Assembly (NCBI GenBank): GCA_946415375.1
Contig: CAMKSF010000004.1
Coordinates: 33,697-97,696 of the forward strand
Reading direction: 5' to 3'
From: an uncultured Clostridia bacterium
GTDB taxonomy: Bacteria > Bacillota > Clostridia > TANB77 > CAG-508
Length of the DNA: 64,000 nt
Part shown: positions 1 to 64,000 of the stretch, one piece after another
Position numbering within the stretch: position 1 is the stretch's first letter
Layout: every line of letters begins with the position of its first letter
The notes under the pieces: model-generated
The model's database searches: none
What the model was told of the DNA's origin: nothing
The model's input: the letters and a program-made list of their open reading frames with translations, nothing else
Made by a program: the position numbers and the translations under genes

Positions 1-1732
1 TTGCATCTAAAATAATTTTGTTCTTGTAATTATCCAAAAATTCACTCTCATGTGAAGAAATAATTACAGATGCTTCACTATTGTCTAAAATATATTTAAT
101 TCTCGATTTAGGATATTCTGTATCAATTGGAATATAACAGTTTCCAGATTTCATTATACCTAAAAAACTAGCAACAGTCCATGCGGATTTTTCACATAGA
201 ACAGCTATTTTTTTACCCTTTGTTTCACCAATTGTATGAGCAATAATGTTAGACATGTTATTTAAGGTTTTATAAGAGTACTCAACAGAATTGTGCATTA
301 TAGCTATATCATCAGGATTTTTATTAACATTTTTTTCAAATAAATCAATTAAAGTTAAAGATTTATTGTATAAAGCTCTAGTTGTATTGAATTTTTTTAA
401 TATAAGCTTTTTCTCTCTAGGAAATAGTATTTCTATATCTTTAAGAGCTATTTCTTCATTTGATAGGACTTGACTAATTATATATAGTATTTTTTGATTT
501 ATCTTTTTTATATCATTACATGTATATAAAGATGTTTTATAATCATAGCATATATCTAAAGATCCTTTATCATCAAAATCATATATTTGAATAGTAATAT
601 TTTCTACGGAATTTCCGTTAAATGTCCAAATAGAAGAGTTATCGACAAATATTTCTTTAGACTTTGTATTTGTAATTTGATATGAAAAAACTGTATTATA
701 TAAAGGTGGAATACTTCCGTGTTTTTTTCTTAAATCTTCAAGTAAACTTTGATATGAATACTTTTGATGTTTTAACATTCCTACAGATTTTGAAGAGAGT
801 GATTTCACAAACTTTTTAAAAGTATTAATATTTGAGAAGTTTACTCTAAATGGAGCCATATTTACAAACATTCCAGAAGTATTTTTTTCTTTAAAGTTTA
901 CTCTGTTTAATATTGGTGTGCCAATTACAAAATCAGTTATGTTGGTTATACTGCGAATGTAGATGCTATATATTGCCATAAAAAAGTTAAACAAAGATAT
1001 ATTATTTTTAGAACAATATAGTTTTATTTTCTTAACTAGTTTTTTATCTAAACTATAAATATCTCTTTGAGCACATAGAGTCTCCATATAGCTTGTATTT
1101 TTAATGCTTCCAGGCAAAATAGGAATATCAGGAATAGTTTCAAATTCTTTATTCCAATATTCTTTATCTTTTAAATATCTTTTTGAATTTTTGTATTTTT
1201 CTTCGGATTTGATAAAATCGATGTATGAATATGTTTCATATTCATATGGAATGTCTGAAAGTAAAAATGCACAATATGTTTTTACAATTTGCTTAGAAAG
1301 AAAGCCCAATGTCCAAGAATCTGCAAGAATATGATGAATGTTTAAACAAAATGCAGCATGTCCATTAGGAAATGTGATTATATAAAAATTATAAGGATGC
1401 GAATCTAATAGATGAAATGGTTTTGATACTATTTCATCTAAAACTTTTTTAAATTCATTTAAATCTTTTGCACGTAAATAAACTATATCAGAATTAACAT
1501 AGTCTGATACATATTGCATTATTTCATTATTATTTATTGAAAATTTAATTTTAAAGATATCATTACTCTGCAATGTGTTAAGTATTGCCTTCTCTAATAA
1601 TCTTAAATTAACCTTTTCTTTTATTAAGGCTGTTCCGCAAATATTGTTTATTGAAGAGCCTTTATAGTATTCTTCTGTGACCCATATACTCTTTTGTGGA
1701 TTTGTTAAATTGTAATATTTTTTCTCGTGCAT
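1..1732 (-). CDS. Non-ribosomal peptide synthetase, N-terminal part (starter condensation domain plus the beginning of an adenylation domain). The 3' part runs off the window.
   Basis: Absent from the ORF track because there is no stop inside the window. The reverse strand is open from ATG 1732-1730 (GGTGG RBS upstream) to position 1 and reads MHEKKYYNLTNPQKSIWVTEEYY... It has the C-domain catalytic motif HHILADSW (HHxxxD), followed by an A-domain-like stretch IAVLCEKSAWTVASFLGIMKSGNCYIPIDTEYPKSRIKYIL. Confidence 0.8.
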   Translation of the reverse strand, partial: MHEKKYYNLTNPQKSIWVTEEYYKGSSINNICGTALIKEKVNLRLLEKAILNTLQSNDIFKIKFSINNNEIMQYVSDYVNSDIVYLRAKDLNEFKKVLDEIVSKPFHLLDSHPYNFYIITFPNGHAAFCLNIHHILADSWTLGFLSKQIVKTYCAFLLSDIPYEYETYSYIDFIKSEEKYKNSKRYLKDKEYWNKEFETIPDIPILPGSIKNTSYMETLCAQRDIYSLDKKLVKKIKLYCSKNNISLFNFFMAIYSIYIRSITNITDFVIGTPILNRVNFKEKNTSGMFVNMAPFRVNFSNINTFKKFVKSLSSKSVGMLKHQKYSYQSLLEDLRKKHGSIPPLYNTVFSYQITNTKSKEIFVDNSSIWTFNGNSVENITIQIYDFDDKGSLDICYDYKTSLYTCNDIKKINQKILYIISQVLSNEEIALKDIEILFPREKKLILKKFNTTRALYNKSLTLIDLFEKNVNKNPDDIAIMHNSVEYSYKTLNNMSNIIAHTIGETKGKKIAVLCEKSAWTVASFLGIMKSGNCYIPIDTEYPKSRIKYILDNSEASVIISSHESEFLDNYKNKIILDA

Positions 1733-1834
1733 ATTAACCCACCTTCAATTTTTTTCTTCATTATATTACTTATTAAATTCTTTTGCAACACTTTTTTTGA
1801 TTAAAATTATTATTTTTGTACATATTATAAAAAG

Positions 1835-2971
1835 GTGATAAAATTGAGAAAAAAAAGAAGCGGAAAAATCATTAAAACTTTAGTGATTATAGCAATTACA
1901 ACTATTACTATAACTATATTTTTTTATTTGGTAAAAATGTATAATAATATAGAAATTGTTGATAACTATAAGGCAGAAAGAACAAAACAATCCACAAACA
2001 ATGAACAAAATGTGGAAAAACTAATAGAAAAAAGTAAATCTACAGTAGATATAATTGAAGATGTTACAAAAAGTGTATGTGGAATTTCAAAACTTTCGAA
2101 TGTTGGAGGATCTATTCTATCTGTCGCAAGTGAAACAGAGTTGGGATTAGGTACTGGAATAGTAGTATCAAGCAATGGATATATTATAAGTAATGCTCAT
2201 GTTACTGGAGAAAAATTTAGTACTTGTTATGTAACAATAGAGGATAAAAATACATATACAGGTACTGTTGTATGGTCAGAAAGTAGTTTAGATTTATCTA
2301 TAGTTAAAATAAATGCAACTAATCTTATACATGCAAATATGGGAAAATCTAAAACTACAAGAGTTGGTGAAATAGTATATGCAATTGGAAATCCTGTGGG
2401 ATTCGAATTTAGAAGAACAGTAACATCAGGAATCATTAGTGCATTAAATCGTACAGTAAAACTACAAGAAGATGGAAAAGATATATATATGTCTGATTTA
2501 ATTCAAACAGATGCAACGATAAATCCAGGAAATAGTGGAGGACCACTAATAAACGCGGAAGGAGAAGTAATAGGAGTAAATTCTGTTAAAATAACATCTG
2601 CAGAAGGAATTGGATTTGCTGTTCCAATTGATGTTGTAAAACCTGTAATACAGAGTTTTATTGAAAAAGGAAGTTTTGAAGAAGCAAATTTAGGGTTATA
2701 TGTTTATGATGAAACTGTTTCTAATTATTTAGATTTAAAAAAAAGATTTTCTTCGGGGATATATATTGCAGAAATTACAAAACTAGGGCCAGTAGACGGT
2801 AAGGGTTTAAAAGAAGGAGACACAATAACAAAGATTGATGATAAATATATAGATACAATTAATGATTTAAGAGAATACATTTATACAAAAAAACCAGGAG
2901 ATAAGGTTTTTTTAAGCATTAATAAAGGTAAATATACGAAAGATATTGAAATAACCTTAGGAAAGAAATAG
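1835..2971 (+). CDS. htrA: HtrA/DegP-family serine protease with a PDZ domain
   Basis: N-terminal TM helix. Trypsin-like triad contexts SNAHV, DLSIVKI and GNSGGPLIN, with a C-terminal PDZ-like region. The start is uncertain (GTG 1835 or TTG 1844). Confidence 0.85.
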   Translation: MIKLRKKRSGKIIKTLVIIAITTITITIFFYLVKMYNNIEIVDNYKAERTKQSTNNEQNVEKLIEKSKSTVDIIEDVTKSVCGISKLSNVGGSILSVASETELGLGTGIVVSSNGYIISNAHVTGEKFSTCYVTIEDKNTYTGTVVWSESSLDLSIVKINATNLIHANMGKSKTTRVGEIVYAIGNPVGFEFRRTVTSGIISALNRTVKLQEDGKDIYMSDLIQTDATINPGNSGGPLINAEGEVIGVNSVKITSAEGIGFAVPIDVVKPVIQSFIEKGSFEEANLGLYVYDETVSNYLDLKKRFSSGIYIAEITKLGPVDGKGLKEGDTITKIDDKYIDTINDLREYIYTKKPGDKVFLSINKGKYTKDIEITLGKK

Positions 2972-3072
2972 TAAAATGTATTAGTTAAATCTAGTACATT
3001 TTTTTTATAAAAGAATAATTTCTATTGTTTTATTTAAATAAATATGATAGTATAAAACAAAAGAGGGAAAAA

Positions 3073-4284
3073 ATGATTAAGATAATATTAGGAATATTAA
3101 TAATATATGCAGCTATTTTTGAATATATTCGTAGAAAACATAAAGTAGAAAAATTCTATTATAGAGAAATTCCGTCCAATGATTCACCTGCGTATGTTGG
3201 TAAGATAATTAAAGGACACGCAGATGGAAATGATTTTATAGCAACATTATTAGACTTAACATATAGGGGATACATTAACATTCAACAAGAAAAAATAAGA
3301 GGAATAAATAAAAGAGTTTTATATTTACAAAAAAGAGGAAGTAGTTTAGATCTTAAAGAGCAAGAATTATTTTTAATAAATCAGGTATTTAAACAAAGTG
3401 ATAGAATTGTATTTGAAGATTATGTAAAAAGTAAAAATTTTAAGAGAGATTTTAAAATATTTGATAAAATGCTAAGTAAAAGAATAGAAGTTAAAAAATC
3501 AAATAATAACTCAATATTAAAAAATATAAATAAAATATTTTTATTTACATCATTTTTAATATTTGGATTAATGATTTTTTACTCTATTATTCTGCCAATG
3601 GTATTTTTTTTTACAAAGAGTATGAATTTAAATACAGATTTAAAGATAATAATAACTATATTAATTAGTTCAATTATTTTTGTGCTTTCGTCATATAAAT
3701 TGATTTCATACATTAACAAAACACATAATGCGCAGGAAAATATAAATATAAATATTATTTATATCATTCTATGTATTGTTGCAATACTTTTTTTAGGTTT
3801 TACAAGCAAAACAAAAATAATTGAAATATTTATGACAGAAAATTTATGGTACGAGATGCTTTTAAATTTTATAATTTCATTAATTACGTTATTATATATT
3901 TTTAATATAATAAGAAATAAAGAAAAGTATTTATATTACAGTTTTATAGGAATTAGTCTTATAGCGATTTTTGTAAATTATAGAATTACAATGTGTATAT
4001 GTGTAATCTTTATAGCTACATATATTTTTTATAAATCACCTAAATATATAAAGATAGAAACAGATGATTTCATATACAAGTGGACAGGCTTTAAAAATTA
4101 TTTAAATGATTATTCTATAATAGCAACACATGAAGAAAATGCTATGTTAATATGGGAAAAATATTTAATTTATGCAGTGTCCTTAGGAGTAAATAAGAAA
4201 ATAATAAAGAAATATGGTAATATAGAGAATTCTTTATTAAGTAATACATATTTGAAAAAATTGTATACAGAATATTTTGAATAA
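3073..4284 (+). CDS. DUF2207-like multi-pass membrane protein
   Basis: ORF 3025..4284, with the start moved to ATG 3073 behind AGAGGGA. YYREIPSNDSPAYVG..ATLLDLTYRGYI and the C-terminal WTGFKNYL..LIWEKYLIYAVSLGV match my recollection of the DUF2207 signature. Several TM helices. Confidence 0.65.
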   Translation: MIKIILGILIIYAAIFEYIRRKHKVEKFYYREIPSNDSPAYVGKIIKGHADGNDFIATLLDLTYRGYINIQQEKIRGINKRVLYLQKRGSSLDLKEQELFLINQVFKQSDRIVFEDYVKSKNFKRDFKIFDKMLSKRIEVKKSNNNSILKNINKIFLFTSFLIFGLMIFYSIILPMVFFFTKSMNLNTDLKIIITILISSIIFVLSSYKLISYINKTHNAQENININIIYIILCIVAILFLGFTSKTKIIEIFMTENLWYEMLLNFIISLITLLYIFNIIRNKEKYLYYSFIGISLIAIFVNYRITMCICVIFIATYIFYKSPKYIKIETDDFIYKWTGFKNYLNDYSIIATHEENAMLIWEKYLIYAVSLGVNKKIIKKYGNIENSLLSNTYLKKLYTEYFE

Positions 4285-4298
4285 AAAAGGAGAAAAAA

Positions 4299-5228
4299 AT
4301 GGGAAGCGAAGAAACAATAGTTAATAAAATTATTCCAATTGATACTATAATTGAGGTAGCAAATTATTTAGAAGATCAAAAAGAAGAATATGAAATATTA
4401 TTTCAAAATGATGAGAATAAGAATGCTGGACTAAACTATGGTGATCAAGTTTATGAGTATAAAAAGAGTTTATTGAAGATAGAATATACTATAAGGTTTA
4501 AAGATGGTAAAGAAATAACAGAGCAAAGTTATGATTGGTTTATAAGTAATCTTCAAAATTTAAGCGTAATAGAAAGAATTGATATGTATTATTTCGTCAG
4601 CTATTCATCAAATATCAAAGAAAAAGAAAAATATGAGTATATGCATTTAGATACCTGGGTACATTTTTATGAAAACCGTGTTTCGATTAAAGTTGATGGA
4701 AAAAATGTAGAAGAGCAAGCATATAGAATGCATTCGTATATAAGAGGAATCATAGAAAACAATGATGAAAGATATAATAAAACTGTAAAAAATAGAAAAT
4801 TAAGAATACAAAGTTTTTGTCTTTCTATAGGATTTGTATTATCATATATCATATATTTGGTTTTGATTGCAAATAAAGCAAAGCTAAATGCTCAATTTGG
4901 AAATTACTTAAATAATAAAATGTTTATAATATTTGGACAATGGTTTATTTCAGTTTTACTTGGAAATATTTTAGGCTATCCAATAATGATGATGCTATAT
5001 AGAAGCATTTTACCTAAAACTAAATATTCACATTATAGCAAATCATCTCGTAAATCAGTATATGTTGACAATTTAGAAGATTTTACATCTCATGATGAAG
5101 TGCAAATTGGAGCTAATGCAAATAATGGAAAAAATAGAGAAACTATAGAAAAAATATATAAAATCACAAGTAAAATAGTATTGGTTCAGGTCGCTTTAAG
5201 TATATTATTTTTTGTTATTATGAAATAA
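4299..5228 (+). CDS. Hypothetical membrane protein
   Basis: 309-aa ORF behind an AAGGAG RBS. The N-half is soluble and the C-half has hydrophobic helices. No family recognised. Confidence 0.55.
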   Translation: MGSEETIVNKIIPIDTIIEVANYLEDQKEEYEILFQNDENKNAGLNYGDQVYEYKKSLLKIEYTIRFKDGKEITEQSYDWFISNLQNLSVIERIDMYYFVSYSSNIKEKEKYEYMHLDTWVHFYENRVSIKVDGKNVEEQAYRMHSYIRGIIENNDERYNKTVKNRKLRIQSFCLSIGFVLSYIIYLVLIANKAKLNAQFGNYLNNKMFIIFGQWFISVLLGNILGYPIMMMLYRSILPKTKYSHYSKSSRKSVYVDNLEDFTSHDEVQIGANANNGKNRETIEKIYKITSKIVLVQVALSILFFVIMK

Positions 5229-5234
5229 GAAAAT

Positions 5235-5270
5235 CCCCATAAATCGTTTTGATTTATGGGGTAGTTTTAT
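5235..5270. terminator. Bidirectional intrinsic terminator between convergent genes
   Basis: Stem CCCCATAAATC (5235-5245) / GATTTATGGGG (5251-5261) with a 5-nt loop. T-rich on the + side and A-rich upstream. Confidence 0.6.
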
Positions 5271-5608
5271 TTTAAATCCTTTAACATTTTAGCCATTTGT
5301 AAAACTACTTCTAATTTATCAGTAGATAATTCAGCAAGTTTTTCAGAAACTTCAATTTCCTTTTTTACTCTAGGATTAGTAATAAATTCTTTGTAAAATA
5401 AATTAGGTGTAATACCTAGAATATTAACATATTTTGCAAGAGTTTCTTTACTAATACCACCAATACCTGTTTCTACTCTTGATACATATTTTTCAGAAAT
5501 TCCTAATTTTTCTGCCATATCTGCTTGTGTATAATCCATTTTATTTCTATATTGTTTTAAAATAGAACCAAAAACTCTATCCATCTCAGATTTTACTTCT
5601 GCGTTCAT
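5267..5608 (-). CDS. XRE-family helix-turn-helix transcriptional regulator
   Basis: LKQYRNKMDYTQADMAEKLGISEKYVSRVETG is a typical Cro/C1 HTH. 113 aa. Confidence 0.8.
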   Translation of the reverse strand: MNAEVKSEMDRVFGSILKQYRNKMDYTQADMAEKLGISEKYVSRVETGIGGISKETLAKYVNILGITPNLFYKEFITNPRVKKEIEVSEKLAELSTDKLEVVLQMAKMLKDLK

Positions 5609-5849
5609 ATTTACCTCCTCATAAATTTGTTTTAAATAGTATATCAGTAATTAACATAATAATAAACGAACTATTAGTTAGAAAAACTAATTAATGGTTG
5701 TAATAGTTTTATAATTTAAAAATAAGTTATAAAGATGTGATATATATTCAAAATAACATTTTGCGACCCGATGCTATTACAAAAGAATATTGTTATATAA
5801 AATGAAACAATGATTAAAATGAAGTGAATCATATTAAAAATGAGATAAT

Positions 5850-5880
5850 AAAATTAAAAGGAGCTCTAAAATAGAGCTCC
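5850..5880 (-). terminator. Intrinsic terminator of the 5897..6127 gene
   Basis: GGAGCTCT (5860-5867) / AGAGCTCC (5873-5880) hairpin, followed on the - strand by TTTTAATTTT. Confidence 0.6.
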
Positions 5881-5896
5881 TCTAAGAAGAGTCAAA

Positions 5897-6127
5897 TTAA
5901 TCTTTAACCAATATAAAGGTCTGTGAAAGTGAAATAGATCTTGTTTCAGAGGTAAGTCGAGGATTGTATCGATCTTTTTCTGACCGACCTCCTGTATCAC
6001 TTTGCACTAGATTGCTCATTTGGTCAATCCGATATCCATATTTGTTGCAGTATTCATCTACCATTTCATCAACTTCTCTTTGAAAGAGTTTAGGGATATT
6101 TGATATGGTTTTTACTATAGTATGCAT
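5897..6127 (-). CDS. Small hypothetical protein (76 aa)
   Basis: ORF 5897..6151 trimmed to ATG 6127, which has a GGAGG RBS 6 nt upstream. No family recognised. Confidence 0.45.
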   Translation of the reverse strand: MHTIVKTISNIPKLFQREVDEMVDEYCNKYGYRIDQMSNLVQSDTGGRSEKDRYNPRLTSETRSISLSQTFILVKD

Positions 6128-6340
6128 TTTGATCCTCCATATATAATGCAAATTAGCAAGTTTCGATGTATATTATACAGTGTATTTACATAAATGTCAA
6201 CATAATAAATAAAAAATAAGATAGTTAAAAAGTATTTTAATTTTTTAAAAATTGAGATATAATTAAAGTATCATTTTATGACCAGACATCTTTACAATAA
6301 AGTATAGTTATATAAAATAAAAAAACAAAGGAAAAAAATA

Positions 6341-7834
6341 ATGAATAATGTTAATCTTTCAAAATCAAAATATTGCAGTGCAAAATCTTGCTTTAAAAAA
6401 TTATGGATGCAAAAATATAAGCCACAAGAGGCTATACAAAAAGCAAGAGATGCAGTTTTTAAAAATGGTATAGCTGTTGGAAACTTAGCAAAAGGATTAT
6501 TTGGAAAATATGAAGATGTTGAATTCAATAAAAATCTAAATGTTATGATAGAAAAAACAAAAGAACTATTAAAGCAAAATGCAAAAATTATTACAGAAGC
6601 ATCTTTTTTGTATGATAACAATTTTTGTAGTGTAGATATATTAAAGAATACGAAAGATGGATTTGAAATATATGAAGTTAAAAGTGGGGCAAGTTTAAAG
6701 GACATAAACATAGATGATGTGTCATATCAATACTTTGTTTTAACAAGATTAGGATATAATGTAAAAAAGGCTTTTTTAGTATATATAAATAATGAATATA
6801 TTAGACATGGAGAACTAGAATTAAAAAAATTATTTAATATAGAAGAAGTCACAGAAGAAGCTAAATCAAAAATTGGTGAAATAGAATTAAATATAAAAGT
6901 TATAAATAGTTTTATGGAAGAATACACGAAAGATAATGAGCCTGAGTCAAAGTTAGGAATGCATTGCAAAGACCCATATATGTGTGACTATTGGGAATAT
7001 TGTACCAAAGATTTACCTAAACCTAATGTATTTGACATTAATAAATTGGATTGGACAAAAAAATTTGAAAAATACGAAGAAGGAAAAATAAGTTTTAAAG
7101 ACCTACAAAATGAAAATTTAGCTAAAAGATTTCAAGAACAAATAGACTTTGAAGTTGAAAATTTAGAACCTAAAATAAATGTAGAAGCTATAGAGCAAAT
7201 AATGAATTCACTAAAATATCCACTTTATTTTATAGACTATGAAACTATTCAACCTGTAATACCTGAATATGAAGGAACATGGCCATATGAGCAACTTCCT
7301 TTCCAATATTCTTTGCATGTTATAAAAGAAAAAGGAGCAGAAGTAGAACATAGAGAATTTTTAGCTGATATAGATGATAAAGATTTTTTAAGACACTTTG
7401 TAGAAAGCATGATAAAAGATATGCCAGAGGATGGTAGTGTAATAATATATAATAATAGTTTTGAACCAGTAATTAACAGACAACTGGCACAATTATTTCC
7501 TGATTTAGAAAAAGAACTAACAAGAATTAATGCAAATATTGTGGACTTTCAAGTTCCATTTAGAAGTAGAGACTATTATGTAAAAGAAATGGAAGGGTCA
7601 TATTCAATAAAAAAAGTACTACCTGCATTATATCCAAATGATCCTGATTTAGATTATCATAAATTACCATCTGTACATAACGGAACAGAGGCTTCAGATA
7701 CTTTTCTAAACATGAGAAATATGTCAAAAGAAGAACAAGAAGAAATAAGAAAAGGGCTATTAGTTTATTGCGAATTAGATACTTATGCTATGGTAAAGAT
7801 ATGGGAAAAATTTAAAGAAATAATAGGAGGGTAA
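6341..7834 (+). CDS. DUF2779-family protein (Cas4/RecB-like Fe-S nuclease N-domain plus RNase-H-like C-domain)
   Basis: N-terminal LSKSKYCSAKSCFKKLWMQKYKP, Cys cluster CKDPYMCDYWEYC, and C-terminal YFIDYETIQPVIPEYEGTWPYEQLPFQYSLHV all match my recollection of DUF2779. Confidence 0.7.
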   Translation: MNNVNLSKSKYCSAKSCFKKLWMQKYKPQEAIQKARDAVFKNGIAVGNLAKGLFGKYEDVEFNKNLNVMIEKTKELLKQNAKIITEASFLYDNNFCSVDILKNTKDGFEIYEVKSGASLKDINIDDVSYQYFVLTRLGYNVKKAFLVYINNEYIRHGELELKKLFNIEEVTEEAKSKIGEIELNIKVINSFMEEYTKDNEPESKLGMHCKDPYMCDYWEYCTKDLPKPNVFDINKLDWTKKFEKYEEGKISFKDLQNENLAKRFQEQIDFEVENLEPKINVEAIEQIMNSLKYPLYFIDYETIQPVIPEYEGTWPYEQLPFQYSLHVIKEKGAEVEHREFLADIDDKDFLRHFVESMIKDMPEDGSVIIYNNSFEPVINRQLAQLFPDLEKELTRINANIVDFQVPFRSRDYYVKEMEGSYSIKKVLPALYPNDPDLDYHKLPSVHNGTEASDTFLNMRNMSKEEQEEIRKGLLVYCELDTYAMVKIWEKFKEIIGG

Positions 7835-7836
7835 CT

Positions 7837-8829
7837 ATGGAACTATACGAGAAAAATGGGAATATATTATACATATTAAATGTACTAAAAAAATACAGTG
7901 ATGAAGAACATAAATTATCAATTTCTGATATAAGAAAAAAGATTAATGAAAAATATGAAATAGATATTGACCCAAGAACAATTAGAAGAAATATAAATTT
8001 GCTGCAACAAAAATTTGGATATGATATAAGTACATATAATGATAATAAAATAGGTTATTATATTACGAATGATCCAGAAACAGACTTTGAGCCAGGAGAG
8101 ATTAGGGCAATAATAGATACATTTAGCTATTCTTCTTTTATAGAGCCAAGAATAGCAAAGAGTATCATAAAAAAATGTAAGAATCTACAGACATTATATG
8201 AAAACGAAAAAATAAAAAATTATAGGATTTATTCTCCAAAAGGGAAAACAAACAATATTGAGGTAATAAAAAACATAGAAGATATTGCAAATAGTATAAA
8301 GAAAAAAAATAAAATTACATTTGAGTATTGGAAATATCTTATTAATGGAAACAAAATAGAAAAGCAAATTGTAAGTAAACCTAAAGCTTCTCCTTATGCT
8401 TTAGTTTATGATAAACAGCAATTCTATATGTTAGGTATAAAAGAAGGAAATAAAGAACTTTACCATTACAGATTAGATAGAATAAAGAACTTAATAGAAT
8501 TAGAAGAAAAAATAAAAATAAAAATGACAGAAAAAGATATAGAGCATTATGCAGATAGTTCTGTTGAAGGTTTTAGTGGAAATGAAGTACAAATAGAAGC
8601 TGAATGTAATGAATATTTACTTGACGAAGTTATTGAGAAATTCGGAAAGAATGTTGAAATAAAGCCAATAAATGAGACAACATTTAAAATGAAATTAAAA
8701 GCTAACCCTTTAGGATTTAAACTTTGGACAATGAGAAACTTAGACTTAGTTACTATAATAAAACCTATAAGTCTTGTTAAAGATATAAAAGAGATTATTA
8801 AAGAAGCGGGAAAGAGATATAAAGAGTGA
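7837..8829 (+). CDS. WYL-domain transcriptional regulator (wHTH-WYL)
   Basis: Starts 2 nt after the DUF2779 stop. N-terminal ILYILNVLKKYSDEEHKLSISDIRKKI...DPRTIRRNINLL wHTH, and a central YHYRLDRIKNL WYL-type strand. Confidence 0.7.
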   Translation: MELYEKNGNILYILNVLKKYSDEEHKLSISDIRKKINEKYEIDIDPRTIRRNINLLQQKFGYDISTYNDNKIGYYITNDPETDFEPGEIRAIIDTFSYSSFIEPRIAKSIIKKCKNLQTLYENEKIKNYRIYSPKGKTNNIEVIKNIEDIANSIKKKNKITFEYWKYLINGNKIEKQIVSKPKASPYALVYDKQQFYMLGIKEGNKELYHYRLDRIKNLIELEEKIKIKMTEKDIEHYADSSVEGFSGNEVQIEAECNEYLLDEVIEKFGKNVEIKPINETTFKMKLKANPLGFKLWTMRNLDLVTIIKPISLVKDIKEIIKEAGKRYKE

Positions 8830-8898
8830 CAAGGCATCAAGATGTGCAGAATATTTTGATATTACGAATAATAGAAATTACAATTAGTTTAAACAAGT

Positions 8899-8940
8899 AA
8901 AGTGCAATTTTTTGTGTTTAAAGTGCAAAAAATGCACTTT
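8899..8940. promoter_or_regulatory. AAAGTGCA half-site plus a perfect palindrome upstream of the Fic gene (candidate operator)
   Basis: AAAGTGCA at 8899-8906, then AAAGTGCA (8920-8927) aaaaa TGCACTTT (8933-8940). Lies 57 nt upstream of ATG 8997. Confidence 0.4.
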
Positions 8941-8996
8941 AAATATTGCAATTATATCTAATAACTGATATAATATATATGTAGGAGGTATTTCTA

Positions 8997-10055
8997 ATGG
9001 ATAAAAAAGAAGATTGGAATTTAGAACTATCAGAATATATTAAGCAAGGTGAACCTAGTAGAGTAGAAAAAACTAAAACATGGGAAACAGCAATAGGTTT
9101 GCAAGATGTGGATGGATTAAAACCTTCAAAATACTTGATTAAACAGGCTAGAGAACATATTGAAGGAAATATAGATATAGAAGAAGTCAAAACAAGAATA
9201 GATGAGTATTATGAAGTTCGAGGAAGTAGAAAAAATATTGAAAAAGAAAATGAAGAAGCAGATAAAGTGGCAGCCAGAATTACAGAATTACTAAGTGAAA
9301 ATGCATTTAATTTTGCTCCAACTGAATTACTAAATATTCATAAAAGATTATTTAAAGATATATTTGATGGTGCAGGAGAATATAGAGATTATAACTTTAC
9401 CAAAAAAGAATGGGTACTAAATGGAGATACGGTAATATATGCACCATATGAATCAATAAGAGAAACATTAGAATATGATTTTGATCAGGAAAAGAAATTC
9501 TCATATAAAGATCTAAGTTTGGATGAATCAATTAGACATCTATGTAGATTTACATCAAATATATGGCAAGTACATCCATTCTGTGAAGGAAATACAAGAA
9601 CAACGGCAGTGTTTATAATTAAGTACTTAAGAACTTTTGGATTTAATATCAAGACGCAGGTATTTGCAGACAATTCATGGTATTTTAGAAACTCATTAGT
9701 AAGAGCTAATTATAAAAATTTTGAAAAGAATGTATATGAAGATACATCGTTTTTAGAAAAATTCTTTTACAATTTACTTACAGAAAGTAAACATGAATTA
9801 AAAAATAGATATGCACATATAGACTTTGTTCAAGAAGAAAAACAAAATGATGTAAAATCAAATAATCAGACACTAGAAGAACAGGCAATTATAAATATAT
9901 TAAAAGAGAATTCGAAGGCAAAACAAGAAGAAATTGCATCAAAGATTAATAAATCAGTAAGAACAGTAAAAAAATATATGTCAGAGATGCAAGATAAGGG
10001 ATTGATAGAAAGAAAGAATGGCAAGAAGAATGGCGAATGGTTTGTGAATTATTAA
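8997..10055 (+). CDS. Fic-family protein with a non-canonical active-site motif and a C-terminal wHTH
   Basis: The Fic motif reads HPFCEGNTRTTA, where the canonical form is HxFx(D/E)GNGRxxR. The N-terminal WETAIGLQDVDGLKPSKYL..IEGNIDIEEV resembles a VbhA-like segment. The C-terminal EEQAIINILKEN..QEEIASKINKSVRTVKKYMSEMQDKGLI is a wHTH. Confidence 0.75.
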   Translation: MDKKEDWNLELSEYIKQGEPSRVEKTKTWETAIGLQDVDGLKPSKYLIKQAREHIEGNIDIEEVKTRIDEYYEVRGSRKNIEKENEEADKVAARITELLSENAFNFAPTELLNIHKRLFKDIFDGAGEYRDYNFTKKEWVLNGDTVIYAPYESIRETLEYDFDQEKKFSYKDLSLDESIRHLCRFTSNIWQVHPFCEGNTRTTAVFIIKYLRTFGFNIKTQVFADNSWYFRNSLVRANYKNFEKNVYEDTSFLEKFFYNLLTESKHELKNRYAHIDFVQEEKQNDVKSNNQTLEEQAIINILKENSKAKQEEIASKINKSVRTVKKYMSEMQDKGLIERKNGKKNGEWFVNY

Positions 10056-10077
10056 TAGTAAGTTATAAGGTGAGTAA

Positions 10078-10797
10078 ATGGAAAAGTTATTTGTAAATAG
10101 AATAAAACTTAATAAAAACAACATAGATAGTAGTAAATATCCATTTAATATAAAATGTTTAAAGGACTTTGATGAATTAAAAATAGATAATGCAGTTACA
10201 TTGTTTTATGGAGAAAACGGAGTTGGAAAATCAACTCTTATAGAAGCTATTGCTATTGCTTTAGGATTAAACCCTGAGGGTGGTAGTAATAATATGCAGT
10301 TTTCAAATTATGATGATTATTCAGAGTTATATAAACATTTAACAATTAGTAAGTTTGGAGTACCTAAAACGAAATTCTTTTTAAGAGCAGAATCTTTTTA
10401 TAATGTTGCAACAGATATTAGCAATAATGGTGATTTAATACATACAACTTATGGAGGAGAAGATTTACATTCATGTTCACATGGAGAATCTTTTTTAAAA
10501 CTTGTAGAACATAGATTTTGGGATAAAGGACTATACATTTTAGATGAGCCAGAAGCTGCTTTATCTCCACAAAGACAAATGACACTTTTATGCTATATAC
10601 ACGATTTAGCAAAAAAAGGATCTCAATTTATTATTGCAACACATTCTCCTATATTATTATCATATAAATATGGAAAAATAACAGATATGAATAATAATAT
10701 GAGAGAAATAAAATATGAAGATACTGAGGTATATACAATTTATAAAGACTTCTTAAACAATCCGTATGGAATGCAAAAAATACTATTTGAAGAGTAA
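10078..10797 (+). CDS. Stand-alone ABC/SMC-like AAA ATPase
   Basis: Walker A GENGVGKST, SHGES, Walker B LYILDEPEAALSP, and ATHSPILL. Starts 22 nt after the Fic stop. Confidence 0.75.
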   Translation: MEKLFVNRIKLNKNNIDSSKYPFNIKCLKDFDELKIDNAVTLFYGENGVGKSTLIEAIAIALGLNPEGGSNNMQFSNYDDYSELYKHLTISKFGVPKTKFFLRAESFYNVATDISNNGDLIHTTYGGEDLHSCSHGESFLKLVEHRFWDKGLYILDEPEAALSPQRQMTLLCYIHDLAKKGSQFIIATHSPILLSYKYGKITDMNNNMREIKYEDTEVYTIYKDFLNNPYGMQKILFEE

Positions 10798-10905
10798 GAT
10801 AATAAAAACAAAACAACAATTAACAATACAATATGTGACCGAGTAAATTGCAAAACTCCTTAATATACTATATAATTTATAGGTAGTATTAAGGGGGTTA
10901 TTTTT

Positions 10906-12489
10906 ATGTTAAAAGAGTATGAACTTAATGCAGAAGATGAAAGAATAATAGATGAACTAGATAACTTATGTGGAGTGGTTCAAAATAAAGAAATACTTAA
11001 AGATATGATTATATACTCAAAGTTAAGGAAAAATGGAGAAATAGATTTTGGAAACTATAATATTCTAGTTAGGAATGATTCGGATTATTTACTTTTAGAT
11101 GACCTTTTAAAAGTAGTAGGCAAAATACTATTAAGACATCATATAATATCTAATGATAGAATTTGCTATTTAGATAGAGCGATAAATAAAAGTGTTCCTT
11201 TTCCTTTAGACTATATATCAGGAATTGAAGAATCTATTATAGTAATAAGTGAAAAGAAATTAAGAATTGATATAGGAAATGATATTGAAAGAATTAAAAA
11301 AATTCTTAATTTAAATAAAGACAAGGTATTTATATTTGAAGATCAAAATTGGAGTGAAGGTTTTATGGATGCAGAACTGGGAAATCTTGTAAGTTGGAGA
11401 ATGACAATAGATAAAATAACATTAGAAGATAAAATAATGTATTGTAGGAATATATTTGAAAAAAATAATATTAAGTATAAAAGACAGGAAATAAAAGAAT
11501 TTGCAGATCAACCATTTTGGAAAGTTAGAAATCAAGTTATGCAGTTAATTATAGAGTGTAAAAGTAAAGATATAAAGCAAATAAATAATGAAATGTTAAA
11601 AAAGAAAAGTGGAAAAACCAACAATAATGTTTCTAAAAGAAAAGTATTTAATAAAGAAAAGACTAAGACAAAAGCAAAAGAAGAATTGGACAAATTAATC
11701 GGACTTAATGGAATAAAAGATGAATTACAAAAAATACTAAACTATGTAAAATTAAATAAAGAACGTGGAGAAATGCCGACTTTACATATGTGTTTTACAG
11801 GAAATCCTGGAACTGGAAAAACAAGTGTTGCAAGGATAATTGGAAAACTATTTGATGAGGAAAATATATTACCAGGAAATGGTGAATTTGTAGAAATTCA
11901 TGGAAGAGATTTAGTTGCAGAGTATGTTGGATGGACTGCACAAAAAGTTCATGAAACTATTGAAAAGGCAATGGGTGGAGTTTTATTCATAGATGAAGCA
12001 TATAGTTTAGTTTCACGATATAGAGGAAGCTTTGAAGATGAAGCAATTGCGACTCTGATAAAGGAAATGGAAGATCATAGAAATGAAATATGTATAATTC
12101 TTGCAGGTTATACGGAAGAAATGAAAGAACTAATAAAATTAAATCCAGGATTTGAAAGTAGAATTCAATTTACAATAGACTTTCCGGACTATACATCTGA
12201 TGAATTAATGCAAATTTTTAATGGATTATGCAAAAAAGAGAAATATAATTTATCAGCAAATTGTAAAGAAATATTAATTAATAACTTTGATAAAGCAAGA
12301 AGGGAAGAAGACTTTGGAAATGGAAGATATGTAAGAAATATATTTGAAAAAGCAAAATTCGAGCAATCAAATCGTGTAGCAAAAACAAACAGTAAAAATC
12401 TAAATACAATTACTTCAAAAGATATAATAAATGCAATAAATAATATGAATACAAATCACGGAAAAACTAAAAGAGTGATTGGATTTTAG
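10906..12489 (+). CDS. CbxX/CfxQ-SpoVK-type AAA+ ATPase with a ~270-aa unique N-terminal region
   Basis: GNPGTGKTSVARIIGKLF (Walker A), GVLFIDEAYSL (Walker B), and NPGFESRIQFTIDFPDY. Confidence 0.8.
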   Translation: MLKEYELNAEDERIIDELDNLCGVVQNKEILKDMIIYSKLRKNGEIDFGNYNILVRNDSDYLLLDDLLKVVGKILLRHHIISNDRICYLDRAINKSVPFPLDYISGIEESIIVISEKKLRIDIGNDIERIKKILNLNKDKVFIFEDQNWSEGFMDAELGNLVSWRMTIDKITLEDKIMYCRNIFEKNNIKYKRQEIKEFADQPFWKVRNQVMQLIIECKSKDIKQINNEMLKKKSGKTNNNVSKRKVFNKEKTKTKAKEELDKLIGLNGIKDELQKILNYVKLNKERGEMPTLHMCFTGNPGTGKTSVARIIGKLFDEENILPGNGEFVEIHGRDLVAEYVGWTAQKVHETIEKAMGGVLFIDEAYSLVSRYRGSFEDEAIATLIKEMEDHRNEICIILAGYTEEMKELIKLNPGFESRIQFTIDFPDYTSDELMQIFNGLCKKEKYNLSANCKEILINNFDKARREEDFGNGRYVRNIFEKAKFEQSNRVAKTNSKNLNTITSKDIINAINNMNTNHGKTKRVIGF

Positions 12490-12581
12490 AAAAAGGGGAC
12501 GGTTCTCTTTCCCAACTTTTATTAAAAATGTGTTTACTTTTCCACATTTTGTGATAGAATTGTGGATAAAGGAGGAGAAAA

Positions 12582-13055
12582 ATGGATTTATCTGTTGTAT
12601 TAGATGAGATAAAATTAAATATTAGATCATGTGGAATAATGATTCATGATAATAAACTATTGGTACATAACAATACTAATGAAAGTCATGTGGCTCTTGT
12701 TGGAGGTAGAGTAAAAATTGGAGAGAACTCAGAGGATACTTTAAAAAGAGAAATTTTTGAGGAAATGGGAAAAGAAATAGAGATTTTAGAATTTGTTTCT
12801 ACAATAGAAAACTTCTTTGAAGCTGATGATATGCCATATCATGAGATAATGTTTGTGTATAAAATTGATTTTAAAGATGAAAACGACAAAAAAATAACAG
12901 AAACAATAAAAAATGTAGAAGGACAAGATGAACTTAAATATGATTGGATAGATTTAGATAAAATAGATGAATATCCACTTAAACCAGATATGCTAAAAGA
13001 ATTATTAAAAAATAACAAATATTTTGGACATGGAATAAATGATGAGAGAAAATAA
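12582..13055 (+). CDS. NUDIX hydrolase
   Basis: Nudix box GGRVKIGENSEDTLKREIFEEMG. Confidence 0.8.
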   Translation: MDLSVVLDEIKLNIRSCGIMIHDNKLLVHNNTNESHVALVGGRVKIGENSEDTLKREIFEEMGKEIEILEFVSTIENFFEADDMPYHEIMFVYKIDFKDENDKKITETIKNVEGQDELKYDWIDLDKIDEYPLKPDMLKELLKNNKYFGHGINDERK

Positions 13056-13060
13056 GAATA

Positions 13061-13088
13061 GCCGGTGACACAAGTCACCGGCTTTTTT
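13061..13088 (+). terminator. Intrinsic terminator after the NUDIX gene
   Basis: GCCGGTGAC (13061-13069) / GTCACCGGC (13074-13082), followed by TTTTTT. Confidence 0.75.
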
Positions 13089-13099
13089 GAGCTGATTAT

Positions 13100-13402
13100 T
13101 CAAGAACAACAATATTCGAGATGTATAAGCCCCGAAGAATCTCTCTTCTTTTCTGTAAGTATATCCTCTCTAGAGGATATAACTCCAAGAAAATCAAGGA
13201 TGTCTGCCACTTTATGTGGCATGGGACCATCAAACCCAACACATATGTTGGGGGTTTGGTAAAGCCGTTCTTTTCCGTCCACGAGAAGAACGGCTTTAAA
13301 AAGATTGTTCGGAACATTACAGGTAGGATGATAAGAAATCTCCACCTTTTGTACTTCCCATTCATGCCCTTCAAGTTCTTTTCTAATCTCTTCAATTTTC
13401 AT
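13100..13402 (-). CDS. Small hypothetical protein (100 aa) inside a GC-rich islet
   Basis: ORF 13100..13453 trimmed to ATG 13402 behind GGAGGG. It reads MKIEEIRKELEGHEWEVQKVEISYHP... Four overlapping ORFs are called here because stop codons are rare in this GC-richer patch. Confidence 0.4.
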   Translation of the reverse strand: MKIEEIRKELEGHEWEVQKVEISYHPTCNVPNNLFKAVLLVDGKERLYQTPNICVGFDGPMPHKVADILDFLGVISSREDILTEKKRDSSGLIHLEYCCS

Positions 13403-13576
13403 AAGCCCTCCTAAAATGTTGCTATTACAAGTTACTATTATATAGTATACCATATTTTTATGAATTTTTCAATATTTATAGGCTTTTTAATGAATACAAG
13501 AGTAATTGTTTTTTAAAACTTGAAAAAAAGAATCTTTTATTATATATTAAATATAGTATTAAAAAGGAGATTTTTT

Positions 13577-14293
13577 ATGGATGAAAAAATAGAAGTATTT
13601 AAAAATTTAATTGAAGAAAGTAACAACATAGTTTTCTTTGGAGGAGCAGGAGTATCAACGGAAAGTGGTATTCCGGATTTTAGAAGTAAAGATGGATTGT
13701 ATAATCAAAAATACAAATTTCCACCTGAAGAAATATTAAGTCATACATTTTTTATGAATAACACAGAAGAATTCTATAAATTCTATAAAGATAAATTAAA
13801 CTCTCTAAAATATGAACCAAATATTACACATTTTAAGTTAGCGGAATTAGAAGAAAAGGGAAAGCTAAAAGCAGTAGTTACACAAAACATAGACGGATTA
13901 CACCAAAAAGCAGGCTCGAAAACTGTATATGAATTACATGGAAGTGTACTAAGAAACTATTGTATGAGATGTAACAAATATTATGATGGAGAATTTGTAT
14001 TTAAATCAGAAGGGATTCCAAAATGTGAATGTGGCGGAATAATAAAGCCAGATGTTGTTCTATATGAAGAGGGATTAGATAATAATATTTTAACCAATTC
14101 TGTAAGAGCAATTTCAGAAGCGGATTTGATGATAGTTGCGGGAACATCACTTACAGTTTATCCTGCAAGTGGATTAATAAACTACTTTAGAGGAAGAAAT
14201 TTAGTTTTAATAAATAGAGATTCTACTCCATTTGATAATATGGCAAATTTGGTTATTAATGAATCATTAGGTAAAGTATTTGGAGGTATATAA
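13577..14293 (+). CDS. cobB: NAD-dependent protein deacylase (Sir2/CobB type)
   Basis: GAGVSTESGIPDFRS, QNIDGLH, and a Zn ribbon CMRC..CECGG. The start was moved from TTG 13520 to ATG 13577 (AAGGAG RBS). Confidence 0.85.
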   Translation: MDEKIEVFKNLIEESNNIVFFGGAGVSTESGIPDFRSKDGLYNQKYKFPPEEILSHTFFMNNTEEFYKFYKDKLNSLKYEPNITHFKLAELEEKGKLKAVVTQNIDGLHQKAGSKTVYELHGSVLRNYCMRCNKYYDGEFVFKSEGIPKCECGGIIKPDVVLYEEGLDNNILTNSVRAISEADLMIVAGTSLTVYPASGLINYFRGRNLVLINRDSTPFDNMANLVINESLGKVFGGI

Positions 14294-14296
14294 TTT

Positions 14297-15052
14297 ATGG
14301 ATGATTTATTCTATGATATGATTTTTAAAAGAAAATCTTTTCATTTGTTTGGAAATGTAAAAGAAAAAATATCAAAAGATGAATTAGCAAAAATCGAAGA
14401 TTTTATTAAACAAGTTAAACCTTTGATGGAAGATATAAAGACGAAAATAGAAATAGTACCAGCATCAGAAACAACATGCAAAAGAGGAGAAGAATATTGC
14501 ATACTATTTTACAGTGAGAAAAAAGATAACTATTTGCAAAATATAGGGTATATTGGTGAACAAATAGATTTATTTTTACCATCTTTGAACATAGGAAGTC
14601 TATGGTTTGGAATTGGAAAAGTCAAAGAACAAAAATATGAAGATTTAGATTATGTGATCATGATTGCAATTGCAAAGATGGATGAAGATAAATTTAGAAA
14701 AGATATGTTTAAAAGTAAAAGAAAAGAATTAGGTGAAACATGGAGTGGTGAAAAACATAAAGAGATTGGGAATATAACAAGATTTGCACCAAGTGCTTGT
14801 AATTCTCAACCTTGGATTACAGAAGAAGAGGAAAATAAATTAGTTGTTTATAGATACAAGAAAAAAGGCAAAAGAGGAATTATGCCAATAGATAAAGTTA
14901 ATTACTATAATAAAATAGACATAGGAATTTATATGTTATTCTTAGAAATATGCTTAAAAAAAGAAAATATAGAATTTGAAAGAGAAATACATATAGATAA
15001 TTGCAATGATGAAACAGAAAAGAATTTAAATGCAGTATATAAATTAAAATAA
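14297..15052 (+). CDS. Nitroreductase-family protein
   Basis: RFAPSACNSQPW motif and an N-terminal FKRKSFHLF. Confidence 0.65.
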   Translation: MDDLFYDMIFKRKSFHLFGNVKEKISKDELAKIEDFIKQVKPLMEDIKTKIEIVPASETTCKRGEEYCILFYSEKKDNYLQNIGYIGEQIDLFLPSLNIGSLWFGIGKVKEQKYEDLDYVIMIAIAKMDEDKFRKDMFKSKRKELGETWSGEKHKEIGNITRFAPSACNSQPWITEEEENKLVVYRYKKKGKRGIMPIDKVNYYNKIDIGIYMLFLEICLKKENIEFEREIHIDNCNDETEKNLNAVYKLK

Positions 15053-15077
15053 ATGTATTTAAAAAGGGAGTATTTAT

Positions 15078-15749
15078 ATGAAAAAAAAGTTATTATTTCA
15101 AGCTATAACTAAATTTTTATGTGGAGCTATACTTGTAGGATTGTTAATATTTTTGTCTGCTGGAACATTTGACTTTTGGAATGGATGGCTATTTATGGGA
15201 TTACTATTTATCCCTATGTTTATTACAGGAATTATAATGCTTTTTAAATCACCTGCATTACTAAGAAGAAGATTAAATGCAAAAGAGGAAAGTGAAGAGC
15301 AAAAACAAGTAATTCTATATAGTGGATTGATGTTTATACTTGGATTTGTACTTGCTGGTTTAAATTACAGACTTGAATGGATTATACTTCCAAATACTGT
15401 TGTAATAGTAGCATCAATAATATTTCTAATTTCATATATTCTATATGCAGAAGTATTAAGGGAAAATGAATTTCTATCAAGAACTATTGAAGTACAGGAA
15501 AATCAAAGGGTAGTAGACACAGGATTATATGGAATAGTAAGACATCCAATGTATGCAATTACAATTCTTCTGTTCTTAAGTATGCCTTTAGTTTTAGGCT
15601 CAATTATTTCGTTTTTAATATTTTTAATTTATCCAGCTTTAATTATTAAAAGAATAAAAAATGAAGAAAAGTTTTTAGAAAAAAACTTACAAGGGTATAC
15701 AGAATATAAACAAAAAGTAAAATATAGATTAATTCCATTTGTTTGGTAA
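15078..15749 (+). CDS. Isoprenylcysteine carboxyl / phospholipid methyltransferase-family membrane protein
   Basis: Multi-TM protein with a GLYGIVRHPMYAI motif. Confidence 0.7.
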   Translation: MKKKLLFQAITKFLCGAILVGLLIFLSAGTFDFWNGWLFMGLLFIPMFITGIIMLFKSPALLRRRLNAKEESEEQKQVILYSGLMFILGFVLAGLNYRLEWIILPNTVVIVASIIFLISYILYAEVLRENEFLSRTIEVQENQRVVDTGLYGIVRHPMYAITILLFLSMPLVLGSIISFLIFLIYPALIIKRIKNEEKFLEKNLQGYTEYKQKVKYRLIPFVW

Positions 15750-15764
15750 TGAAAGAAGGAAAAA

Positions 15765-16247
15765 ATGATTATTTTAATTGAAGCGATTGCATTTTGTATA
15801 GTATTTACTTTAATGATATTAATACTTTCAAAAAATCCAATAAAAACAGTATATAATTATCCACCAAAGATTCAAGAAAGAGTCAAGTCTTTGGAGGAAT
15901 ACAAAGACAAAATTCCTACGCAAAATAATAAAATAGCAACTAAAATTATAGCAGCAATTATTATTATAATTATTGCAAGTGTTGTAATGAGATTTGTAAA
16001 CGGATATACAGATTTTTTAACAGGATTTAAATATTCATATTTATTATGGACAATAGTTAATTGGTATGATGCTTTAATTATGGATTGTCTATGGTTTTGC
16101 CATGATAAAAGATTTGTATTTAAAGGAACAGAAGATATGGAAAAAGACTACCATGATTATTGGTTTCATATAAAAGGGGCAATAATTGGGCAAATAATTG
16201 GACTAGTTGCTTGTTTAGCAATTGGAGGAGTTGTTGGATTAATATAA
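15765..16247 (+). CDS. Hypothetical membrane protein
   Basis: 160-aa ORF behind GAAGGA with 3-4 TM helices. No family recognised. Confidence 0.5.
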   Translation: MIILIEAIAFCIVFTLMILILSKNPIKTVYNYPPKIQERVKSLEEYKDKIPTQNNKIATKIIAAIIIIIIASVVMRFVNGYTDFLTGFKYSYLLWTIVNWYDALIMDCLWFCHDKRFVFKGTEDMEKDYHDYWFHIKGAIIGQIIGLVACLAIGGVVGLI

Positions 16248-16292
16248 TAATAAAGTTTAATGGAATATATTTATAAAAAGGATTAAATTAAA

Positions 16293-16330
16293 CCCTCAAT
16301 GAGTATTAGTAACTCATTGAGGGCTCTTTT
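16293..16330. terminator. Bidirectional terminator between convergent genes
   Basis: CCCTCAATGAGT (16293-16304) / ACTCATTGAGGG (16312-16323), a 12-bp perfect stem, then CTCTTTT. Confidence 0.65.
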
Positions 16331-16347
16331 ATAAAGAGATAGGTAAT

Positions 16348-17229
16348 TTATTTATTAGCATACCACTTCATAATTAAATTGTTATAATAAACATCGGAAT
16401 TTTCTTCACCGTAATTTTCTATTACGAGAACAAAAAACCGAAATTCATTATTATCAATTTTTTCATAAATGGAGTCATAACCATAGAAATATGCCTTTAT
16501 AGCGTCTTCCTTAAAAAGATATATATATGGATATAATAATGAATAGTCAATTGTATACCCAGATATAACAGTATCTACAATTTTAGGATTTAAAGAAGAG
16601 GTTATAATATCTGTCATAATTTCATTAAACAGATTAAATGCATATTCCTCATTTTCAATAGAACAATTGTGAGTATAATATGAGATTGCATGAACATACT
16701 CATGTACAATCATCCACTCACAAACGTAAGCAGCATTATTTTTATTTATATATAATGTGCTATCTGCGTGAGAAAAGTATGCTCCAACATTGTCATCGTT
16801 GGTGAAATTTGCTTCATTTGTGTTTAAACTATCAATATATTCTTTTATTCCATCTTTATCCTTTAGAATAGTAGATGAATCAATATATTGATAAATGAGT
16901 TTTTTACTATTAGACAATATCTCACTATACTTCGAAGAAACCGGAGTGATGTCAGTTGGAATATATTCTTCTAACTCTGAATTCAGTGGAATTTGAATGA
17001 TCATTTCTGTACCATTCACATTGACTAAAAATTCGTTATCAGAAGTTTTTTCAACCTCAAAATACCTTGATGAATCCTTGAATGGATTATCGGCTGTCTT
17101 ATACCCCAATTCAGAGGTGACCATAGATGCATTTTTTAAAATAGTTGCATCATAGTCACTTACTACAGAGCATCCTGTTAGCATAAATGCTGCAAAAAAA
17201 ATCCCTAATAATCTCTTTATTCTTTTCAT
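16348..17229 (-). CDS. Lipoprotein with an HExxH motif (putative metallopeptidase)
   Basis: Signal peptide with lipobox FMLTGCS, and WMIVHEYVHAI (HExxH). Confidence 0.65.
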   Translation of the reverse strand: MKRIKRLLGIFFAAFMLTGCSVVSDYDATILKNASMVTSELGYKTADNPFKDSSRYFEVEKTSDNEFLVNVNGTEMIIQIPLNSELEEYIPTDITPVSSKYSEILSNSKKLIYQYIDSSTILKDKDGIKEYIDSLNTNEANFTNDDNVGAYFSHADSTLYINKNNAAYVCEWMIVHEYVHAISYYTHNCSIENEEYAFNLFNEIMTDIITSSLNPKIVDTVISGYTIDYSLLYPYIYLFKEDAIKAYFYGYDSIYEKIDNNEFRFFVLVIENYGEENSDVYYNNLIMKWYANK

Positions 17230-17374
17230 TTGAGTTCCTCCTAAATAATAATTTTATAAAATGAAACAGCTTGAGCTGAAAAAACGGGGATTAATCTATA
17301 TAAAAAAGCATATTAGCTTATTATTACTATTATACATTAATTTACATAAAATGTCAAAAACTTGTTGAATACAA

Positions 17375-17403
17375 TTGACAAAAATGCATTTTAATAATAT
17401 AAT
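17375..17403 (+). promoter_or_regulatory. Sigma-A-type promoter of the pyr operon
   Basis: TTGACA (17375-17380), 17-nt spacer, TATAAT (17398-17403). Lies 55 nt upstream of pyrC. Confidence 0.5.
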
Positions 17404-17458
17404 ACCAACTAATGGGAACACAATATTCCCTAGGAAAAAATAATATAGGAGGTTGGAT

Positions 17459-18724
17459 ATGAAAATATTATTAAAAAATGCAACAGTATTTACAAATGGA
17501 AAATTTAAAAAAACAGATGTTGAAATAGAAGACAAAGTAATTACAAAAATAGAAGAAAACATCGAATCTAATGGATTTGATGTAGTTTATGATTTGGAAA
17601 ATATGTATTTATTACCAGGTTTAGTAGATGTGCACACACATTTAAGAGAACCTGGTTTTATTTATAAGGAAACGATAAAAACAGGAAGTATGGCAGGAGC
17701 AAAAGGAGGATATACAAGTATTTGTGCAATGCCAAATTTAAATCCAGTTCCAGATTGTATGGAAAATTTACAACTAGAATTAGATGCAATAAAAAAAGAT
17801 GCAGTCATCAATGTTTATCCTTATGGTTCAATAACAAAAGGAGAAAAGGGAGAAGAACTTGCAGATTTTGAAAAAATGAAAGACTATGTATGTGCTTTTT
17901 CTGATGATGGACATGGAGTACAAAGTGAAGAAATGATGTTAAAAGCAATGGAAGAAGCTAAGAAATTAAACAAAATGATAGTAGCACATTGTGAAGACAA
18001 TTCTCTATTAAATGGAGGATATATACATGATGGAGAATATGCAAGAATTCACGGGCATAAAGGAATTTGCTCTGAAAGCGAATGGGGACCAATAAAAAGA
18101 GATATTGAACTTTCAAGAAAAACAGGATGCCATTATCATGTTTGTCATGTTTCAACAAAAGAAAGTGTACAAGCTATAAGACAGGCAAAAAAAGAAGGCG
18201 TAAATATTACTTGTGAAACAGGACCACATTATTTAACTCTAACAGATATGGATTTACAAGAACATGGAAGATTTAAAATGAATCCACCTATTAGATCTAA
18301 AGAAGATCAAGAAGAACTAATAAAAGGAATAAAAGATGGAACAATAGACTTAATAATAACAGACCATGCACCACATTCAGCTGAAGAAAAATCAAAAGGA
18401 CTTCAAGGAAGCGCTATGGGAGTAGTTGGTTTAGAAGTTGCCTTCCCTGTTCTATACACAAACTTAGTTATGAAAAATATAATAACTTTGGAAGAGTTAA
18501 TTAATCTAATGAACACAAATGCAAGAAAAGTATTTGGAATTGGAACTGAAATAAAAGTAGGAGAAACAGCAGACTTAACAGTATATGATTTGAATGAAAA
18601 CTATAACATAGATTCAAGTACATTTGTATCTATGGGAAAAGCAACACCATTTGATGGAAACAATGTATATGGAAAATGTAAATTAACAATATGTGGTGGA
18701 AAAGAAGTATATAAAGATATGTAA
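17459..18724 (+). CDS. pyrC: Dihydroorotase
   Basis: GLVDVHTHLREPG, a metal-binding HxH, and DHAPH. ATG 17459 sits 6 nt after AGGAGG (the track starts at TTG 17453). Confidence 0.9.
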   Translation: MKILLKNATVFTNGKFKKTDVEIEDKVITKIEENIESNGFDVVYDLENMYLLPGLVDVHTHLREPGFIYKETIKTGSMAGAKGGYTSICAMPNLNPVPDCMENLQLELDAIKKDAVINVYPYGSITKGEKGEELADFEKMKDYVCAFSDDGHGVQSEEMMLKAMEEAKKLNKMIVAHCEDNSLLNGGYIHDGEYARIHGHKGICSESEWGPIKRDIELSRKTGCHYHVCHVSTKESVQAIRQAKKEGVNITCETGPHYLTLTDMDLQEHGRFKMNPPIRSKEDQEELIKGIKDGTIDLIITDHAPHSAEEKSKGLQGSAMGVVGLEVAFPVLYTNLVMKNIITLEELINLMNTNARKVFGIGTEIKVGETADLTVYDLNENYNIDSSTFVSMGKATPFDGNNVYGKCKLTICGGKEVYKDM

Positions 18725-18736
18725 AGGAGAAAAGTC

Positions 18737-19474
18737 ATGTACAAAAATGATATTTATGAAATTCTAGAAAACAGAATACTTGCAAAAGATGTATATAAAA
18801 TGATTTTAAAAGGTGAAACAAAATACATTAAAGCACCAGGGCAGTTCATAAATCTAAAAATAAATGGATGTTATTTAAGAAGACCAATTTCAATATCAGA
18901 CTATGATGAAAATACAATAACAATAATATATAAAATATTTGGAAAAGGTACAGAGATAATGTCTAAAATGAATATTGGAGAAAAGATAGATATTCTAACT
19001 GGACTTGGAAATGGATTTGATACAAGTTTAAGTGGACAAACACCACTTTTAATCGCAGGAGGCGTAGGAGTACCACCTATGTATAGACTATGTAAAGAAT
19101 TATTAAAAGACGGGAAAAAGCCAATTGTGGTATTAGGATTTAATTCAAAAGAAGATGCATTTTATGAAGATGAATTTAAAAATTTAGGAGCAGAGGTTTA
19201 TGTATCAACAGCTGATGGAAGTTATGGAACAAAAGGATTTGTTACAGATGTAATAAGAAACCTTAAAGACTACACATACTATTATGCTTGTGGACCAATG
19301 CCAATGCTAAAAGCAGTATATGATATAGTACAAACAGATGGTGAATTAAGCTTTGAAGAAAGAATGGGATGTGGATTTGGAGCATGTATGGGATGCTCTA
19401 TACAAACAACAGAAGGAACTAAAAGAGTTTGCAAAGAGGGTCCGGTATTTAGAAAGGAGGAAATAATATGGTAA
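18737..19474 (+). CDS. pyrK: Dihydroorotate dehydrogenase B electron-transfer subunit
   Basis: FAD/NAD-binding fold and a C-terminal 2Fe-2S motif CGFGACMGC...VCKEGPVF. Confidence 0.9.
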   Translation: MYKNDIYEILENRILAKDVYKMILKGETKYIKAPGQFINLKINGCYLRRPISISDYDENTITIIYKIFGKGTEIMSKMNIGEKIDILTGLGNGFDTSLSGQTPLLIAGGVGVPPMYRLCKELLKDGKKPIVVLGFNSKEDAFYEDEFKNLGAEVYVSTADGSYGTKGFVTDVIRNLKDYTYYYACGPMPMLKAVYDIVQTDGELSFEERMGCGFGACMGCSIQTTEGTKRVCKEGPVFRKEEIIW

Positions 19475-20382
19475 AAGATTTATCTGTTACTTTAAGTGGA
19501 GTAAAACTTGATAATCCTATTATTCCTGCTAGCGGAACATTTGGATTTGGATATGAGTTTGCGGATTTTTATGATATTAATTGCTTAGGTTCAATCTCTT
19601 TAAAAGGAACAACAAAAGATGAAAGATATGGAAACAAATTGCCACGTATTGCAGAATGTGAAAGAGGATTAATAAATTCAATAGGACTTCAAAATCCAGG
19701 AATAGATAAGGTTATTTCTGAAGAACTACCAAAGATAAGAAAAGTATTTAAAAAGCCATTAATTGCAAATATAAGTGGATTTTCTATAGAAGAATATGTA
19801 CACAATTGTGAAAAAATAGATAAAGAAGAACAAATAGAAATAATAGAATTAAATATTAGCTGTCCTAATGTAAATCATGGAGGAATGGCATTTGGAACTT
19901 CTCCAGAAGCAGCAAAAGAAGTTACAGAAGCAGTAAAAAAAGTTACAACAAAACCTCTATATGTTAAGCTTACTCCTAATGTAACAAATATTGCAGAAAT
20001 TGCAAAAGCATGTGAACAAGGTGGAGCAGATGGAATTGTTTTAATAAATACTTTACTTGGAATGAGAATTAACTTAAAAACTAGAAAACCAGTTATAGCA
20101 AATAAAATGGGAGGATTCTCAGGACCTGCAATATTTCCTGTAGCTTTAAGAATGGTATATCAAGTTTATGAAGCAGTAAATATTCCAATAATAGGAGTTG
20201 GAGGAATAGAAAAAGCAGAAGATGTAATTGAGATGATGCTTGCAGGAGCAACAGCAGTTGAAATTGGTGCTGCAAATTTAGTTAATCCTTATGCTTGTAA
20301 AGAAATAATTGAAGAATTACCAAAAGTTATGGAAAAATACAAAATAGAAAAATTAACAGATATTATAGGAAAAGCACACTAA
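19468..20382 (+). CDS. pyrD: Dihydroorotate dehydrogenase B catalytic subunit
   Basis: Overlaps pyrK by 7 nt. Motifs NSIGLQNPG, NISCPN and GGI..AED. Confidence 0.9.
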   Translation: MVKDLSVTLSGVKLDNPIIPASGTFGFGYEFADFYDINCLGSISLKGTTKDERYGNKLPRIAECERGLINSIGLQNPGIDKVISEELPKIRKVFKKPLIANISGFSIEEYVHNCEKIDKEEQIEIIELNISCPNVNHGGMAFGTSPEAAKEVTEAVKKVTTKPLYVKLTPNVTNIAEIAKACEQGGADGIVLINTLLGMRINLKTRKPVIANKMGGFSGPAIFPVALRMVYQVYEAVNIPIIGVGGIEKAEDVIEMMLAGATAVEIGAANLVNPYACKEIIEELPKVMEKYKIEKLTDIIGKAH

Positions 20383-20400
20383 AAGAAAGGAGAAAAATAA

Positions 20401-21099
20401 ATGGGAAAAGCAGTAATAATTGCATGTGATTTTAAAGATAAAGAAGAAACTCTTAACTTTTTAAATAGATTTGAAGATGAAAAGCTTTATTTAAAAATTG
20501 GAATGGAATTATTCTATTCAGAAGGTCCAGAAATAGTAAGGGAAATAAAGAAAAGAGGACACAAAATATTCTTAGATTTAAAACTACATGATATACCAAA
20601 TACAGTTGAAAAAGCCATGAGATCTTTAGCAAACCTAGATGTAGATATGACAAATGTACATGCATCAGGAACAATTAAAATGATGGAAGCGGGACTTCGA
20701 GGTCTAACAAAAGAAGATGGGACAAGACCACTATTAATTGCAGTAACACAACTTACATCTACAAGCCAAGAAGTAATGGAACAAGATTTACTTATAAAAG
20801 AAAATATAGAAGATGTAGTTATGCATTATGCAGAAAATTCTAAAAAAGCAGGACTAGATGGGGTTGTATGTTCACCACTTGAAGTTCAAGCAGTAAAGAG
20901 AAAATGTGGTAAAGAATTTTTAACAATAACTCCAGGAATAAGATTTAGTACAGATTCAAAAGATGACCAATCAAGAATTACAACACCTGCAAAAGCAAAA
21001 GAATTAGGTTCAGACTATATTGTTGTTGGAAGATCAATTACAAGAGCAGAAAATCCACAAGAAGCATATAGAAAATGTGTAGAGGATTTTTGCGATTAG
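20401..21099 (+). CDS. pyrF: Orotidine-5'-phosphate decarboxylase
   Basis: DLKLHDIPNT and VVGRSIT motifs. Confidence 0.9.
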   Translation: MGKAVIIACDFKDKEETLNFLNRFEDEKLYLKIGMELFYSEGPEIVREIKKRGHKIFLDLKLHDIPNTVEKAMRSLANLDVDMTNVHASGTIKMMEAGLRGLTKEDGTRPLLIAVTQLTSTSQEVMEQDLLIKENIEDVVMHYAENSKKAGLDGVVCSPLEVQAVKRKCGKEFLTITPGIRFSTDSKDDQSRITTPAKAKELGSDYIVVGRSITRAENPQEAYRKCVEDFCD

Positions 21100-21115
21100 A
21101 GGAGAAATTCAGATA

Positions 21116-21865
21116 ATGGAAAAAGAAAAACAAAAACAAAAACAAAATAAACTAATTATATTGGTTGGAGACAGTGGGTGTGGAAAAACAGAATTGATGA
21201 AATTGGTACTTCAAAATTATAGTGAAAAATTTAGTGCAATAAAAAAGAGCTCTACTAGAGAAGCAAGATCAGGAGAAGAAAATGCCATAGAAATAAAACC
21301 CGGATGTTCTATTCAAGAAGTAGATGCTATGGATTATGTGTATACTGGACACAATAGTAATAAATATGGATTTATGAAAGAACAAATTGAAGAACCATTT
21401 AATCAAGGAAAATCTCCAATGGTTATAGTTGATAGTGAAGAATTACTAAAGAAATTGTGTAGAAATTATACAGGGAGAGTTTGTCCAATATATATTCAAA
21501 GAGATGAAAGTGATGAGGATTTTATAGAAGAATTAAAGAGACAAGGAAGAACAGAAGAACAAATAAAACAAAGATTAGACTCAAGACACAAAGCAAAGAA
21601 TTTATGGGTGCAATGCAAAGATCTTTTTGGATATAGATATATTATTAATGGACCTTTTTTAAACAAAGAAAAATTTCTTGGTTGGTTTGAAACAATAGCT
21701 GAAGAAAATAATATAGATTTGACAGAATCAAATCATAAAAATGGAGCTAAAGGAATAGTTAATTACTATAGAAAACTATGGACAGGAAGACCTGCATTAT
21801 TATCTTCAAATGTTGGCTATGAGCCAATAATTGAAACAGATGAAGAAAAAGAAGAAATTAGATAA
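21116..21865 (+). CDS. Guanylate-kinase-like P-loop protein inserted in the pyr operon
   Basis: ILVGDSGCGKTELMK (P-loop) and SSTREARSGEEN, which resembles the Gmk TTRxxRxGE motif. Lies between pyrF and pyrE with 16-20 nt gaps. Confidence 0.6.
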   Translation: MEKEKQKQKQNKLIILVGDSGCGKTELMKLVLQNYSEKFSAIKKSSTREARSGEENAIEIKPGCSIQEVDAMDYVYTGHNSNKYGFMKEQIEEPFNQGKSPMVIVDSEELLKKLCRNYTGRVCPIYIQRDESDEDFIEELKRQGRTEEQIKQRLDSRHKAKNLWVQCKDLFGYRYIINGPFLNKEKFLGWFETIAEENNIDLTESNHKNGAKGIVNYYRKLWTGRPALLSSNVGYEPIIETDEEKEEIR

Positions 21866-21885
21866 AAAATTAGGAGGATTGTATT

Positions 21886-22527
21886 ATGGAAGATTTATCA
21901 AAGAAAATTGCAAAGGAATTATTAGAAATAGGGGCAGTATTTTTAAATTTAGAGAACCCATTTACATGGGCTAGTGGAATAAAAAGTCCAATATATTGTG
22001 ATAACAGATTAACACTTACAGCACCAAAAGTAAGAGATGATGTAGAAGAAGGCTTTATTCAAGTAATAAAAGAAAATTATCCAGAAGTTGAAGTTTTAAT
22101 GGGAACAAGTACATCAGGAATTCCACATGCTGCAATAATTGCAGACAGAATGAATTTACCAATGGGATATGTTAGGGGAAGTAATAAAGACCATGGAAGA
22201 GGAAATCAAATTGAAGGAAAATTAGAAAAAGGACAAAAAGTTGTAGTTATTGAAGATTTAATTTCAACAGCAGGAAGTGTTTTAGATGTTGTAAAGGCAC
22301 TAAGAGAAGCGGGAGCAGATGTTTTAGGGATAGCAAGTATTTATACACATAATATGAAAAAAAGTAAAGATAGATTTGAAGAAGAAAAAGTTAAAAATGT
22401 TAGTATGACTAATTTTGATGTATTAGTTGAAATTGCAGCAGATGAAGGATATATCAAACAAGAAGATATACAGAAATTAATAAAATTTAGGAATAACCCA
22501 AGTGATGAGAGTTGGAGAACCAATTAA
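21886..22527 (+). CDS. pyrE: Orotate phosphoribosyltransferase
   Basis: PRPP-binding VVVIEDLISTAGS. Confidence 0.9.
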   Translation: MEDLSKKIAKELLEIGAVFLNLENPFTWASGIKSPIYCDNRLTLTAPKVRDDVEEGFIQVIKENYPEVEVLMGTSTSGIPHAAIIADRMNLPMGYVRGSNKDHGRGNQIEGKLEKGQKVVVIEDLISTAGSVLDVVKALREAGADVLGIASIYTHNMKKSKDRFEEEKVKNVSMTNFDVLVEIAADEGYIKQEDIQKLIKFRNNPSDESWRTN

Positions 22528-22562
22528 TGATAAGTTATAGCTAAATTAATAGGAGACACTAA

Positions 22563-22976
22563 ATGGATTATATATATAAAAGAGAAATAAACTATTATGA
22601 AACAGATAAGATGGGAATAGTTCATCATTCTAATTACATTAGATTTTTAGAAGAAGCAAGATGTAGGTGGTTAAAAGAAATTGGAGTTTCGATGGAATTT
22701 TTAGAAGAAAATGGATATACAATTCCAACATTAGAAGTTAACTGCCAATATAAAAAACATGTTACAAGTGGAGATACAATATTGATTAAGCCAATACTAA
22801 CTGAATACAACGGAGTAAGAATGACAGTTTCTTATGAAGTAACAGAATGCAATACCAGTAAAGAGATTATCAAAGCTTGGACAAAACATTGCTTCACAAA
22901 TAATGAATTTAAACCTATAAACATGAAGAAGAATAATATACAAATACACAATATTTTCGAAAAATTAAAACGATAG
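22563..22976 (+). CDS. YbgC/4HBT-type acyl-CoA thioesterase
   Basis: YYETDKMGIVHHSNYIRFLEEAR hotdog-fold signature. Confidence 0.75.
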   Translation: MDYIYKREINYYETDKMGIVHHSNYIRFLEEARCRWLKEIGVSMEFLEENGYTIPTLEVNCQYKKHVTSGDTILIKPILTEYNGVRMTVSYEVTECNTSKEIIKAWTKHCFTNNEFKPINMKKNNIQIHNIFEKLKR

Positions 22977-22986
22977 ATTATATTAT

Positions 22987-23026
22987 AGAGTAAGTTCGAA
23001 TTAACTTTAAGCTTACTCTTTTTTTA
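22987..23026 (+). terminator. Intrinsic terminator ending the pyr/thioesterase transcription unit
   Basis: AGAGTAAG (22987-22994) / CTTACTCT (23012-23019), followed by TTTTTTT. Confidence 0.65.
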
Positions 23027-23126
23027 ATTCTTTTAAAAAGGAAAAATAATTTTTAATAGGTTAGTTGTATAATTTATTAAGTTGTTATAAAATACTAAAG
23101 AAAAGTAAAATAAAAAGGAAAAAAGA

Positions 23127-23792
23127 ATGAAACAAAAATTAGAGAAGATAAAGATATTTTTAATAGAAAATTATAAATGGATAATTTTATTTATTTGTAT
23201 AATAAGTTTAATAGTATTAATAGAAGATGTAATGGATAATGACATAATGGCATTTGATGAGAAGGGATATTTCATTATATCTAGATATTTAATGTCAGAT
23301 ACTATGACTTCTATTGCAAAATGTATTACCAATCTTGCAAATATGTATTGGTTGATTGGAACTTCCATAATATTACTTATTTTTCTTAAGAATAAAAGGA
23401 CAGGATTAAATATAGCTATAAATCTAGGGCTTTCTGCACTTGTGAACTTTACAATAAAACAAATAATACAAAGACCAAGACCAGTAGGACATAGAATTAT
23501 AGATGAAAGTGGATATAGTTTGCCATCAGGACATTCTATGGTAAGTATGGCTTTTTATGGATTTTTAATTTACCTTATATATAAAAATGTGAAAAATAAA
23601 TATTTAAAAACTATTTTAATATTATTATTAACAATACTAATTATTAGTATAGGTGTAAGTAGAATCTATTTAGGTGTTCACTATGTGAGCGATGTACTTG
23701 CAGGGTTTTTGGTTGCAATTGCATATTTGGTAATTTTTATTCATGCAATAAACAATGTGAAAATATCAGGAAAAAGTGGAAATGGTAAATGA
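23127..23792 (+). CDS. PAP2-family phosphatase (BcrC/undecaprenyl-diphosphatase-like)
   Basis: KQIIQRPRP, SLPSGHS and SRIYLGVHYVSDV motifs. Confidence 0.8.
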   Translation: MKQKLEKIKIFLIENYKWIILFICIISLIVLIEDVMDNDIMAFDEKGYFIISRYLMSDTMTSIAKCITNLANMYWLIGTSIILLIFLKNKRTGLNIAINLGLSALVNFTIKQIIQRPRPVGHRIIDESGYSLPSGHSMVSMAFYGFLIYLIYKNVKNKYLKTILILLLTILIISIGVSRIYLGVHYVSDVLAGFLVAIAYLVIFIHAINNVKISGKSGNGK

Positions 23793-23830
23793 TAATCATT
23801 TATTAAATAACTATATAATTAATAGAAAAA

Positions 23831-23870
23831 ACAGCTAAAGTTCAATATGAATCTAGCTGTTTTATTTTTA
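23831..23870. terminator. Bidirectional terminator (PAP2 / upp)
   Basis: ACAGCTA (23831-23837) / TAGCTGT (23854-23860), with T-runs on both strands. Confidence 0.55.
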
Positions 23871-23881
23871 TAAAAATAAAT

Positions 23882-24508
23882 CTATTTTGTTCCAAAAATT
23901 CTATCTCCAGCATCTCCTAATCCTGGAACAATATATGCATTTTCGTTTAATTTTTCATCTATACATGCTGTATAAACCGTTACATCTGGATGTAATTCTT
24001 CTATTTTTTTAATACCTTCTGGTGCTGAAATTATAGACAAAAATTTAATTTTCTTAACACCATCTTCTTTTAACATAGAAATTGTATCACATGCAGAGCC
24101 ACCTGTAGCAAGCATTGGGTCTAAAACTATTACTTCTCTGTTTGCAATATCTTGTGGCATTTTATAATAATACTTTATAGGCTCATGAGTTGTTTCATCT
24201 CTATATAAACCAACATGACCAATTTTTGCATTTGGAATAGCATTTATTAATCCATCAAGCATTCCTGTTCCTGCACGTAAAATAGGAACAAATGCATATT
24301 TATTTTCATCTAATTTTTGAGCTTTTGTTTTACAAATTGGAGTTTCTATTTCTACTTCTTCTAAAACAGCATCTGACATTGCTTCATAGCAAAGGAAAGT
24401 TGCAATTTCTCCAATGATTTCTCTAAATTCTTTTGTACCGGTTCTTTTATCTCTAATTATTGCAAGTTTATGCTTAATTAAAGGATTATTTAAGACAACT
24501 GTATTCAT
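23882..24508 (-). CDS. upp: Uracil phosphoribosyltransferase
   Basis: Full-length Upp-like sequence with [11 protein letters not shown] and [12 protein letters not shown]. Confidence 0.9.
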
Positions 24509-24522
24509 TGTATCCTCCTAAT

Positions 24523-25809
24523 TTAATTATCTTTTTCAGCAGGAAGGAATAGATTTAATAAAATTCCAACAATTGCTGCTAAACTCATTCCAGAGATTGT
24601 AATAGATAAATCTCCAGAAACTATAGATATTGCTGCTCCACCTAAACCTAAAACAAGCATTGAAGAAGCAACAACTACATTTTTAGATTTACCAAAATCT
24701 ATTTGATTTTGAATAAGAACTTTAAGACCATTTACTGCAATAAATCCATATAGAAGAAGTGATACTCCTCCAAGTACTGGATTAGGTATAGTAGAAACCA
24801 ATGCAGTGAATTTTCCTAAAAATCCTAAACAGATTGCAAAAATTGCAGCTAGTCCAATAACCCAAACTGAAGCAACTTTAGTCATTCCTACAACAGATGT
24901 ATTTTCTCCATATGTTGTATTTGAAGGACCTCCAAACAATCCAGCAACAAAAGTTGCGATACCATCTCCTAAAAGAGTTCTATCTAATCCTGGATCTTTT
25001 AGTAAGTCTTTACCAATAATTGTGCCTAGTGCTGTGTGGTCACCAATATGTTCTGCCATAGTAACTAAAGCTATAGGAGCTATTGTAAGTAAAGCTGAGA
25101 AATTTGGCATATAACTTACAAAAGGTATTACAAAGCTTGGCATGCTAAAGAATGATGCTTCTAATACAGGTGCAAAGTCAACTAATCCTAAAATTATTGA
25201 TAAAATATAACCTGTAACGATACCAATTAAAAATGGTATGATTTTAATAAATCCTCTTGCTCTAACCATAACAATTGCAGTTGTTAAAAATGTAACTACA
25301 GCGACGGCTACTCCTCTCCAATCAACATCTACACCAGTTCCAAGACCTATTTGAGATATTGCACTTGGAGCTAATCCTAATCCAATTATCATAATCATTG
25401 GTCCAATTACAACAGGTGGTAATAGTTTATCTAGCCAGTTTTTACCTGCAAATTTAATAATAATTGCAAAAACTACATAGATTAAACCAACTACCATAAC
25501 TCCTGTCATTGCTCCAGAAATTCCACCTTTAACAAAAGCAGCTGCAAGTGGAGCTATAAAGGCAAAAGAGCTTCCTAGGTACACTGGAGATTTTCCTTTA
25601 GTACAAAGAATGTAAATTAAAGTACCAATACCTGAGGTAACAAGTGCAACTGGGATTGTAAGTACAACCTCTCCTGCTGCAGTATTTACTAAAATAGGCA
25701 CTAAAATTGTAGCACCAAACATTGCAAAAACATGTTGTAAGGCAAGTATGATCCACTTTGCAATAGGTGGTTTTTCGTTTACATCATAAAGCATTTTTTG
25801 TTCTTCCAT
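24523..25809 (-). CDS. uraA: Uracil permease (NCS2 family)
   Basis: 12-TM NCS2-type sequence. The start was moved from 25848 to ATG 25809 (GGAGG 9 nt upstream). Confidence 0.85.
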   Translation of the reverse strand: MEEQKMLYDVNEKPPIAKWIILALQHVFAMFGATILVPILVNTAAGEVVLTIPVALVTSGIGTLIYILCTKGKSPVYLGSSFAFIAPLAAAFVKGGISGAMTGVMVVGLIYVVFAIIIKFAGKNWLDKLLPPVVIGPMIMIIGLGLAPSAISQIGLGTGVDVDWRGVAVAVVTFLTTAIVMVRARGFIKIIPFLIGIVTGYILSIILGLVDFAPVLEASFFSMPSFVIPFVSYMPNFSALLTIAPIALVTMAEHIGDHTALGTIIGKDLLKDPGLDRTLLGDGIATFVAGLFGGPSNTTYGENTSVVGMTKVASVWVIGLAAIFAICLGFLGKFTALVSTIPNPVLGGVSLLLYGFIAVNGLKVLIQNQIDFGKSKNVVVASSMLVLGLGGAAISIVSGDLSITISGMSLAAIVGILLNLFLPAEKDN

Positions 25810-25846
25810 TAGAACATTCCTCCTTTTATTTTTTTTTGGCATATAC

Positions 25847-25872
25847 AAAAAAAAATACTAGTAACTAGTATT
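25847..25872 (-). terminator. Leader (attenuator-type) intrinsic terminator upstream of uraA
   Basis: On the - strand, AATACTAG / CTAGTATT hairpin (25872-25854) followed by a 9-T run (25855-25847). It ends 38 nt before the uraA ATG. Confidence 0.6.
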
Positions 25873-26201
25873 CTTTAAAAGGGAAAAATAGAAAAAGAAA
25901 TAACACTTGCAGGAATACAAGCAAGAGTATTATTTATTAATACATTATCTTTATTAATATTTCCCATTTTTTACACCTCGACAAAATAATACAATAAATG
26001 ATAAAAAATTGCAAGTGAATTTGAAAAAAATATAAAATTGTATAAGAAGATATTGATAATTTGTTGAAATATTTACTTTTTTGTGATAAATATAATATAT
26101 AATGAGAATATTTAATCTGTTTAATCACAATATGAAAGATTATGAAGAGATAAGAATTTAAATTTAAGTTTTAAATAGAAAAAATGTAGAAAGGTAAAGC
26201 T

Positions 26202-26744
26202 ATGGAAGAATTATTTGATGTTTTAAATGAAAAAGGAGAATATACAAATAGAGTAGAAACAAGAAAAAAGTGCCATAAAGAAGGCTTATATCATAAAGCA
26301 GTTGTTGTATTTATAATTAATTCAAAAGGTCAAGTTCTATTACAAAGAAGAAGCCCAAACAAAAGAATGTGGCCAAATCTGTGGGATGTAACTGCAGGTG
26401 GACATGTTTCATCAGGAGAATTTGGTTTTCAAGCAATAATCAGAGAATGTAAAGAGGAATTAGGAATTGAATTAAATAAAGATGATATAACATTTATAGG
26501 CTCAACAAAATCTACTAATATAAAAGGAGATATAATAAATAATCATTTTAATGAAATTTACATAGCAAATAAAGAGATAGATGAAACCAAACTTAAATTG
26601 CAAGAAGATGAGGTTGCAGAGGTTATATGGGTAGATAAAGATGAGATTATAAAAAGAATTAGAGACAACTATAATGGAATTACAGATAAAGAAGGTTGTT
26701 GGGAATATTTGATTAAATATTATGAGTGGTTAGATAGAAATTAA
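26202..26744 (+). CDS. NUDIX hydrolase
   Basis: Nudix box GGHVSSGEFGFQAIIRECKEELGI. Confidence 0.8.
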   Translation: MEELFDVLNEKGEYTNRVETRKKCHKEGLYHKAVVVFIINSKGQVLLQRRSPNKRMWPNLWDVTAGGHVSSGEFGFQAIIRECKEELGIELNKDDITFIGSTKSTNIKGDIINNHFNEIYIANKEIDETKLKLQEDEVAEVIWVDKDEIIKRIRDNYNGITDKEGCWEYLIKYYEWLDRN

Positions 26745-26755
26745 AGGAGGAAAAA

Positions 26756-27292
26756 ATGTCAGTTAAAATAATATATTTTGTACATGGTACTACAACAGAT
26801 AATGAAGAACATAAATCTACTGGACAAAATCCAGGAGTTTTAAGTAATTTAGGAATAGCTCAAAGCAAAGAATTAAGAAATAAGATAAATTTAGATGAAA
26901 TAGATTTAGTAATTTGCTCTGATTTGAGGCGTGCAATAGATTCTGCAAATCTTACATTTGAAAATAGTAAGGAAATTATACAAGATGCCCGAATTAGAGA
27001 GTGTAACTATGGTGATTTAAATGGTAAAGATAGCGCACTTGTTATAGATGAAGAACATATTGATATTCCATTCCCAAATGGTGAATCAATGAAAGATGTT
27101 GAAAAAAGATTAAGAGATTTTTGTAAATACTTATTAGATAATTATGATGGAAAAACAATAGCGCTAGTTGCTCATAAGGCTCCACAGTTAGCACTTGAAG
27201 TAATTACTAAAAATATTACTTGGGAAGAAGCAATAAAAAATGATTGGAGAAAAACAAAATCTTGGAGACCAGGTTGGGAATATATAATATAA
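26756..27292 (+). CDS. Histidine-phosphatase (PGAM-like) family protein
   Basis: IIYFVHGTTTDN (an RHG-like motif with V for R) and a later LVAHKAP. Confidence 0.55.
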   Translation: MSVKIIYFVHGTTTDNEEHKSTGQNPGVLSNLGIAQSKELRNKINLDEIDLVICSDLRRAIDSANLTFENSKEIIQDARIRECNYGDLNGKDSALVIDEEHIDIPFPNGESMKDVEKRLRDFCKYLLDNYDGKTIALVAHKAPQLALEVITKNITWEEAIKNDWRKTKSWRPGWEYII

Positions 27293-27313
27293 ATAAAAGG
27301 ATAACAAATTATT

Positions 27314-27344
27314 AGATATAGTATAAATGCTATATCTTTTTTTT
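27314..27344 (+). terminator. Intrinsic terminator
   Basis: AGATATAG (27314-27321) / CTATATCT (27330-27337), then a T-run. Confidence 0.5.
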
Positions 27345-27436
27345 GTATGTAAAATGTAATGACTTGATTAAAAAAAAATAATTGATATAAGGAAATGGTT
27401 TTATATAGAATCATTTCCTTATTTAATATATATGAA

Positions 27437-28027
27437 TTATTTAATAAATTGTCTAATAGCATTATATAAATATGGTTTATATTCATCAATAGGAAGAGGT
27501 CTTTTATCTAAAATAGAAGTAAAACATGTAGAGCTAACAAGTTCTATTATCATGAAAAGTGTTACTTCTGGATTATCCAGTTTAATATTATTCTCTTTTA
27601 CACCCTTTAAAAATAAACTGTAAAAACTAGATTCGCTATTTTCTCCATTATCATATATCTTTATAATTGACTTATTATAAATACCCCAAGATAAATTTTT
27701 AGAAATAAATTTTAAAAGCATAGGTTTCTTTTTTAATTCATCAATTACATAATTTATAATAAAAATTATTTGATCTGAAAAGTTTTGAATATAGTTTTTT
27801 CTAAGCTCATTTAATGCATCATTAAATAATTTTTCTGATTTTGTTGTGATTAAAATATCTTGAAGTTCATATTTATCTTTAAAATACAAATAAAAAGTAC
27901 CTTTTGCAACATTAGCACTATCTACAATTTCTTGAATAGAAGTGTTTTTTATGCCTTTATCAGAAAATAATGAAAAGGCAGTATCTAATAGTCTTTGTTT
28001 TTTATCATTTGAAAATTCCTGTGTCAT
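27437..28027 (-). CDS. TetR/AcrR-family transcriptional regulator
   Basis: KKQRLLDTAFSLFSDKGIKNTSIQEIVDSANVAKGTFYLYFKDK. The start was moved to ATG 28027 (GGGAGAAG RBS). Confidence 0.8.
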   Translation of the reverse strand: MTQEFSNDKKQRLLDTAFSLFSDKGIKNTSIQEIVDSANVAKGTFYLYFKDKYELQDILITTKSEKLFNDALNELRKNYIQNFSDQIIFIINYVIDELKKKPMLLKFISKNLSWGIYNKSIIKIYDNGENSESSFYSLFLKGVKENNIKLDNPEVTLFMIIELVSSTCFTSILDKRPLPIDEYKPYLYNAIRQFIK

Positions 28028-28165
28028 TTGACATCTTCTCCCTTCGAGTAATATTATGTCATATTTTGTACGATTAGTCAATATGTTATATAAAAAATAT
28101 GCAAATTAAAATTAACAGCTGAACGACAGTAAATAAAGAAAAAAACAGAAACTTATTAAGAATGA

Positions 28166-28214
28166 TTGACAGATTGTTATAGATTGTGTTATAATGAAAA
28201 ATGACCGTTGGTCA
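28166..28214 (+). promoter_or_regulatory. Promoter of the MMPL operon with a candidate TetR operator
   Basis: TTGACA (28166-28171), 18-nt spacer containing AGATTGT twice, TATAAT (28190-28195), then the palindrome TGACC-GTT-GGTCA (28202-28214). Confidence 0.5.
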
Positions 28215-28239
28215 GGAAGAAGGGATAAGTATAAAATGA

Positions 28240-30297
28240 ATGCTATTCGGAAATTCAGTATGTAAACATAGAAAGATAATTCTTATTATTGCACTTATTT
28301 TATTAATACCTGCAATATTAGGAATGAAGGCAACAAGAATTAATTATGATATTCTAGTATATTTACCAGAAAACATTGAAACAGTACAAGGAGAAAAAAT
28401 ATTATCAGAAGACTTTGATATGGGCGGTTTTTCGGTAGTTATATTGGAAAATATGAAAAATAAAGATATTTTGAAGTTAGAAAACAAAATAAAAGAAATT
28501 GACAATGTTGAAAAAGTAATTAGTGCAGCTGATTTATTTGGAACAGAAGTACCAAAAGATATGTTGCCAGATAAAGTGCAAGACATGCTATATGATGAAA
28601 ACAAAACAATAATGTTAGTAACTTTTAAAGAACAAATATCATCAGATGAAACAATAAATTCTGTTCAAAAAATCAGAGAATTGACAGATGAAAGATGTAA
28701 AATTAGTGGAATGACTGCAACTTTAATAGACACAAGGAATCTATCAGACTCAGAAGTTGTTATATATGTTGTAATTGCAGTTTTACTATGCTTAATAATT
28801 TTGCAATTAGCATTAGATTCATATTTTGTACCAATTTTATTATTACTAAATATAGGTATTGCAGTTTTATACAATATGGGTACAAATATATTCCTAGGAG
28901 AAATATCTTATATAACAAAAGCAATAAGTGCAGTTCTGCAGTTAGGTGTTACAATGGATTTTGCAATATTCTTATACCATAGTTATGTGCAAGAAAAAAA
29001 TAATACATCTAGTAAAGAAAAAGCAATGGCAAATGCTATTACAAAAACATTTACTTCAGTACTAGGAAGTTCACTTACAACAATAGCAGGATTTTTAGCA
29101 CTATGTAGTATGAATTTAACACTTGGAAAAGACATAGGAATAGTTATGGCAAAAGGTGTTCTATTTGGAGTTATTTCAGTAGTTACAATTTTACCAGCAA
29201 TGATATTAGAATGTGATAAATTAATTGAAAAGACAAAACACAAAGAAATACTACCTAAATTTACACATTTAAGAGATTTTATAATAAAACACTATGTTGT
29301 AATTGCAGTTTTATTTATTGTGATATTACCAATAGCATTTTATGGATATAGAAATACAGAAGTTTATTATAAATTAGATAAATCTTTACCAGAAACTCTA
29401 TCTAGTGTACAAGCAAATAATTCATTAAAAGAAGATTTTAATATGGCTTCTATGGAAATGCTATTAGTAAATAAGAACATGCCTGAATACAAGGCAAATG
29501 AAATGATAGAAAAAATAGAAAATATAGAAGGCATTGAATGGGCTATTGGTTATTCTAAATTAGGAAGTATTGGAATTCCAAAAACAGCATTACCTCAAGA
29601 CTTAATAGATACACTTCAAAGTGATAAATATCAAATGATATTAATAAATTCGAAATATGAAATAGCTACAGACGAATTAAATGAACAGGTAAAAGAATTA
29701 ACAAATATTATTAAGGAATATGATGAAAATGCAATTTTAGCAGGAGAAGGCCCTTTAATGAAGGACCTGGTAGAAATTTCAGATCATGATTTTAATAGTG
29801 TAAATACAACATCAATAGCAGTAATATTTATAATAATGCTATTTGTATTAAAATCGATATCATTACCAGTAATTTTAATTGTAGTTATCGAATTTGCTAT
29901 ATTTATTAACATGGGTATTCCATATTATACAAATGTTACACTACCTTTTGTTGCATCAATAGTAATAGGAACAATTCAATTGGGTGCAACAATTGATTAT
30001 GCTATATTAATAACAAATAAATATATTAATGCTAGAAAAGAGGACGAAGATAAAAAAGATGCTGCAAAAGAATCTTTAGGTACATCAATAAGCTCAATAA
30101 TAGTTAGTGGATTATGTTTCTTTGGTGCTACTTTTGGAGTAGGTTTTTATTCAAAGATAGAAATGATTGGCTCTTTATGTACATTAATGTCAAGAGGAGC
30201 AATAGTAAGTATGTTAACTGTTATATGTGTATTACCAGCATTTTTAATTATATTTGATAAATTAATTTGTAAGACTACAATAGGAATGAAAAAGTAA
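28240..30297 (+). CDS. MMPL/RND-superfamily transporter
   Basis: 685 aa with two 6-TM bundles, each preceded by a large extracytoplasmic loop. Divergent from the TetR gene. Confidence 0.8.
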   Translation: MLFGNSVCKHRKIILIIALILLIPAILGMKATRINYDILVYLPENIETVQGEKILSEDFDMGGFSVVILENMKNKDILKLENKIKEIDNVEKVISAADLFGTEVPKDMLPDKVQDMLYDENKTIMLVTFKEQISSDETINSVQKIRELTDERCKISGMTATLIDTRNLSDSEVVIYVVIAVLLCLIILQLALDSYFVPILLLLNIGIAVLYNMGTNIFLGEISYITKAISAVLQLGVTMDFAIFLYHSYVQEKNNTSSKEKAMANAITKTFTSVLGSSLTTIAGFLALCSMNLTLGKDIGIVMAKGVLFGVISVVTILPAMILECDKLIEKTKHKEILPKFTHLRDFIIKHYVVIAVLFIVILPIAFYGYRNTEVYYKLDKSLPETLSSVQANNSLKEDFNMASMEMLLVNKNMPEYKANEMIEKIENIEGIEWAIGYSKLGSIGIPKTALPQDLIDTLQSDKYQMILINSKYEIATDELNEQVKELTNIIKEYDENAILAGEGPLMKDLVEISDHDFNSVNTTSIAVIFIIMLFVLKSISLPVILIVVIEFAIFINMGIPYYTNVTLPFVASIVIGTIQLGATIDYAILITNKYINARKEDEDKKDAAKESLGTSISSIIVSGLCFFGATFGVGFYSKIEMIGSLCTLMSRGAIVSMLTVICVLPAFLIIFDKLICKTTIGMKK

Positions 30298-30318
30298 AAT
30301 AGGAGGATATAGGTAATT

Positions 30319-32658
30319 ATGAAAAAAATTGGAATTAAATTATTATCAAGCACTATGTTATTTAGTATGCTTGCATATACAGCAACACCTGTTATGGCAT
30401 ATACAAAAGAAGAAAGTGTTTACTCTAAATTAGATGGTAATGGAATGATTTACCAAACTACAGTAAGCAACCACTTGAAAAACACAGAAAAATCAGAACT
30501 TTTAAAAGATATATCTGATTTAATGAATATTGAAAATGTAAGTGGTGATCAAGAATTTACTGAAGAAAATGGAAAGCTAATTTGGAAAGCAGAAGGAGAA
30601 GATATTTATTATCAAGGAAATACAGAAAAAGCGTTACCAATTCAATGTAAAATAACATATAAACTAGATGGAGAAGAGATTTCAAAAGAAGATATTATTG
30701 GAAAATCTGGACTTGTAAAAATAAGTTTTGAATTTATTAATAAAGAGCAAAGGAATGTTGCAATAAATGGGAAAATGCAGACTATGTATGTACCATTTGT
30801 AGTAGGAATGGGAACAGTTATAGATAATGAAAACAATAAAAATATTGAAATTACTAATGGTAAAGTAATTGATAATGGAAATAAAAGCATGATATTTGGA
30901 ATAGCACTTCCTGGAATGCAAGAAAGTTTAGGAATAAATAAAGATACTATTGAAATTCCAAATTCAATTGAAATATCTATGGAAGCAAAAGATTTTGAAA
31001 TGAATGAAATATATTGTTTTGCAACACCTAAATTAATAGAAGAAGATGATTTAGAACTATTTAATAATATAGATAAAGTGTATGCAATGGTAAATGAATT
31101 AAAAAATGGTTCAAATATGCTAGTACAAGGTTCAAAACAATTATCTGATGGTGCAAGTAAACTAAACAATGGAACACAAGAATTATCAAAAGAATTAAAT
31201 GTGCAAATTGCAAAATATGAAAAGGCTAGAAAAAAACTTTCAAATAAAGAAGAATTAGAGAAGAAAATTGTAAAAATAATAAATAGTGAAATGAAAAAGA
31301 TAATGCCAGAGTTACAGAAATTAGCAGGAGAAGAAGCTAAAAATGTAGTTAAAGCAAATCTAAAAGGAAAAAATGGTTTAGAAGAAAAAACAGCTCAAAC
31401 TGCACTTGCATTTACCAAAAAGACTATAAATACAAAATTACAAGAACTTGCAAATAATAATGCAGAAATTACAATTCCAGAAGAATTAATAAATCAAATA
31501 CAAAAAGATTTATTAATAGCTTTGAAAAATGTAGAAAGTAAACAAGATGTCCAAAATTTAGAAAATACAATTAAAGAGCTTGTAATAAAAGATGTAACAA
31601 GTAAAGTAAAAACAGAAACAAATGAAATAATAACAACCAATGTTGATGATATGAAAACAACTATTTCCGATCCAACAGCTTTAATGACAGGAAGCGAAAA
31701 AGCAGCATTAAACCAATCTAAAAATCAAATTGCACAAGCTATGGTTCCAGGAATAAAAATGCAATATCCTAATTTAACAGATGAGGAAGCATTTACACAG
31801 GCTTTAAATTCTGTTAATAAATTAGTAACATCAGTATCTAAGGGTACAATGGATAAAACATTGGATCAAGTCAAAAGTGAGGCGCCTACAATGGCTGAAA
31901 ATGCAGTTAAAAAAATAGCTTCAAAATTAAATACAAATGATGCATTAGAAAAAGCAATTACAGATTATAGTAACAAAATTGTAACAGAATTAAAACAAGC
32001 TATTGGAAAAGAAACTTTAAATACAATTAAAGATAATATGAAAAAGGAAATAATTGCAGAATTAAAAAATGCCTTTATGAATGATAAAACATTACAAGCA
32101 CAAATGTCTGGAATGGTAAAAAAAGAAATAAATCCAACAATTGATGGTATAGCAAAACAAACAGCAAAAAAATTAGCAGAAGATTTTACCGAAGATTTAG
32201 CTAATCAAATAGCTTCAAATTTAATAAAAAAACAATTAAATGGTGAATTAAGTGAAACAGAACTTGATAAAGAATTATCAAAATACGAAGATTTAATTAA
32301 TTCTAAACTAGGAGAAGTAGATAATAAAGTCAAAACATTAAAAGAAGCATTAAACCAATTAAAAGACGGAACTAATCAACTAGCAAATGGAGCAAATGAA
32401 TTACAAAATGGAATGACTAAATTTGACGAGGAAGGAATTCAGAAAATATACAATATTGTAAATAATAATGTAAGAGATTTACAACAAAGAATAGAGAAAT
32501 TAAGGGAATTATCTAATGAGTACAATACATTTACTAATATTGATGAAAATGCGAAAGGAAATGTTAAATTCATTATGATGATAGACAGTTTAAAAAGAGA
32601 AGAAAATAAAAAAGAACAAGCAATACTTCAAACAGAAATAAAAGAAAAAGAAGAATAA
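30319..32658 (+). CDS. Secreted coiled-coil protein with YhgE/Pip-type repeats
   Basis: Signal peptide. LVQGSKQLSDGASKLNNGTQEL and LKDGTNQLANGANELQNGMTKF resemble the YhgE/Pip N-terminal repeats. No C-terminal TM bundle. Confidence 0.5.
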   Translation: MKKIGIKLLSSTMLFSMLAYTATPVMAYTKEESVYSKLDGNGMIYQTTVSNHLKNTEKSELLKDISDLMNIENVSGDQEFTEENGKLIWKAEGEDIYYQGNTEKALPIQCKITYKLDGEEISKEDIIGKSGLVKISFEFINKEQRNVAINGKMQTMYVPFVVGMGTVIDNENNKNIEITNGKVIDNGNKSMIFGIALPGMQESLGINKDTIEIPNSIEISMEAKDFEMNEIYCFATPKLIEEDDLELFNNIDKVYAMVNELKNGSNMLVQGSKQLSDGASKLNNGTQELSKELNVQIAKYEKARKKLSNKEELEKKIVKIINSEMKKIMPELQKLAGEEAKNVVKANLKGKNGLEEKTAQTALAFTKKTINTKLQELANNNAEITIPEELINQIQKDLLIALKNVESKQDVQNLENTIKELVIKDVTSKVKTETNEIITTNVDDMKTTISDPTALMTGSEKAALNQSKNQIAQAMVPGIKMQYPNLTDEEAFTQALNSVNKLVTSVSKGTMDKTLDQVKSEAPTMAENAVKKIASKLNTNDALEKAITDYSNKIVTELKQAIGKETLNTIKDNMKKEIIAELKNAFMNDKTLQAQMSGMVKKEINPTIDGIAKQTAKKLAEDFTEDLANQIASNLIKKQLNGELSETELDKELSKYEDLINSKLGEVDNKVKTLKEALNQLKDGTNQLANGANELQNGMTKFDEEGIQKIYNIVNNNVRDLQQRIEKLRELSNEYNTFTNIDENAKGNVKFIMMIDSLKREENKKEQAILQTEIKEKEE

Positions 32659-32751
32659 TAGTCTGTTTAAGGTAATATATATAATTGCAAATGGAAAAAT
32701 GAACTAATGAACAAAATAGAAAAGATAAATTAGAATTTATAACAATAAATT

Positions 32752-32780
32752 AAAGCAGGAGTTGATCCTGCTTTGTTTTG
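32752..32780 (+). terminator. Intrinsic terminator
   Basis: AAAGCAGGA (32752-32760) / TCCTGCTTT (32766-32774), then GTTTTG. Confidence 0.65.
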
Positions 32781-32995
32781 TCTTAAGATAAAAACAAATT
32801 ACTATACTTGGTCAAATATTGCATAGCTAGGATTTGGATTTATCAACAATGTGTGATATAATTGTGGAAAACGGAAGAAGAAATAGTAAAAATTAAAGAT
32901 TTAATTTGAGTGATAAAAAAACAATTAACAAAAGATGAAAAACTGCACATTATATAAAAAAGATTTAGGCTATATAAATAGATAAGGAGAAAACT

Positions 32996-34417
32996 ATGAT
33001 AGATTCAAAAAATGGAGTAATAGGACTGGCTATTGGAGATGCAATGGGAGTGCCACTAGAATTTTGTATAAGAGAAAAATTGCAAAAAAATATAACAACA
33101 GAAATGTTAGGGTATGGAAGCCATAATGTACCAAAAGGAACATGGTCAGATGATACTTCTATGACACTTGGTTTAATTGATGCGATTAATAAAACTGGAA
33201 ATATTATACCAACAGATATTGCAGATAATTTTGTTAAATGGGCAGAAAACGCAGAATTTACTGCAACAGGTGTTAGATTTGATATAGGAAGAACATGTTT
33301 AAGAGCTATTGCAAATTATGAGAAGGGAATAAATCCAATAGAATGTGGTTTAGATGATGAATTTAGTAATGGAAATGGATCTTTAATGAGAATACTACCA
33401 TTAATATATTATTGCTATGCTAAAAAAATGAATAATACTGAAATATATGAAGTTGTTAGAGATGTATCTTCTATTACTCATAGACACGAAATAAGTATAA
33501 TGGGATGCTATATTTATGTTTTATTTGGAATAGAACTATTAAATGGAGCAAAATTAAATGAAGCATATAAAAAGATAAGAGAAAGTGATTATTCTATGTT
33601 TTCAAAACAATGTCAAAAAAAGTATAATAGAATAATAAACACAGATATTTCTTTATTAAACATGGATGAAATAAGCTCTAGTGGATATGTAGTAGATACT
33701 TTAGAAGCTACTTTATGGGGATTACTTACAACAGATGATTATAACTCTGCTATAATAAAAGTTATAAATCTAGGAAATGACACTGATACTATTGGAGCCT
33801 GTGTAGGAGGACTTGCAGGAATATATTATGGATTAGATAACATTAATAACAACTGGAAAAGTAATTTAATAAAGTATGAATATATTGTAGAATTATGTGA
33901 GAAGTTTAATGGGGTGCTAAATAAAGCTAATTCTAAGAAGATACCAGAAGATAATAGAAATGTTTTCTTTATTGATATTAGAGAAAGGGAAAAAAGAGAG
34001 AAATTTGTAAATGAAATATTAGAATTTGAAGGGATGTCACTTATAAATAATAATGCAGATAGTTTTGATTTAGCTAAAGAAGCGGTAATAAAATCTAATT
34101 TTCCAATTTCAATTGATTTTAAAAAGTTAGAATTAGACTTTTTAAAAAACACTACTACTGCAGCTGCAGCGATAACAAACAAGTCGATATTTATTACTCC
34201 TGAAGAAGCATTAAAAAAGGTAGAAAGTAGATTAAATGAATGGAAAAAATATAAGGAAGAAGTAATTATAAGTTTAACAACACAAGTTTATGAACATACA
34301 GTAGAATATGCAAAAGAATTAGTTGAAAGCTATGAATTAGATATATTTGAAGAATTCTTTTTGAAAAATGAAACACCTTTAGATTGTGCAATTGACATTG
34401 GTTATTGTTGTGGATGA
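32996..34417 (+). CDS. ADP-ribosylglycohydrolase-family protein with a ~170-aa C-terminal extension
   Basis: GLAIGDAMGVPLEF, WSDDTSM, and GNDTDTIGACVGGLAG. Confidence 0.85.
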   Translation: MIDSKNGVIGLAIGDAMGVPLEFCIREKLQKNITTEMLGYGSHNVPKGTWSDDTSMTLGLIDAINKTGNIIPTDIADNFVKWAENAEFTATGVRFDIGRTCLRAIANYEKGINPIECGLDDEFSNGNGSLMRILPLIYYCYAKKMNNTEIYEVVRDVSSITHRHEISIMGCYIYVLFGIELLNGAKLNEAYKKIRESDYSMFSKQCQKKYNRIINTDISLLNMDEISSSGYVVDTLEATLWGLLTTDDYNSAIIKVINLGNDTDTIGACVGGLAGIYYGLDNINNNWKSNLIKYEYIVELCEKFNGVLNKANSKKIPEDNRNVFFIDIREREKREKFVNEILEFEGMSLINNNADSFDLAKEAVIKSNFPISIDFKKLELDFLKNTTTAAAAITNKSIFITPEEALKKVESRLNEWKKYKEEVIISLTTQVYEHTVEYAKELVESYELDIFEEFFLKNETPLDCAIDIGYCCG

Positions 34418-34511
34418 TTTACAAGTTAAAAACAATAATAGATTGTAATGCTTTAAGAAAGTTTGGAATTGTTTGAAAGACTTATAAATACGGAGAAAAG
34501 GAGAGAATTTT

Positions 34512-35111
34512 ATGCCAAATATAAAATGGATTGGATTTATAGATAAAAATGAAATTGAAAAGTATCAAAAAGGAGAGCTAGATAGTAATGCCATTAAAAT
34601 GAAAATGCCTGAAACTATGAATAAAATGATGATAAAAGCTTTTCCATTTGTAATACCTTCACTTATTATAATGTTTCTGGCTATGTATTTAAAAGGACAT
34701 ATAAACAATCACATTGTAGTATACAAACCATATATGTTTATAGGTCTTATAATAGGATTTTTTTTGTCAATAATACATGAATTCTTACATGCTGTTGTTT
34801 ATCCTCAAGGTGTTAATACATACATAGGAATAGCCAAGCCTGTAACTTTTGTTGCATTAGCATCGTATCCTTTAAAAAAGGGAAGATTTATTGTAATGTG
34901 CTTATTACCATATATATTAGGGATTGTACCATTAATAATTTTTTTGCTTTCTCCTGCTAATAATCTTTTATTAAATAGTATTATATATGGTATTGCTTTT
35001 GTTGGGATGGCGAGTCCATATCCAGATGCTTATAATGTTTATCAAGTTATAAGACAAGTACCTAAAGGGAAGAAAGTTCAATTTTATGGGGATGACACTT
35101 ATTATATTTAG
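34512..35111 (+). CDS. DUF3267-like membrane protein (putative zincin)
   Basis: HEFLHAVVY (HExxH) between TM helices. Confidence 0.5.
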   Translation: MPNIKWIGFIDKNEIEKYQKGELDSNAIKMKMPETMNKMMIKAFPFVIPSLIIMFLAMYLKGHINNHIVVYKPYMFIGLIIGFFLSIIHEFLHAVVYPQGVNTYIGIAKPVTFVALASYPLKKGRFIVMCLLPYILGIVPLIIFLLSPANNLLLNSIIYGIAFVGMASPYPDAYNVYQVIRQVPKGKKVQFYGDDTYYI

Positions 35112-35348
35112 AATAACAAATTACAATTTGGGATATGGAAATTATATCATAATTGAAAATGATGAAGAATATAAGTTTTATATTGTTTGTTGAGTTCCAT
35201 CATGGATAATAGCGATGAAATATAGGTTAGAATATTTAATCTATATTTTTTTTTTGAATATTTTTAATTAAAAATGCAACGAAATTAAAAAATATGGTAA
35301 TATATTAATGAAAGATATCTTAAAAATAATAAGGAGTTTAGATCTAAA

Positions 35349-35894
35349 TTGAAAATGAAAGATGTACCAATATACAACTATTTTAATGGAAATACATTAT
35401 TAATAGAAAATATAGTAAATGATTTTTCAAACTATATTTATACAGTAATTAGAAATTCTAACTTAAAAGTTTCAGATGAAGATATAGAAGAATTAGTTAG
35501 TGATGTTGTTTTTACTATATGGAAAAATCAAGATAAGCTCGATATCAATAGAAAAATAACACCATATATTGCAGGTATAACAAATAATTTAGTAAAAAAG
35601 AAATACCGAGATACAAAAGTTTTTGATAATATTGAAGATTATGAAAATAATTTAATTGAAGATAGCAATATAGAGTTACAATTTATTGAAAATGAGCGTA
35701 ATAAAGGTATAATGAAACAATTAGATAAATTAAAAAAAGAAGACAAGACTATTTTTATTTTATATTATTTTAATGAAAAGAGTATTAACGATATTGCAAA
35801 TGAATTAAATATGACTGAGTCTAAAGTGAAATCTAAATTGTTTCGAACAAGAAAAAAATTAAAAAAATATTTAAAAGAAAAAGAGGGGGTATAA
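35349..35894 (+). CDS. ECF-type sigma-70 family RNA polymerase sigma factor
   Basis: Region 2 (VVFTIWKNQDKL) and region 4 HTH (KSINDIANELNMTESKVKSKLFRTRKKL). Confidence 0.8.
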   Translation: MKMKDVPIYNYFNGNTLLIENIVNDFSNYIYTVIRNSNLKVSDEDIEELVSDVVFTIWKNQDKLDINRKITPYIAGITNNLVKKKYRDTKVFDNIEDYENNLIEDSNIELQFIENERNKGIMKQLDKLKKEDKTIFILYYFNEKSINDIANELNMTESKVKSKLFRTRKKLKKYLKEKEGV

Positions 35895-35899
35895 TTCAA

Positions 35900-36616
35900 A
35901 TGATTGATAAAAACAAAATTATAGATAACATTCAAAAGAATATTGCACTTTCAAATTTTGAGAGTGAATTGAAATCAGATAAAGATAATAAAGAATATAC
36001 CCACAAAAATAATGGGAGGATATATGATATGAAAAAAATGATTATTGCAGTTTCTTGTTGCAGTATAATGCTTATTGGTGGATTTGCATATGCATATAGT
36101 AGTCATTTTAAATTAAGTAATAATTTTTTAGAAAAAGATAGGAATTATTTAGATATAATAGAAAGAAGTTTTGGAAACTCTGTAGAAAATGAAAAAGAAG
36201 AAGATAAAGGTAAGTTTTTAAATGGAAGAAAATTTTTAAATGGGTACTATATAGCAGGTAAATTTAATCAAGTTATGGGGAAAAATACAAAATATGAATA
36301 TGTACATAAAGGAATTGATATAGTAGCTCCAAGAGGAACAAAAATTTTAGCACTAGCAAATGGCGTAATAAAAGAAACAAACTACAATTCTATAAATGGA
36401 AATTATATTCTAATTGAGCATGAGGAGGGATATGAGACTTTATATGCTCATTTAGATAAAATTAGTGTAAAAGAAGGAGATGATGTATTGCAAGGTGAAG
36501 AAATAGGAAAAGTTGGAATAACAGGGAATACAGTAGCACCTCATTTACATCTTGAATTACATCATAATGGAGAACCTGTCAACCCAATGGAGTATATTGA
36601 TAAAATAAAGGAATAA
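35900..36616 (+). CDS. Membrane-anchored M23-family metallopeptidase in the anti-sigma position
   Basis: One TM helix (IIAVSCCSIMLIGGFAYAY), then HKGIDIVAPRGT and HLHLELHHNGEPVNP. Confidence 0.8.
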   Translation: MIDKNKIIDNIQKNIALSNFESELKSDKDNKEYTHKNNGRIYDMKKMIIAVSCCSIMLIGGFAYAYSSHFKLSNNFLEKDRNYLDIIERSFGNSVENEKEEDKGKFLNGRKFLNGYYIAGKFNQVMGKNTKYEYVHKGIDIVAPRGTKILALANGVIKETNYNSINGNYILIEHEEGYETLYAHLDKISVKEGDDVLQGEEIGKVGITGNTVAPHLHLELHHNGEPVNPMEYIDKIKE

Positions 36617-36668
36617 AGCTCATAAAACAATGGTAAATAAAATATATGAAACGCATAAGCAAGATTTG

Positions 36669-36697
36669 TCAAGGGGTTAAGGCTCCTTGATTTTTTT
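36669..36697 (+). terminator. Intrinsic terminator
   Basis: TCAAGG (36669-36674) / CCTTGA (36685-36690), then TTTTTTT. Confidence 0.6.
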
Positions 36698-36769
36698 GTA
36701 TCTTTATTTGACGGAGGAAAGACGGAGAAAATCTTTTTACACATTATAAAAAGAAAAAAAGATTACAAT

Positions 36770-36805
36770 CAAGATGTTGACTTTTTCAACATCTTGTAAT
36801 ATAAT
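36770..36805 (+). promoter_or_regulatory. Promoter overlapped by a perfect inverted repeat (candidate XRE operator)
   Basis: TTGACT (36777-36782), 17-nt spacer, TATAAT (36800-36805). Inverted repeat CAAGATGTTGA (36770-36780) / TCAACATCTTG (36786-36796). Confidence 0.6.
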
Positions 36806-36835
36806 ATAAAAAGGAGTATTGTGAGGAGATGGAAT

Positions 36836-37168
36836 ATGAATAAGGATAATTATAAAAAAATAGGAGAAAAATTAAGAAAAGCAAGAGAATATTTGAGTTT
36901 AACACAGGCACAAGTTGCTTCAATTTTAAATTTAGGAAGAGATGCAATTATAAGAATAGAAAATGGAACGAGAAAGATAGATGCAGAAGAATTGTTAAAA
37001 TTTTCAGAATTATATAAAATTAGTATTGATGAGATAGTAAATCATAAAACTACAGTATATACTGAAAATGCTTTTGCTAGAGGATTTGAAAAATTAAGTG
37101 AACAGGATCAAAAAGAAATACTAAATTTAATAAAATTGAAAAATGAGTACAAGAGTAAGGAAGGATAA
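36836..37168 (+). CDS. XRE-family HTH regulator
   Basis: LRKAREYLSLTQAQVASILNLGRDAIIRIENG. ATG 36836 sits 7 nt after GAGGAG (the track starts at GTG 36821). Confidence 0.8.
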   Translation: MNKDNYKKIGEKLRKAREYLSLTQAQVASILNLGRDAIIRIENGTRKIDAEELLKFSELYKISIDEIVNHKTTVYTENAFARGFEKLSEQDQKEILNLIKLKNEYKSKEG

Positions 37169-37169
37169 T

Positions 37170-38540
37170 ATGGAACAAGAAATGACACCAGAGAAATTGG
37201 CAAATAGTGTTTTAGATGAGATTAAGTCTAGACAAGGTGTAATAAAATTTCCGATAGATCCATTTGAATTATTAAAAAATAAAGAAATAATAATATCTTT
37301 TTCAAATTTTGAAAAGCTTGAAGGAATAATACTAAATGATAGAGATAATGTAACAATTGTTGGCATTAATAAAAATAGACCTTGGACAAGACAAAGATTT
37401 ACTGCAGCACATGAATACTGCCATTATATTAAAGATTTAAATAAAGCGGAAAATGAAGTTAATAGAATAGACTGCCTAAAGGGAGCTAAGAGTAAGATAG
37501 AACAATTTGCAGATAGATTTGCATCTTGTTTGTTAATGCCGAGTTTCAAGATTTTAGAATTATGTGACAAATATAAAAATGAAAGAGGTTTTATTGATTT
37601 TGAAAATGTAACATATATGGCTGAATTTTTTGGCGTTAGTTTTAAAAGTTGTATTAATAGATTAGCTTATGATTTTAAAATGATTGAAGGAGATATAACA
37701 CCAAATGCTTTAAAACAAAGAGTTAGAAAGTATAAACCAGAAGTTAAAAGAAAAGAATTAATTAATAAAAATAATGATTTCTTGTTAATTGGAAATGCTA
37801 TAGATAGTTTGAGCTACTGTATGGTAGACTTAAGTACTAATACAGGAGCTAAATTTTTAAATAATTATATTTATTATGACAATAAATTAGAAGGAGTAGA
37901 TGAAGATAAAGTACCATATATTCTTGCAGATTTAACATATAACAAGCAGAAGAGTGAATTTTTACGATCGCAAGATGAAAAAGTAATAATGACTCTTGGA
38001 AATTATAAATTGCAAGAATATATATTAACTACGGATGATATGATTTCAATATTGGACTGCAAGAAAATGCACAAAATGTTATATGCATATGTTCCATTTC
38101 AGGAATTTGCAGGTAATTATAGAGATAATGATGCAATTATTTTAAATGGAACTATACAACCAAGTAGCTATATAACAATTGAAGCAGATATAAAAACATT
38201 AAGTGAAGAGTTTGATTTTTTTATAAAGGATATTAATAACCTAAAAATGAGTGAATATATAGAAAGAGTAGTATATTTTATTTACAGATTTATAAAAATT
38301 CATCCTTTTTCTGATGGGAATGGAAGAGTATCAAGAGCACTATTAAACTGGATGTTGAAACTGAAACGTATACCACCAATATATGTAGACGATAAAAGTA
38401 GAGATGAATACTATAATTCACTTTCGAAAATTGATATAGAAGGAGATTATATACCTTTTATAATATTTGTTGAGAAGAGAATAATAAATACATTAACAGA
38501 ATTGCATGATTATTTATTTACAGAGAATTGGGAGGGATAA
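37170..38540 (+). CDS. ImmA/IrrE-type Zn-metallopeptidase fused to a C-terminal Fic domain
   Basis: N-terminal FTAAHEYCHYIKD (HExxH) and FADRFASCLLMP. C-terminal canonical Fic motif HPFSDGNGRVSRAL. ATG 37170 lies 1 nt after the XRE stop. Confidence 0.8.
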   Translation: MEQEMTPEKLANSVLDEIKSRQGVIKFPIDPFELLKNKEIIISFSNFEKLEGIILNDRDNVTIVGINKNRPWTRQRFTAAHEYCHYIKDLNKAENEVNRIDCLKGAKSKIEQFADRFASCLLMPSFKILELCDKYKNERGFIDFENVTYMAEFFGVSFKSCINRLAYDFKMIEGDITPNALKQRVRKYKPEVKRKELINKNNDFLLIGNAIDSLSYCMVDLSTNTGAKFLNNYIYYDNKLEGVDEDKVPYILADLTYNKQKSEFLRSQDEKVIMTLGNYKLQEYILTTDDMISILDCKKMHKMLYAYVPFQEFAGNYRDNDAIILNGTIQPSSYITIEADIKTLSEEFDFFIKDINNLKMSEYIERVVYFIYRFIKIHPFSDGNGRVSRALLNWMLKLKRIPPIYVDDKSRDEYYNSLSKIDIEGDYIPFIIFVEKRIINTLTELHDYLFTENWEG

Positions 38541-38542
38541 TT

Positions 38543-38947
38543 ATGTGGCCTAGAAATAAATATACTGGTCCAGATGGCGGATTATATACTGGACCAGGGG
38601 GTGGATTATATACTGGCCCAGGAGGCGGAGCATATACTGGTCCAGGAGGCGGGCTATATACTGGCCCAGGAGGCGGGCTATATACCGGTCCAGGAGGCGG
38701 ACTATATACCGGTCCAGGAGGCGGACTATATACCGGTCCAGGAGGCGGATTATATACTGGTCCAGGAGGCGGATTATATACTGGACCAGGAGGCGGATTA
38801 TATACTGGACCAGGAGGAGGAATGTATGATGGCCCTGGAAAACCATATATGAGCAATATTCCACCGTGGGAAGTATTTATTAAAAAATTAGAAGAATATG
38901 GATATACTTATGAAGCTGAATTGATAAAAAGAGCATATTATGGATAA
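38543..38947 (+). CDS. Gly/Pro/Tyr-rich repeat protein, (YTGPGGGL)x11 plus a 40-aa unique tail
   Basis: ATG 38543 lies 2 nt after the Fic stop, with GGGAGGG upstream. Differences between repeat units are synonymous in this frame. The gene is followed by a terminator. Confidence 0.75.
   Translation: MWPRNKYTGPDGGLYTGPGGGLYTGPGGGAYTGPGGGLYTGPGGGLYTGPGGGLYTGPGGGLYTGPGGGLYTGPGGGLYTGPGGGLYTGPGGGMYDGPGKPYMSNIPPWEVFIKKLEEYGYTYEAELIKRAYYG
38561..38824 (+). repeat. 24-bp tandem repeat, 11 units (a 12th decayed unit runs to 38845)
   Basis: tatacYggNccaggNggNggNNta repeated head-to-tail. Local GC is far above the flanks. Confidence 0.95.
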
Positions 38948-38951
38948 AAAT

Positions 38952-38988
38952 AGACGGGATCAAAAGAATTTGAATCTCGTCTTTTTTT
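38952..38988 (+). terminator. Intrinsic terminator of the XRE/ImmA-Fic/repeat operon
   Basis: AGACGGGAT (38952-38960) / ATCTCGTCT (38974-38982, one G-T pair), followed by a T-run. Confidence 0.7.
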
Positions 38989-39095
38989 GCCAAATTTAAA
39001 AAAAGTAAAACCTGATTATGCTTGAAATATAAGGAAATATCAAAGGTTTGATTATAACATAGCTATTAAGAGCTAACTCGGTACTAAAAAACCAC

Positions 39096-39124
39096 TTGAC
39101 AGAAATAGAAAAATATGCTATAAT
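39096..39124 (+). promoter_or_regulatory. Sigma-A-type promoter
   Basis: TTGACA (39096-39101), 17-nt spacer, TATAAT (39119-39124). Confidence 0.55.
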
Positions 39125-39159
39125 TAATATATAGTAGCAAAAAACCAAGGAGGTAAAAT

Positions 39160-40959
39160 ATGAAAAATAATAAAAAAGAAAAGTTTAACTCAGAAGAAAT
39201 ATACTGGAATTTCTTAAATTTATTTAGGGAATATATAGGAAAAGATGACTTTAGAAAAATGTTTTATGCTAAACTATATCTTATATATTTAGCAAAAAGA
39301 TATAAGTTCATCGACTTAAAGGAATGCAAAAATTTTAGTGAACTACTAAAAAAAATTAATGATTTATGGTTTGCACTTGATATTACTAAAGAATACAATA
39401 ATATTAACGATATTAATGAATTATTTGAAAAAAACTATACTAACGAAGAATTAGATGGCGAAATGTTCAATGCAATGTCAAAATTAACTGAAGAAGAAAT
39501 TGCAGAAATATTTAGAAAAAACAGTATAGAATATAAACGATATTCAAGTATACAAAATGATACAACATCAAAATCAATAGCTGAACTTGTAAGCAAAATT
39601 TTAAATATTGAAAACAATGAAGAAGTTTTGGATTTATGTTCTGGTAATGGTGATTTTTTAGCAAGCTTAACGAATAATGAAAAGGATATGAATCTAAATG
39701 GCATTGAAATCGATAAAGATATTGCATTTATATCTAAAATTAGATTAACAGTTTTATCAAATAAAGAGCCTAATATAGTGGTGGATGATGCCTTAACATA
39801 TGATTTTGGTAAAAAATTTGATAAAATATTTTGTGAATATCCTTTTGGACTAAGGGTAGATAGCTATCGAATTAACAAATTAAGTAATCAAATGTTTTAT
39901 TCATGGAACAAACCAGGATTAACATCTGATTGGATTTTCTTAAATAAAATAGTAACATTATTAAAAAACAATGGTATGGCAGCAATATTAATTACTGATG
40001 GGCCTTTGCTTAAATCAATGGATAAGGATTATAGGAAAGATATCCTTGAAAGCAAACTAGTAAAATATATAATTAAATTACCTAGTGGAATAATACCATA
40101 TACTAATATAAATCCGAATTTAATTATTTTATCAAAAGGCAATGATAGAAATGAAATAACATTCATAGATGCCACACAAGAGTATAAAGAAAATAGTCTA
40201 AAAGAAAGACAATTAAATGTTGATTCAATTATGGAATTAATTAATGATAAAAATAATGATACGGATAAAGTGAAGACTGAAAAAATTAATAAAATTTGTA
40301 GTACTGATGATGTAGTATTAACAGTTAATTCTTATGTAAAAAAGAAGGAACCAAATTATATTAATCCACATATACTTAAAGATTATTTAACAGATAAATA
40401 TAGAGGTTACCAATTTTCATCAAAGGAGCAAGCAGAAATAGAAGATATTAATGGAGATTATGAATTATTAACTATTGGGGACATTAATGAAGGCATAATT
40501 AGTAGTAATTTATTAAAAATAAATGGAAATAACAATAAATATGATAGATATTTGCTAAAAACAGGAGATGTTGTGATTTCATCAAGAGGAACTAAAATAA
40601 AAGTAGCAGTTGCTGAAGTAGGGAATAGAAAGATTATACCTAATGGAAATCTATTAGTATTACGTTTAGATACTGAGAAAATAGATCCATATTATTTAGA
40701 AGCATATCTTAATTCTGAAAATGGGCTTTTAACTTTAAAGAAAATACAAACAGGTGCAGTAATTATATCTATTAATCCAAGTAGAATTGAGCAAATAAAG
40801 GTTTCAATGGTAAATAAAGAAGAACAAGAATTATTTGTAGAAAAATATAAACGAAAAATGACAGAATTATTTTTGGCTCAGGAGCATGTAAAAAAACTTA
40901 AGGATCAAATCAACAATTTATTTACAAAAGAAATAGAGGAGAAAAATGGAAATGGATAA
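39160..40959 (+). CDS. HsdM-like N6-adenine methyltransferase fold fused to one HsdS-type target-recognition domain, with a degenerate catalytic motif
   Basis: Motif I VLDLCSGNGDFL. Motif IV reads FCEYPFG (EYPF at 39835-39846) instead of NPPF/Y. C-terminal LKTGDVVISSRGTKIKVAVAE..IPNGNLLVLRL..DPYYLEAYLNSENG is HsdS-TRD-like, followed by a coiled-coil tail. Confidence 0.7.
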   Translation: MKNNKKEKFNSEEIYWNFLNLFREYIGKDDFRKMFYAKLYLIYLAKRYKFIDLKECKNFSELLKKINDLWFALDITKEYNNINDINELFEKNYTNEELDGEMFNAMSKLTEEEIAEIFRKNSIEYKRYSSIQNDTTSKSIAELVSKILNIENNEEVLDLCSGNGDFLASLTNNEKDMNLNGIEIDKDIAFISKIRLTVLSNKEPNIVVDDALTYDFGKKFDKIFCEYPFGLRVDSYRINKLSNQMFYSWNKPGLTSDWIFLNKIVTLLKNNGMAAILITDGPLLKSMDKDYRKDILESKLVKYIIKLPSGIIPYTNINPNLIILSKGNDRNEITFIDATQEYKENSLKERQLNVDSIMELINDKNNDTDKVKTEKINKICSTDDVVLTVNSYVKKKEPNYINPHILKDYLTDKYRGYQFSSKEQAEIEDINGDYELLTIGDINEGIISSNLLKINGNNNKYDRYLLKTGDVVISSRGTKIKVAVAEVGNRKIIPNGNLLVLRLDTEKIDPYYLEAYLNSENGLLTLKKIQTGAVIISINPSRIEQIKVSMVNKEEQELFVEKYKRKMTELFLAQEHVKKLKDQINNLFTKEIEEKNGNG

Positions 40960-41467
40960 AATGGATTTAATACAATTAAGAGAAAGTGTTTTTCAAAAAA
41001 TAACAAAGGAACTTACCAATGCATATTTTAATGGAACAATAGATGACTTTTTGGAAAAATATGATTTAAAAGAAGAAAACAACGATGAATCTTTTTATTA
41101 TGATAGTAATAATGCTAAGATTATAGTAATAGGTGATTCTAGAATAAGCAAAAGCGATATGGAGGGTTTAGCTAAGCACAACGGAATTAATCCTCGAAGA
41201 ATAGAATTCGTTTTAGATTATGAAAAACTTACAAATTTTAATTTTGAAAGATTTAGAAATAATATGAAATATTCTGATATATTAGTAGGCCCTATTCCAC
41301 ATAAAGTTAAAGGTTTAGATGCTGCGTCAAGCTTTTTGAATATGGTGAATAATCAACCAGATTGCTTTCCAAGAGTAATAGCTTTAAGAGATGCAAATGA
41401 ATTAAAGATTACTAAACAATCATTTTTAAATGGATTACTAAAGACAAGATTATTTAATGAAATATAA
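40946..41467 (+). CDS. Small protein, DUF2325-like
   Basis: Overlaps the previous gene by 14 nt. KIIVIGDSRIS...YSDILVGPIPHKVKG resembles my recollection of the DUF2325 pattern (ivGG...aDlvi..td.vsH). Confidence 0.4.
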   Translation: MEMDKMDLIQLRESVFQKITKELTNAYFNGTIDDFLEKYDLKEENNDESFYYDSNNAKIIVIGDSRISKSDMEGLAKHNGINPRRIEFVLDYEKLTNFNFERFRNNMKYSDILVGPIPHKVKGLDAASSFLNMVNNQPDCFPRVIALRDANELKITKQSFLNGLLKTRLFNEI

Positions 41468-41487
41468 AAATTTTGAAAGGAGAAGAA

Positions 41488-42789
41488 ATGAACGAGATTA
41501 GATGTCCAAATTGTGGAAAAGTATTCCAAATTGACGAAACAAGTTATGAGTCAATTGTAAAACAAATTAGAGACAACGAATTCAACAAACAAATAGACGA
41601 AAGAGAAAAACGATATAAAACAGAAAAAGAAAATGAGATAAAACTTGCAGAAGCACACATTAAAGAAGAATTACAAAAGCAGATTAATGATAGGGATATT
41701 GAGCTTGCAGATTTAAAAAATCAAGTTGCAAATATTGAAGAACAAACTAAAACAAAATTAGATAAAGATTACCAAGAGCAAATCAACCAAAAGAATACAG
41801 AAATATTAGAACTAACAAATAAATTGAAATTAAATGAAACAAATAGTAAGCTAGAAATTAACAAAGCTCTTTCAGAAAAAGAACAGAAGATTACTGAATT
41901 AAGTAGTGAACTAGAATTAAAGAATAAAGAATACGAATTAAAAGAGCGTAGTATAAAGGAAGATTTTAATGCGCAACTAAAAAATAAAGATGAGCAAATT
42001 GAGTATTATAAAGATTATAAAGCAAGACAATCAACAAAAATGATTGGTGAGTCTTTAGAGGTTCATTGCAGTAATGAATTTAATAAATTAAGACCGCTGT
42101 TTCCAAAGGCATATTTTGAAAAAGACAATGATGCCCATACAGGCTCAAAAGGCGATTATATTTATAGGGACTTTGATGATGATGGAAATGAAATAGTTTC
42201 TATTATGTTTGAAATGAAAAATGAAGCGGATGAAACGGCAACAAAACATAAAAATGAAGATTTCCTTAAAGAACTAGATAAAGATCGTAGAGAAAAGAAA
42301 TGTGAGTATGCAGTATTAGTAAGTCTATTAGAAATAGATAATGATTTTTATAATAATGGAATAGTAGATGTATCACATAAGTATGAAAAAATGTATGTAA
42401 TAAGACCACAATTTTTTATACCATTAATTACTTTAATACGCAATTTATCAAATAAATCACTTGAGTATCGTAAAGAACTAGAGTTAATTAAAAATAAAAA
42501 TATTGATATTACAAATTTTGAAGATAAGATAGAACAATTTAAAAATGATTTTGGTAGAAATGCAAGATTAGTTGGCGAAAAATTTAAAAAGGCAATTGAT
42601 GAAATAGATAAAAGTATTAGTAGCTTGCAAAAAACGAAAGATAATCTAGTTAGATGCGCAGAAAATTTGCGTATTGCAAATGGTAAAGCAGAAGATTTAA
42701 CAATTAAAAGACTTACACGAGGAAACGAAACTATGAAGAAATTGTTTGAAGAAGCTAGAAAAACAGATGATGATAATCCACAAGATTAA
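41488..42789 (+). CDS. DUF2130-family protein (Zn ribbon, long coiled coil, PD-(D/E)xK-like C-domain)
   Basis: MNEIRCPNCGKVFQIDETSYESIVKQIRDNEF, then a ~150-aa coiled coil, then GESLEVHC..KGDYIYRDF..VSIMFEMKNE. ATG 41488 follows AGGAG (the track starts at TTG 41473). Confidence 0.65.
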   Translation: MNEIRCPNCGKVFQIDETSYESIVKQIRDNEFNKQIDEREKRYKTEKENEIKLAEAHIKEELQKQINDRDIELADLKNQVANIEEQTKTKLDKDYQEQINQKNTEILELTNKLKLNETNSKLEINKALSEKEQKITELSSELELKNKEYELKERSIKEDFNAQLKNKDEQIEYYKDYKARQSTKMIGESLEVHCSNEFNKLRPLFPKAYFEKDNDAHTGSKGDYIYRDFDDDGNEIVSIMFEMKNEADETATKHKNEDFLKELDKDRREKKCEYAVLVSLLEIDNDFYNNGIVDVSHKYEKMYVIRPQFFIPLITLIRNLSNKSLEYRKELELIKNKNIDITNFEDKIEQFKNDFGRNARLVGEKFKKAIDEIDKSISSLQKTKDNLVRCAENLRIANGKAEDLTIKRLTRGNETMKKLFEEARKTDDDNPQD

Positions 42790-42912
42790 TAAAAAAAATA
42801 AAAATTTACCTTATAAAGAGATGAAGATGTAAAAAGACGTGCTTAAAGCTTCACAGCAACCTGCTAAAATAGTAAGGTGCTAAATCACGAAATATAAGAT
42901 AACTTTCAAAAA

Positions 42913-42936
42913 CCAGAAGTTATCTTCTGGTTTTTT
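42913..42936 (+). terminator. Intrinsic terminator
   Basis: CCAGAAG (42913-42919) / CTTCTGG (42924-42930), followed by TTTTTT. Confidence 0.7.
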
Positions 42937-42980
42937 CTTCTATGTTGCTTTAGGTAAAAGGAAAGGAGAATCATATAAAA

Positions 42981-43631
42981 GTGGAAAAGTATATTGAAAA
43001 TTATGAAAAAAATGCAGGAAATAATATTACAGAAGAAATGGTTAATTATCTATATAAAAATATTGATAAAGAAGAATTAAAGGAAACATACAAAAAAGTT
43101 CTAAAGAAACTAAAAAAATACAACAATAATTATTATTCAAAAATATGTATAATAATCAATGCTTTAAAATTCAAGAAAGAACAGAATAAAACCTTAAAAT
43201 TTCCCTATGATATTTATTATATAAACTTACCTTTAAGAGGGAGCTTGCAAACAGAAATAAGTGGAAGAAAACATCAAATAAAAACAGTAGAAAAATTAAT
43301 AGAATATGAAGAAATTAATCTTTTATTTGAAGCTATAGGAGAAAAAAAAACTAAAAAACAGAGAAAGAGACTTATCGTAACAGCTAAAGAATTATTAGAA
43401 AAACCAGTTCTAGATATAAATAAAGGTATAGAATGGAAAGAGAATTATAAAAACTATATAATTAAAACATATGGAAGATGGTCTAAAGAATATGAAGACT
43501 ATATGACTACACTATTTGATATAGGCTTTTTACCAATAAGTCCAAACCTATTAATTAGCATAAATAGAGATCATATAAGAAAGGCTATAGAAGAAAAAGT
43601 TGAGTTGTTAGAAAAAAGCAAGATAAAATAA
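42981..43631 (+). CDS. Hypothetical protein (216 aa, Lys-rich)
   Basis: GTG start behind AAAGGAGA. No family recognised. Confidence 0.45.
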   Translation: MEKYIENYEKNAGNNITEEMVNYLYKNIDKEELKETYKKVLKKLKKYNNNYYSKICIIINALKFKKEQNKTLKFPYDIYYINLPLRGSLQTEISGRKHQIKTVEKLIEYEEINLLFEAIGEKKTKKQRKRLIVTAKELLEKPVLDINKGIEWKENYKNYIIKTYGRWSKEYEDYMTTLFDIGFLPISPNLLISINRDHIRKAIEEKVELLEKSKIK

Positions 43632-43705
43632 ATCTATTTTTGAAGTTAGGATTTGATTTATGAAAATAGACTTTTAATTAGTAAATTTGTAAAATATTGT
43701 TGTTA

Positions 43706-43749
43706 AAATATGGATTTTGTGATATAAGATAATATAGAGATATTATAAG
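43706..43749 (+). repeat. Left copy of a ~45-nt promoter-like repeat (partner at 58886-58930)
   Basis: AAATATGgaTTTTgTGATATAAGATAATATAGAGaTATTATAAG. It shares the 20-nt exact core TGATATAAGATAATATAGAG with the right copy. It contains TGnTATAAG (an extended -10) placed 17 nt after TTGTTA. Confidence 0.8.
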
Positions 43750-43816
43750 TGGCTTATAGGTGCATAAGGAGAGTGTTTTACTAGTAAAATAATATAGCGA
43801 AATTTAAGGAATTTTA

Positions 43817-44075
43817 ATGAAAAAATGGTTTATTAGAGAATACTTGGAATACGCCATTAAGAAGATATTTAGATTATGAAATTAAACATTTTGAAAAGTT
43901 AAGTTTACATAGTTTTAGATTTTATACTGATGAAGAACATTCAGATAATTATTATTCTGATTTTTCTATACAATATGGTTTAAGAAACTTATCAAAAGAA
44001 ATATATAAAGATAAATATAAAAAGGAAAGCAAAACTAAAACTATAAAGGGAGATAATTATGATAGAAAACAATGA
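43817..44075 (+). pseudogene. Small ORF broken by a frame change at an A6 run
   Basis: ATG AAA AAA TGG... stops after 20 codons. The +1 frame is open for 84 codons with no start codon and ends at 44075, overlapping the next gene. Removing one A from the run would fuse the two. Confidence 0.3.
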
Positions 44076-46074
44076 TAGCCCAATTGTAACAAAAAATCAA
44101 CTAATTGATATATTATATACTATTAATACTGAAAATGTAAAAACAACACATTATGGTAAAGTAATAAATAAAGAAGGTCTTAATAGTATTATAGATTTTA
44201 TTATTGAATTAGAATCTGAATCCGAGGAAGTATATTGTTTTAAAGATGTTATGATTTTTGACCCAATAATAAAAAAAACTCATGGGTTGGATTTTTCAAA
44301 AGAATTTATGAGTACATACTTTTTTAATATTGGTATTGATAAATACATTTATATATTATCTACAGAATCATGTAAAGAGAAGAATTCTGAAAACAAAATT
44401 AGATTTGTAATTAGGCAATTAGATTTAATACTTAATAATAAACTAAATGAAGGAAACAAAAATAATTGGTTAATAGAAACTAGAAGTAAGTATGTTAATA
44501 TTCTTAATAAATATATAGAACAAAATAAAACGATAACTGAAAAATTAAAAGAATATGATTACATTAAAATTATATCCGATAATAATAAGTACAATAATAT
44601 AAATATTACAGATATAGAAAAATGTTTAGAATTTTTAAAAGAGAATGAACAATATAATTATCTTACGATAGATGAAGAAATAATATTAAAACTAATAATA
44701 TTATATGGGATTAGAAATATCTATTATAATAATACAGATTATTATAAAGAACAATATTCTGAATCAATTAATAAAGCAATTAAAAGTTTAGAATCTTATA
44801 TTTTATTTATTGAAACAAACTCAAAAAATGTAAAAGATATGTATATATATTCAAATAATTATGATGCTTCCATAAATCTATTCGAGTATTTAAACAGAAA
44901 AATAGTTTATGGAAAAATGCTTATAAAGGACGACAAAACAAATTATTTGACTAATAAAGATATAATAATCAAACTAAAAGAAGTATCTTTCTTTAATAGG
45001 TTGTGTATAATTTATCAAAATGAATTTATAATATTAATTAAAAATATGAGATATATTAATTTTGACTATTGTGTTTCAAATAATTTTTTTGAAAAAGCAA
45101 AAGAGCTATTTAAAAAAGATTTAGAATTATTTAAATATTTTAAAGACAATAATTGTAATGCTGAAGATATGTATAAAGAAGTACTAACTAATACAGAAAA
45201 TAAACCTATTGAATTTAAAAGATATATAAAACTAATTCTAAAATATTATATAAGCTGCTATAACTATTTTAAGCATTTTAATGATAATGATAATGCAAAT
45301 AAAGTATTCGATTTTTTACATTTTTTTAAAGATGGCTATGATATTGAAGATTTTATTATAAAAGGTAAATATATAAAAATGTCGGAAGATGTGAATAATA
45401 TAAAGTTAGAAAATATTGATGATATTGATGAAGTTGAAAAAACAATTAATAATATTAACGAAAAAATTACAAAAATGAATTTAGTAAATTCATTTGATAT
45501 TGATGATGTAACAAAAACATATAGTAATATTAAATTTGAAAATTTTAGATTGGAAAATAGAGAAAAAATTAAGACATACATTGCAACTGGTGATAAAATA
45601 ATGAATAGTTTTAATAACGATAAAAACGAGAAGTTTGACTATTCTTCAGCGGTTATTGAGTGGAGTAAAGCTGTTGAACTTGAAATAAATGAAAAGCTTA
45701 TATCAATATTAACAGAGAATGATAAATATAAAATTGAAAACTATTCAAAAGAGATTAATCAGGACAATTTATTTAGAAGTAGTCATCCATTTGTATTAAA
45801 TCTTAAAGATGCTACTATTGGTACTTTTGATGCTATCAAGAAATATAAATTACAAGATTATTTATATAATGAATTCTTTAGCAAAATATATACAGTTGAT
45901 AAAGATACATATAATAATTTATGTAATTATTTAGTTGAAATTGTAATTCCAAGAAATAATTCAGCACATAAAGATAATCCAATTAATTTAGTTACAGCAA
46001 CAGATTGCAAAGAAAAAATATTAACTGCTAATAAGATATTAGAAATTTTATCAAAATTAAAAAGAATTAATTAG
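44059..46074 (+). CDS. Large N/K/I/Y-rich protein with a C-terminal Rx4H (HEPN/DUF4145-like) motif
   Basis: 671 aa. The C-terminal ~170 aa read YSSAVIEWSKAVELEINEKL...IVIPRNNSAHKD (R-x4-H). The N-terminal 500 aa match no family I recognise. Confidence 0.5.
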   Translation: MIENNDSPIVTKNQLIDILYTINTENVKTTHYGKVINKEGLNSIIDFIIELESESEEVYCFKDVMIFDPIIKKTHGLDFSKEFMSTYFFNIGIDKYIYILSTESCKEKNSENKIRFVIRQLDLILNNKLNEGNKNNWLIETRSKYVNILNKYIEQNKTITEKLKEYDYIKIISDNNKYNNINITDIEKCLEFLKENEQYNYLTIDEEIILKLIILYGIRNIYYNNTDYYKEQYSESINKAIKSLESYILFIETNSKNVKDMYIYSNNYDASINLFEYLNRKIVYGKMLIKDDKTNYLTNKDIIIKLKEVSFFNRLCIIYQNEFIILIKNMRYINFDYCVSNNFFEKAKELFKKDLELFKYFKDNNCNAEDMYKEVLTNTENKPIEFKRYIKLILKYYISCYNYFKHFNDNDNANKVFDFLHFFKDGYDIEDFIIKGKYIKMSEDVNNIKLENIDDIDEVEKTINNINEKITKMNLVNSFDIDDVTKTYSNIKFENFRLENREKIKTYIATGDKIMNSFNNDKNEKFDYSSAVIEWSKAVELEINEKLISILTENDKYKIENYSKEINQDNLFRSSHPFVLNLKDATIGTFDAIKKYKLQDYLYNEFFSKIYTVDKDTYNNLCNYLVEIVIPRNNSAHKDNPINLVTATDCKEKILTANKILEILSKLKRIN

Positions 46075-46093
46075 AAAAAATGGAGGTTTAAAT

Positions 46094-46759
46094 TTGGAAA
46101 AGCAACAAGTTAAATCGAAAAAGAGAGTGGCCGATCATGGAGAAGTATTTACCAATCAAAGGGAAGTAAATGCTATGTGTGATATGGTTATTCAGGAAAC
46201 GGAGAGAATAGATTCAAGATTTCTTGAACCAGCTTGTGGGGATGGCAATTTTTTAATTGAAATATTAAAGAGAAAACTAAGAATTGTAAAGAAAAAGTAT
46301 AAAAAAAGCATATATGATTATGAAAGATTTTCGTTACTAGCAATAAGTAGTCTGTATGGAGTAGAACTTTTAGAAGATAATGTTGTTGCATGTAGAAAAA
46401 GATTATATGACTATTGGCAAAGCGAGTATAAAATAGTTAGTAAAAAAGAATATGATGAAAAAGTATCAGATTCAGCAAAATATATTTTAGAACATAATAT
46501 TGTTTGTGGAAATGCATTAAGCTTAAAACGTGTTGATGATAAAGGAAATGATATTGAAACACCAATTATTTTTTCAGAATGGACATTTCCGTTTAATGAT
46601 GCAAGAATGCAAAGAAAAGATTATACATTAGATGAATTAGTTAAAAGAGATTATAAACAACAGGAAATTAACAATACAAATGATGAGGGGAAATTTTTAA
46701 AACAATATATAACACATTATAAGAAATTAAATAATAAAGGGGGAAAAGTTAATGAGTAA
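46094..46759 (+). CDS. Methyltransferase N-domain paralogue (SAM-binding motif I only, no NPPY)
   Basis: HGEVFTNQREVNAMCDMV...FLEPACGDGNFLIEIL parallels the N-terminus of the next gene. No (D/N)PP(Y/F) anywhere. TTG start behind GGAGG. Confidence 0.6.
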   Translation: MEKQQVKSKKRVADHGEVFTNQREVNAMCDMVIQETERIDSRFLEPACGDGNFLIEILKRKLRIVKKKYKKSIYDYERFSLLAISSLYGVELLEDNVVACRKRLYDYWQSEYKIVSKKEYDEKVSDSAKYILEHNIVCGNALSLKRVDDKGNDIETPIIFSEWTFPFNDARMQRKDYTLDELVKRDYKQQEINNTNDEGKFLKQYITHYKKLNNKGGKVNE

Positions 46760-48299
46760 TGGTTTATTAGAAAGTTCATATAATCCTGATGTATTATCAT
46801 GCCTTGCAAATCTTTCAAACGATGAAGTATTTACATCACCTGATATTGTAAATGAAATGCTTGATATGTTACCAAAAGAATTATTTAAGAATCCCGACAC
46901 AACTTTTTTAGAACCAGCATGTAAAACAGGAGTATTTTTAAGAGAAATTGCAAAAAGATTAATAGATGGATTAGAACCACAATTTCCAAATTTAAATGAT
47001 AGGTTAAATCACATTTTTAAGAAGCAGTTATATGGTATATCAGTTACTGAATTAACAAGTTTATTATCAAGGAGAAGTTTATATTGTTCGAAATGGCCTA
47101 ATGGAGAATACTCAATTATAAAATTTGATACTCCAGAAGGAAATATTAAATATAGAAGAATAGAACATACATGGAAAAATGGTAACTGTGTATATTGTGG
47201 AGCAAGTGAAAAAGAGTATAAGAGAGGATCAGACCTAGAAACTTATGCATATCAATTTATACATACTAATAAACCAGAGGAGATTTTTAATATGAAATTT
47301 GATGTTATTATAGGTAATCCACCTTATCAATTAAGTACAGGTGGAGGAGGAGAGCAAAGCAGACAAGCTAAGCCAATATATAATATTTTTATAGAACAAG
47401 CAATGAAAATGAAACCAAGATATTTATCAATGATAATTCCTTCAAGATGGTTTTCAGGAGGAATGGGGTTAGATTCATTTAGAGAAAAAATGTTAAATGA
47501 TAAGTCAATGAGATATTTAGTAGATTATCCTAATTCTTCTGAAGTATTTTATGGAGTTGATATTGCGGGTGGAATATGCTATTTTCTTTGGGATAGAGAC
47601 TATAATGGAGAATGTCAGGTATCTAATATAGAAGGAGGAAAAGAAACAAAGGATATTAGACCATTAAATGAATTTCCGACTTTTGTAAGATATAGTAGAG
47701 CTATTCCGATTATTCGAAAAGTCCTAAAACAAGAAAATGGAAAAAAATTATCCGAGACTATATATCCACAAGGGCTATTTGGATTAAAAACAAATTATGA
47801 ACCAAAAGAAAAAGGTATTCCATGTTGGTTTATACAAAAAATAGGAAGAAAATTTGCGAATAAAGATGACGTAATTGATACTTATAATATACTAAATAAG
47901 TGGAAATTTTTAATACCTAAATCACCTATAGCAGGACAAACTGATTTTACAAAGCCTGTAGGATTTTACTATGATGGCAATACAAGAGTAGCTAAACCAG
48001 GTGAATGTTGCACACAATCTTGGATTGTGGCAGGAGCATTTGATACTGAAGAAGAAGTATTAAATTTTAAATCATATTTATTTACCAAAACTGTTAGATT
48101 TTTACTATTACAACAGGTTGTTTCTCAAGATGTGTCTAGAAATAAATTTTGCTTTGTGCCTGCATTAGAAAAATATGACAAAAGATATACTGATGAAATA
48201 TTAAGAAAAAAATGGGATATTACTGAAGAAGAATGGAACTATATAGATTCGAGAATACATAATTATGGAGATAATAGGGGGGATTATGATGAACAATGA
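46752..48299 (+). CDS. Eco57I-type N6-adenine DNA methyltransferase
   Basis: NDEVFTSPDIVNEMLDML, FLEPACKTGVFLREI, IIGNPPYQL, and RWFSGGMG. Overlaps the previous gene by 8 nt. Confidence 0.8.
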   Translation: MSNGLLESSYNPDVLSCLANLSNDEVFTSPDIVNEMLDMLPKELFKNPDTTFLEPACKTGVFLREIAKRLIDGLEPQFPNLNDRLNHIFKKQLYGISVTELTSLLSRRSLYCSKWPNGEYSIIKFDTPEGNIKYRRIEHTWKNGNCVYCGASEKEYKRGSDLETYAYQFIHTNKPEEIFNMKFDVIIGNPPYQLSTGGGGEQSRQAKPIYNIFIEQAMKMKPRYLSMIIPSRWFSGGMGLDSFREKMLNDKSMRYLVDYPNSSEVFYGVDIAGGICYFLWDRDYNGECQVSNIEGGKETKDIRPLNEFPTFVRYSRAIPIIRKVLKQENGKKLSETIYPQGLFGLKTNYEPKEKGIPCWFIQKIGRKFANKDDVIDTYNILNKWKFLIPKSPIAGQTDFTKPVGFYYDGNTRVAKPGECCTQSWIVAGAFDTEEEVLNFKSYLFTKTVRFLLLQQVVSQDVSRNKFCFVPALEKYDKRYTDEILRKKWDITEEEWNYIDSRIHNYGDNRGDYDEQ

Positions 48300-51174
48300 T
48301 TTTTTTCCTCAAAGACCTCAAATAACTCCAACAATTTATGTATATGAATTGCTAGGAGTAAAAACACATGAGGGATATGTAAAAGTTGGTTATACTGAAA
48401 GAAACGTTACTGAAAGAATTCAAGAACAATTACATACAAGTGCTGTTACATTTAAAATTCTTTATCAAGAATCTTCTATATGTTCAGATGGAACAGTTTT
48501 TACAGATAAAGACGTGCATAAAATACTAAAAAGAAATGGTTTTTTACAATTAAATGAAGGCGATGATAAAAATGAATGGTTTAACTGTAGTGTTGATGAT
48601 GTTAAATCAGCAATAACCGAATTAAAGACAGGAATTAGACATTCAAGAGATAGAATATATAGTTTTGGTATGAGACCAGAGCAGGAAAGAGCTGTACAGA
48701 GAACAATTGACTATTATAATGAACAAAAAGAATATGATAATAAAAGTATACCTAAGTTTTTATGGAATGCTAAAATGCGTTTTGGTAAAACATTTGCATC
48801 TTATCAATTAGCTAAAAGAATGAATTTAAAGAAAATTTTGATAATGACATTTAAACCAGCTGTTGAATCATCTTGGCAAGAAGATTTAGCTACTCATGTT
48901 GATTTTGAAGGGTGGCAATTTATTTCAAATAAAGAAGCTGAATTTGACAATAAAAAATTAGATGATTTATATAATAAAGCAGATAAAGATAAACCAATTG
49001 TTGTATTTGGTTCATTTCAAGATTTATTAGGAACTAATGAAAATGGCGGTATAAAAACGAAAAATGAATTTATACATACAACCTCATGGGACTTAGTTAT
49101 TTTTGATGAATATCATTATGGTGCATGGAGAGAAAAAGCTACTAATTTATTTGAAAAACCAGATGAAGAAAAAGAATCTGATTTTGATTATGAAAAATAT
49201 AAACAGGAAGAAGCTGATAACGCATATAATGAATCTTTTTTACCTATATCTACTAGTTATTATTTGTTTTTATCAGGAACTCCATTTAGAGCGTTAAACT
49301 CAGGAGAATTTATTGAAGAACAAATATTTAGCTGGACATATGGTGATGAACAAAAAGCTAAGGCTGAATGGAAAGGTTCAAATAATCCTTATGAAGCTTT
49401 ACCTAGAATGGTTATGATGACTTATAAAATACCAGATAGTATAAGTCAAATTGCTATGCAAGGAGAGTTTAATGAGTTTGATTTAAATGTTTTCTTCCAA
49501 GCTGAAGGAAAAGGAGAAGAAGCAAAATTTATATATAAAAATGAGGTTCAAAAATGGCTTGATTTAATTAGAGGATCTTTTTTACCTTCCAATATTGATG
49601 ACTTAAAATTAGGACAAGATAAAAGACCACCAATGCCTTATTCTGATGCAAGACTATTAAATATTTTAACTCATACATTATGGTATTTGCCTAATGTTGC
49701 ATCATGCGATGCTATGGAAAACTTATTAAAAGAAAGACAAAATATATTTTACAGTGATTATAAAATCATAAATTGTAGTGGAACAAAAGCAGGAATTGGA
49801 TTAGAAGCATTAACTCCAGTTAGAGTAGCAATGGATGATCCATTAAAGACAAAGACTATTACCTTATCATGTGGTAAATTAACAACAGGAATAACTGTTA
49901 AACCATGGACAGGGGTATTTATGCTTAGAAATCTTAAAAGTCCTGAATCATATTTTCAAACAGCATTTAGGGGACAATCACCATGGGAAATCACTAATGA
50001 TGAAGGTAAAAAAGAAATAATAAAAAAAGAATGCTATATTTTTGATTTTGCATTAGATAGAGCATTAAGAGAAATATCAGATTATAGTTGTCAATTAGAT
50101 ATTAAAGAAAACAATCCTGAAAAATGTGTTGCAAACTTTATAAATTTCTTGCCTGTACTTGCTTATGATGGTTCGTCAATGAAGCAAATTGATGCTCAAG
50201 ATGTATTAGATATTGCAATGGCAGGAACATCAGCAACATTATTAGCTAGAAGATGGGAATCAGCATTATTAGTAAATGTTGATAATGATACATTAAAGAG
50301 ACTAATGGATAATCCTGAAGCTATGAGTGCATTAATGAGAATAGAAGGCTTTAGATCGCTTAATGCTAATACAATAGAAACAATTATTAATCGCTCTGAA
50401 AATGTAAAGAAAGCAAAAGCAGAGGGAGAAGAAAAGACAAAGAAAGAAAAAGAAGAATTATCAGAAGAGGAAAAAGAAGTAAAATCATTAAGAAAACAAG
50501 TTCAAGAAAAACTGATTAAATTTGCAACAAGAATACCAGTATTTATGTATTTAACAGATTATAGAGAAAGATCATTACAAGATGTAATTACTCAATTAGA
50601 ACCAGAGCTATTTAAAAAAGTAACAGGATTAGACACAAAAGATTTTGAACTTTTGTGTAGTATTGGGGTATTTAATTCTAGTCTAATGAATGAAGCAATA
50701 TTTAAGTTCAAGAGATATGAAGATTCAAGTTTATCTTATACAGGTATAGATAAACATGCAAATGATGAAACAATAGGTGGATGGGATACGGAAATTAAAA
50801 AACAAGAATATGAAATAATGTTTTATAACCAACAAGAATCTATGAAAGCCATCGATAATCCTTTTGAAGAAGCACTAAAAGAAGCAATTATAGAAGAAAA
50901 AGAAATTGAAAGCTATGGAGATAAAATTGCTGAAAGTCAACAAGAATATATCAAAAATGATGAAAAAAACATATATGCAACTCCGATTGATGAACAAATT
51001 AAAATGTTAAATAACATTAAAGAAGGATTAATAGTAAGTCATAAAAAATTTGGTATTGGAAAGATTACATGGGTGTCTAAGGATAAAACCCATATTAAAG
51101 TGGAATTTAAAGAAGGAGAAAAGAAATTTATATCACCAGATGCGTTTTTACAGGGACATTTAAATATTATATAG
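48286..51174 (+). CDS. GIY-YIG-like (T5orf172-type) N-domain, SF2 (DExH) helicase, and a PcrA/UvrD-type Tudor-like C-terminal tail
   Basis: YVYELLG..VKVGYTERNV..NEWF. Helicase motifs AKMRFGKT, IFDEYHYG, LSGTPF and QTAFRGQ. C-terminal VSHKKFGIGKITWV..IKVEFKEGEKKFI. ATG 48286 follows AGGGGGG and overlaps the methylase stop. Confidence 0.8.
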   Translation: MMNNDFFPQRPQITPTIYVYELLGVKTHEGYVKVGYTERNVTERIQEQLHTSAVTFKILYQESSICSDGTVFTDKDVHKILKRNGFLQLNEGDDKNEWFNCSVDDVKSAITELKTGIRHSRDRIYSFGMRPEQERAVQRTIDYYNEQKEYDNKSIPKFLWNAKMRFGKTFASYQLAKRMNLKKILIMTFKPAVESSWQEDLATHVDFEGWQFISNKEAEFDNKKLDDLYNKADKDKPIVVFGSFQDLLGTNENGGIKTKNEFIHTTSWDLVIFDEYHYGAWREKATNLFEKPDEEKESDFDYEKYKQEEADNAYNESFLPISTSYYLFLSGTPFRALNSGEFIEEQIFSWTYGDEQKAKAEWKGSNNPYEALPRMVMMTYKIPDSISQIAMQGEFNEFDLNVFFQAEGKGEEAKFIYKNEVQKWLDLIRGSFLPSNIDDLKLGQDKRPPMPYSDARLLNILTHTLWYLPNVASCDAMENLLKERQNIFYSDYKIINCSGTKAGIGLEALTPVRVAMDDPLKTKTITLSCGKLTTGITVKPWTGVFMLRNLKSPESYFQTAFRGQSPWEITNDEGKKEIIKKECYIFDFALDRALREISDYSCQLDIKENNPEKCVANFINFLPVLAYDGSSMKQIDAQDVLDIAMAGTSATLLARRWESALLVNVDNDTLKRLMDNPEAMSALMRIEGFRSLNANTIETIINRSENVKKAKAEGEEKTKKEKEELSEEEKEVKSLRKQVQEKLIKFATRIPVFMYLTDYRERSLQDVITQLEPELFKKVTGLDTKDFELLCSIGVFNSSLMNEAIFKFKRYEDSSLSYTGIDKHANDETIGGWDTEIKKQEYEIMFYNQQESMKAIDNPFEEALKEAIIEEKEIESYGDKIAESQQEYIKNDEKNIYATPIDEQIKMLNNIKEGLIVSHKKFGIGKITWVSKDKTHIKVEFKEGEKKFISPDAFLQGHLNII

Positions 51175-51191
51175 AAAAGGAAGTGATAATA

Positions 51192-52115
51192 ATGTCAATA
51201 GGAAAATTAAAAGAAGTTGATATAAGAGAACTATGGAAACATGAGCAATATGATTTTTCAGAATGGCTTTCTAAAAAAGATAATATAGAAAACTTAAATG
51301 AAATTCTAGGATTAACATTAGTTGATATTAGTAAAGAAACATATGTGGGTGCATATAGATGTGATTTGTTTGCTAAAGATGAAACAACTGGTATTAAAGT
51401 AATTATAGAAAATCAATTAGAAGTATCTAATCATGATCATTTAGGAAAAATAATTACGTATGCTTCAGGATTAGATGCCAAAGTTGTGGTATGGATTGTA
51501 AAAGAAGCTAGAGAAGAACATAGAAGTGCTATTGAATGGTTAAACAACAATACTAATAGTAATGTTAATTTCTTTTTAATTGAAATCCATGCATACAAAA
51601 TAGGAGAATCGGATCCAGCTCCTATGTTTCAAGTTGTAGAACAACCTAATGATTTTATAAAAAACAATAAATCTACAAACAAGGATGAAAGTATGAACAA
51701 ATCTCAATCTCAAAGGATTGAGTTCTGGAATCAGTTTAACAAGGTTGTTATAGAAAGAGGAAAACCTTTTAACATAAGAAAAGCAACTACAGATCATTGG
51801 TATAATGTTGCAATAGGAACAAGCGAGGCTCATATTGATATAACTTTAGTTAATAAAGATTCTTTGATAGGTGTAGAATTATATATAACTGATAATAAAG
51901 AATTATTTGATAAATTGCTTGAAAAGAAGGATGATATTGAGAGAGACCTAGGATTTAAACTAGATTGGAGAAGATTAGATAATAGTAAAGCATCAAGAAT
52001 TTTTTATAGTATAAAAGGTTTAAATTTTGATGATCATAGTAATTATAATGAGTTAATGAATAAGACAATAGATTTAGCTGTTTTAATGAGAGATACTTTT
52101 AAAAAGTATATATAA
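51192..52115 (+). CDS. DUF4268-family protein with a NucS-like PD-(D/E)xK N-domain
   Basis: RELWKHEQYDFSEWL, RCDLFAKDE..VIIENQLEVSNHDHLGKIITYASGL, and IEWLNN..NFFLIEI. Confidence 0.7.
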   Translation: MSIGKLKEVDIRELWKHEQYDFSEWLSKKDNIENLNEILGLTLVDISKETYVGAYRCDLFAKDETTGIKVIIENQLEVSNHDHLGKIITYASGLDAKVVVWIVKEAREEHRSAIEWLNNNTNSNVNFFLIEIHAYKIGESDPAPMFQVVEQPNDFIKNNKSTNKDESMNKSQSQRIEFWNQFNKVVIERGKPFNIRKATTDHWYNVAIGTSEAHIDITLVNKDSLIGVELYITDNKELFDKLLEKKDDIERDLGFKLDWRRLDNSKASRIFYSIKGLNFDDHSNYNELMNKTIDLAVLMRDTFKKYI

Positions 52116-52121
52116 GTTATA

Positions 52122-52166
52122 AAGCAAATATAAATGGAAATAATACATTTATGTTTGCTTTTTTTA
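52122..52166 (+). terminator. Intrinsic terminator
   Basis: AAGCAAATATAAATG / CATTTATGTTTGCTT (one mismatch), followed by a T-run. Confidence 0.55.
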
Positions 52167-52191
52167 TATGATAAATATTTTTTTTTAATGC

Positions 52192-52244
52192 TTGACTCTT
52201 AAAAGAAAATATGCTACAATAAAAGTGCCATCAAAAAGTGGCAC
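52192..52244 (+). promoter_or_regulatory. Promoter plus an inverted-repeat operator of the toxin-antitoxin pair
   Basis: TTGACT (52192-52197), 17-nt spacer, TACAAT (52215-52220), then GTGCCA (52225-52230) N8 TGGCAC (52239-52244). Confidence 0.55.
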
Positions 52245-52267
52245 ACCGATAAAGGAGATGGCATATA

Positions 52268-52624
52268 ATGAACACTATAGGAGGTCAAATACAAAGTCAA
52301 AATTTACTGAAAATTAAAAGAATTGTAGACAAAGACAATGATGGAGATAAATTTATTATTGTCAGGACTGAAAAAAATAAAAAGTTTATGCGAGAGTACA
52401 ACTTAAATCGAGAAGATATTAAGGATATTATAAGAAGACTCTCAGTAGACGACTGCTTTGCAGGTCCAGAAGAAGACAGAGATCCAAAGTACGAAGGCTG
52501 GATATTTAAGTTTAATCCAATGTTTGAAGATACGCAGTTATATATTAAAATACGAATAGAAAATATTGAAAAGTCAGTTTGTTTATCAGTGCATGAATTT
52601 GGTAAATATGATGAGGTGAATTAA
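52268..52624 (+). CDS. MqsR-like toxin (putative)
   Basis: 118 aa. IKDIIRRLSVDDCFAGP...LYIKIRIEN..VCLSVHEF follows my recollection of the MqsR pattern (L..dF...lYiK...vSFh). The toxin-first gene order matches mqsRA. Confidence 0.5.
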   Translation: MNTIGGQIQSQNLLKIKRIVDKDNDGDKFIIVRTEKNKKFMREYNLNREDIKDIIRRLSVDDCFAGPEEDRDPKYEGWIFKFNPMFEDTQLYIKIRIENIEKSVCLSVHEFGKYDEVN

Positions 52625-52625
52625 A

Positions 52626-53642
52626 ATGAAAGTATATTGTCCATATTGTAAAAAAGAAGTAGATTATAAAATAGAAAAAAGAGAAGTAAAAGAATTTAGA
52701 GGAATAGAAATAAATACCTATGAAAATGTAGCTGTATGTAAAGAATGCCATCAAGACTTATATGTAAATGAAATCGAAGAAAAAAACAATGAAAGAATAT
52801 TTGAACTATATAGAGTAAAAGCAAATATTATAAAACCACAAGATATTGTTGATTTAAGAAAAAAATATGATATATCACAAAGAGAATTAACTGCTATTCT
52901 TGGATTTGGAAAGATGACTATTAATAGATACGAAAGAGGTGGGGTTCCAACAAAATCGCAAAGTGACTATATAAGATTATTGATTGATAATGATAATAAG
53001 TTTATAGAAAAAGTCAAAGAAGCATATAAAAATGGTAGTATTAATGATAAAACATATGAAAAAATAGTTTCTGAAGAGCTATACACTAGCATTGATAAAG
53101 AACAAATTCAAGATAATATAAGAAGATATTTAAGATATGCATTAAATAGAAAGCCTGATATATATAATGGATATAAATCATTAGATATAGAGAAAGTTGA
53201 AAATATTATTTCATATATTGCTAGTAAAGTAAAAAATTTAACTATTACAAGCTTAAATAAATATTTATGGTTTATAGATATATTATCTTTTAATCAAAGA
53301 AGTGTATCTATTACTGGTTTAACATATCAAAATCAAAAATTTGGACCTACTATTATTGATAAGAAATATGATGAAATATCATTATTAGATGATAAATATT
53401 TTAGAGAAGATATTGAAACTGAAAATGGTAATACAACTAAAATAATAAGTAATGGGAATTATAATTTAGACAAAATAAGCGATACCGAAAAAGAAATAAT
53501 TGATAAAATAATAAAAATACTAAAGAATAAAACTGTGACAGATATATCTGAATTGTCACATAGAGAGGAAGGATGGAAAAAAACTAAAAGACTTGAAACA
53601 ATATCTTTTGAATATGCTATGAATTTAAATATAATTAAATAA
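52626..53642 (+). CDS. MqsA-type Zn-ribbon/XRE-HTH antitoxin fused to a Panacea (DUF4065/SocA-like) domain
   Basis: YCPYCKKE...CKECH Zn ribbon, LRKKYDISQRELTAILGFGKMTINRYERG HTH, and a C-terminal LNKYLWFIDILSFNQRSVSITGLTYQNQKFGP that is DUF4065-like. Starts 1 nt after the toxin stop. Confidence 0.65.
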   Translation: MKVYCPYCKKEVDYKIEKREVKEFRGIEINTYENVAVCKECHQDLYVNEIEEKNNERIFELYRVKANIIKPQDIVDLRKKYDISQRELTAILGFGKMTINRYERGGVPTKSQSDYIRLLIDNDNKFIEKVKEAYKNGSINDKTYEKIVSEELYTSIDKEQIQDNIRRYLRYALNRKPDIYNGYKSLDIEKVENIISYIASKVKNLTITSLNKYLWFIDILSFNQRSVSITGLTYQNQKFGPTIIDKKYDEISLLDDKYFREDIETENGNTTKIISNGNYNLDKISDTEKEIIDKIIKILKNKTVTDISELSHREEGWKKTKRLETISFEYAMNLNIIK

Positions 53643-53711
53643 ATAAGCAAAAGCAAAGTATTTTAGTTTTTTACTAGATATTTTGCTTTTTTGTTTAGAA
53701 AGGAGAAATAT

Positions 53712-54071
53712 ATGTATGAAATTGTGAAAATAATTAATAGTACTTTAAGGGATCAAGCTTTTTCAAATCCATTTGAATACATAATGGACAATCAACTAGC
53801 CGCAATCTTTATTTTTTCATTATTTGGAAGTGCTGTTTTAAATAAAATTGCTTATACAATGTGCGGAGTTTTTTACAAAAGTAGAAGTAATGAAACTTTA
53901 GGTAGTTTAGGTTATATGTTTTTTTATTGTATAAATGTACAAGTACTAATAAAACTATGCCAATGGTTTCAAGATATAAACTTAGTAATATCATTATATA
54001 TGTTATTTGTAATAACACTATTTATTGTACTATATAAAGTAAAAAATGGAATAAGACAAAATATAGTATAA
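53712..54071 (+). CDS. Small 3-TM membrane protein
   Basis: ATG 53712 lies 6 nt after AAGGAG. Three hydrophobic helices. No family recognised. Confidence 0.45.
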   Translation: MYEIVKIINSTLRDQAFSNPFEYIMDNQLAAIFIFSLFGSAVLNKIAYTMCGVFYKSRSNETLGSLGYMFFYCINVQVLIKLCQWFQDINLVISLYMLFVITLFIVLYKVKNGIRQNIV

Positions 54072-54154
54072 AATATAATAATATTACAAGATTCGACAAA
54101 TTATGCACAAGTAATGCTATATAATTAATTGCTAATATGAGAAAGGAGAAAAAA

Positions 54155-55111
54155 ATGAAACTAACAGAAATTTTAGATGAAATAAGTACAGGATATCATC
54201 AAGAAAATCCTAGTAGTAAAAAGCTAAAAAAATATGTGGAAGATGTAATTGGTGTTTTGTCAGCGGAAGGAGCAATTTATGAAAATAGAAAGTTGGAAAT
54301 AAGTAGTCTAAAGGATAATTGGGACACAAACTTAGATGGAGATACTTTCCTACAGGGAAGTTATGGTACAAATACTGCAATTAAACATAAATTATATGAA
54401 GTTGATGCAGATATAGCGTTTATAATTGAAAATGATAAAATTGATTTAAATATAAGAGATCTAATCTATAATAAATTAAATGAAGCTTTTGGAAAAAAAT
54501 ATTCTGTTGAAAAGAGAAAACCATGTATTACTATAGATTTTTTAGATAAATATAAAATTGATGTTGCAATTTATACTAAAGTTAATAATGTTATATATTT
54601 TCATAATTGTATAGGTGGATATGAAAAAACAGATATAGCAAAACCAAAGGAATTAGTAAGATATTTTAATTCATGCTATTCAGATAATGGAACACGTAGA
54701 AAAGTTATTAGATTAATAAAACACTTTATAAAAACAACTAATATTTTATTAAATATACAAGAAGATAATAAAATACCAAGTATTTCAATAAACTTATTAT
54801 TATGTGAAAGAAATATGATAGAAAATGCAAATGAAAATGAATTATACCAAGATATTTTAGAAAGTATAAAACATATTAAGGCATTTATTATTGACAATGG
54901 GGATAATGGACCTGAAAAAAAAGAACTTTGTGTGGGCAACACGTTTTATAAGGTAAAAGATATATCAGAAGTATTAAAAGTTATGGATAGAATAATTTTA
55001 CTATTTGAAAGAAAACAATACGATCAATTAGTTGAGAGTGATATTTATAAAATAATAAATGAGAGGAATTCTTATAAAATAGATGGAAGTTTTAATGGCA
55101 CTATGGGGTGA
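54155..55111 (+). CDS. CD-NTase (cGAS/DncV-like nucleotidyltransferase, SMODS) of a CBASS operon
   Basis: Pol-beta NTase signature LQGSYGTNTAIKHKLYEVDADIAF (GS..DxD) and a third Asp in YKIDVAIY. The context is Cap2/Cap3/SAVED. Confidence 0.75.
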   Translation: MKLTEILDEISTGYHQENPSSKKLKKYVEDVIGVLSAEGAIYENRKLEISSLKDNWDTNLDGDTFLQGSYGTNTAIKHKLYEVDADIAFIIENDKIDLNIRDLIYNKLNEAFGKKYSVEKRKPCITIDFLDKYKIDVAIYTKVNNVIYFHNCIGGYEKTDIAKPKELVRYFNSCYSDNGTRRKVIRLIKHFIKTTNILLNIQEDNKIPSISINLLLCERNMIENANENELYQDILESIKHIKAFIIDNGDNGPEKKELCVGNTFYKVKDISEVLKVMDRIILLFERKQYDQLVESDIYKIINERNSYKIDGSFNGTMG

Positions 55112-56313
55112 AAGAATTGGATAATAATAAAAGAGCAAATATAATAAAGAAAGTATATCCAGATACACTCTTAAAAGAAGACAAAATAGTATTTTGGATT
55201 AATGGTATTGAAATACAATATAGAATAAATGAAAAATCTTTTTTCACAAATAGAATGTTATTTGGAAAAATTCCACATATTATGCCAGATGGTAAAATAT
55301 GCTTATACGGAAATATGGATGTTCGTTTAAATGAAGCAAATGAAGAACTTTCATTGTATAATATAATTTCCAAATATATACCATGGCTAATTTTATTGCC
55401 ATTGGATTTAAAATTATTAGAATTTATATTTGAAATAGAATTCTATATAAGGGAGTATTTAGGGAAAAAATATGAATATACTTGCTTAAAAAAAGAAAGA
55501 ATATTCAAGAAAATTAAAATTAGTTCCGTAGATCAATTGTGGGAAAGCATCGAAGAAATGGAAAAGTACCTAAAATATGAAATATATGTTGAAGGATATG
55601 AGGATTATTCCATATATCTCGAAAAGAAAGATGATAAAATTTTAATTGAACGAGATGCATATAAAAAAGCAAGACAAAGAATTACAGGGAAAAAATGTAA
55701 TAATCTTTCTAAAAAAACTGCATTTATTGGTGTCGGTTCTGTAAATTCATATGTGATAAAATATTGCTTAGCAAACGGGATTGATGATATTGTTTTAATA
55801 GATCATGATAAATTTACAATAGATAATGCATTTAGATTTGCATTTCCATACAAAGGAAAAAAGAAAACTTATGCTGTAAAAGAATTCTGTAGAAATTTAG
55901 ATAGTATTAAAATAAAAACTTATAATTTAAATATAAAATCAGAAAGTGATGCAAGCATTATAGCCGAGTGCGAAAGAATTATTGTCTCTGTGGATAATTT
56001 TATGTCGTGGTTAGACATTGCATGCTTTTTAGAAAGTAATTGTGCAGATAATGTTGAAATTATATTGGCTGCAATCAATAATTTTGGAGAAAATGCAAAA
56101 TATGTAAAAACAACACCTAAAACTATTAATGAAACAATGTCAAAATTTTTATTCAATTCTAAAGTAAATGAAAGAAAAGAATTAATTGGTAATGGCTGTG
56201 GAAAATCAATTGCAGTATATGATGAGGAAATATTAGTAAAGTTGGCGAAAGGAATAGTAAATAATATTGATAATTTTGAAATAAAGGATGAAATTATATA
56301 TGTTGAGAAGTAA
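55108..56313 (+). CDS. cap2: Cap2-like E2-E1 fusion (ubiquitin-conjugation-like / ThiF-like)
   Basis: E2-type PHIMPDGKICLYG. E1/ThiF Rossmann FIGVGSVNSYVIKYCLANGIDDIVLIDHDKFTIDNAFR. GTG start overlaps the CD-NTase stop (ATGGGGTGA). Confidence 0.7.
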   Translation: MKELDNNKRANIIKKVYPDTLLKEDKIVFWINGIEIQYRINEKSFFTNRMLFGKIPHIMPDGKICLYGNMDVRLNEANEELSLYNIISKYIPWLILLPLDLKLLEFIFEIEFYIREYLGKKYEYTCLKKERIFKKIKISSVDQLWESIEEMEKYLKYEIYVEGYEDYSIYLEKKDDKILIERDAYKKARQRITGKKCNNLSKKTAFIGVGSVNSYVIKYCLANGIDDIVLIDHDKFTIDNAFRFAFPYKGKKKTYAVKEFCRNLDSIKIKTYNLNIKSESDASIIAECERIIVSVDNFMSWLDIACFLESNCADNVEIILAAINNFGENAKYVKTTPKTINETMSKFLFNSKVNERKELIGNGCGKSIAVYDEEILVKLAKGIVNNIDNFEIKDEIIYVEK

Positions 56314-56686
56314 AAAAATAAATATAAGTCAAGATTTTATTAATTTATTAAAAATACATTTTAATAATGACTATGAGGTTGGTGGAGTTATATTTGCATA
56401 CCGAAGAGGATTTAAAAATGTTTTAGATACATTATCATTTAAAAAAGGAGAAAAAATGCATATAGACTTTACTGATGATGATTTAGCTTTATTTGAAATA
56501 CCATCAAAACATTTTATAGTTGGCACTTGGCATACTCACCCTTTTCAAAATAAAATTACAGCATCCAATATTGATTTATTACAATGGAAAAAGTGGAATA
56601 AAAAATATTTACATTTAATATTTAATGGAAATGAAATAAAAATTTATACTGCAAAAGGAGAAATAATTTATGATAGACAAATTTAA
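56288..56686 (+). CDS. cap3: Cap3-like JAB/JAMM isopeptidase
   Basis: YEVGGVIF and GTWHTHPFQNKITASNIDL (E...HxH...S..D). An alternative start is ATG 56300. Confidence 0.7.
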   Translation: MKLYMLRSKKINISQDFINLLKIHFNNDYEVGGVIFAYRRGFKNVLDTLSFKKGEKMHIDFTDDDLALFEIPSKHFIVGTWHTHPFQNKITASNIDLLQWKKWNKKYLHLIFNGNEIKIYTAKGEIIYDRQI

Positions 56687-57722
56687 AAAAATGTTAATAA
56701 AAATACCTTTTAAAACACTGATTATATGTTTTGCTTTTTTTACTATTGTTATTATTTTTGATGAAATGCCACATTTGTTTTCATTCTTTAAAGAATATAA
56801 ATCAGATGTTATAGTAAACATATTTAACTTTGCAAGGGATTTAAGGACATTATATCATAATATAAGATGGTTGTTCTGGTCATTATATATAGTAAATATA
56901 GTATTATTGTTGCTTAAAATTTTCTTAAAAAATAAAAGTATAAAGATAATGAGTATTAACACATTTGAAAATGTTAAGGTAAATATTTGTACTAAATATA
57001 TATATGAAAATAAAGATTTTTATAAAGATTTATCAAATAATATAAAAATCTTGGAAAATAATTATTTAAATTATACAGGAATTGTTAAAGAATTAGACAA
57101 ATATGTTGAAAATTTTATGGAAGGAAAAAATGAAAAATATTATGCATTTGCAGGAATTTTACATACACCATTTATTTTAAGATTAGGATATAAGGTTGGA
57201 GATGGAACATATTTTAAATTATTTCATAAAAAAAGAAATGAAGATGTATTTAAACTTTTAACAAGTAAGAAAACATATTCAGGGAATTACCCTAAGCTAA
57301 AAGTAGAAAAAAAATTAAAAGATAGTGATACGCTTATAGTGAGTATTGCAACTACATTTCCTATAACTGATAAGCAGTTAAGTAAATTTGATATTAATAA
57401 TAATTCTTTTTTGAAATTTGAAACTGAAGATAAAGGATTTGATGTTATAATTGCAGAACAACAGGTTGATGATTACAAAAAAATCATTTTTGAAAATATA
57501 AGAGAAATAGTAAGAACTAAAAATATAAAAAAAATTCATTTATGTGTTTCATCATCAGTTGCTTTTACATTTGCATTGGGACAAGGATTTTCAGAGAATT
57601 ATGATCCTGAAATTATTATTTATAATTTTGAAGGACAACAATATACTTGGGGAATAAAATTGTTTGAAAAAGCAGAAAATTCAATTGTAGCATTAGATGA
57701 AAAAGTAAATACAGAATTATAA
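56670..57722 (+). CDS. 2TM-SAVED CBASS effector (Cap14-like)
   Basis: Two N-terminal TM helices (LIICFAFFTIVIIF and LFWSLYIVNIVLLLLKIFL), then a ~255-aa domain with YAFAGILHTPFILRLGYKVGD and HLCVSSSVAFTFALGQ that is SAVED-like. Confidence 0.55.
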   Translation: MIDKFKKMLIKIPFKTLIICFAFFTIVIIFDEMPHLFSFFKEYKSDVIVNIFNFARDLRTLYHNIRWLFWSLYIVNIVLLLLKIFLKNKSIKIMSINTFENVKVNICTKYIYENKDFYKDLSNNIKILENNYLNYTGIVKELDKYVENFMEGKNEKYYAFAGILHTPFILRLGYKVGDGTYFKLFHKKRNEDVFKLLTSKKTYSGNYPKLKVEKKLKDSDTLIVSIATTFPITDKQLSKFDINNNSFLKFETEDKGFDVIIAEQQVDDYKKIIFENIREIVRTKNIKKIHLCVSSSVAFTFALGQGFSENYDPEIIIYNFEGQQYTWGIKLFEKAENSIVALDEKVNTEL

Positions 57723-57737
57723 ATAAAAAACTTATAA

Positions 57738-57786
57738 AAAAGTGTGAAAATAGATTTTTAAATAAAAAATTAAAATTCACACTTTT
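57738..57786. terminator. Possible bidirectional terminator (long loop)
   Basis: AAAAGTGTGAA (57738-57748) / TTCACACTTTT (57776-57786) with a 27-nt AT loop. Confidence 0.4.
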
Positions 57787-57824
57787 AATATTTGTTATTA
57801 AGATTTGATTAAGTAGAAAAATAA

Positions 57825-58115
57825 TTATTTCTCTAAACACCCAATAATTACTCTGGCACCATCAACAAAGCCATTTCTATAATACTTTTCACTCCAATAG
57901 AAAACATAATCACAAAAATTATCATCGAGTTTATTAAGCTGTTGCCTAACAAATTTCCTGTTTTGTTTTGGAATGCTGCTTAGTATTTTTTCTGTAATCT
58001 CATCAAAATAAATCATATGTTTTTTATCCTCTTTAGTCATGTATGCAAAATCAGTTTGGTCTCTATATTCCCAAATCTCTTTTAAAATATCATCTTTTAC
58101 TTCTCTAAAACTCAT
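57825..58115 (-). CDS. Small hypothetical protein, probably mobile-element cargo
   Basis: 96 aa, ending ..EKYYRNGFVDGARVIIGCLEK. Adjacent to the TnpV-like gene. Confidence 0.5.
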   Translation of the reverse strand: MSFREVKDDILKEIWEYRDQTDFAYMTKEDKKHMIYFDEITEKILSSIPKQNRKFVRQQLNKLDDNFCDYVFYWSEKYYRNGFVDGARVIIGCLEK

Positions 58116-58128
58116 ATCTTAAATCCTC

Positions 58129-58485
58129 CTACACATAAATAATTTCATTATAAACAATTTCTTCAGCACGATTTTTAATGTTATTCATAGTTTGAACCCA
58201 AGTAAGTTGATTGTTATTTTTTAAATCTTCATTAACATTTTCAGATTTAGCTAATTGTTTAACTATTAAACCAATTCTTTCATTAGCTGCATTTTCAATA
58301 TCAGCAAGATGTTTAGACAGTGTTCCATTTATCATTAATTCAGTATATAAGCCTCTTTTATAATTTTTAATATAATTTAACCTTAATCTGCCATATTTTC
58401 CAATATGATAATCCTTACAAGAATTATCTATAATTAAATCAGGGATTAAATAATCTCCTTCTTTGTGATAAGTAACGTTATTCAT
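58129..58485 (-). CDS. tnpV: TnpV-like transposon-associated protein
   Basis: VTYHKEGDYLIPDL...IGKYGRLRLNYIKNYKRGLYTELMINGTLSKHLADIE...WVQTMNNIKNRAEEIV matches my recollection of TnpV from Tn4451-type elements. Confidence 0.55.
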   Translation of the reverse strand: MNNVTYHKEGDYLIPDLIIDNSCKDYHIGKYGRLRLNYIKNYKRGLYTELMINGTLSKHLADIENAANERIGLIVKQLAKSENVNEDLKNNNQLTWVQTMNNIKNRAEEIVYNEIIYV

Positions 58486-58550
58486 CTTTCAAAACCGCCA
58501 AATTTTATTTTCAGGTTTCCCATTTTACTTCCAATATTTGTTAAAAATAA

Positions 58551-58626
58551 TTGGGGAAAAGTTGGGGAAAAAATTCTCAAAAAAGTACAAAAAATCACAC
58601 AAATGTTCTAAAATTCATTTCCCCAA
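58551..58626. repeat. TTGGGGAAAA motif x2 direct plus one inverted copy
   Basis: TTGGGGAAAA at 58551-58560 and 58562-58571. TTTCCCCAA at 58618-58626. Confidence 0.7.
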
Positions 58627-58690
58627 TTTTCATTGATAAATCAGCTAAAACCCTTGATTTCACTAAATTACACAAACCTCTCAACTAGCC

Positions 58691-58707
58691 CTCATAACCC
58701 GAAGGTC
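58691..58707 (+). other. tRNA-Met-like fragment (anticodon loop, 3' anticodon stem and variable region)
   Basis: CTCATAACCCGAAGGTC is identical to the CUCAUAA-CCCGA-AGGUC segment of bacterial tRNA-fMet/Met as I remember it. The flanks do not fold into D, T or acceptor arms. Confidence 0.4.
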
Positions 58708-58885
58708 TAAAATTTGAACTCTGTTCCGACAGTCATTTTTAAATATGTAAAGGTTATCAAAAAATAACGATTTTTAGTTTTAAAATTTGTTTAACAAATG
58801 AAAAATCAATTAATTTAAAAAATTCTTTATCAATAAGTGAAAAATGAAGATATTTTTTTGAATTATTTTATTTGATTTTATTGAG

Positions 58886-58930
58886 AAATATGTAGTTTTA
58901 TGATATAAGATAATATAGAGTTATTATAAG
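58886..58930 (+). repeat. Right copy of the ~45-nt promoter-like repeat (partner at 43706-43749)
   Basis: AAATATGtagTTTTaTGATATAAGATAATATAGAGtTATTATAAG. TTGAGA (58881-58886), 17-nt spacer, TATAAG (58904-58909). Confidence 0.8.
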
Positions 58931-59016
58931 AATTAAATAGAACAATAAATAAAAAATATTGCAAATAGTATTTTACAGAAAAAATGCTGAATTAGAATAT
59001 GAATGAAGGAAAAAAT

Positions 59017-59688
59017 ATGAAAAGTAATGTAAAAGTAAAAACCAAAGAAGATATAAAAAAAGATCTTATTTCTAAAGATTTGAATGAATTAATAAAACCT
59101 CTTTTTATGTTTGTACTATTGTCAGTATTATTTGGATATCTTGGTTATAGATATTGTATAGATAATAATCTAGATATAATACATGGAATTGTTTTTGGCA
59201 GTTTGTTTCCATTGGGACTTGCTTTAATAAATGCGTTTAATTATGGAAGTTTTATTATTTACACTATTTATACAGTTGCATATATATGCCTTATAGGCTT
59301 TGTACCAACATTAATAGGATTTATTATCCTATTTATAATAATTGCAATATTTATAGTATGGTTTATTTATATAGAGAAAAAAGACAGGACAGAAGAAATA
59401 TATAAAATATATTATTATAGCAATAATATGACAACTCCAGTTAAAACTAAAACAACCGAAGAAATAGGAGAAAGATATATTCCTGTTATAGATGATGAAC
59501 CCGAGGAGGATATAGAAAAAAATATTTTTGATGATGAAGAAAAACTTGAATGTGAATGTGAAAGATGTTTTAAAAAGATATCTTTGGAAGAATATGAGTT
59601 AAATGATTTTATGTGTGAAGATTGCTATCAAGAGGTACATACAGATAAGAATGGTAATTTTCATGATGATGAATATTTTGATGTTTAG
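59017..59688 (+). CDS. Membrane protein with a C-terminal Cys-rich Zn-ribbon-like tail
   Basis: 3-4 TM helices and a C-terminal CECERC...CEDC. ATG 59017 follows GAAGGA (the track starts at 58999). Confidence 0.5.
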   Translation: MKSNVKVKTKEDIKKDLISKDLNELIKPLFMFVLLSVLFGYLGYRYCIDNNLDIIHGIVFGSLFPLGLALINAFNYGSFIIYTIYTVAYICLIGFVPTLIGFIILFIIIAIFIVWFIYIEKKDRTEEIYKIYYYSNNMTTPVKTKTTEEIGERYIPVIDDEPEEDIEKNIFDDEEKLECECERCFKKISLEEYELNDFMCEDCYQEVHTDKNGNFHDDEYFDV

Positions 59689-59771
59689 GAGAATATAGAA
59701 TTAAGTAATTATAGTGAAATTTTAAATGAGGATTTAGAATTATATAATGAATCAAGACAGTAGGTGATATA

Positions 59772-60269
59772 ATGAAACCAGTAGAAGAAATAATAGGAGA
59801 AAAAATATTAGAATTATTACATTTAGGTTTATCAATAATTGTTAAGCCAGATATTACAATAGATAAAGTAACTGAATTAGATGAGAATCAAATTAAAGAA
59901 ATAAAACAGAAATACGGTATAGAAGGCATTATATTGGATGTAGATGAAACACTTAGAAAAGATATGAAGGCTATACCAGAAGTTAATCAACAATGGATTG
60001 AAAATTTAAGAAGTCAGTTAAAAATAATTATAGTGAGTAATGGAATAGATAAAAAGATGGAAGCATATTTTAAAGAAAGAGGAATAACATATATTTCTTT
60101 TGCCCATAAGCCATTGAAAATGAATTTTTTAAAAGCTTGTAAAGAGATGAATGTTCAACCAGATAAAGTATTGGTAATTGGAGATAGTTTATTTGATGAT
60201 GTACTTGGTGGAAAAAGAAATAATATGAAAACAGCATTAGTAAAAAATGTTGAAGATGGAGAAAGATAA
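59772..60269 (+). CDS. YqeG-type HAD-IIIA phosphatase
   Basis: ILDVDETL (DxDxT) and VIGDSLFDDVLGG. Confidence 0.65.
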   Translation: MKPVEEIIGEKILELLHLGLSIIVKPDITIDKVTELDENQIKEIKQKYGIEGIILDVDETLRKDMKAIPEVNQQWIENLRSQLKIIIVSNGIDKKMEAYFKERGITYISFAHKPLKMNFLKACKEMNVQPDKVLVIGDSLFDDVLGGKRNNMKTALVKNVEDGER

Positions 60270-60288
60270 AAATATATAAGAAATACGG

Positions 60289-60328
60289 AATGCATTATGG
60301 TCACAAAAAAGACTGTAATGCATTTTTT
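60289..60328 (+). terminator. Intrinsic terminator
   Basis: AATGCATTA (60289-60297) / TAATGCATT (60316-60324), followed by TTTTT. Confidence 0.6.
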
Positions 60329-60359
60329 AGTTATTTTTTATAAAAAATAAAAAAACATC

Positions 60360-60388
60360 TTGACATCGTTACGTAACGATGATATAAT
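60360..60388 (+). promoter_or_regulatory. Consensus promoter whose spacer is an 18-bp perfect palindrome (candidate MerR operator)
   Basis: TTGACA (60360-60365), 17-nt spacer, TATAAT (60383-60388). CATCGTTAC/GTAACGATG spans 60364-60381. Confidence 0.75.
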
Positions 60389-60459
60389 ATAAATATAGAA
60401 CAGATGAAAAATATAATAAAGCATTTTTTTAAAAGTAAAATCCTAAGGAGGGATATAAA

Positions 60460-60864
60460 ATGGAATACAAAGTATCAGAATTAGCAGATAAAGCAGGAGT
60501 AACAAAAAGAACAATACACTATTACATAAGCAAAGGGTTGTTATTACCACCAGAAGGAAGCGGAGTAAATAGTTTATACAATGATGAACATTTACAAAGA
60601 ATACTTCTAATAAAAAAACTACAATCAGAATATATGCCATTAAATAAGATAAGAGAATATATTCTAGAAAATCCTACAGAGAAAGCTACAAAAAAAGAAA
60701 AAGAAATAAAAGCAAAAATAGTAAAAGAAGAAGGACAGGAAATATACATTAGAGAAAATATATGTGATATATTTGAAATCCACTATTCAGAAGAAAATGG
60801 TGAAAAGTATAAACATATTATAGAAAATGTAAAAAAATATGTAGAAAAAATGCTTGAGGACTAA
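60460..60864 (+). CDS. MerR-family transcriptional regulator
   Basis: YKVSELADKAGVTKRTIHYYISKGLL HTH. Confidence 0.85.
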   Translation: MEYKVSELADKAGVTKRTIHYYISKGLLLPPEGSGVNSLYNDEHLQRILLIKKLQSEYMPLNKIREYILENPTEKATKKEKEIKAKIVKEEGQEIYIRENICDIFEIHYSEENGEKYKHIIENVKKYVEKMLED

Positions 60865-60927
60865 TGAAAAATGCATTCATTTTTCAAAGAATGCAATAAT
60901 TAAATAAAGAAAGGAAAGAGGAATATT

Positions 60928-63303
60928 ATGAAAAATGTAGATCTAAGAGAGTTAGCTCTCAAAAAAGTTAAAATAACAGGTAATGTTATTGGAAAATTTG
61001 GTTCATTTGAAATTGAGCAAGTTTACAAAAACAATACAAAAGATGTATTAGAAGTAGGATATACATTCCCAATAGTAGAAACAGCAACAGTTGTAGGATT
61101 TGAAATAAACGTTGGAGATAAAGTTTTAAAAGGTAAATGTAAGGAAAAAGGAGAAGCTAAAAAAGAGTATCAAAAAAATATTGTAAAAGGCAATAGCGCA
61201 TATATGATGGAACAAGAAACAGACAATATATTTAAAATCTCTGTTGGAAAGATAGATAAAGATGAAGAAGTAACAGTAAAAATTCAATATATTGATAAGT
61301 TTGAAATTACTGATAATACTATACAAATTATAATGCCAACACTAGTTACACCTAAATACAAATCAAATATTACAGATAAATTAATTTATGGAAAAGTGGA
61401 TTATACAATAGATTTTAACATCAACATAGACAAATCATTAAATAGAAAAAGTATTTATTGTCCAAGCCATAAAATAAACATTATAGATGAAGAAAAAACT
61501 GAGAGAGTAGAAGTACTAAATTATGATTTATCAAAAGACTTTAAACTAAATATAGAATTAAAGAATGAATTATCATCAAATGCAATTACATCTAAAACAA
61601 GAGATGGAAAAGACATGATATATTTATCTTTTATGCCTGAAATATTAGATTCTTATGAAGACAGTGAAAAAGAATATCTATTTATAATAGATGTATCTGG
61701 ATCAATGTCTGGTGCAAAAATAGAAGAAACAAAAAGAGCAGTAATAGAATGTTTAAAACAATTAGATGTTGGTGATAAATTTAATATTATTCCATTTGAA
61801 TCAAGATTTGAAGCTATGAGTATTAAATCAATTGAATATAATGAAGGGAATATGCAAAAAGCAGTAAACTATATCAATAATTTAAGACCAATGGGTGGAA
61901 CTGAGATTTTAGATCCAATAAAATTTGCATTATATGAAAAAGATACAGATAAAATTATTTTATTATTCACAGATGGACAAGTTGGCAATGAAAATGAAAT
62001 TATAGAATATGTTGCAGACAATGTAAATAAAAGTAGAATATTTCCTTTTGGAATAGATACAAATGTTAATTCTGCATTTATTAAACAATTAGCAAAAGTA
62101 GGCAATGGTAAAGCAGAATTAATACAACCTAATGAAAAAATAGATGATAAAATAATAAGAACATTTGCAAGAATACAAACACCTTTATTAGAAGATTTAA
62201 CTATAGATTATGGAAATAATAAAGTTATAGATGAAATAAGAGAAGAAAAATGTTTATTTAATTATGAATTTTTCAATGTATTCACAAAAATAGAACAAAT
62301 TGTGGATAACATACAATTAAAAGGAAGAATTCAAGATAAAGAATATGTATGGGAAATTAATAAAGATACAATAAACAATACAGATGTGGATTTAGAAGTA
62401 TTATTTGCAAAACAGGAAATGGATAGATTAGAAGAATATATAAGAAATACGTATGATTATGAAAAAAAAGAAAATTACAAGAAAATGATAATAGAATTAT
62501 CAGAAAAATATAATATAAATTCTAAATATACTTCATTTATAACAGTATATGAAAGAGAAAACAAACTTCTAGAAGTACCACAATATCAAGAAACAACGTT
62601 GAGTGACAAATTTGCTAGAGAAGCATTAATGGGTGGTGTATTTAAAATGAAGATGTCAGCTAGACGTGATATGCAAGCGGATTTCGAGGCAGATGAAGGT
62701 ATTCCATCATTCTTAATGTCAGAAAAGCGTTCAAGCGATATGGACATACCATCATTCTTAAGAAAAAATAGCTCAGGAAACTCAAGGAATCCACACATAC
62801 CAAACTTTTTAAGAAAGAACAAATCAGTAACTTCAGAAAGTACACCAATAGAAATTAGGAAATCAAATGAAGAGATATTAGAAGAAAAAGTTGAGGAATA
62901 TTATAAAGTATTTATTTCTCAAGATGAAAAATCAATATTAACATTTTTACTATATGCGTATTATTATTTACTAAAAATAGGCAATAGATATAATTACAAT
63001 GATTTATTAAGATTTTTAAGAAACCACACAGAACAACTATTGGAAAATGAGTTATATTTAAGACTTCTATGTTTGTGCTATAAGCAATTAGATGAAAATA
63101 GATTTTTAGATAAAAAAGAAACATTAGAATTGATGGATGATGACTTTAAAAAGATTATAGCTACTAATCTAAAGATAAATGTTGAATTTAAGGAATTATC
63201 TAAAAATGAGATACAGGATATAGTTGAAAAGGATAAAGTGATTGATAATATTGATAAAGTACTAGAACATTTTATAAGAATAAATAATTTATGGGGATTT
63301 TAA
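60928..63303 (+). CDS. VIT plus von Willebrand factor A domain protein with a long C-terminal region
   Basis: N-terminal VIT-like region. MIDAS FIIDVSGSMSG, then ...MGGTEIL...LLFTDGQ. The C-terminal part holds three IP(S/N)FL(R/M)K motifs and a helical tail. Confidence 0.8.
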   Translation: MKNVDLRELALKKVKITGNVIGKFGSFEIEQVYKNNTKDVLEVGYTFPIVETATVVGFEINVGDKVLKGKCKEKGEAKKEYQKNIVKGNSAYMMEQETDNIFKISVGKIDKDEEVTVKIQYIDKFEITDNTIQIIMPTLVTPKYKSNITDKLIYGKVDYTIDFNINIDKSLNRKSIYCPSHKINIIDEEKTERVEVLNYDLSKDFKLNIELKNELSSNAITSKTRDGKDMIYLSFMPEILDSYEDSEKEYLFIIDVSGSMSGAKIEETKRAVIECLKQLDVGDKFNIIPFESRFEAMSIKSIEYNEGNMQKAVNYINNLRPMGGTEILDPIKFALYEKDTDKIILLFTDGQVGNENEIIEYVADNVNKSRIFPFGIDTNVNSAFIKQLAKVGNGKAELIQPNEKIDDKIIRTFARIQTPLLEDLTIDYGNNKVIDEIREEKCLFNYEFFNVFTKIEQIVDNIQLKGRIQDKEYVWEINKDTINNTDVDLEVLFAKQEMDRLEEYIRNTYDYEKKENYKKMIIELSEKYNINSKYTSFITVYERENKLLEVPQYQETTLSDKFAREALMGGVFKMKMSARRDMQADFEADEGIPSFLMSEKRSSDMDIPSFLRKNSSGNSRNPHIPNFLRKNKSVTSESTPIEIRKSNEEILEEKVEEYYKVFISQDEKSILTFLLYAYYYLLKIGNRYNYNDLLRFLRNHTEQLLENELYLRLLCLCYKQLDENRFLDKKETLELMDDDFKKIIATNLKINVEFKELSKNEIQDIVEKDKVIDNIDKVLEHFIRINNLWGF

Positions 63304-63312
63304 TAAATAAAG

Positions 63313-63340
63313 AAGCAGGGTGAAATATCCCTGCTTTTTA
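63313..63340 (+). terminator. Intrinsic terminator
   Basis: AAGCAGGG (63313-63320) / CCCTGCTT (63329-63336), followed by TTT. Confidence 0.7.
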
Positions 63341-63508
63341 GTATTCAATCAATTAGTTTATTTCTATCAAAAAAGTAACAAAGGTTCAAATTTGAATAAA
63401 TAATTCGGAAAAGATATTTAAAAAATAAAATATTATGTTATAATGAAAAAAATAGGAATTATTTCAATGAAAAAAGTTAATTATTATAATGTGAAAGGAA
63501 TAAATAAA

Positions 63509-64000
63509 ATGGTTTCGGATTTAAAAAAAGAAAGAGAAAAATTTATACAGGATTTAAAAGAATTAGATGAAGTAAAAGAAATAAAAAGAATAAATTTGAC
63601 AAATATATTTATATATTTTTTGCTAATTATTTTTATACCTTTATTGTTTTTATTAGGATTTTTTTTAAAAATAGATATTATTTATATAATTTCAATTATA
63701 GTACTAATGGTATTATTGATATATACTTGTTGGAATAATTATAAATGTAAAAAGATAGTTATTGAGATAATAAAAGATAGGGTTACAGAATTTTTTCGTT
63801 CAAAGTATGGTGAAATTAAATTAAAAGAGGAAAAGAAAGATGATATTTGCGAAAAAAACAATGAGTTAATTACTAGAAATTGTGCACTTGAAGAAATGAA
63901 TAGATTAACAATATATAAAGATATATACACTGATCATTTGATAAGATTCAATGATGGCAAAGAATATATAGATATGCTTTATTATAAGGATGGCACGTGT
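63509..64000 (+). CDS. Hypothetical membrane protein; the 3' end runs off the window
   Basis: Absent from the ORF track because there is no stop. Open from ATG 63509 (or the in-frame ATG 63467) to the window end: MVSDLKKEREKFIQDLKEL..., with two TM helices. Confidence 0.4.
   Translation, partial: MVSDLKKEREKFIQDLKELDEVKEIKRINLTNIFIYFLLIIFIPLLFLLGFFLKIDIIYIISIIVLMVLLIYTCWNNYKCKKIVIEIIKDRVTEFFRSKYGEIKLKEEKKDDICEKNNELITRNCALEEMNRLTIYKDIYTDHLIRFNDGKEYIDMLYYKDGTC

Follow-up and report, generated by a model that had tools for sequence, protein, structure and literature searches.

A conserved XRE repressor and M78 peptidase::Fic fusion, joined in one Bacillota lineage by a member of a widespread glycine-repeat protein family

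Within a 64,000-nucleotide stretch of DNA from an uncultured Clostridia bacterium (contig CAMKSF010000004.1, hereafter the window), three closely spaced genes encode a small XRE repressor, a protein in which a zinc peptidase is fused to a Fic domain, and a protein that consists largely of glycine-rich repeats. The original prediction had described these genes as one three-gene module at the head of a defense island, in which the repeat protein could serve the Fic enzyme as decoy substrate, antitoxin or physiological target. This raises the question which of the genes form a conserved unit, how such a unit might function and what part the repeat protein plays in it.

The promoter, the operator palindrome, the XRE gene, the M78::Fic fusion and the gene for the repeat protein are all located at the coordinates originally given for them (Table 1). 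The arms of the operator (CAAGATGTTGA at 36770–36780 and TCAACATCTTG at 36786–36796) contain the core ATGTTGA-N5-TCAACAT, which is found over the −35 hexamer of 12 related loci in identical placement relative to TATAAT, and the TTGAC...TATAAT layout upstream of the XRE gene is likewise kept in relatives. The predicted operon structure with an operator lying over its promoter is thus real, and the palindrome is the presumed binding site for a dimer of the gene 1 repressor. The hairpin at the end of the operon, which a simple terminator scan had overlooked, has a folding energy of −16.5 kcal/mol at z = −4.9, a stability that was not reached by any of 200 shuffled sequences. The gene that follows possesses its own consensus promoter at 39096–39124, and the three-gene operon is a separate transcription unit within the island, whose other members include methyltransferases, a T5orf172-helicase, MqsRA-Panacea and CBASS. 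The notion of a defense island is supported by these dense defense neighbors.

Table 1. Location of the operon's genes, motifs and regulatory elements in the window
Feature	Position	Strand	Description
Operator	36770..36796	+	Perfect 11-nt inverted repeat, 5-nt spacer, 100% complementary, over the −35 hexamer
Sigma-70-type promoter TTGACT-17-TATAAT	36777..36805	+	11/12 consensus matches
Gene 1, XRE/CapH-like repressor, 110 aa	36836..37168	+	HTH_19/HTH_3 domains
Gene 2, CapP/ImmA-type Zn-metallopeptidase::class II Fic AMP-transferase, 456 aa	37170..38540	+	
Gene 2, HEYCH	37410..37424		aa 81–85
Gene 2, inhibitory motif DNKLEG	37878..37895		aa 237–242
Gene 2, active-site motif HPFSDGNGRVSRAL	38301..38342		aa 378–391
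Gene 3, glycine-repeat protein, 134 aa	38543..38947	+	ATG 38543 behind GGGAGGG
Gene 3, repeat	38561..38824		24-bp unit x10.9 (TRF), giving 11 YTGPxGG[LAM] units
Intrinsic terminator	38951..38988	+	Imperfect hairpin then U-run; closes the three-gene operon

Gene 1 is less likely to begin at the GTG at 36821 listed by the ORF finder than at 36836. Its N-terminal helix-turn-helix (aa 10–69) matches the Pfam families HTH_19 (3.1e-12) and HTH_3 (2.4e-11), which confirms the XRE assignment, and the PADLOC models capH (7.5e-12) and PDC-M69A (3.6e-11) are matched as well. The C-terminal domain carries the motif FAR-GF..LSE.DK.EI..LI, conserved to at least 80% over 56 XRE partner sequences, and is a candidate for the region of cleavage and dimerization.

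For gene 2, the best start is the ATG at 37170, which is preceded by AAGGAAGG, while the ATG at 37143 in the ORF-finder listing is less likely. Pfam assigns a Peptidase_M78 domain to aa 60–165 (4.9e-13) and a Fic domain to aa 296–396 (4.2e-14), and the PADLOC models capP (6.1e-28), PDC-S04 (6e-18) and SoFic (2e-16) are matched. The AF2 model of the fusion (pLDDT 90.0) retrieved FICD (2e-9), BT_2513 (1e-6), CdFic (9.5e-6) and the CapP structure 7t5t from Thauera (1.1e-5) in Foldseek, so that HMM searches and structure prediction agree on an M78 (ImmA/IrrE-type) peptidase combined with a canonical Fic motif, as had been proposed. The peptidase half extends over aa ~1–170 and is followed by a helical linker (aa ~175–215) and the Fic half (aa ~225–450). 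Among 68 fusions with 44–91% identity, both catalytic motifs are invariant. These comprise H81, E82, H85 and the third ligand E111 in the peptidase half, where Cys102, positioned between HExxH and the third ligand, is equally invariant. In the Fic half, HPFSDGNGRVSR at aa 378–389 matches the consensus HxFx(D/E)GNGRxxR, with H378, F380, G383 and N384 invariant and D382, G385 and R386 kept in at least 90% of the sequences. N-terminal to the Fic core lies the inhibitory motif DNKLEG, and an HMM alignment pairs this motif with TVAIEG of FICD. Glu241 of DNKLEG is invariant and Gly242 is present in at least 90% of the sequences, while position −4 is occupied by Asp and not by Ser/Thr. Judged by these motifs, the Fic half belongs to the class II, FICD/SoFic-like enzymes and is predicted to inhibit itself via its own glutamate. 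As the DNKLEG motif resides within the Fic domain itself, an antitoxin acting in trans would not be needed.

Fusions of this kind are numerous, with 321 clusters of proteins of about 450–470 aa, and gut Bacillota harbor the family in abundance, although it goes without a name in the sources searched; the sole place where our literature search found 'Peptidase_M78' and 'Fic domain' combined is a domain label assigned automatically by JGI. Wherever upstream sequence is retained at an M78::Fic locus of the metagenome sample, an XRE gene lies immediately upstream and either overlaps gene 2 by up to 40 nt or is separated from it by up to 16 nt. The conserved unit consists of two genes, XRE and M78::Fic, and gene 3 is not part of this core. 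It is absent from most of these modules, including all of those with at most 45% gene 2 identity, and occurs behind gene 2 relatives solely where the identity reaches at least 49%. Even behind the close relatives L064 (57%) and L158 (71%) gene 3 is lacking. All three genes are found together in the loci L002–L006, L012, L023, L025–L027, L029, L039, L062, L065 and L067–L070, and gene 3 is the sole recurrent, tightly coupled downstream gene among the gene 2 relatives. The trio originally predicted as a module thus does recur elsewhere, but most XRE and M78::Fic pairs do without the third gene. The two-gene module is also present in settings unrelated to defense; in L002, for instance, it is flanked by a two-component system on one side and argS on the other, and in L158 glycosyltransferases surround it.

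The start codon of gene 3 lies 2 nt past the stop codon of gene 2. The encoded protein begins with the head MWPRNK, continues with the repeats and ends in the tail PYMSNIPPWEVF and a two-helix cap. Since the codon differences between the repeat units are 17 synonymous versus 3 non-synonymous ones, the reading frame is under selection, and the repeat gives rise to the ORFs in other frames and on the opposite strand as by-products. The protein contains 35% Gly in a strict short period and has a pI of 6.1. A role as DNA mimic was rejected in view of this near-neutral pI, as was one as RiPP precursor because conserved modifying enzymes are not found nearby. No match to gene 3 was obtained in Pfam, NCBIfam, PADLOC or PHROGs or among phage records, and none of the literature searched contains the repeat as a literal string. 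Homologs are plentiful (857 in total, 349 representative clusters at E≤1e-10) and together make up a family of some 350 clusters that lacks annotation. When the 41-aa tail was used as lone query, just 2 fragments were returned, and against plasmids the tail alone matched because the repeat was masked. Longer matches to the gene 3 profile are over-extended ORFs (P0243) or secreted PEGA/FKBP proteins with similar repeats; the latter possess neither the WPRN head nor the SNIPPW tail and are therefore uninformative on gene 3 function. A signal peptide is present in some relatives (P0003, P0035 and P0062), while most members are cytoplasmic.

In the AF2 prediction of gene 3 (pLDDT 95.3; two of five models at about 95, the remaining ones at 46–55), helices are found solely at aa 109–118 and 122–133, and DSSP classifies aa 4–102 as 'other'. 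According to this model, the repeats probably form a compact glycine-rich polyproline-II bundle. Foldseek searches against PDB and BFVD gave no match beyond chance ones with the 24-residue helical cap, and Foldseek is probably blind to a fold of the polyproline-II type. [quoted passage not shown] It differs from them in its period of eight residues (YTGPGGGL) in place of GGX triplets as well as in its own WPRN head and SNIPPW two-helix cap, and no sequence or Foldseek match to the solved polyproline-II bundles was detected. If the fold is confirmed, a natural bundle with an 8-residue period would be added to a very short list.

The gene 3 family is present in 54 species genomes from many phyla. 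The expected co-occurrence with ImmA-Fic did not hold up in these genomes: M78::Fic lies near gene 3 in 7 of the 54 loci, neither M78 nor Fic is encoded within 6 kb in the other 47, and from the side of gene 2 the repeat protein marks a subclade only. Clustering of the flanking ORFs by BLASTP (E 1e-5) and phmmer (E 1e-2) revealed no shared partner in the loci without Fic beyond a small actinobacterial protein in 3 loci. Recognized defense genes are among the nearest neighbors in at least 10 of the 47 (a raw hand count). These neighbors include GajA/GajB of Gabija (twice), RmrT and RmrA of RosmerTA, a CD-NTase (CBASS-type cyclase), PD-Lambda-1, a dCTPase and Tmn. Genes of mobile elements, namely four integrases and three DUF961 proteins, are found beside gene 3 as well; homologs are located within the Tn916-like transfer module of pJIR4150, on plasmids, and immediately after the portal gene of a P2-type prophage, a cos-proximal hotspot that has been described before (PMC9122126). 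Gene 3 is thus a widespread autonomous family that recurs in defense islands and mobile elements. Recurrence beside Gabija, RosmerTA, CBASS-type genes and mobile hotspots is the kind of signal that has revealed new defense genes, and gene 3 is a protein family without annotation that is worth testing.

When compared to characterized systems, the gene pair resembles CapH/CapP, a regulator of CBASS and other immune operons that likewise has a small XRE gene directly upstream of an M78 (COG2856) peptidase. The best PADLOC matches of the pair are capH and capP, with 7t5t as structural match; gene 2 shares with CapP the HExxH and the downstream Glu, and its conserved Cys in between lies in the segment of the cysteine-switch loop that many, though not all, CapP proteins possess and may correspond to it. 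Both systems have an operator located over the promoter and are found in an immune context. The predicted coupling of XRE cleavage to Fic activity by the ImmA half is plausible in light of these matches. Related switches are ImmR/ImmA of ICEBs1 and DdrO/IrrE of Deinococcus. [quoted passage not shown] In contrast, this C-terminal HTH-GAF part is missing from gene 2, which the capP model covers only over model positions 6–151 of 242, and a Fic enzyme is found instead; the payload is therefore fused to the protease and not encoded in a separate operon. A further difference is that the CBASS of the window is not adjacent. Regulation of this CBASS by the XRE/peptidase pair is unlikely, as several operons and 15 kb separate the two, and the module is also found where CBASS is absent.

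On the side of the Fic half, gene 2 shares the canonical HPFxDGNGRxSRA motif with SoFic and the class II enzymes FICD/HYPE, CdFic and BT_2513, and with FICD the fold and the inhibitory-helix Glu, which aligns with FICD E234. It departs from class II Fics by the Asp at position −4 of the inhibitory motif, and from SoFic by the absence of the winged-helix C-terminal domain, the N-terminal M78 peptidase and the separate XRE partner. RosmerTA, composed of the toxin RmrT and the HTH-M78 antitoxin RmrA, also combines M78, HTH and toxin in a small defense operon, and in L001 a gene 3 homolog lies directly 3′ of a genuine RmrT and RmrA pair. However, RmrA unites HTH and M78 in one chain next to a separate toxin, whereas in the window the HTH is encoded by a gene of its own and M78 is part of the Fic fusion, and the window proteins match the RmrA models weakly (1e-6 to 1e-8, versus 3.7e-119 for the true RmrA of L001).

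Our preferred reading, with a probability of about 0.55, is that the locus is an autoregulated repressor–protease switch of the ImmR/ImmA, DdrO/IrrE or CapH/CapP kind, in which the protease is fused to a self-inhibiting class II Fic payload and gene 3 is an accessory. In resting cells, an XRE dimer would occupy the conserved operator over the −35 hexamer and keep the operon nearly silent. A stress or infection signal would then turn on the Zn-peptidase, probably via release of a CapP-like cysteine switch formed by Cys102; with Fic in the place that GAF occupies in CapP, this trigger need not be ssDNA. The peptidase may cut the XRE C-terminal domain at or near the FAR motif, by analogy with F82-R83 of CapH, which would derepress the operon and perhaps free the Fic half (for the CapP domain plan, the cysteine switch and the CapH cleavage site, see bioRxiv 10.64898/2026.05.16.725639 and 10.1101/2022.04.27.489752). 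The Fic half could finally AMPylate an essential host protein and thereby arrest growth, as suggested by EF-Tu as target (10.64898/2026.07.09.737422) of the defense Fic SoFic (10.1101/2022.05.11.491447) and by GyrB/ParE for VbhT/FicT. By these analogies the module is probably an abortive-infection or toxin-type defense, which is consistent with its place in a defense island; the binding and cleavage of XRE, the toxicity of Fic and the defense against phages are what we infer for it. In one Bacillota lineage, gene 3 would have become a translationally coupled third cistron, most likely as a second payload or accessory under the XRE/M78 switch. While known CapH/CapP-type switches are separate regulators beside immune operons, the GAF sensor would here be swapped for an effector, resulting in a compact two-gene module with sensing, derepression and killing perhaps in one polypeptide. 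This poses the questions what replaces ssDNA as trigger and whether proteolysis of the repressor also unlocks the Fic domain.

A peptidase without GAF domain may also serve another purpose, such as processing of the fusion itself, and since FICD and SoFic also remove AMP, the role of the Fic half could be regulatory rather than toxic. A rival reading is an addiction or regulatory cassette in place of an immune one, that is, a plain type II TA-like element or stress regulator that stabilizes the island or tunes translation, with a reversible Fic and gene 3 as unrelated passenger. We consider this quite unlikely, even though Xre-COG2856 pairs were initially described as stress modules resembling toxin-antitoxin systems (PMC2701414), both FICD and SoFic catalyze AMPylation as well as deAMPylation, SoFic binds its own promoter and the module occurs in the non-defense settings of L002 and L158. 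The matches to the defense models capH, capP, SoFic and PDC-S04 and the dense island around the operon speak against it, and TA function and defense are compatible in any case (PMC10440598). With regard to gene 3, it is possible, if rather improbable, that it is a stand-alone anti-phage or anti-defense gene moving between hotspots, which sits behind M78::Fic for the inducible promoter only. Its autonomy, patchy distribution and varied flanks fit this explanation, as do the defense genes next to it in loci without Fic and its presence at the P2 portal hotspot, in the Tn916-like transfer module and on plasmids, whereas gene 3 has no catalytic or sensor domain, and the signal peptides of some members and the similar repeats of secreted proteins rather point to a structural scaffold.

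The autonomy of gene 3 does not preclude a tie to the Fic domain within one clade. In the three-gene loci, genes 2 and 3 overlap by up to 29 nt or are separated by up to 12 nt, and the Fic-linked copies of gene 3 are a coherent subfamily of their own. Given this tight junction and the joint inheritance over 49–91% gene 2 identity, a functional tie is arguably real, the 'add-on' reading of gene 3 may understate it, and a clade-specific link between gene 3 and Fic is possible. Gene 3 can, however, not act as a general antitoxin or substrate for such fusions, as it is limited to close gene 2 relatives and its family mostly has no M78::Fic nearby. A narrower version of the original suggestion, in which gene 3 is a dedicated Fic partner in the clade of gene 2, either as physiological target or as decoy or antitoxin, soaking up AMPylation on its Tyr/Thr ladder or obstructing the active site, appears unlikely to us. 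It draws on the translational coupling in every three-gene locus, on the subfamily inherited along with gene 2 and on the Tyr-Thr pair per unit, which the model places probably at turns of a rigid scaffold. That every unit offers such a pair is correct for gene 3 of the window, but family-wide the Tyr is not conserved, and some members, P0105 and P0090 for instance, have Ser or other residues in its place. A precedent is AS1 of Sofic, a small antitoxin gene downstream of a defense Fic (PMC12249575), and small genes immediately downstream of the toxin are also found in the class I pairs VbhT/VbhA and FicT/FicA. However, AS1 has 47 aa, whereas gene 3 is a 134-aa repeat protein that is mostly encoded away from Fic genes, and the class I antitoxins supply an (S/T)xxxE(G/N) helix in trans, a motif absent from the gene 1 and gene 3 sequences and present in gene 2 itself. 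The inhibitory helix that the Fic half already has, and the modules without gene 3 or a substitute, even L158 at 71% identity, further argue against a dedicated partner.

A bolder conjecture, which we regard as very unlikely, is that WPRN-(YTGPGGGL)n-SNIPPW proteins are a new mobile class of immune-conflict proteins, whose polyproline-II bundle would display ladders of Tyr/Thr. In one version, they would be Fic decoys or inhibitors that blunt Fic-based defenses and were domesticated by the M78::Fic lineage as antitoxin or safety valve. If this were true, one activity would explain why gene 3 spreads autonomously with mobile elements and also why it is tightly coupled to a single clade of Fic fusions, and conjugative elements, prophages and plasmids would be the carriers that blunt Fic-based defenses.

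The three genes form a single compact transcription unit on the + strand, and the promoter, palindrome, reading frames and repeats described for it in the original prediction were borne out by inspection of the sequence. The source organism is low in GC (~26%) and known from metagenome assemblies alone. Gene 3 carries a 24-bp unit in 10.9 copies according to Tandem Repeats Finder. Since the codon differences among its eleven units are synonymous in 17 cases and non-synonymous in only three, YTGPGGGL represents the selected frame, and the long open reading frames in other frames and on the opposite strand are by-products of the repeat. The functional statements made on this operon below are drawn from sequence, predicted structure and context.

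Features of the operon and its surroundings (window positions)
Position	Strand	Feature	Remarks
32996-36616		ADP-ribosylglycohydrolase (473 aa), DUF3267 putative zincin, ECF-type sigma factor, M23 peptidase with N-terminal anchor	5′ of operon
36668-36691		Terminator-like hairpin	Ends upstream M23-peptidase gene
36770-36780 and 36786-36796		Perfect 11-nt inverted repeat	-35 hexamer inside
36777-36805	+	Promoter TTGACT-17-TATAAT	Near-consensus
36836-37168	+	Gene 1, 110 aa	ATG behind GAGGAGA
37170-38540	+	Gene 2, 456 aa	ATG behind AAGGAAGG; start one base past gene 1
38543-38947	+	Gene 3, 134 aa	ATG behind GGGAGGG; start two bases past gene 2 stop
38951-38988	+	Strong hairpin and U-run	Closes transcription unit
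39096-40959		N6_Mtase protein (DNA methyltransferase), 599 aa	Gene at 39160, next after gene 3; long C-terminal extension
41473-42789		DUF2130 protein	3′ of N6_Mtase gene, after a 173-aa ORF
44059-46074		671-aa ORF without Pfam match	In the GC minimum of the window (0.198)
46094-52115		MmeI-like methyltransferase fragment, Eco57I-type methyltransferase (515 aa), T5orf172/ResIII helicase fusion (969 aa), DUF4268 protein	
52268-53642		MqsR-like toxin, then MqsA-type HTH fused to SocA/Panacea domain	Weak Pfam match of toxin (6.5e-4)
54137-56313		CD-NTase (DncV-like/SMODS), then ThiF/Cap2-like E1 protein	CBASS core

Gene 1 encodes an XRE-type HTH protein, to which capH (7.5e-12) and PDC-M69A are the closest of the defence models. 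The product of gene 2 matches both Peptidase_M78 and Fic (M78::Fic); in the defence models its first ~165 residues correspond to capP (6.1e-28) and its C-terminal half to PDC-S04 and SoFic. Its AlphaFold model is confident (pLDDT 90.0, pTM 0.88), and in Foldseek comparisons of this model the crystal structure 7t5t (Thauera CapP) matches the N-terminal half, and FICD/HYPE, BT_2513, CdFic and SoFic match the C-terminal half. In 68 homologues of 44-91% identity, the peptidase ligands H81, E82, H85 and E111, the intervening Cys102 and, in the Fic motif, H378, F380, G383 and N384 never vary; the remaining residues of that motif are kept in at least 90% of the sequences. A profile alignment further places the conserved DNKLEG (aa 237-242) on TVAIEG of FICD, with Glu241 as the counterpart of FICD Glu234, which identifies it as the inhibitory helix that class II Fic enzymes, by definition, carry within their own chain.

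M78::Fic proteins of ~450-470 aa form 321 clusters at 90% identity in a large protein database, where they bear only generic or automatically assigned names ('Fic family protein', a JGI domain label). Among 80 metagenome loci retrieved with an alignment of these proteins, every locus retaining upstream sequence has an XRE gene directly 5′ of the fusion, the two genes overlapping by up to 40 nt or standing up to 16 nt apart. In 12 related loci the XRE gene is preceded by the core ATGTTGA-N5-TCAACAT, which lies over a TTGAC -35 element ~17 bp before TATAAT, and more distant loci carry the related half-sites TGTTAG...CTAACA. Such a conserved palindrome over the -35 is the signature of a putative autoregulated operator. 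The conserved unit consists of two genes, XRE and M78::Fic; the three-gene system originally proposed did not hold as a general unit, gene 3 being missing from most of these modules.

We compared this unit to already characterized systems. CapP is built from peptidase, HTH and GAF domains, binds ssDNA between peptidase and GAF, is kept inactive by a cysteine-switch loop and cuts its repressor CapH at F82-R83 in the C-terminal dimerisation domain (10.64898/2026.05.16.725639). While gene 2 retains the peptidase and a cysteine in the equivalent segment, it lacks the GAF domain and has the Fic domain in its position. The locus can be likened to the CapH/CapP, ImmR/ImmA and DdrO/IrrE switches, but its effector is fused to the protease instead of being separately encoded. 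Likewise, gene 2 resembles a SoFic-type toxin without being a member of the SoFic architecture as defined. Lacking a GAF domain and carrying its effector on the protease itself, XRE + M78::Fic fits neither the CapH/CapP nor the SoFic architecture as defined, and is a variation on known kinds of switch and toxin. Identity with RosmerTA was rejected, as the latter has HTH and M78 fused and the toxin separate. The literature searched held no description of M78::Fic fusions or of the gene 3 family.

The XRE protein would repress the operon until a signal activates the M78 peptidase; since the GAF side of the ssDNA groove has been lost, this signal may differ from ssDNA. The peptidase would then cut the XRE protein near the motif FAR-GF..LSE.DK.EI..LI, which 56 distinct XRE partners have in common at the C-terminus and which, by analogy to CapH, is a candidate cleavage and dimerisation region. 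Cleavage would derepress the operon and may release the Fic half from an XRE-bound, inhibited state, whereupon AMPylation of an essential target would stop growth. For this last step we infer from SoFic, a validated defence gene (10.1101/2022.05.11.491447) recently reported to AMPylate EF-Tu (10.64898/2026.07.09.737422), and from a toxic Sofic that is neutralised by the small downstream gene AS1 (PMC12249575).

Gene 3 was cast in the original prediction as a possible decoy substrate, antitoxin or target of the Fic enzyme. Loci found through gene 2 are the only sample unbiased for co-occurrence, as Fic-containing gene 3 loci were partly found via gene 3; in this sample a gene 3 homologue lies 3′ of gene 2 in L062, L065 and L067-L070 (gene 2 identity 49-67%) and is absent from L064 (57%) and from all loci at ≤45% identity. 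In locus L158, the gene 3′ of the fusion P0125, which is 71% identical to gene 2, encodes an unrelated protein of 98 aa. ORF clustering downstream of 52 full-length fusion loci returned the gene 3 family as the only recurrent and tightly coupled gene (29-nt overlap to 12-nt gap), the other ORFs being unrelated flanking DNA. The tails of the Fic-linked proteins constitute a subfamily of their own, marked by a GPGxxY linker and in many cases by the ending KYHKCD, which suggests long co-inheritance within this lineage. Gene 3 is a facultative add-on in one lineage of M78::Fic modules.

Gene 3 had no match in Pfam, NCBIfam, PADLOC or PHROGs. A word-indexed search returned 857 homologues, and 349 representative clusters were found at E ≤ 1e-10 among 1.84 billion. 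The family shares a head W-P-R-(N/D)-x-Y, 4 to 12 GPGGG-based units and a tail PYxSNIPPWxxF...L...G...LI. Scanning one genome per species yielded 54 loci, distributed over Bacillota, Actinomycetota, Pseudomonadota, Bacteroidota, Acidobacteriota, Verrucomicrobiota, Cyanobacteriota, Patescibacteria and others, of which only seven, all from Bacillota, adjoin XRE + M78::Fic. Clustering of the flanking ORFs of the genome loci by BLASTP and phmmer revealed no further conserved partner; the sole other recurrent neighbour is an ~81-100-aa protein (MSxxNRRHVVPNPDGGWDVKAP...) 5′ of gene 3 in L010, L014 and L018 from Actinomycetota. Gene 3 thus belongs to an uncharacterised, widespread and autonomous family.

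That gene 3 is nevertheless a dedicated partner of the Fic domain appears unlikely to us. Its tight coupling to gene 2 keeps this explanation alive, but the core module does without gene 3 in most lineages, the Fic domain is predicted to inhibit itself, the family is mostly located away from Fic genes and the tyrosine of the repeat is not universally kept. The data rather favour a protein with its own activity that has been put under the same switch in one lineage. The initial three-gene and substrate/antitoxin model is only partly supported.

AlphaFold prediction of gene 3 from a 47-sequence alignment reached a pLDDT of 95 in two of five models and 46-55 in the remaining three. In the best model, residues 4-102 are devoid of helix and strand, the N-terminal WP pairs in a short bridge with the segment immediately preceding SNIPPW, and the cap is built from two helices, aa 109-118 and aa 122-133. 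Foldseek gave no match for the repeat part. A confidently predicted, compact chain with 35% glycine and neither alpha nor beta structure is what a glycine-rich polyproline-II helical bundle would look like, and this fold is a well-motivated prediction for gene 3. This type of bundle is known from the snow flea antifreeze protein, the phage S16 gp38 tip and the Obg N-domain, and is predicted for PE_PGRS domains (10.1101/2023.11.25.568672). Some metagenomic relatives bear N-terminal signal peptides, and the secreted or lipoprotein-like proteins P0275, P0282 and P0312 begin with PEGA or FKBP domains and terminate in GPGGG(L/A)(Y/S)T repeats, bordered by GPGGPC caps that contain Cys, without WPRN head and SNIPPW tail. 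The repeat is therefore probably a reusable structural scaffold.

The company of gene 3 outside Fic loci is heterogeneous but telling, and includes four integrases and three DUF961 proteins. Of defence neighbours, for which the counts are raw, a complete RmrT+RmrA RosmerTA pair lies directly 5′ of the homologue in L001, GajA+GajB (Gabija) are nearby in L024 and in L056, AbiU-like and PDC-S31-like proteins in L013, and CD-NTase, PD-Lambda-1, dCTPase, Tmn and PDC-M03 elsewhere. On C. perfringens plasmid pJIR4150 (L152 4761-5099) the homologue sits between two YdcP/DUF961 genes and an FtsK-like coupling protein gene of a Tn916-like transfer module, a slot also occupied in L045 and L061, with one case in opposite orientation. 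In L151 a P2-type prophage carries it directly 3′ of its terminase and portal genes; in P2-like phages the cos-proximal anti-phage hotspot is on that side of the portal gene (PMC9122126). Predicted fold and genomic company make the family a worthwhile subject for tests of its own. The homologue in L013 (5965-6414, Neobacillus sp. PS3-12) is apparently frameshifted, its MWSRNQYTGPG head and repeats being in different frames, either as a pseudogene or by slippage in the repeat.

Within the window, the gene order 5′ of the operon is kept in other metagenome contigs carrying the operon locus (L154-L157). The methyltransferase gene following gene 3 has its own promoter (TTGACA-17-TATAAT with a perfect extended -10, TG before TATAAT), and together with the 173-aa ORF and the DUF2130 gene it appears to form an independent restriction-modification-like unit immediately 3′ of the operon. 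The 671-aa ORF lies within the defence island just 5′ of the methyltransferase/helicase cluster, which is possibly a module of type IIG/III-like or BREX-related character. The MqsR-like gene and its neighbour represent, judged by their domains, a Panacea-type toxin-antitoxin pair. No CapH/CapP-like regulator adjoins the CBASS core, which is located 15 kb 3′ of the CapH/CapP-like pair of the operon.

Follow-up and report, generated by a model that had tools for sequence, protein, structure and literature searches.

A single-chain methylase-like protein with a non-canonical motif IV is linked to a DUF2130 gene in a putative restriction-associated cassette of a Clostridia bacterium

Three genes on the forward strand of the window, the 64,000-nucleotide (64-kb) stretch of Clostridia DNA analysed here, form an operon with a single perfect promoter, overlapping or 20-nt-spaced genes and a single terminator. 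The sigma-70-type promoter (TTGACA, 17-nt spacer, TATAAT, with a TG extension; 39096..39124) is located 36 nt ahead of the AAGGAGG ribosome-binding site and the gene 1 ATG (39160), and is preceded by a hairpin with a T-run, read by eye at about 38953-38988. Note that in the region scanned (36500-44200; DNA of 25% GC) promoter-like sites occurred at chance level, 54 being found against 53.3 expected, so weight can be placed only on the perfect match, the sole one of 12/12 positions there, and on where it lies. Of two possible starts of gene 2, 40946 and 40952, the second is the more likely, and the overlap with the end of gene 1 is 8-14 nt. The reading frame of gene 3 opens with a TTG at 41473, and the ribosome-binding site belongs to the ATG at 41488, its likely start, 20 nt past the gene 2 stop. 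The operon ends at an intrinsic terminator (12-bp stem, 4-nt loop and T-run; 42908..42935, forward strand). Thus, the picture given in an earlier note on this DNA, one promoter serving three overlapping or abutting genes, was borne out.

Gene 1 (MS; 39160..40959) encodes a 599-aa single-chain protein resembling the gamma-class N6-adenine methylases. Its N-terminal region is helical and HsdM-like, and is followed by a methylase domain, one target-recognition domain (TRD) and a C-terminal helix. The methylase and the single HsdS-type TRD proposed earlier were both recovered, Pfam N6_Mtase covering aa 136-397 (E=6.8e-28) and PADLOC Specificity_I aa 365-593 (E=3.2e-18). The AdoMet-binding motif I had also been read correctly (LDLCSGNGDFL, 39628..39660); its D158, G162 and G164 show little or no variation in 30 diverse family members, and motif II (NGIEID, 39697-39714) retains its E/D in all loci. 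The AF2 model (pLDDT 86) was closest in Foldseek to the Type I methyltransferase-Ocr complex of V. vulnificus (7eew), with PacII M1M2S, CamA, HsdM, M.BseCI and M.TaqI among the other leading matches. We had to discard the idea that this architecture alone is unusual, since M.TaqI, CamA and M.XmnI are built alike (Foldseek; PMC3874165): the methylase-specificity fusion described in the note stands, but as the normal build of a Type II gamma-methylase. From the sequence comparisons, gene 1 is best explained as representing a distinct family of single-chain methylase-TRD proteins.

The tetrapeptide EYPF is found exactly where it had been reported (39835..39846), aligned with motif IV, and replaces the canonical (N/D)PP(Y/F/W). 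This canonical form was present in none of about 130 gene 1 relatives in the motif IV alignment, which carry EFPL, EYPL, EYPF, NYPF (the majority state), DYPW, QYPL, FPPF, NCGF and other variants, some with F, Q, T, H or A in the catalytic position. The HsdM proteins that neighbour gene 1-gene 2 pairs all have NPPF or NPPY (25/25). Since E-[YF]-P-[LF] is fixed throughout the clade of the window, EYPF is not a one-off, and the strict conservation of the E suggests function rather than decay. Methyl transfer would be lost or altered in gene 1, and a loss is plausible. Note that active rRNA adenine methylases use N-x-P-Y, which is similar to NYPF; with motifs I and II conserved, many family members, possibly the E variants too, may still methylate.

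The TRD (aa 410-552; 40387..40815) is Esub1-like. Its best sequence match among solved structures is Esub1 (8vsr; E=1.2e-11, aa 429-576), and KYDRYLL (40537-40557), inside the TRD, aligns to the Esub1 insertion helix. The long C-terminal helix that follows (aa 553-597, modelled by AF2 as helices 553-585 and 587-597; 40816..40950) is equivalent to the conserved-region/dimerisation helix of HsdS; Esub1 dimerises via homologous helices (PMC11754733). Conservation within gene 1 is highest in the TRD and lower in the methylase domain: scored against the window protein, one relative (P0057) reached 57% for the methylase domain but 75% for the TRD, and another (P0070) 35% and 58%. The canonical HsdS of these loci is, in contrast, hypervariable, as seen in L049 and L056, which are 99% identical in gene 1 and in HsdM but 39% in HsdS. 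These comparisons support a TRD that would act as reader of a constant target, unlike the diversifying specificity domain of restriction-modification (R-M) systems.

Gene 2 (g2; 40946..41467), translationally coupled to gene 1, encodes a protein of 171-173 aa, modelled as a Rossmann-like beta-alpha-beta domain preceded by a helical hairpin at the N-terminus (AF2, pLDDT 86) and carrying the motifs VGPIPH (41285-41302) and ELKITK (41399-41416). The DUF2325 identity suggested by the note was rejected, because neither gene 2 nor 52 homologues gave a DUF2325 HMM match even at E<=10. Moreover, gene 2 had zero matches in Pfam, NCBIfam, PADLOC and PHROG, its model had no Foldseek match at E<=1e-3 in PDB or BFVD, and no recognisable toxin, nuclease or signalling domain was found in it. 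With 998 clusters (50% identity) at E<=1e-3, the relatives of gene 2 are best explained as a new family with a predicted Rossmann-like fold.

Gene 3 (41488..42789) encodes a DUF2130 protein (PF09903; Pfam E=1.5e-88), in which a CPxC knuckle at the N-terminus is followed by a coiled coil and, at the C-terminus, by a core of the PD-(D/E)xK type. As the note had proposed from the GD..E-M-K pattern, the core residues D223, E242 and K244 (GSKGD, 42142-42156; FEMK, 42208-42219) are invariant in seven distant homologues, as is the CPxC. The proposed Zn-ribbon held only in part: there is one CxxC knuckle but not a full ribbon (Zn_ribbon_4, 17 bits against a cut-off of 30). PF09903 is a PD-(D/E)XK family with no assigned function (PMC3424549). 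Compared with proteobacterial copies, the window copy lacks any insertion specific to its clade, and DUF2130 proteins are 50-55% identical between phyla. The gene is usually solitary, situated amid housekeeping genes and without a methylase, and housekeeping genes also surround its closest unlinked relatives. In a general sample of 80 DUF2130 genes none had gene 1 or gene 2 nearby (0/80), and the neighbours represented 118 different Pfam families. This suggests that DUF2130 is a generic, recruited effector and not a dedicated restriction subunit, although the gene may be no more than a neighbour sufficient in itself.

Gene 1 lies directly upstream of gene 2 in 42/43 evaluable loci, from Firmicutes, Verrucomicrobia, Lentisphaeria, Planctomycetes, Proteobacteria and Actinobacteria; the gene 1 family is distributed patchily among phyla, in a way that suggests horizontal transfer. 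In 25 of the 37 loci evaluable for this, a complete Type I system (HsdM/HsdS/HsdR) comes next downstream in the same orientation, with gaps down to 12 bp. In four loci (L031, L034, L040 and L061) the pair stands among housekeeping genes with no nuclease nearby. The two modules recombine independently, since L025 and L049 are 81% identical in HsdM and only 35% in gene 1. The window itself contains no other relative of HsdR, HsdM or HsdS in its 64 kb, in agreement with the note. Its description of an R-less operon is therefore right for the window but not for the family, as most relatives of the pair adjoin an HsdR-bearing Type I system. These loci are best explained if the pair was ancestrally placed just ahead of complete Type I R-M operons, and the R-less condition thus appears to be derived.

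In the window's clade, defined by the E motif, the position taken by the Type I operon in most relatives is held by DUF2130, which follows gene 1 in 12/12 lineages. Co-occurrence, which the note had proposed as a check, was thus found for gene 1 with gene 2 and, within this clade, for gene 1 with DUF2130, against none in the DUF2130 sample from outside. The linkage spans gene 1 identities down to 55%, with unrelated flanks across the lineages, and persists in three that have lost gene 2. Gene 2, the usual and apparently ancestral obligate partner of gene 1, is therefore dispensable in these three lineages. The linked DUF2130 genes are of two types, only 55-59% identical to each other, and unlinked homologues branch between them in an unbootstrapped neighbour-joining tree. 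L015, whose gene 1 is type-B-like and whose DUF2130 is of type A in such trees of both genes, appears to be a recombinant that has retained the architecture.

Other genes in the window include an HTH plus M78-peptidase/Fic fusion (PADLOC capP, 6e-28), a split MmeI/Eco57I-like methylase, a T5orf172-ResIII helicase and DUF4268, a content that makes it a defence island. Other copies of the cassette adjoin GmrSD, NERD, RloB and SieB, and some are bare insertions between housekeeping genes, without Type I genes. Our results are best explained by the three genes being one compact, horizontally mobile cassette within a defence island, and the window operon is apparently an undescribed restriction-associated module.

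We propose, with a probability of about 0.4, that a methylase of Type I-like ancestry has become a sensor or decoy with a fixed target and controls a nuclease. Gene 1 would be a fixed-target binding module resembling the Type I methylase core, and not a specificity-diversifying modification enzyme. Its ligand could be anti-restriction DNA mimics (Ocr/ArdA-like), which it would capture as a decoy, or one constant DNA feature, of which it would be the reader. With or without gene 2, it would then gate a nuclease, the HsdR complex in most relatives and DUF2130 in the window, and DNA would be cleaved as a result, in defence or in abortive infection. This model supposes that the three proteins interact physically, that DUF2130 is an active nuclease and that the cassette has a defence phenotype.

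Another possibility could be that gene 1 methylates actively, with a fixed specificity, as part of a 'Type 1 1/2' or Type II-like R-M system, marking self, probably as a homodimer on a symmetric bipartite site, and recruiting a non-specific DUF2130 to unmethylated sites with gene 2 as adaptor. Established examples include dimerising single-chain M~S gamma-methylases (M.XmnI, M.DrdI) as well as M+S systems, such as AhdI, in which the nuclease is a simple one (PMC3874165). The conserved AdoMet motifs, the strictly conserved E of motif IV, the 12/12 linkage to DUF2130 and the methylase-first order with translational coupling, typical of R-M operons, are consistent with such a system. However, in Type I, IIG and III systems one TRD serves both methylation and cleavage, and such TRDs diversify; here the TRD is what is most conserved, beside a hypervariable HsdS. 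That no family member has the canonical tetrapeptide, some even lacking a usual catalytic residue, that most relatives already lie next to a full set of Type I genes, M and S included, and that DUF2130 mostly occurs without a methylase also make this explanation unlikely. An orphan epigenetic methylase of conserved specificity (CamA-, Dam- or CcrM-like), acting in host gene regulation and with genes 2 and 3 unrelated to defence, would likewise retain its TRD, as is typical of orphan regulatory methylases, and CamA is among the best structural matches of gene 1 (TM 0.55). The patchy cross-phylum distribution, the defence-island settings, the non-canonical and variable catalytic motif and the tight linkage to Type I systems or nucleases leave this explanation very improbable.

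The pair and DUF2130 could also be separate, self-sufficient units that are merely co-located and co-transcribed, DUF2130 being a stand-alone recombination/repair or defence nuclease; such co-location is common in defence islands. The 0/80 result with its heterogeneous neighbours, the housekeeping surroundings of the closest unlinked copies, the lack of a clade-specific insertion and the four loci with the pair alone all agree with independence. It is nevertheless rather unlikely, given a 12/12 linkage that withstands gene 1 divergence to 55%, unrelated flanks and gene 2 loss, two distant DUF2130 types in the same slot, the architecture kept in the L015 recombinant, and the sharing of one promoter and one terminator at a spacing of 20 nt. 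Finally, the pair could be a Type I accessory, either an alternative methylase core that borrows HsdR for a second, constant specificity or a regulator of restriction (establishment or restriction alleviation), the window cassette being a derivative that lacks the Type I partner. The Type I operon immediately downstream in 25/37 loci and the HsdM-like N-terminus of gene 1 point in this direction. Non-canonical Type I systems can have two M subunits, as in PacII (PMC9613975), which was also a Foldseek match. Since HsdR, HsdM and HsdS are absent from the window, DUF2130 cassettes occur between housekeeping genes without Type I genes, and the two modules recombine independently, we regard such a role as quite improbable.

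Gene 1 shares with M.TaqI, CamA, M.BseCI, M.XmnI/DrdI and the M.AhdI M2S2 class (M~S or 2M+2S; PMC3874165) a gamma methylase followed by an HsdS-like TRD, with a possible dimerisation helix, and simple nuclease partners are also known for that class in Type II systems. Those enzymes have, however, canonical NPPY/NPPF and a cognate sequence-specific endonuclease, whereas the gene 1 family has E/N/D/Q/F-[YF]-P-[FLW] and a TRD that evolves more slowly than the catalytic domain, and the window operon a conserved small partner and a generic DUF2130 as the linked nuclease. Gene 3 itself is a full-length, typical member of DUF2130/PF09903 (COG4487; RmuC-like PD-(D/E)xK) with the D...ExK signature, unusual only in its strict clade linkage to gene 1. 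As with the pair, PrrC in EcoPrrI, which backs up phage-inhibited restriction, lies in or abuts an hsd operon, and the rlo genes are restriction-linked guard genes in Type I loci. The pair has neither the anticodon nuclease nor the ABC-ATPase head found in PrrC and RloC, and it duplicates M and S functions, adding no ATPase or RNase.

The sensor or decoy reading of gene 1 has parallels in other systems. Esub1 of Streptococcus pyogenes (PDB 8VSQ/8VSR), a half-HsdS and the closest solved relative of the TRD and C-terminal helix, is bound at its insertion helix by the phage protein paratox (PMC11754733); unlike gene 1, it is a free-standing 23-kDa protein without a methylase domain, distal to the hsd genes. 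METTL14 of the METTL3-METTL14 m6A writer, a catalytically dead scaffold, likewise combines a methylase fold with an E-x-P-L-type tetrapeptide, its EPPL marking a degenerate, non-catalytic methylase for substrate binding (PMC5023411); the system is eukaryotic and acts on RNA, the homology is only in the fold, and AdoMet binding is lost in METTL14 whereas gene 1 retains motifs I and II. Ronin (HsdS + HsdM + RonA), which is HsdR-less, senses Ocr/ArdA with dispensable methylase activity and has been proposed as a decoy for anti-restriction proteins (Silas et al., 10.1101/2023.04.06.535777). Both Ronin and the window operon have a Type I-derived methylase/specificity module, a non-HsdR effector and no HsdR, and Ronin also adjoins restriction systems. 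No sequence relationship was found between the effectors of the two. Ronin has a separate canonical HsdM (NPPF), a two-TRD HsdS and a 61-aa membrane toxin, whereas in the window operon one chain carries a single TRD and a non-canonical motif IV, and is accompanied by a soluble Rossmann-like partner of 171 aa and by a PD-(D/E)xK nuclease. Together with the Ocr-bound top Foldseek match, Ronin, paratox-Esub1 and METTL14 provide precedents for gene 1 as a sensor or decoy.

The promoter, the close packing of the three genes, the terminator and the position of the catalytic tetrapeptide were all found, so the descriptive part of the earlier note is correct. TTGACA and TATAAT, 17 nt apart and with a TG extension, occupy 39096-39124 and represent the sole perfect match in the 7.7 kb scanned, a region in which promoter-like sites occur at chance frequency (54 observed, 53.3 expected). 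Upstream of this promoter, a hairpin with a T-run was identified by eye at approximately 38953-38988; downstream, an AAGGAGG ribosome-binding site precedes the ATG of gene 1 at 39160. Gene 1 (39160-40959, + strand) encodes a 599-aa single-chain methylase with one target-recognition domain (TRD), and its end is overlapped by gene 2 (171-173 aa), which starts at 40946 or, better, at 40952, behind a GAGGAG site. Gene 3, encoding the DUF2130 protein, probably starts at the ATG at 41488, 20 nt past the gene 2 stop, and a terminator with a 12-bp stem (42908-42935) marks the end of the operon. The positions proposed for a single promoter followed by three overlapping or abutting genes were therefore confirmed, and the EYPF codons correspond exactly to 39835-39846.

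The families of the neighbouring genes (Pfam, PADLOC) place the operon within a defence island, in a window of about 25% G+C, and the same island is present in 96%-identical relatives. Directly upstream (36821-38540), an Xre-type HTH regulator gene is followed by an overlapping gene for a 465-aa fusion of an M78/IrrE-like peptidase with Fic (SoFic/PDC-S04-like; PADLOC capP, 6e-28), which looks like a regulator-protease joined to a Fic toxin. Note that a Fic gene also lies upstream of an unlinked DUF2130 gene (locus L076). The 3' end of the M78/Fic gene is overlapped by a 139-aa ORF (38528-38947) without family match, most of which is a repeat (38560-38821; 24-bp unit, 10.9 copies, 91% matches) encoding GPGGGLYT repeats; the ORF length as called differs between strains, with 134 aa for the orthologue in the 96%-identical relatives. 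A few kb ahead of the operon there is a gene for an ADP-ribosylglycohydrolase (32996-34417), and a member of the same family, together with a Macro-domain gene, is found upstream of a distant gene 1-gene 2 pair (L071, 2164-5297), which may reflect coincidence or a recurrent neighbour. Past the terminator, two ORFs of 216 and 671 aa (42981-46074) have the lowest G+C of the window (19.5-22%) and no matches in Pfam, NCBIfam, PADLOC or PHROG, and are kept in the related island (L072, L074). Further downstream there is a second restriction-like system (46094-52115), composed of a methylase split into an MmeI_Mtase-like ORF (221 aa) and an Eco57I ORF (515 aa), a 969-aa T5orf172 (GIY-YIG-like)-ResIII helicase and a DUF4268 protein.

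The Pfam N6_Mtase family (PF02384) matched residues 136-397 of gene 1 with E=6.8e-28 (98.3 bits, cut-off 20.4), and the PADLOC Type I specificity models matched residues 365-593 (E=3.2e-18). This family match and the motif order X-I-II-III-IV, followed by the TRD, show that gene 1 has the fold of the gamma-class N6-adenine methylases. In the AlphaFold2 models, which the earlier note had suggested and which cover genes 1 and 2 (both pLDDT 86), gene 1 has an HsdM-like helical N-terminus, a methylase domain, one beta-rich TRD and a long C-terminal helix. Foldseek matched this model to HsdM, PacII, CamA and M.TaqI with E down to 5e-23; the best structural matches include 7eew, the crystal structure of a Type I methylase of V. 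vulnificus in complex with Ocr, a DNA mimic, as well as PacII M1M2S, HsdM subunits, M.BseCI, M.TaqI and the Type IIG enzyme BpuSI. By sequence, the nearest relative of solved structure for the TRD and helix is Esub1 of S. pyogenes (E=1.2e-11), a half-HsdS that dimerises via its C-terminal helix and whose 'insertion helix' is bound by a phage protein (PMC11754733); this insertion helix aligns with KYDRYLL of gene 1. Thus, the proposed HsdM-HsdS fusion was confirmed as an N6_Mtase domain joined to a single TRD. By itself this architecture is not unusual, as 'M~S' gamma-methylases built as a single chain are well known from textbooks (Loenen et al., PMC3874165). PADLOC, searched as a catalogue of known defences, gave only generic Type I M/S matches for gene 1.

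The catalytic motif is what had been reported, EYPF, and its departure from the canon is family-wide: none of about 130 gene 1 relatives has a canonical (N/D)PP(Y/F/W) motif IV. The majority have NYPF, and the other states are EFPL, EYPL, EYPF, DYP[FWL], NYP[WL], QYPL, FPPF, FPPA, NCGF, TYPF, HYPF and EAPF, with the AdoMet-binding motifs I and II kept across the family despite the motif IV state. The HsdM proteins encoded beside gene 1 relatives have NPPF or NPPY in 25/25 cases. Moreover, a domain-wise comparison of identities revealed that the TRD is the slowest-evolving region of gene 1. The relative P0057 is identical to the window protein at 39% of the N-terminus, 57% of the methylase domain, 75% of the TRD and 69% of the C-terminal helix, and for the more distant P0070 the corresponding values are 14%, 35%, 58% and 31%; over all gene 1 pairs, mean TRD identity is 0.75 where methylase identity is 0.5-0.6. 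The canonical HsdS, which serves as an internal control, is hypervariable in the very loci where the gene 1 TRD stays constant, with only 37-39% identity where HsdM has 91-99%. Thus, L049 and L056 share 99% identity in gene 1, gene 2 and HsdM, but 39% in HsdS, while L022 and L032 share 81% in gene 1, 77% in gene 2 and 91% in HsdM, but 37% in HsdS. When methylation and restriction depend on a single TRD, nothing prevents that TRD from diversifying, and this is what normally happens. Since its TRD is constant beside a hypervariable HsdS, gene 1 appears to recognise something constant. Judged by these sequences, with a motif IV that is never canonical and a TRD that evolves most slowly, its behaviour is unlike that of a modification or specificity protein.

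A scan of a genome collection with the gene 2 profile gave 51 loci, which are spread over Firmicutes, Verrucomicrobia, Lentisphaeria, Planctomycetes, Proteobacteria, Spirochaetes and Actinobacteria; in 44 of them, gene 2 is single-domain. Among the latter, the direct upstream neighbour of gene 2 is a gene 1 relative in 42 of the 43 evaluable loci. Where the downstream sequence was sufficient (37 loci), the pair is followed on the same strand by HsdM/HsdS/HsdR in 25, with a smallest gap of 12 bp, and by DUF2130 in 4. The remaining 8 continue into neither; they include L047, with an SF1 helicase-PD-(D/E)xK fusion, and L031, L034, L040 and L061, in which the pair stands alone amid housekeeping genes. 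The conserved unit is therefore gene 1 plus gene 2, and its commonest neighbour is an entire Type I system. In L007 (7126-7656), and likewise in L008-L011, a 176-aa ORF without family match lies between HsdS and HsdR downstream of the pair; with 13% identity, it is not a second gene 2. The same contigs have a MobA/MobL relaxase gene immediately upstream of gene 1. In Anaerostipes hadrus (L062; 4943-7906 and 10468-11817), the neighbours of the pair are a TOTE-type AEP-helicase-PLD protein and a 449-aa protein with AIM24 and the SeqA C-terminal domain, a binder of hemimethylated GATC.

Gene 2 had been described as DUF2325-like, and this did not hold: an HMM scan of gene 2 and 52 homologues gave no match to DUF2325 (PF10087) at E<=10, and the family was also absent at E<=1 from 8 longer proteins carrying the gene 2 domain. 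Gene 2 itself had no matches in Pfam, NCBIfam, PADLOC or PHROGs. Its model comprises an N-terminal helical hairpin and a Rossmann-like beta-alpha-beta domain, for which a structure search of PDB and BFVD returned no match with E<=1e-3 (TM<=0.39); the Rossmann-like, RecA, TIR, receiver and Toprim-like matches were considered generic noise. SUKH/SMI1_KNR4 matched weakly in 12 of the 53 members (best 7e-4) and was not adopted, as Foldseek did not support it. Neither does the pI of about 5.2, unremarkable and similar to that of its partners, mark gene 2 as a toxin or DNA mimic. The invariant residues concentrate in VGPxPH and ELKITK. The family comprises at least 709 clusters at 90% identity and 998 at 50% identity (E<=1e-3), and tblastn against 50,697 phage and 72,556 plasmid records gave no match. 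In seven loci without gene 1 nearby (L033, 3042-4382; L058, 3068-4330; L050, L052, L053, L055 and L059), coiled-coil proteins of 320-446 aa end in the gene 2 domain. In L033 and L058 these proteins are in an operon with a UvrD-like SF1 helicase and an uncharacterised 590-611-aa protein; the L033 operon also has a DnaG-like primase, and a WYL regulator adjoins the L059 protein.

Gene 3 is a typical DUF2130 protein, as had been proposed. It matched PF09903 with E=1.5e-88 (296.8 bits, cut-off 26.7; profile 3-254 of 255), and has the N-terminal CPxC knuckle, the coiled coil and a core with GSKGD...FEMK, whose D223, E242 and K244 do not vary among 7 homologues at 52-77% identity. DUF2130 has been placed in the PD-(D/E)XK superfamily, with function not known (Steczkiewicz et al., PMC3424549); this assignment and the D...ExK signature make gene 3 a putative PD-(D/E)xK nuclease. 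Its identity to the Lactococcus, proteobacterial and actinobacterial copies is 50-55%. We found no functional study in the literature on DUF2130 or COG4487, and the PADLOC match of gene 3 to LmuB was at the coiled-coil level only. C6 and C9 (41503-41517) and H193 and C194 (42061-42072, at the start of the nuclease core) are also invariant, some 190 residues apart, and instead of a self-contained zinc ribbon there may be a metal site that joins the knuckle at the N-terminus with the core. On the lactococcal phage-resistance plasmid pNP40 (L064, 7001-10871), a gene for a TrlF-family AAA-like ATPase follows DUF2130, which the plasmidome paper assigns to no named system, and on a Citrobacter plasmid (L065, 5118-13531) DUF2130 has an OLD-type ATP-dependent endonuclease on one side and a methylase with a DEAD helicase on the other. 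DUF2130 may thus be an effector in further uncharacterised defence loci.

In an unbootstrapped neighbour-joining tree, the window gene 1 belongs to a clade with E at the first position of motif IV. We examined 12 lineages in this clade (the window with L072-75, and L001, L013, L014, L015, L016, L067, L070, L156, L157, L159 and L161), and DUF2130 is downstream of gene 1 in 12/12, down to 55% gene 1 identity; L070, L157 and L161 lack gene 2, and there DUF2130 comes directly after gene 1. Both outgroups, L003 (DYPW) and L017 (EFPL), are linked to Type I systems; the E state is thus older than the DUF2130 link, and a joint origin of the two was rejected. The flanks vary by lineage: defence islands with GmrSD, NERD, RloB or SieB in some, and in others a bare insertion, either flanked by infB-rbfA-truB' and gap-pgk-tpi or located between spoIIIAB and a tRNA methylase gene. 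The co-occurrence analysis, proposed in the earlier note, thus revealed a tight link between genes 1 and 2 and a clade-specific but tight link between gene 1 and DUF2130. In a metagenome sample of DUF2130 loci, gene 1 or gene 2 was nearby in 0/80 and Type I genes matched in 3/80 (L120, L141 and, weakly, L093); the same-strand neighbours belonged to 118 Pfam families, among which OLD-type ATPases, AAA_13 and helicases were modestly over-represented, and the nearest unlinked relatives lie amid housekeeping genes. These frequencies indicate that DUF2130 is a generic putative nuclease recruited by the clade. In unbootstrapped neighbour-joining trees, the linked DUF2130 proteins form two types, 55-59% identical, with unlinked homologues branching in between, and in L015 a type-A DUF2130 accompanies a gene 1 that is type-B-like; apparently, recruitment occurred more than once.

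Three peculiarities of gene 1, namely the constant TRD, the never-canonical motif IV with AdoMet motifs kept, and the location ahead of complete Type I systems, each equipped with an M and an S of its own, are best explained jointly by a binding module. Our main reading, to which we give a probability of about 0.4, is that gene 1 would be such a module, shaped as a Type I methylase core and not a modification enzyme. It could act as a decoy for anti-restriction DNA mimics or as the reader of one constant DNA feature, and its binding would then gate a nuclease. A more far-reaching version, which we offer tentatively and consider doubtful as a whole, is that genes 1 and 2 form a widespread undescribed restriction guard, in which a pseudo- or altered methylase would imitate the Type I DNA-binding groove and activate a nuclease that can be exchanged for another (HsdR complexes, DUF2130 or, as in L047, an SF1 helicase-PD-(D/E)xK fusion). 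The guard might be a trap for phage DNA-mimic anti-restriction proteins, or a flipped-base pocket reading a constant, perhaps modified, DNA feature.

Unlikely, to our judgement, is a Type 1 1/2-like restriction-modification system with an active EYPF methylase; NYPF, and perhaps EYPF too, may well be catalytically competent, as the retained AdoMet motifs would allow, and the TRD has to be set against this. Independent modules that are merely co-transcribed would suit the general DUF2130 sample, less so the invariable linkage within the clade, and seem improbable. That the pair is an accessory core or regulator of Type I systems agrees with its commonest position and is harder to reconcile with the DUF2130-linked clade; we consider it very unlikely. 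Hardly probable at all is an orphan regulatory methylase, the class of CamA, to which gene 1 has structural similarity (TM 0.55).

Type I restriction-modification systems belong to the most common defences of bacteria but are overcome by phage DNA mimics; to our knowledge, guarding of Type I systems is known from few cases only (PrrC, PARIS and Ronin). The pair spans several phyla, usually fronts Type I operons, shows features at odds with an ordinary role in modification, and includes a partner with about 1000 clusters at 50% identity and no Pfam model. If it were a guard or decoy, it would represent a major unrecognised layer of restriction biology and a natural case of a methylase fold repurposed as a sensor. 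It would also give a first functional handle on DUF2130, conserved at 50-55% identity across phyla, whose first assigned role would, for a guard, be that of immunity effector. If instead gene 1 is active with EYPF or NYPF chemistry, the accepted catalytic motif of N6-adenine methylases would widen. The finding is relevant to specialists in restriction and defence.

Finally, we compared the operon with known systems. As the earlier note had stated, there is no HsdR: tblastn with two HsdR references found no relative in the operon or in the whole 64 kb, and the ResIII protein at 48265-51174, which carries T5orf172, is part of the separate Eco57I-like system. Classical Type I systems have a separate HsdS with two variable TRDs and an HsdM with NPP(F/Y), whereas gene 1 has one fused TRD, its most conserved region, and EYPF, so the layout does differ from the classical one; its motif also differs from the (N/D)PP(Y/F/W) of active methylases of the M.TaqI/CamA type. 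MADS was discarded by the NCBIfam equivalogs (MAD5, 45 bits, cut-off 400; MAD2, 27 bits, cut-off 720). Ronin is an HsdR-less HsdMS with an effector, triggered by Ocr or ArdA, in which methylase activity is dispensable (10.1101/2023.04.06.535777). Its effector RonA, compared here by description, is a small transmembrane protein, whereas gene 2 is a predicted soluble 171-aa alpha/beta protein (AF2), and the operon has no RonA-like 61-aa transmembrane gene. Ronin is one precedent for the proposed mechanism; others are PrrC, located within EcoPrrI, and METTL14, a dead methylase with EPPL serving as a scaffold (PMC5023411). In PADLOC 2.0, NCBIfam, Pfam and the literature that could be searched, we found neither the gene 1-gene 2 pair nor its association with Type I systems described, nor any system that includes DUF2130. 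The components, however, are known folds, and their logic is similar to that of Ronin, the PrrC-type guards and the M~S methylases.
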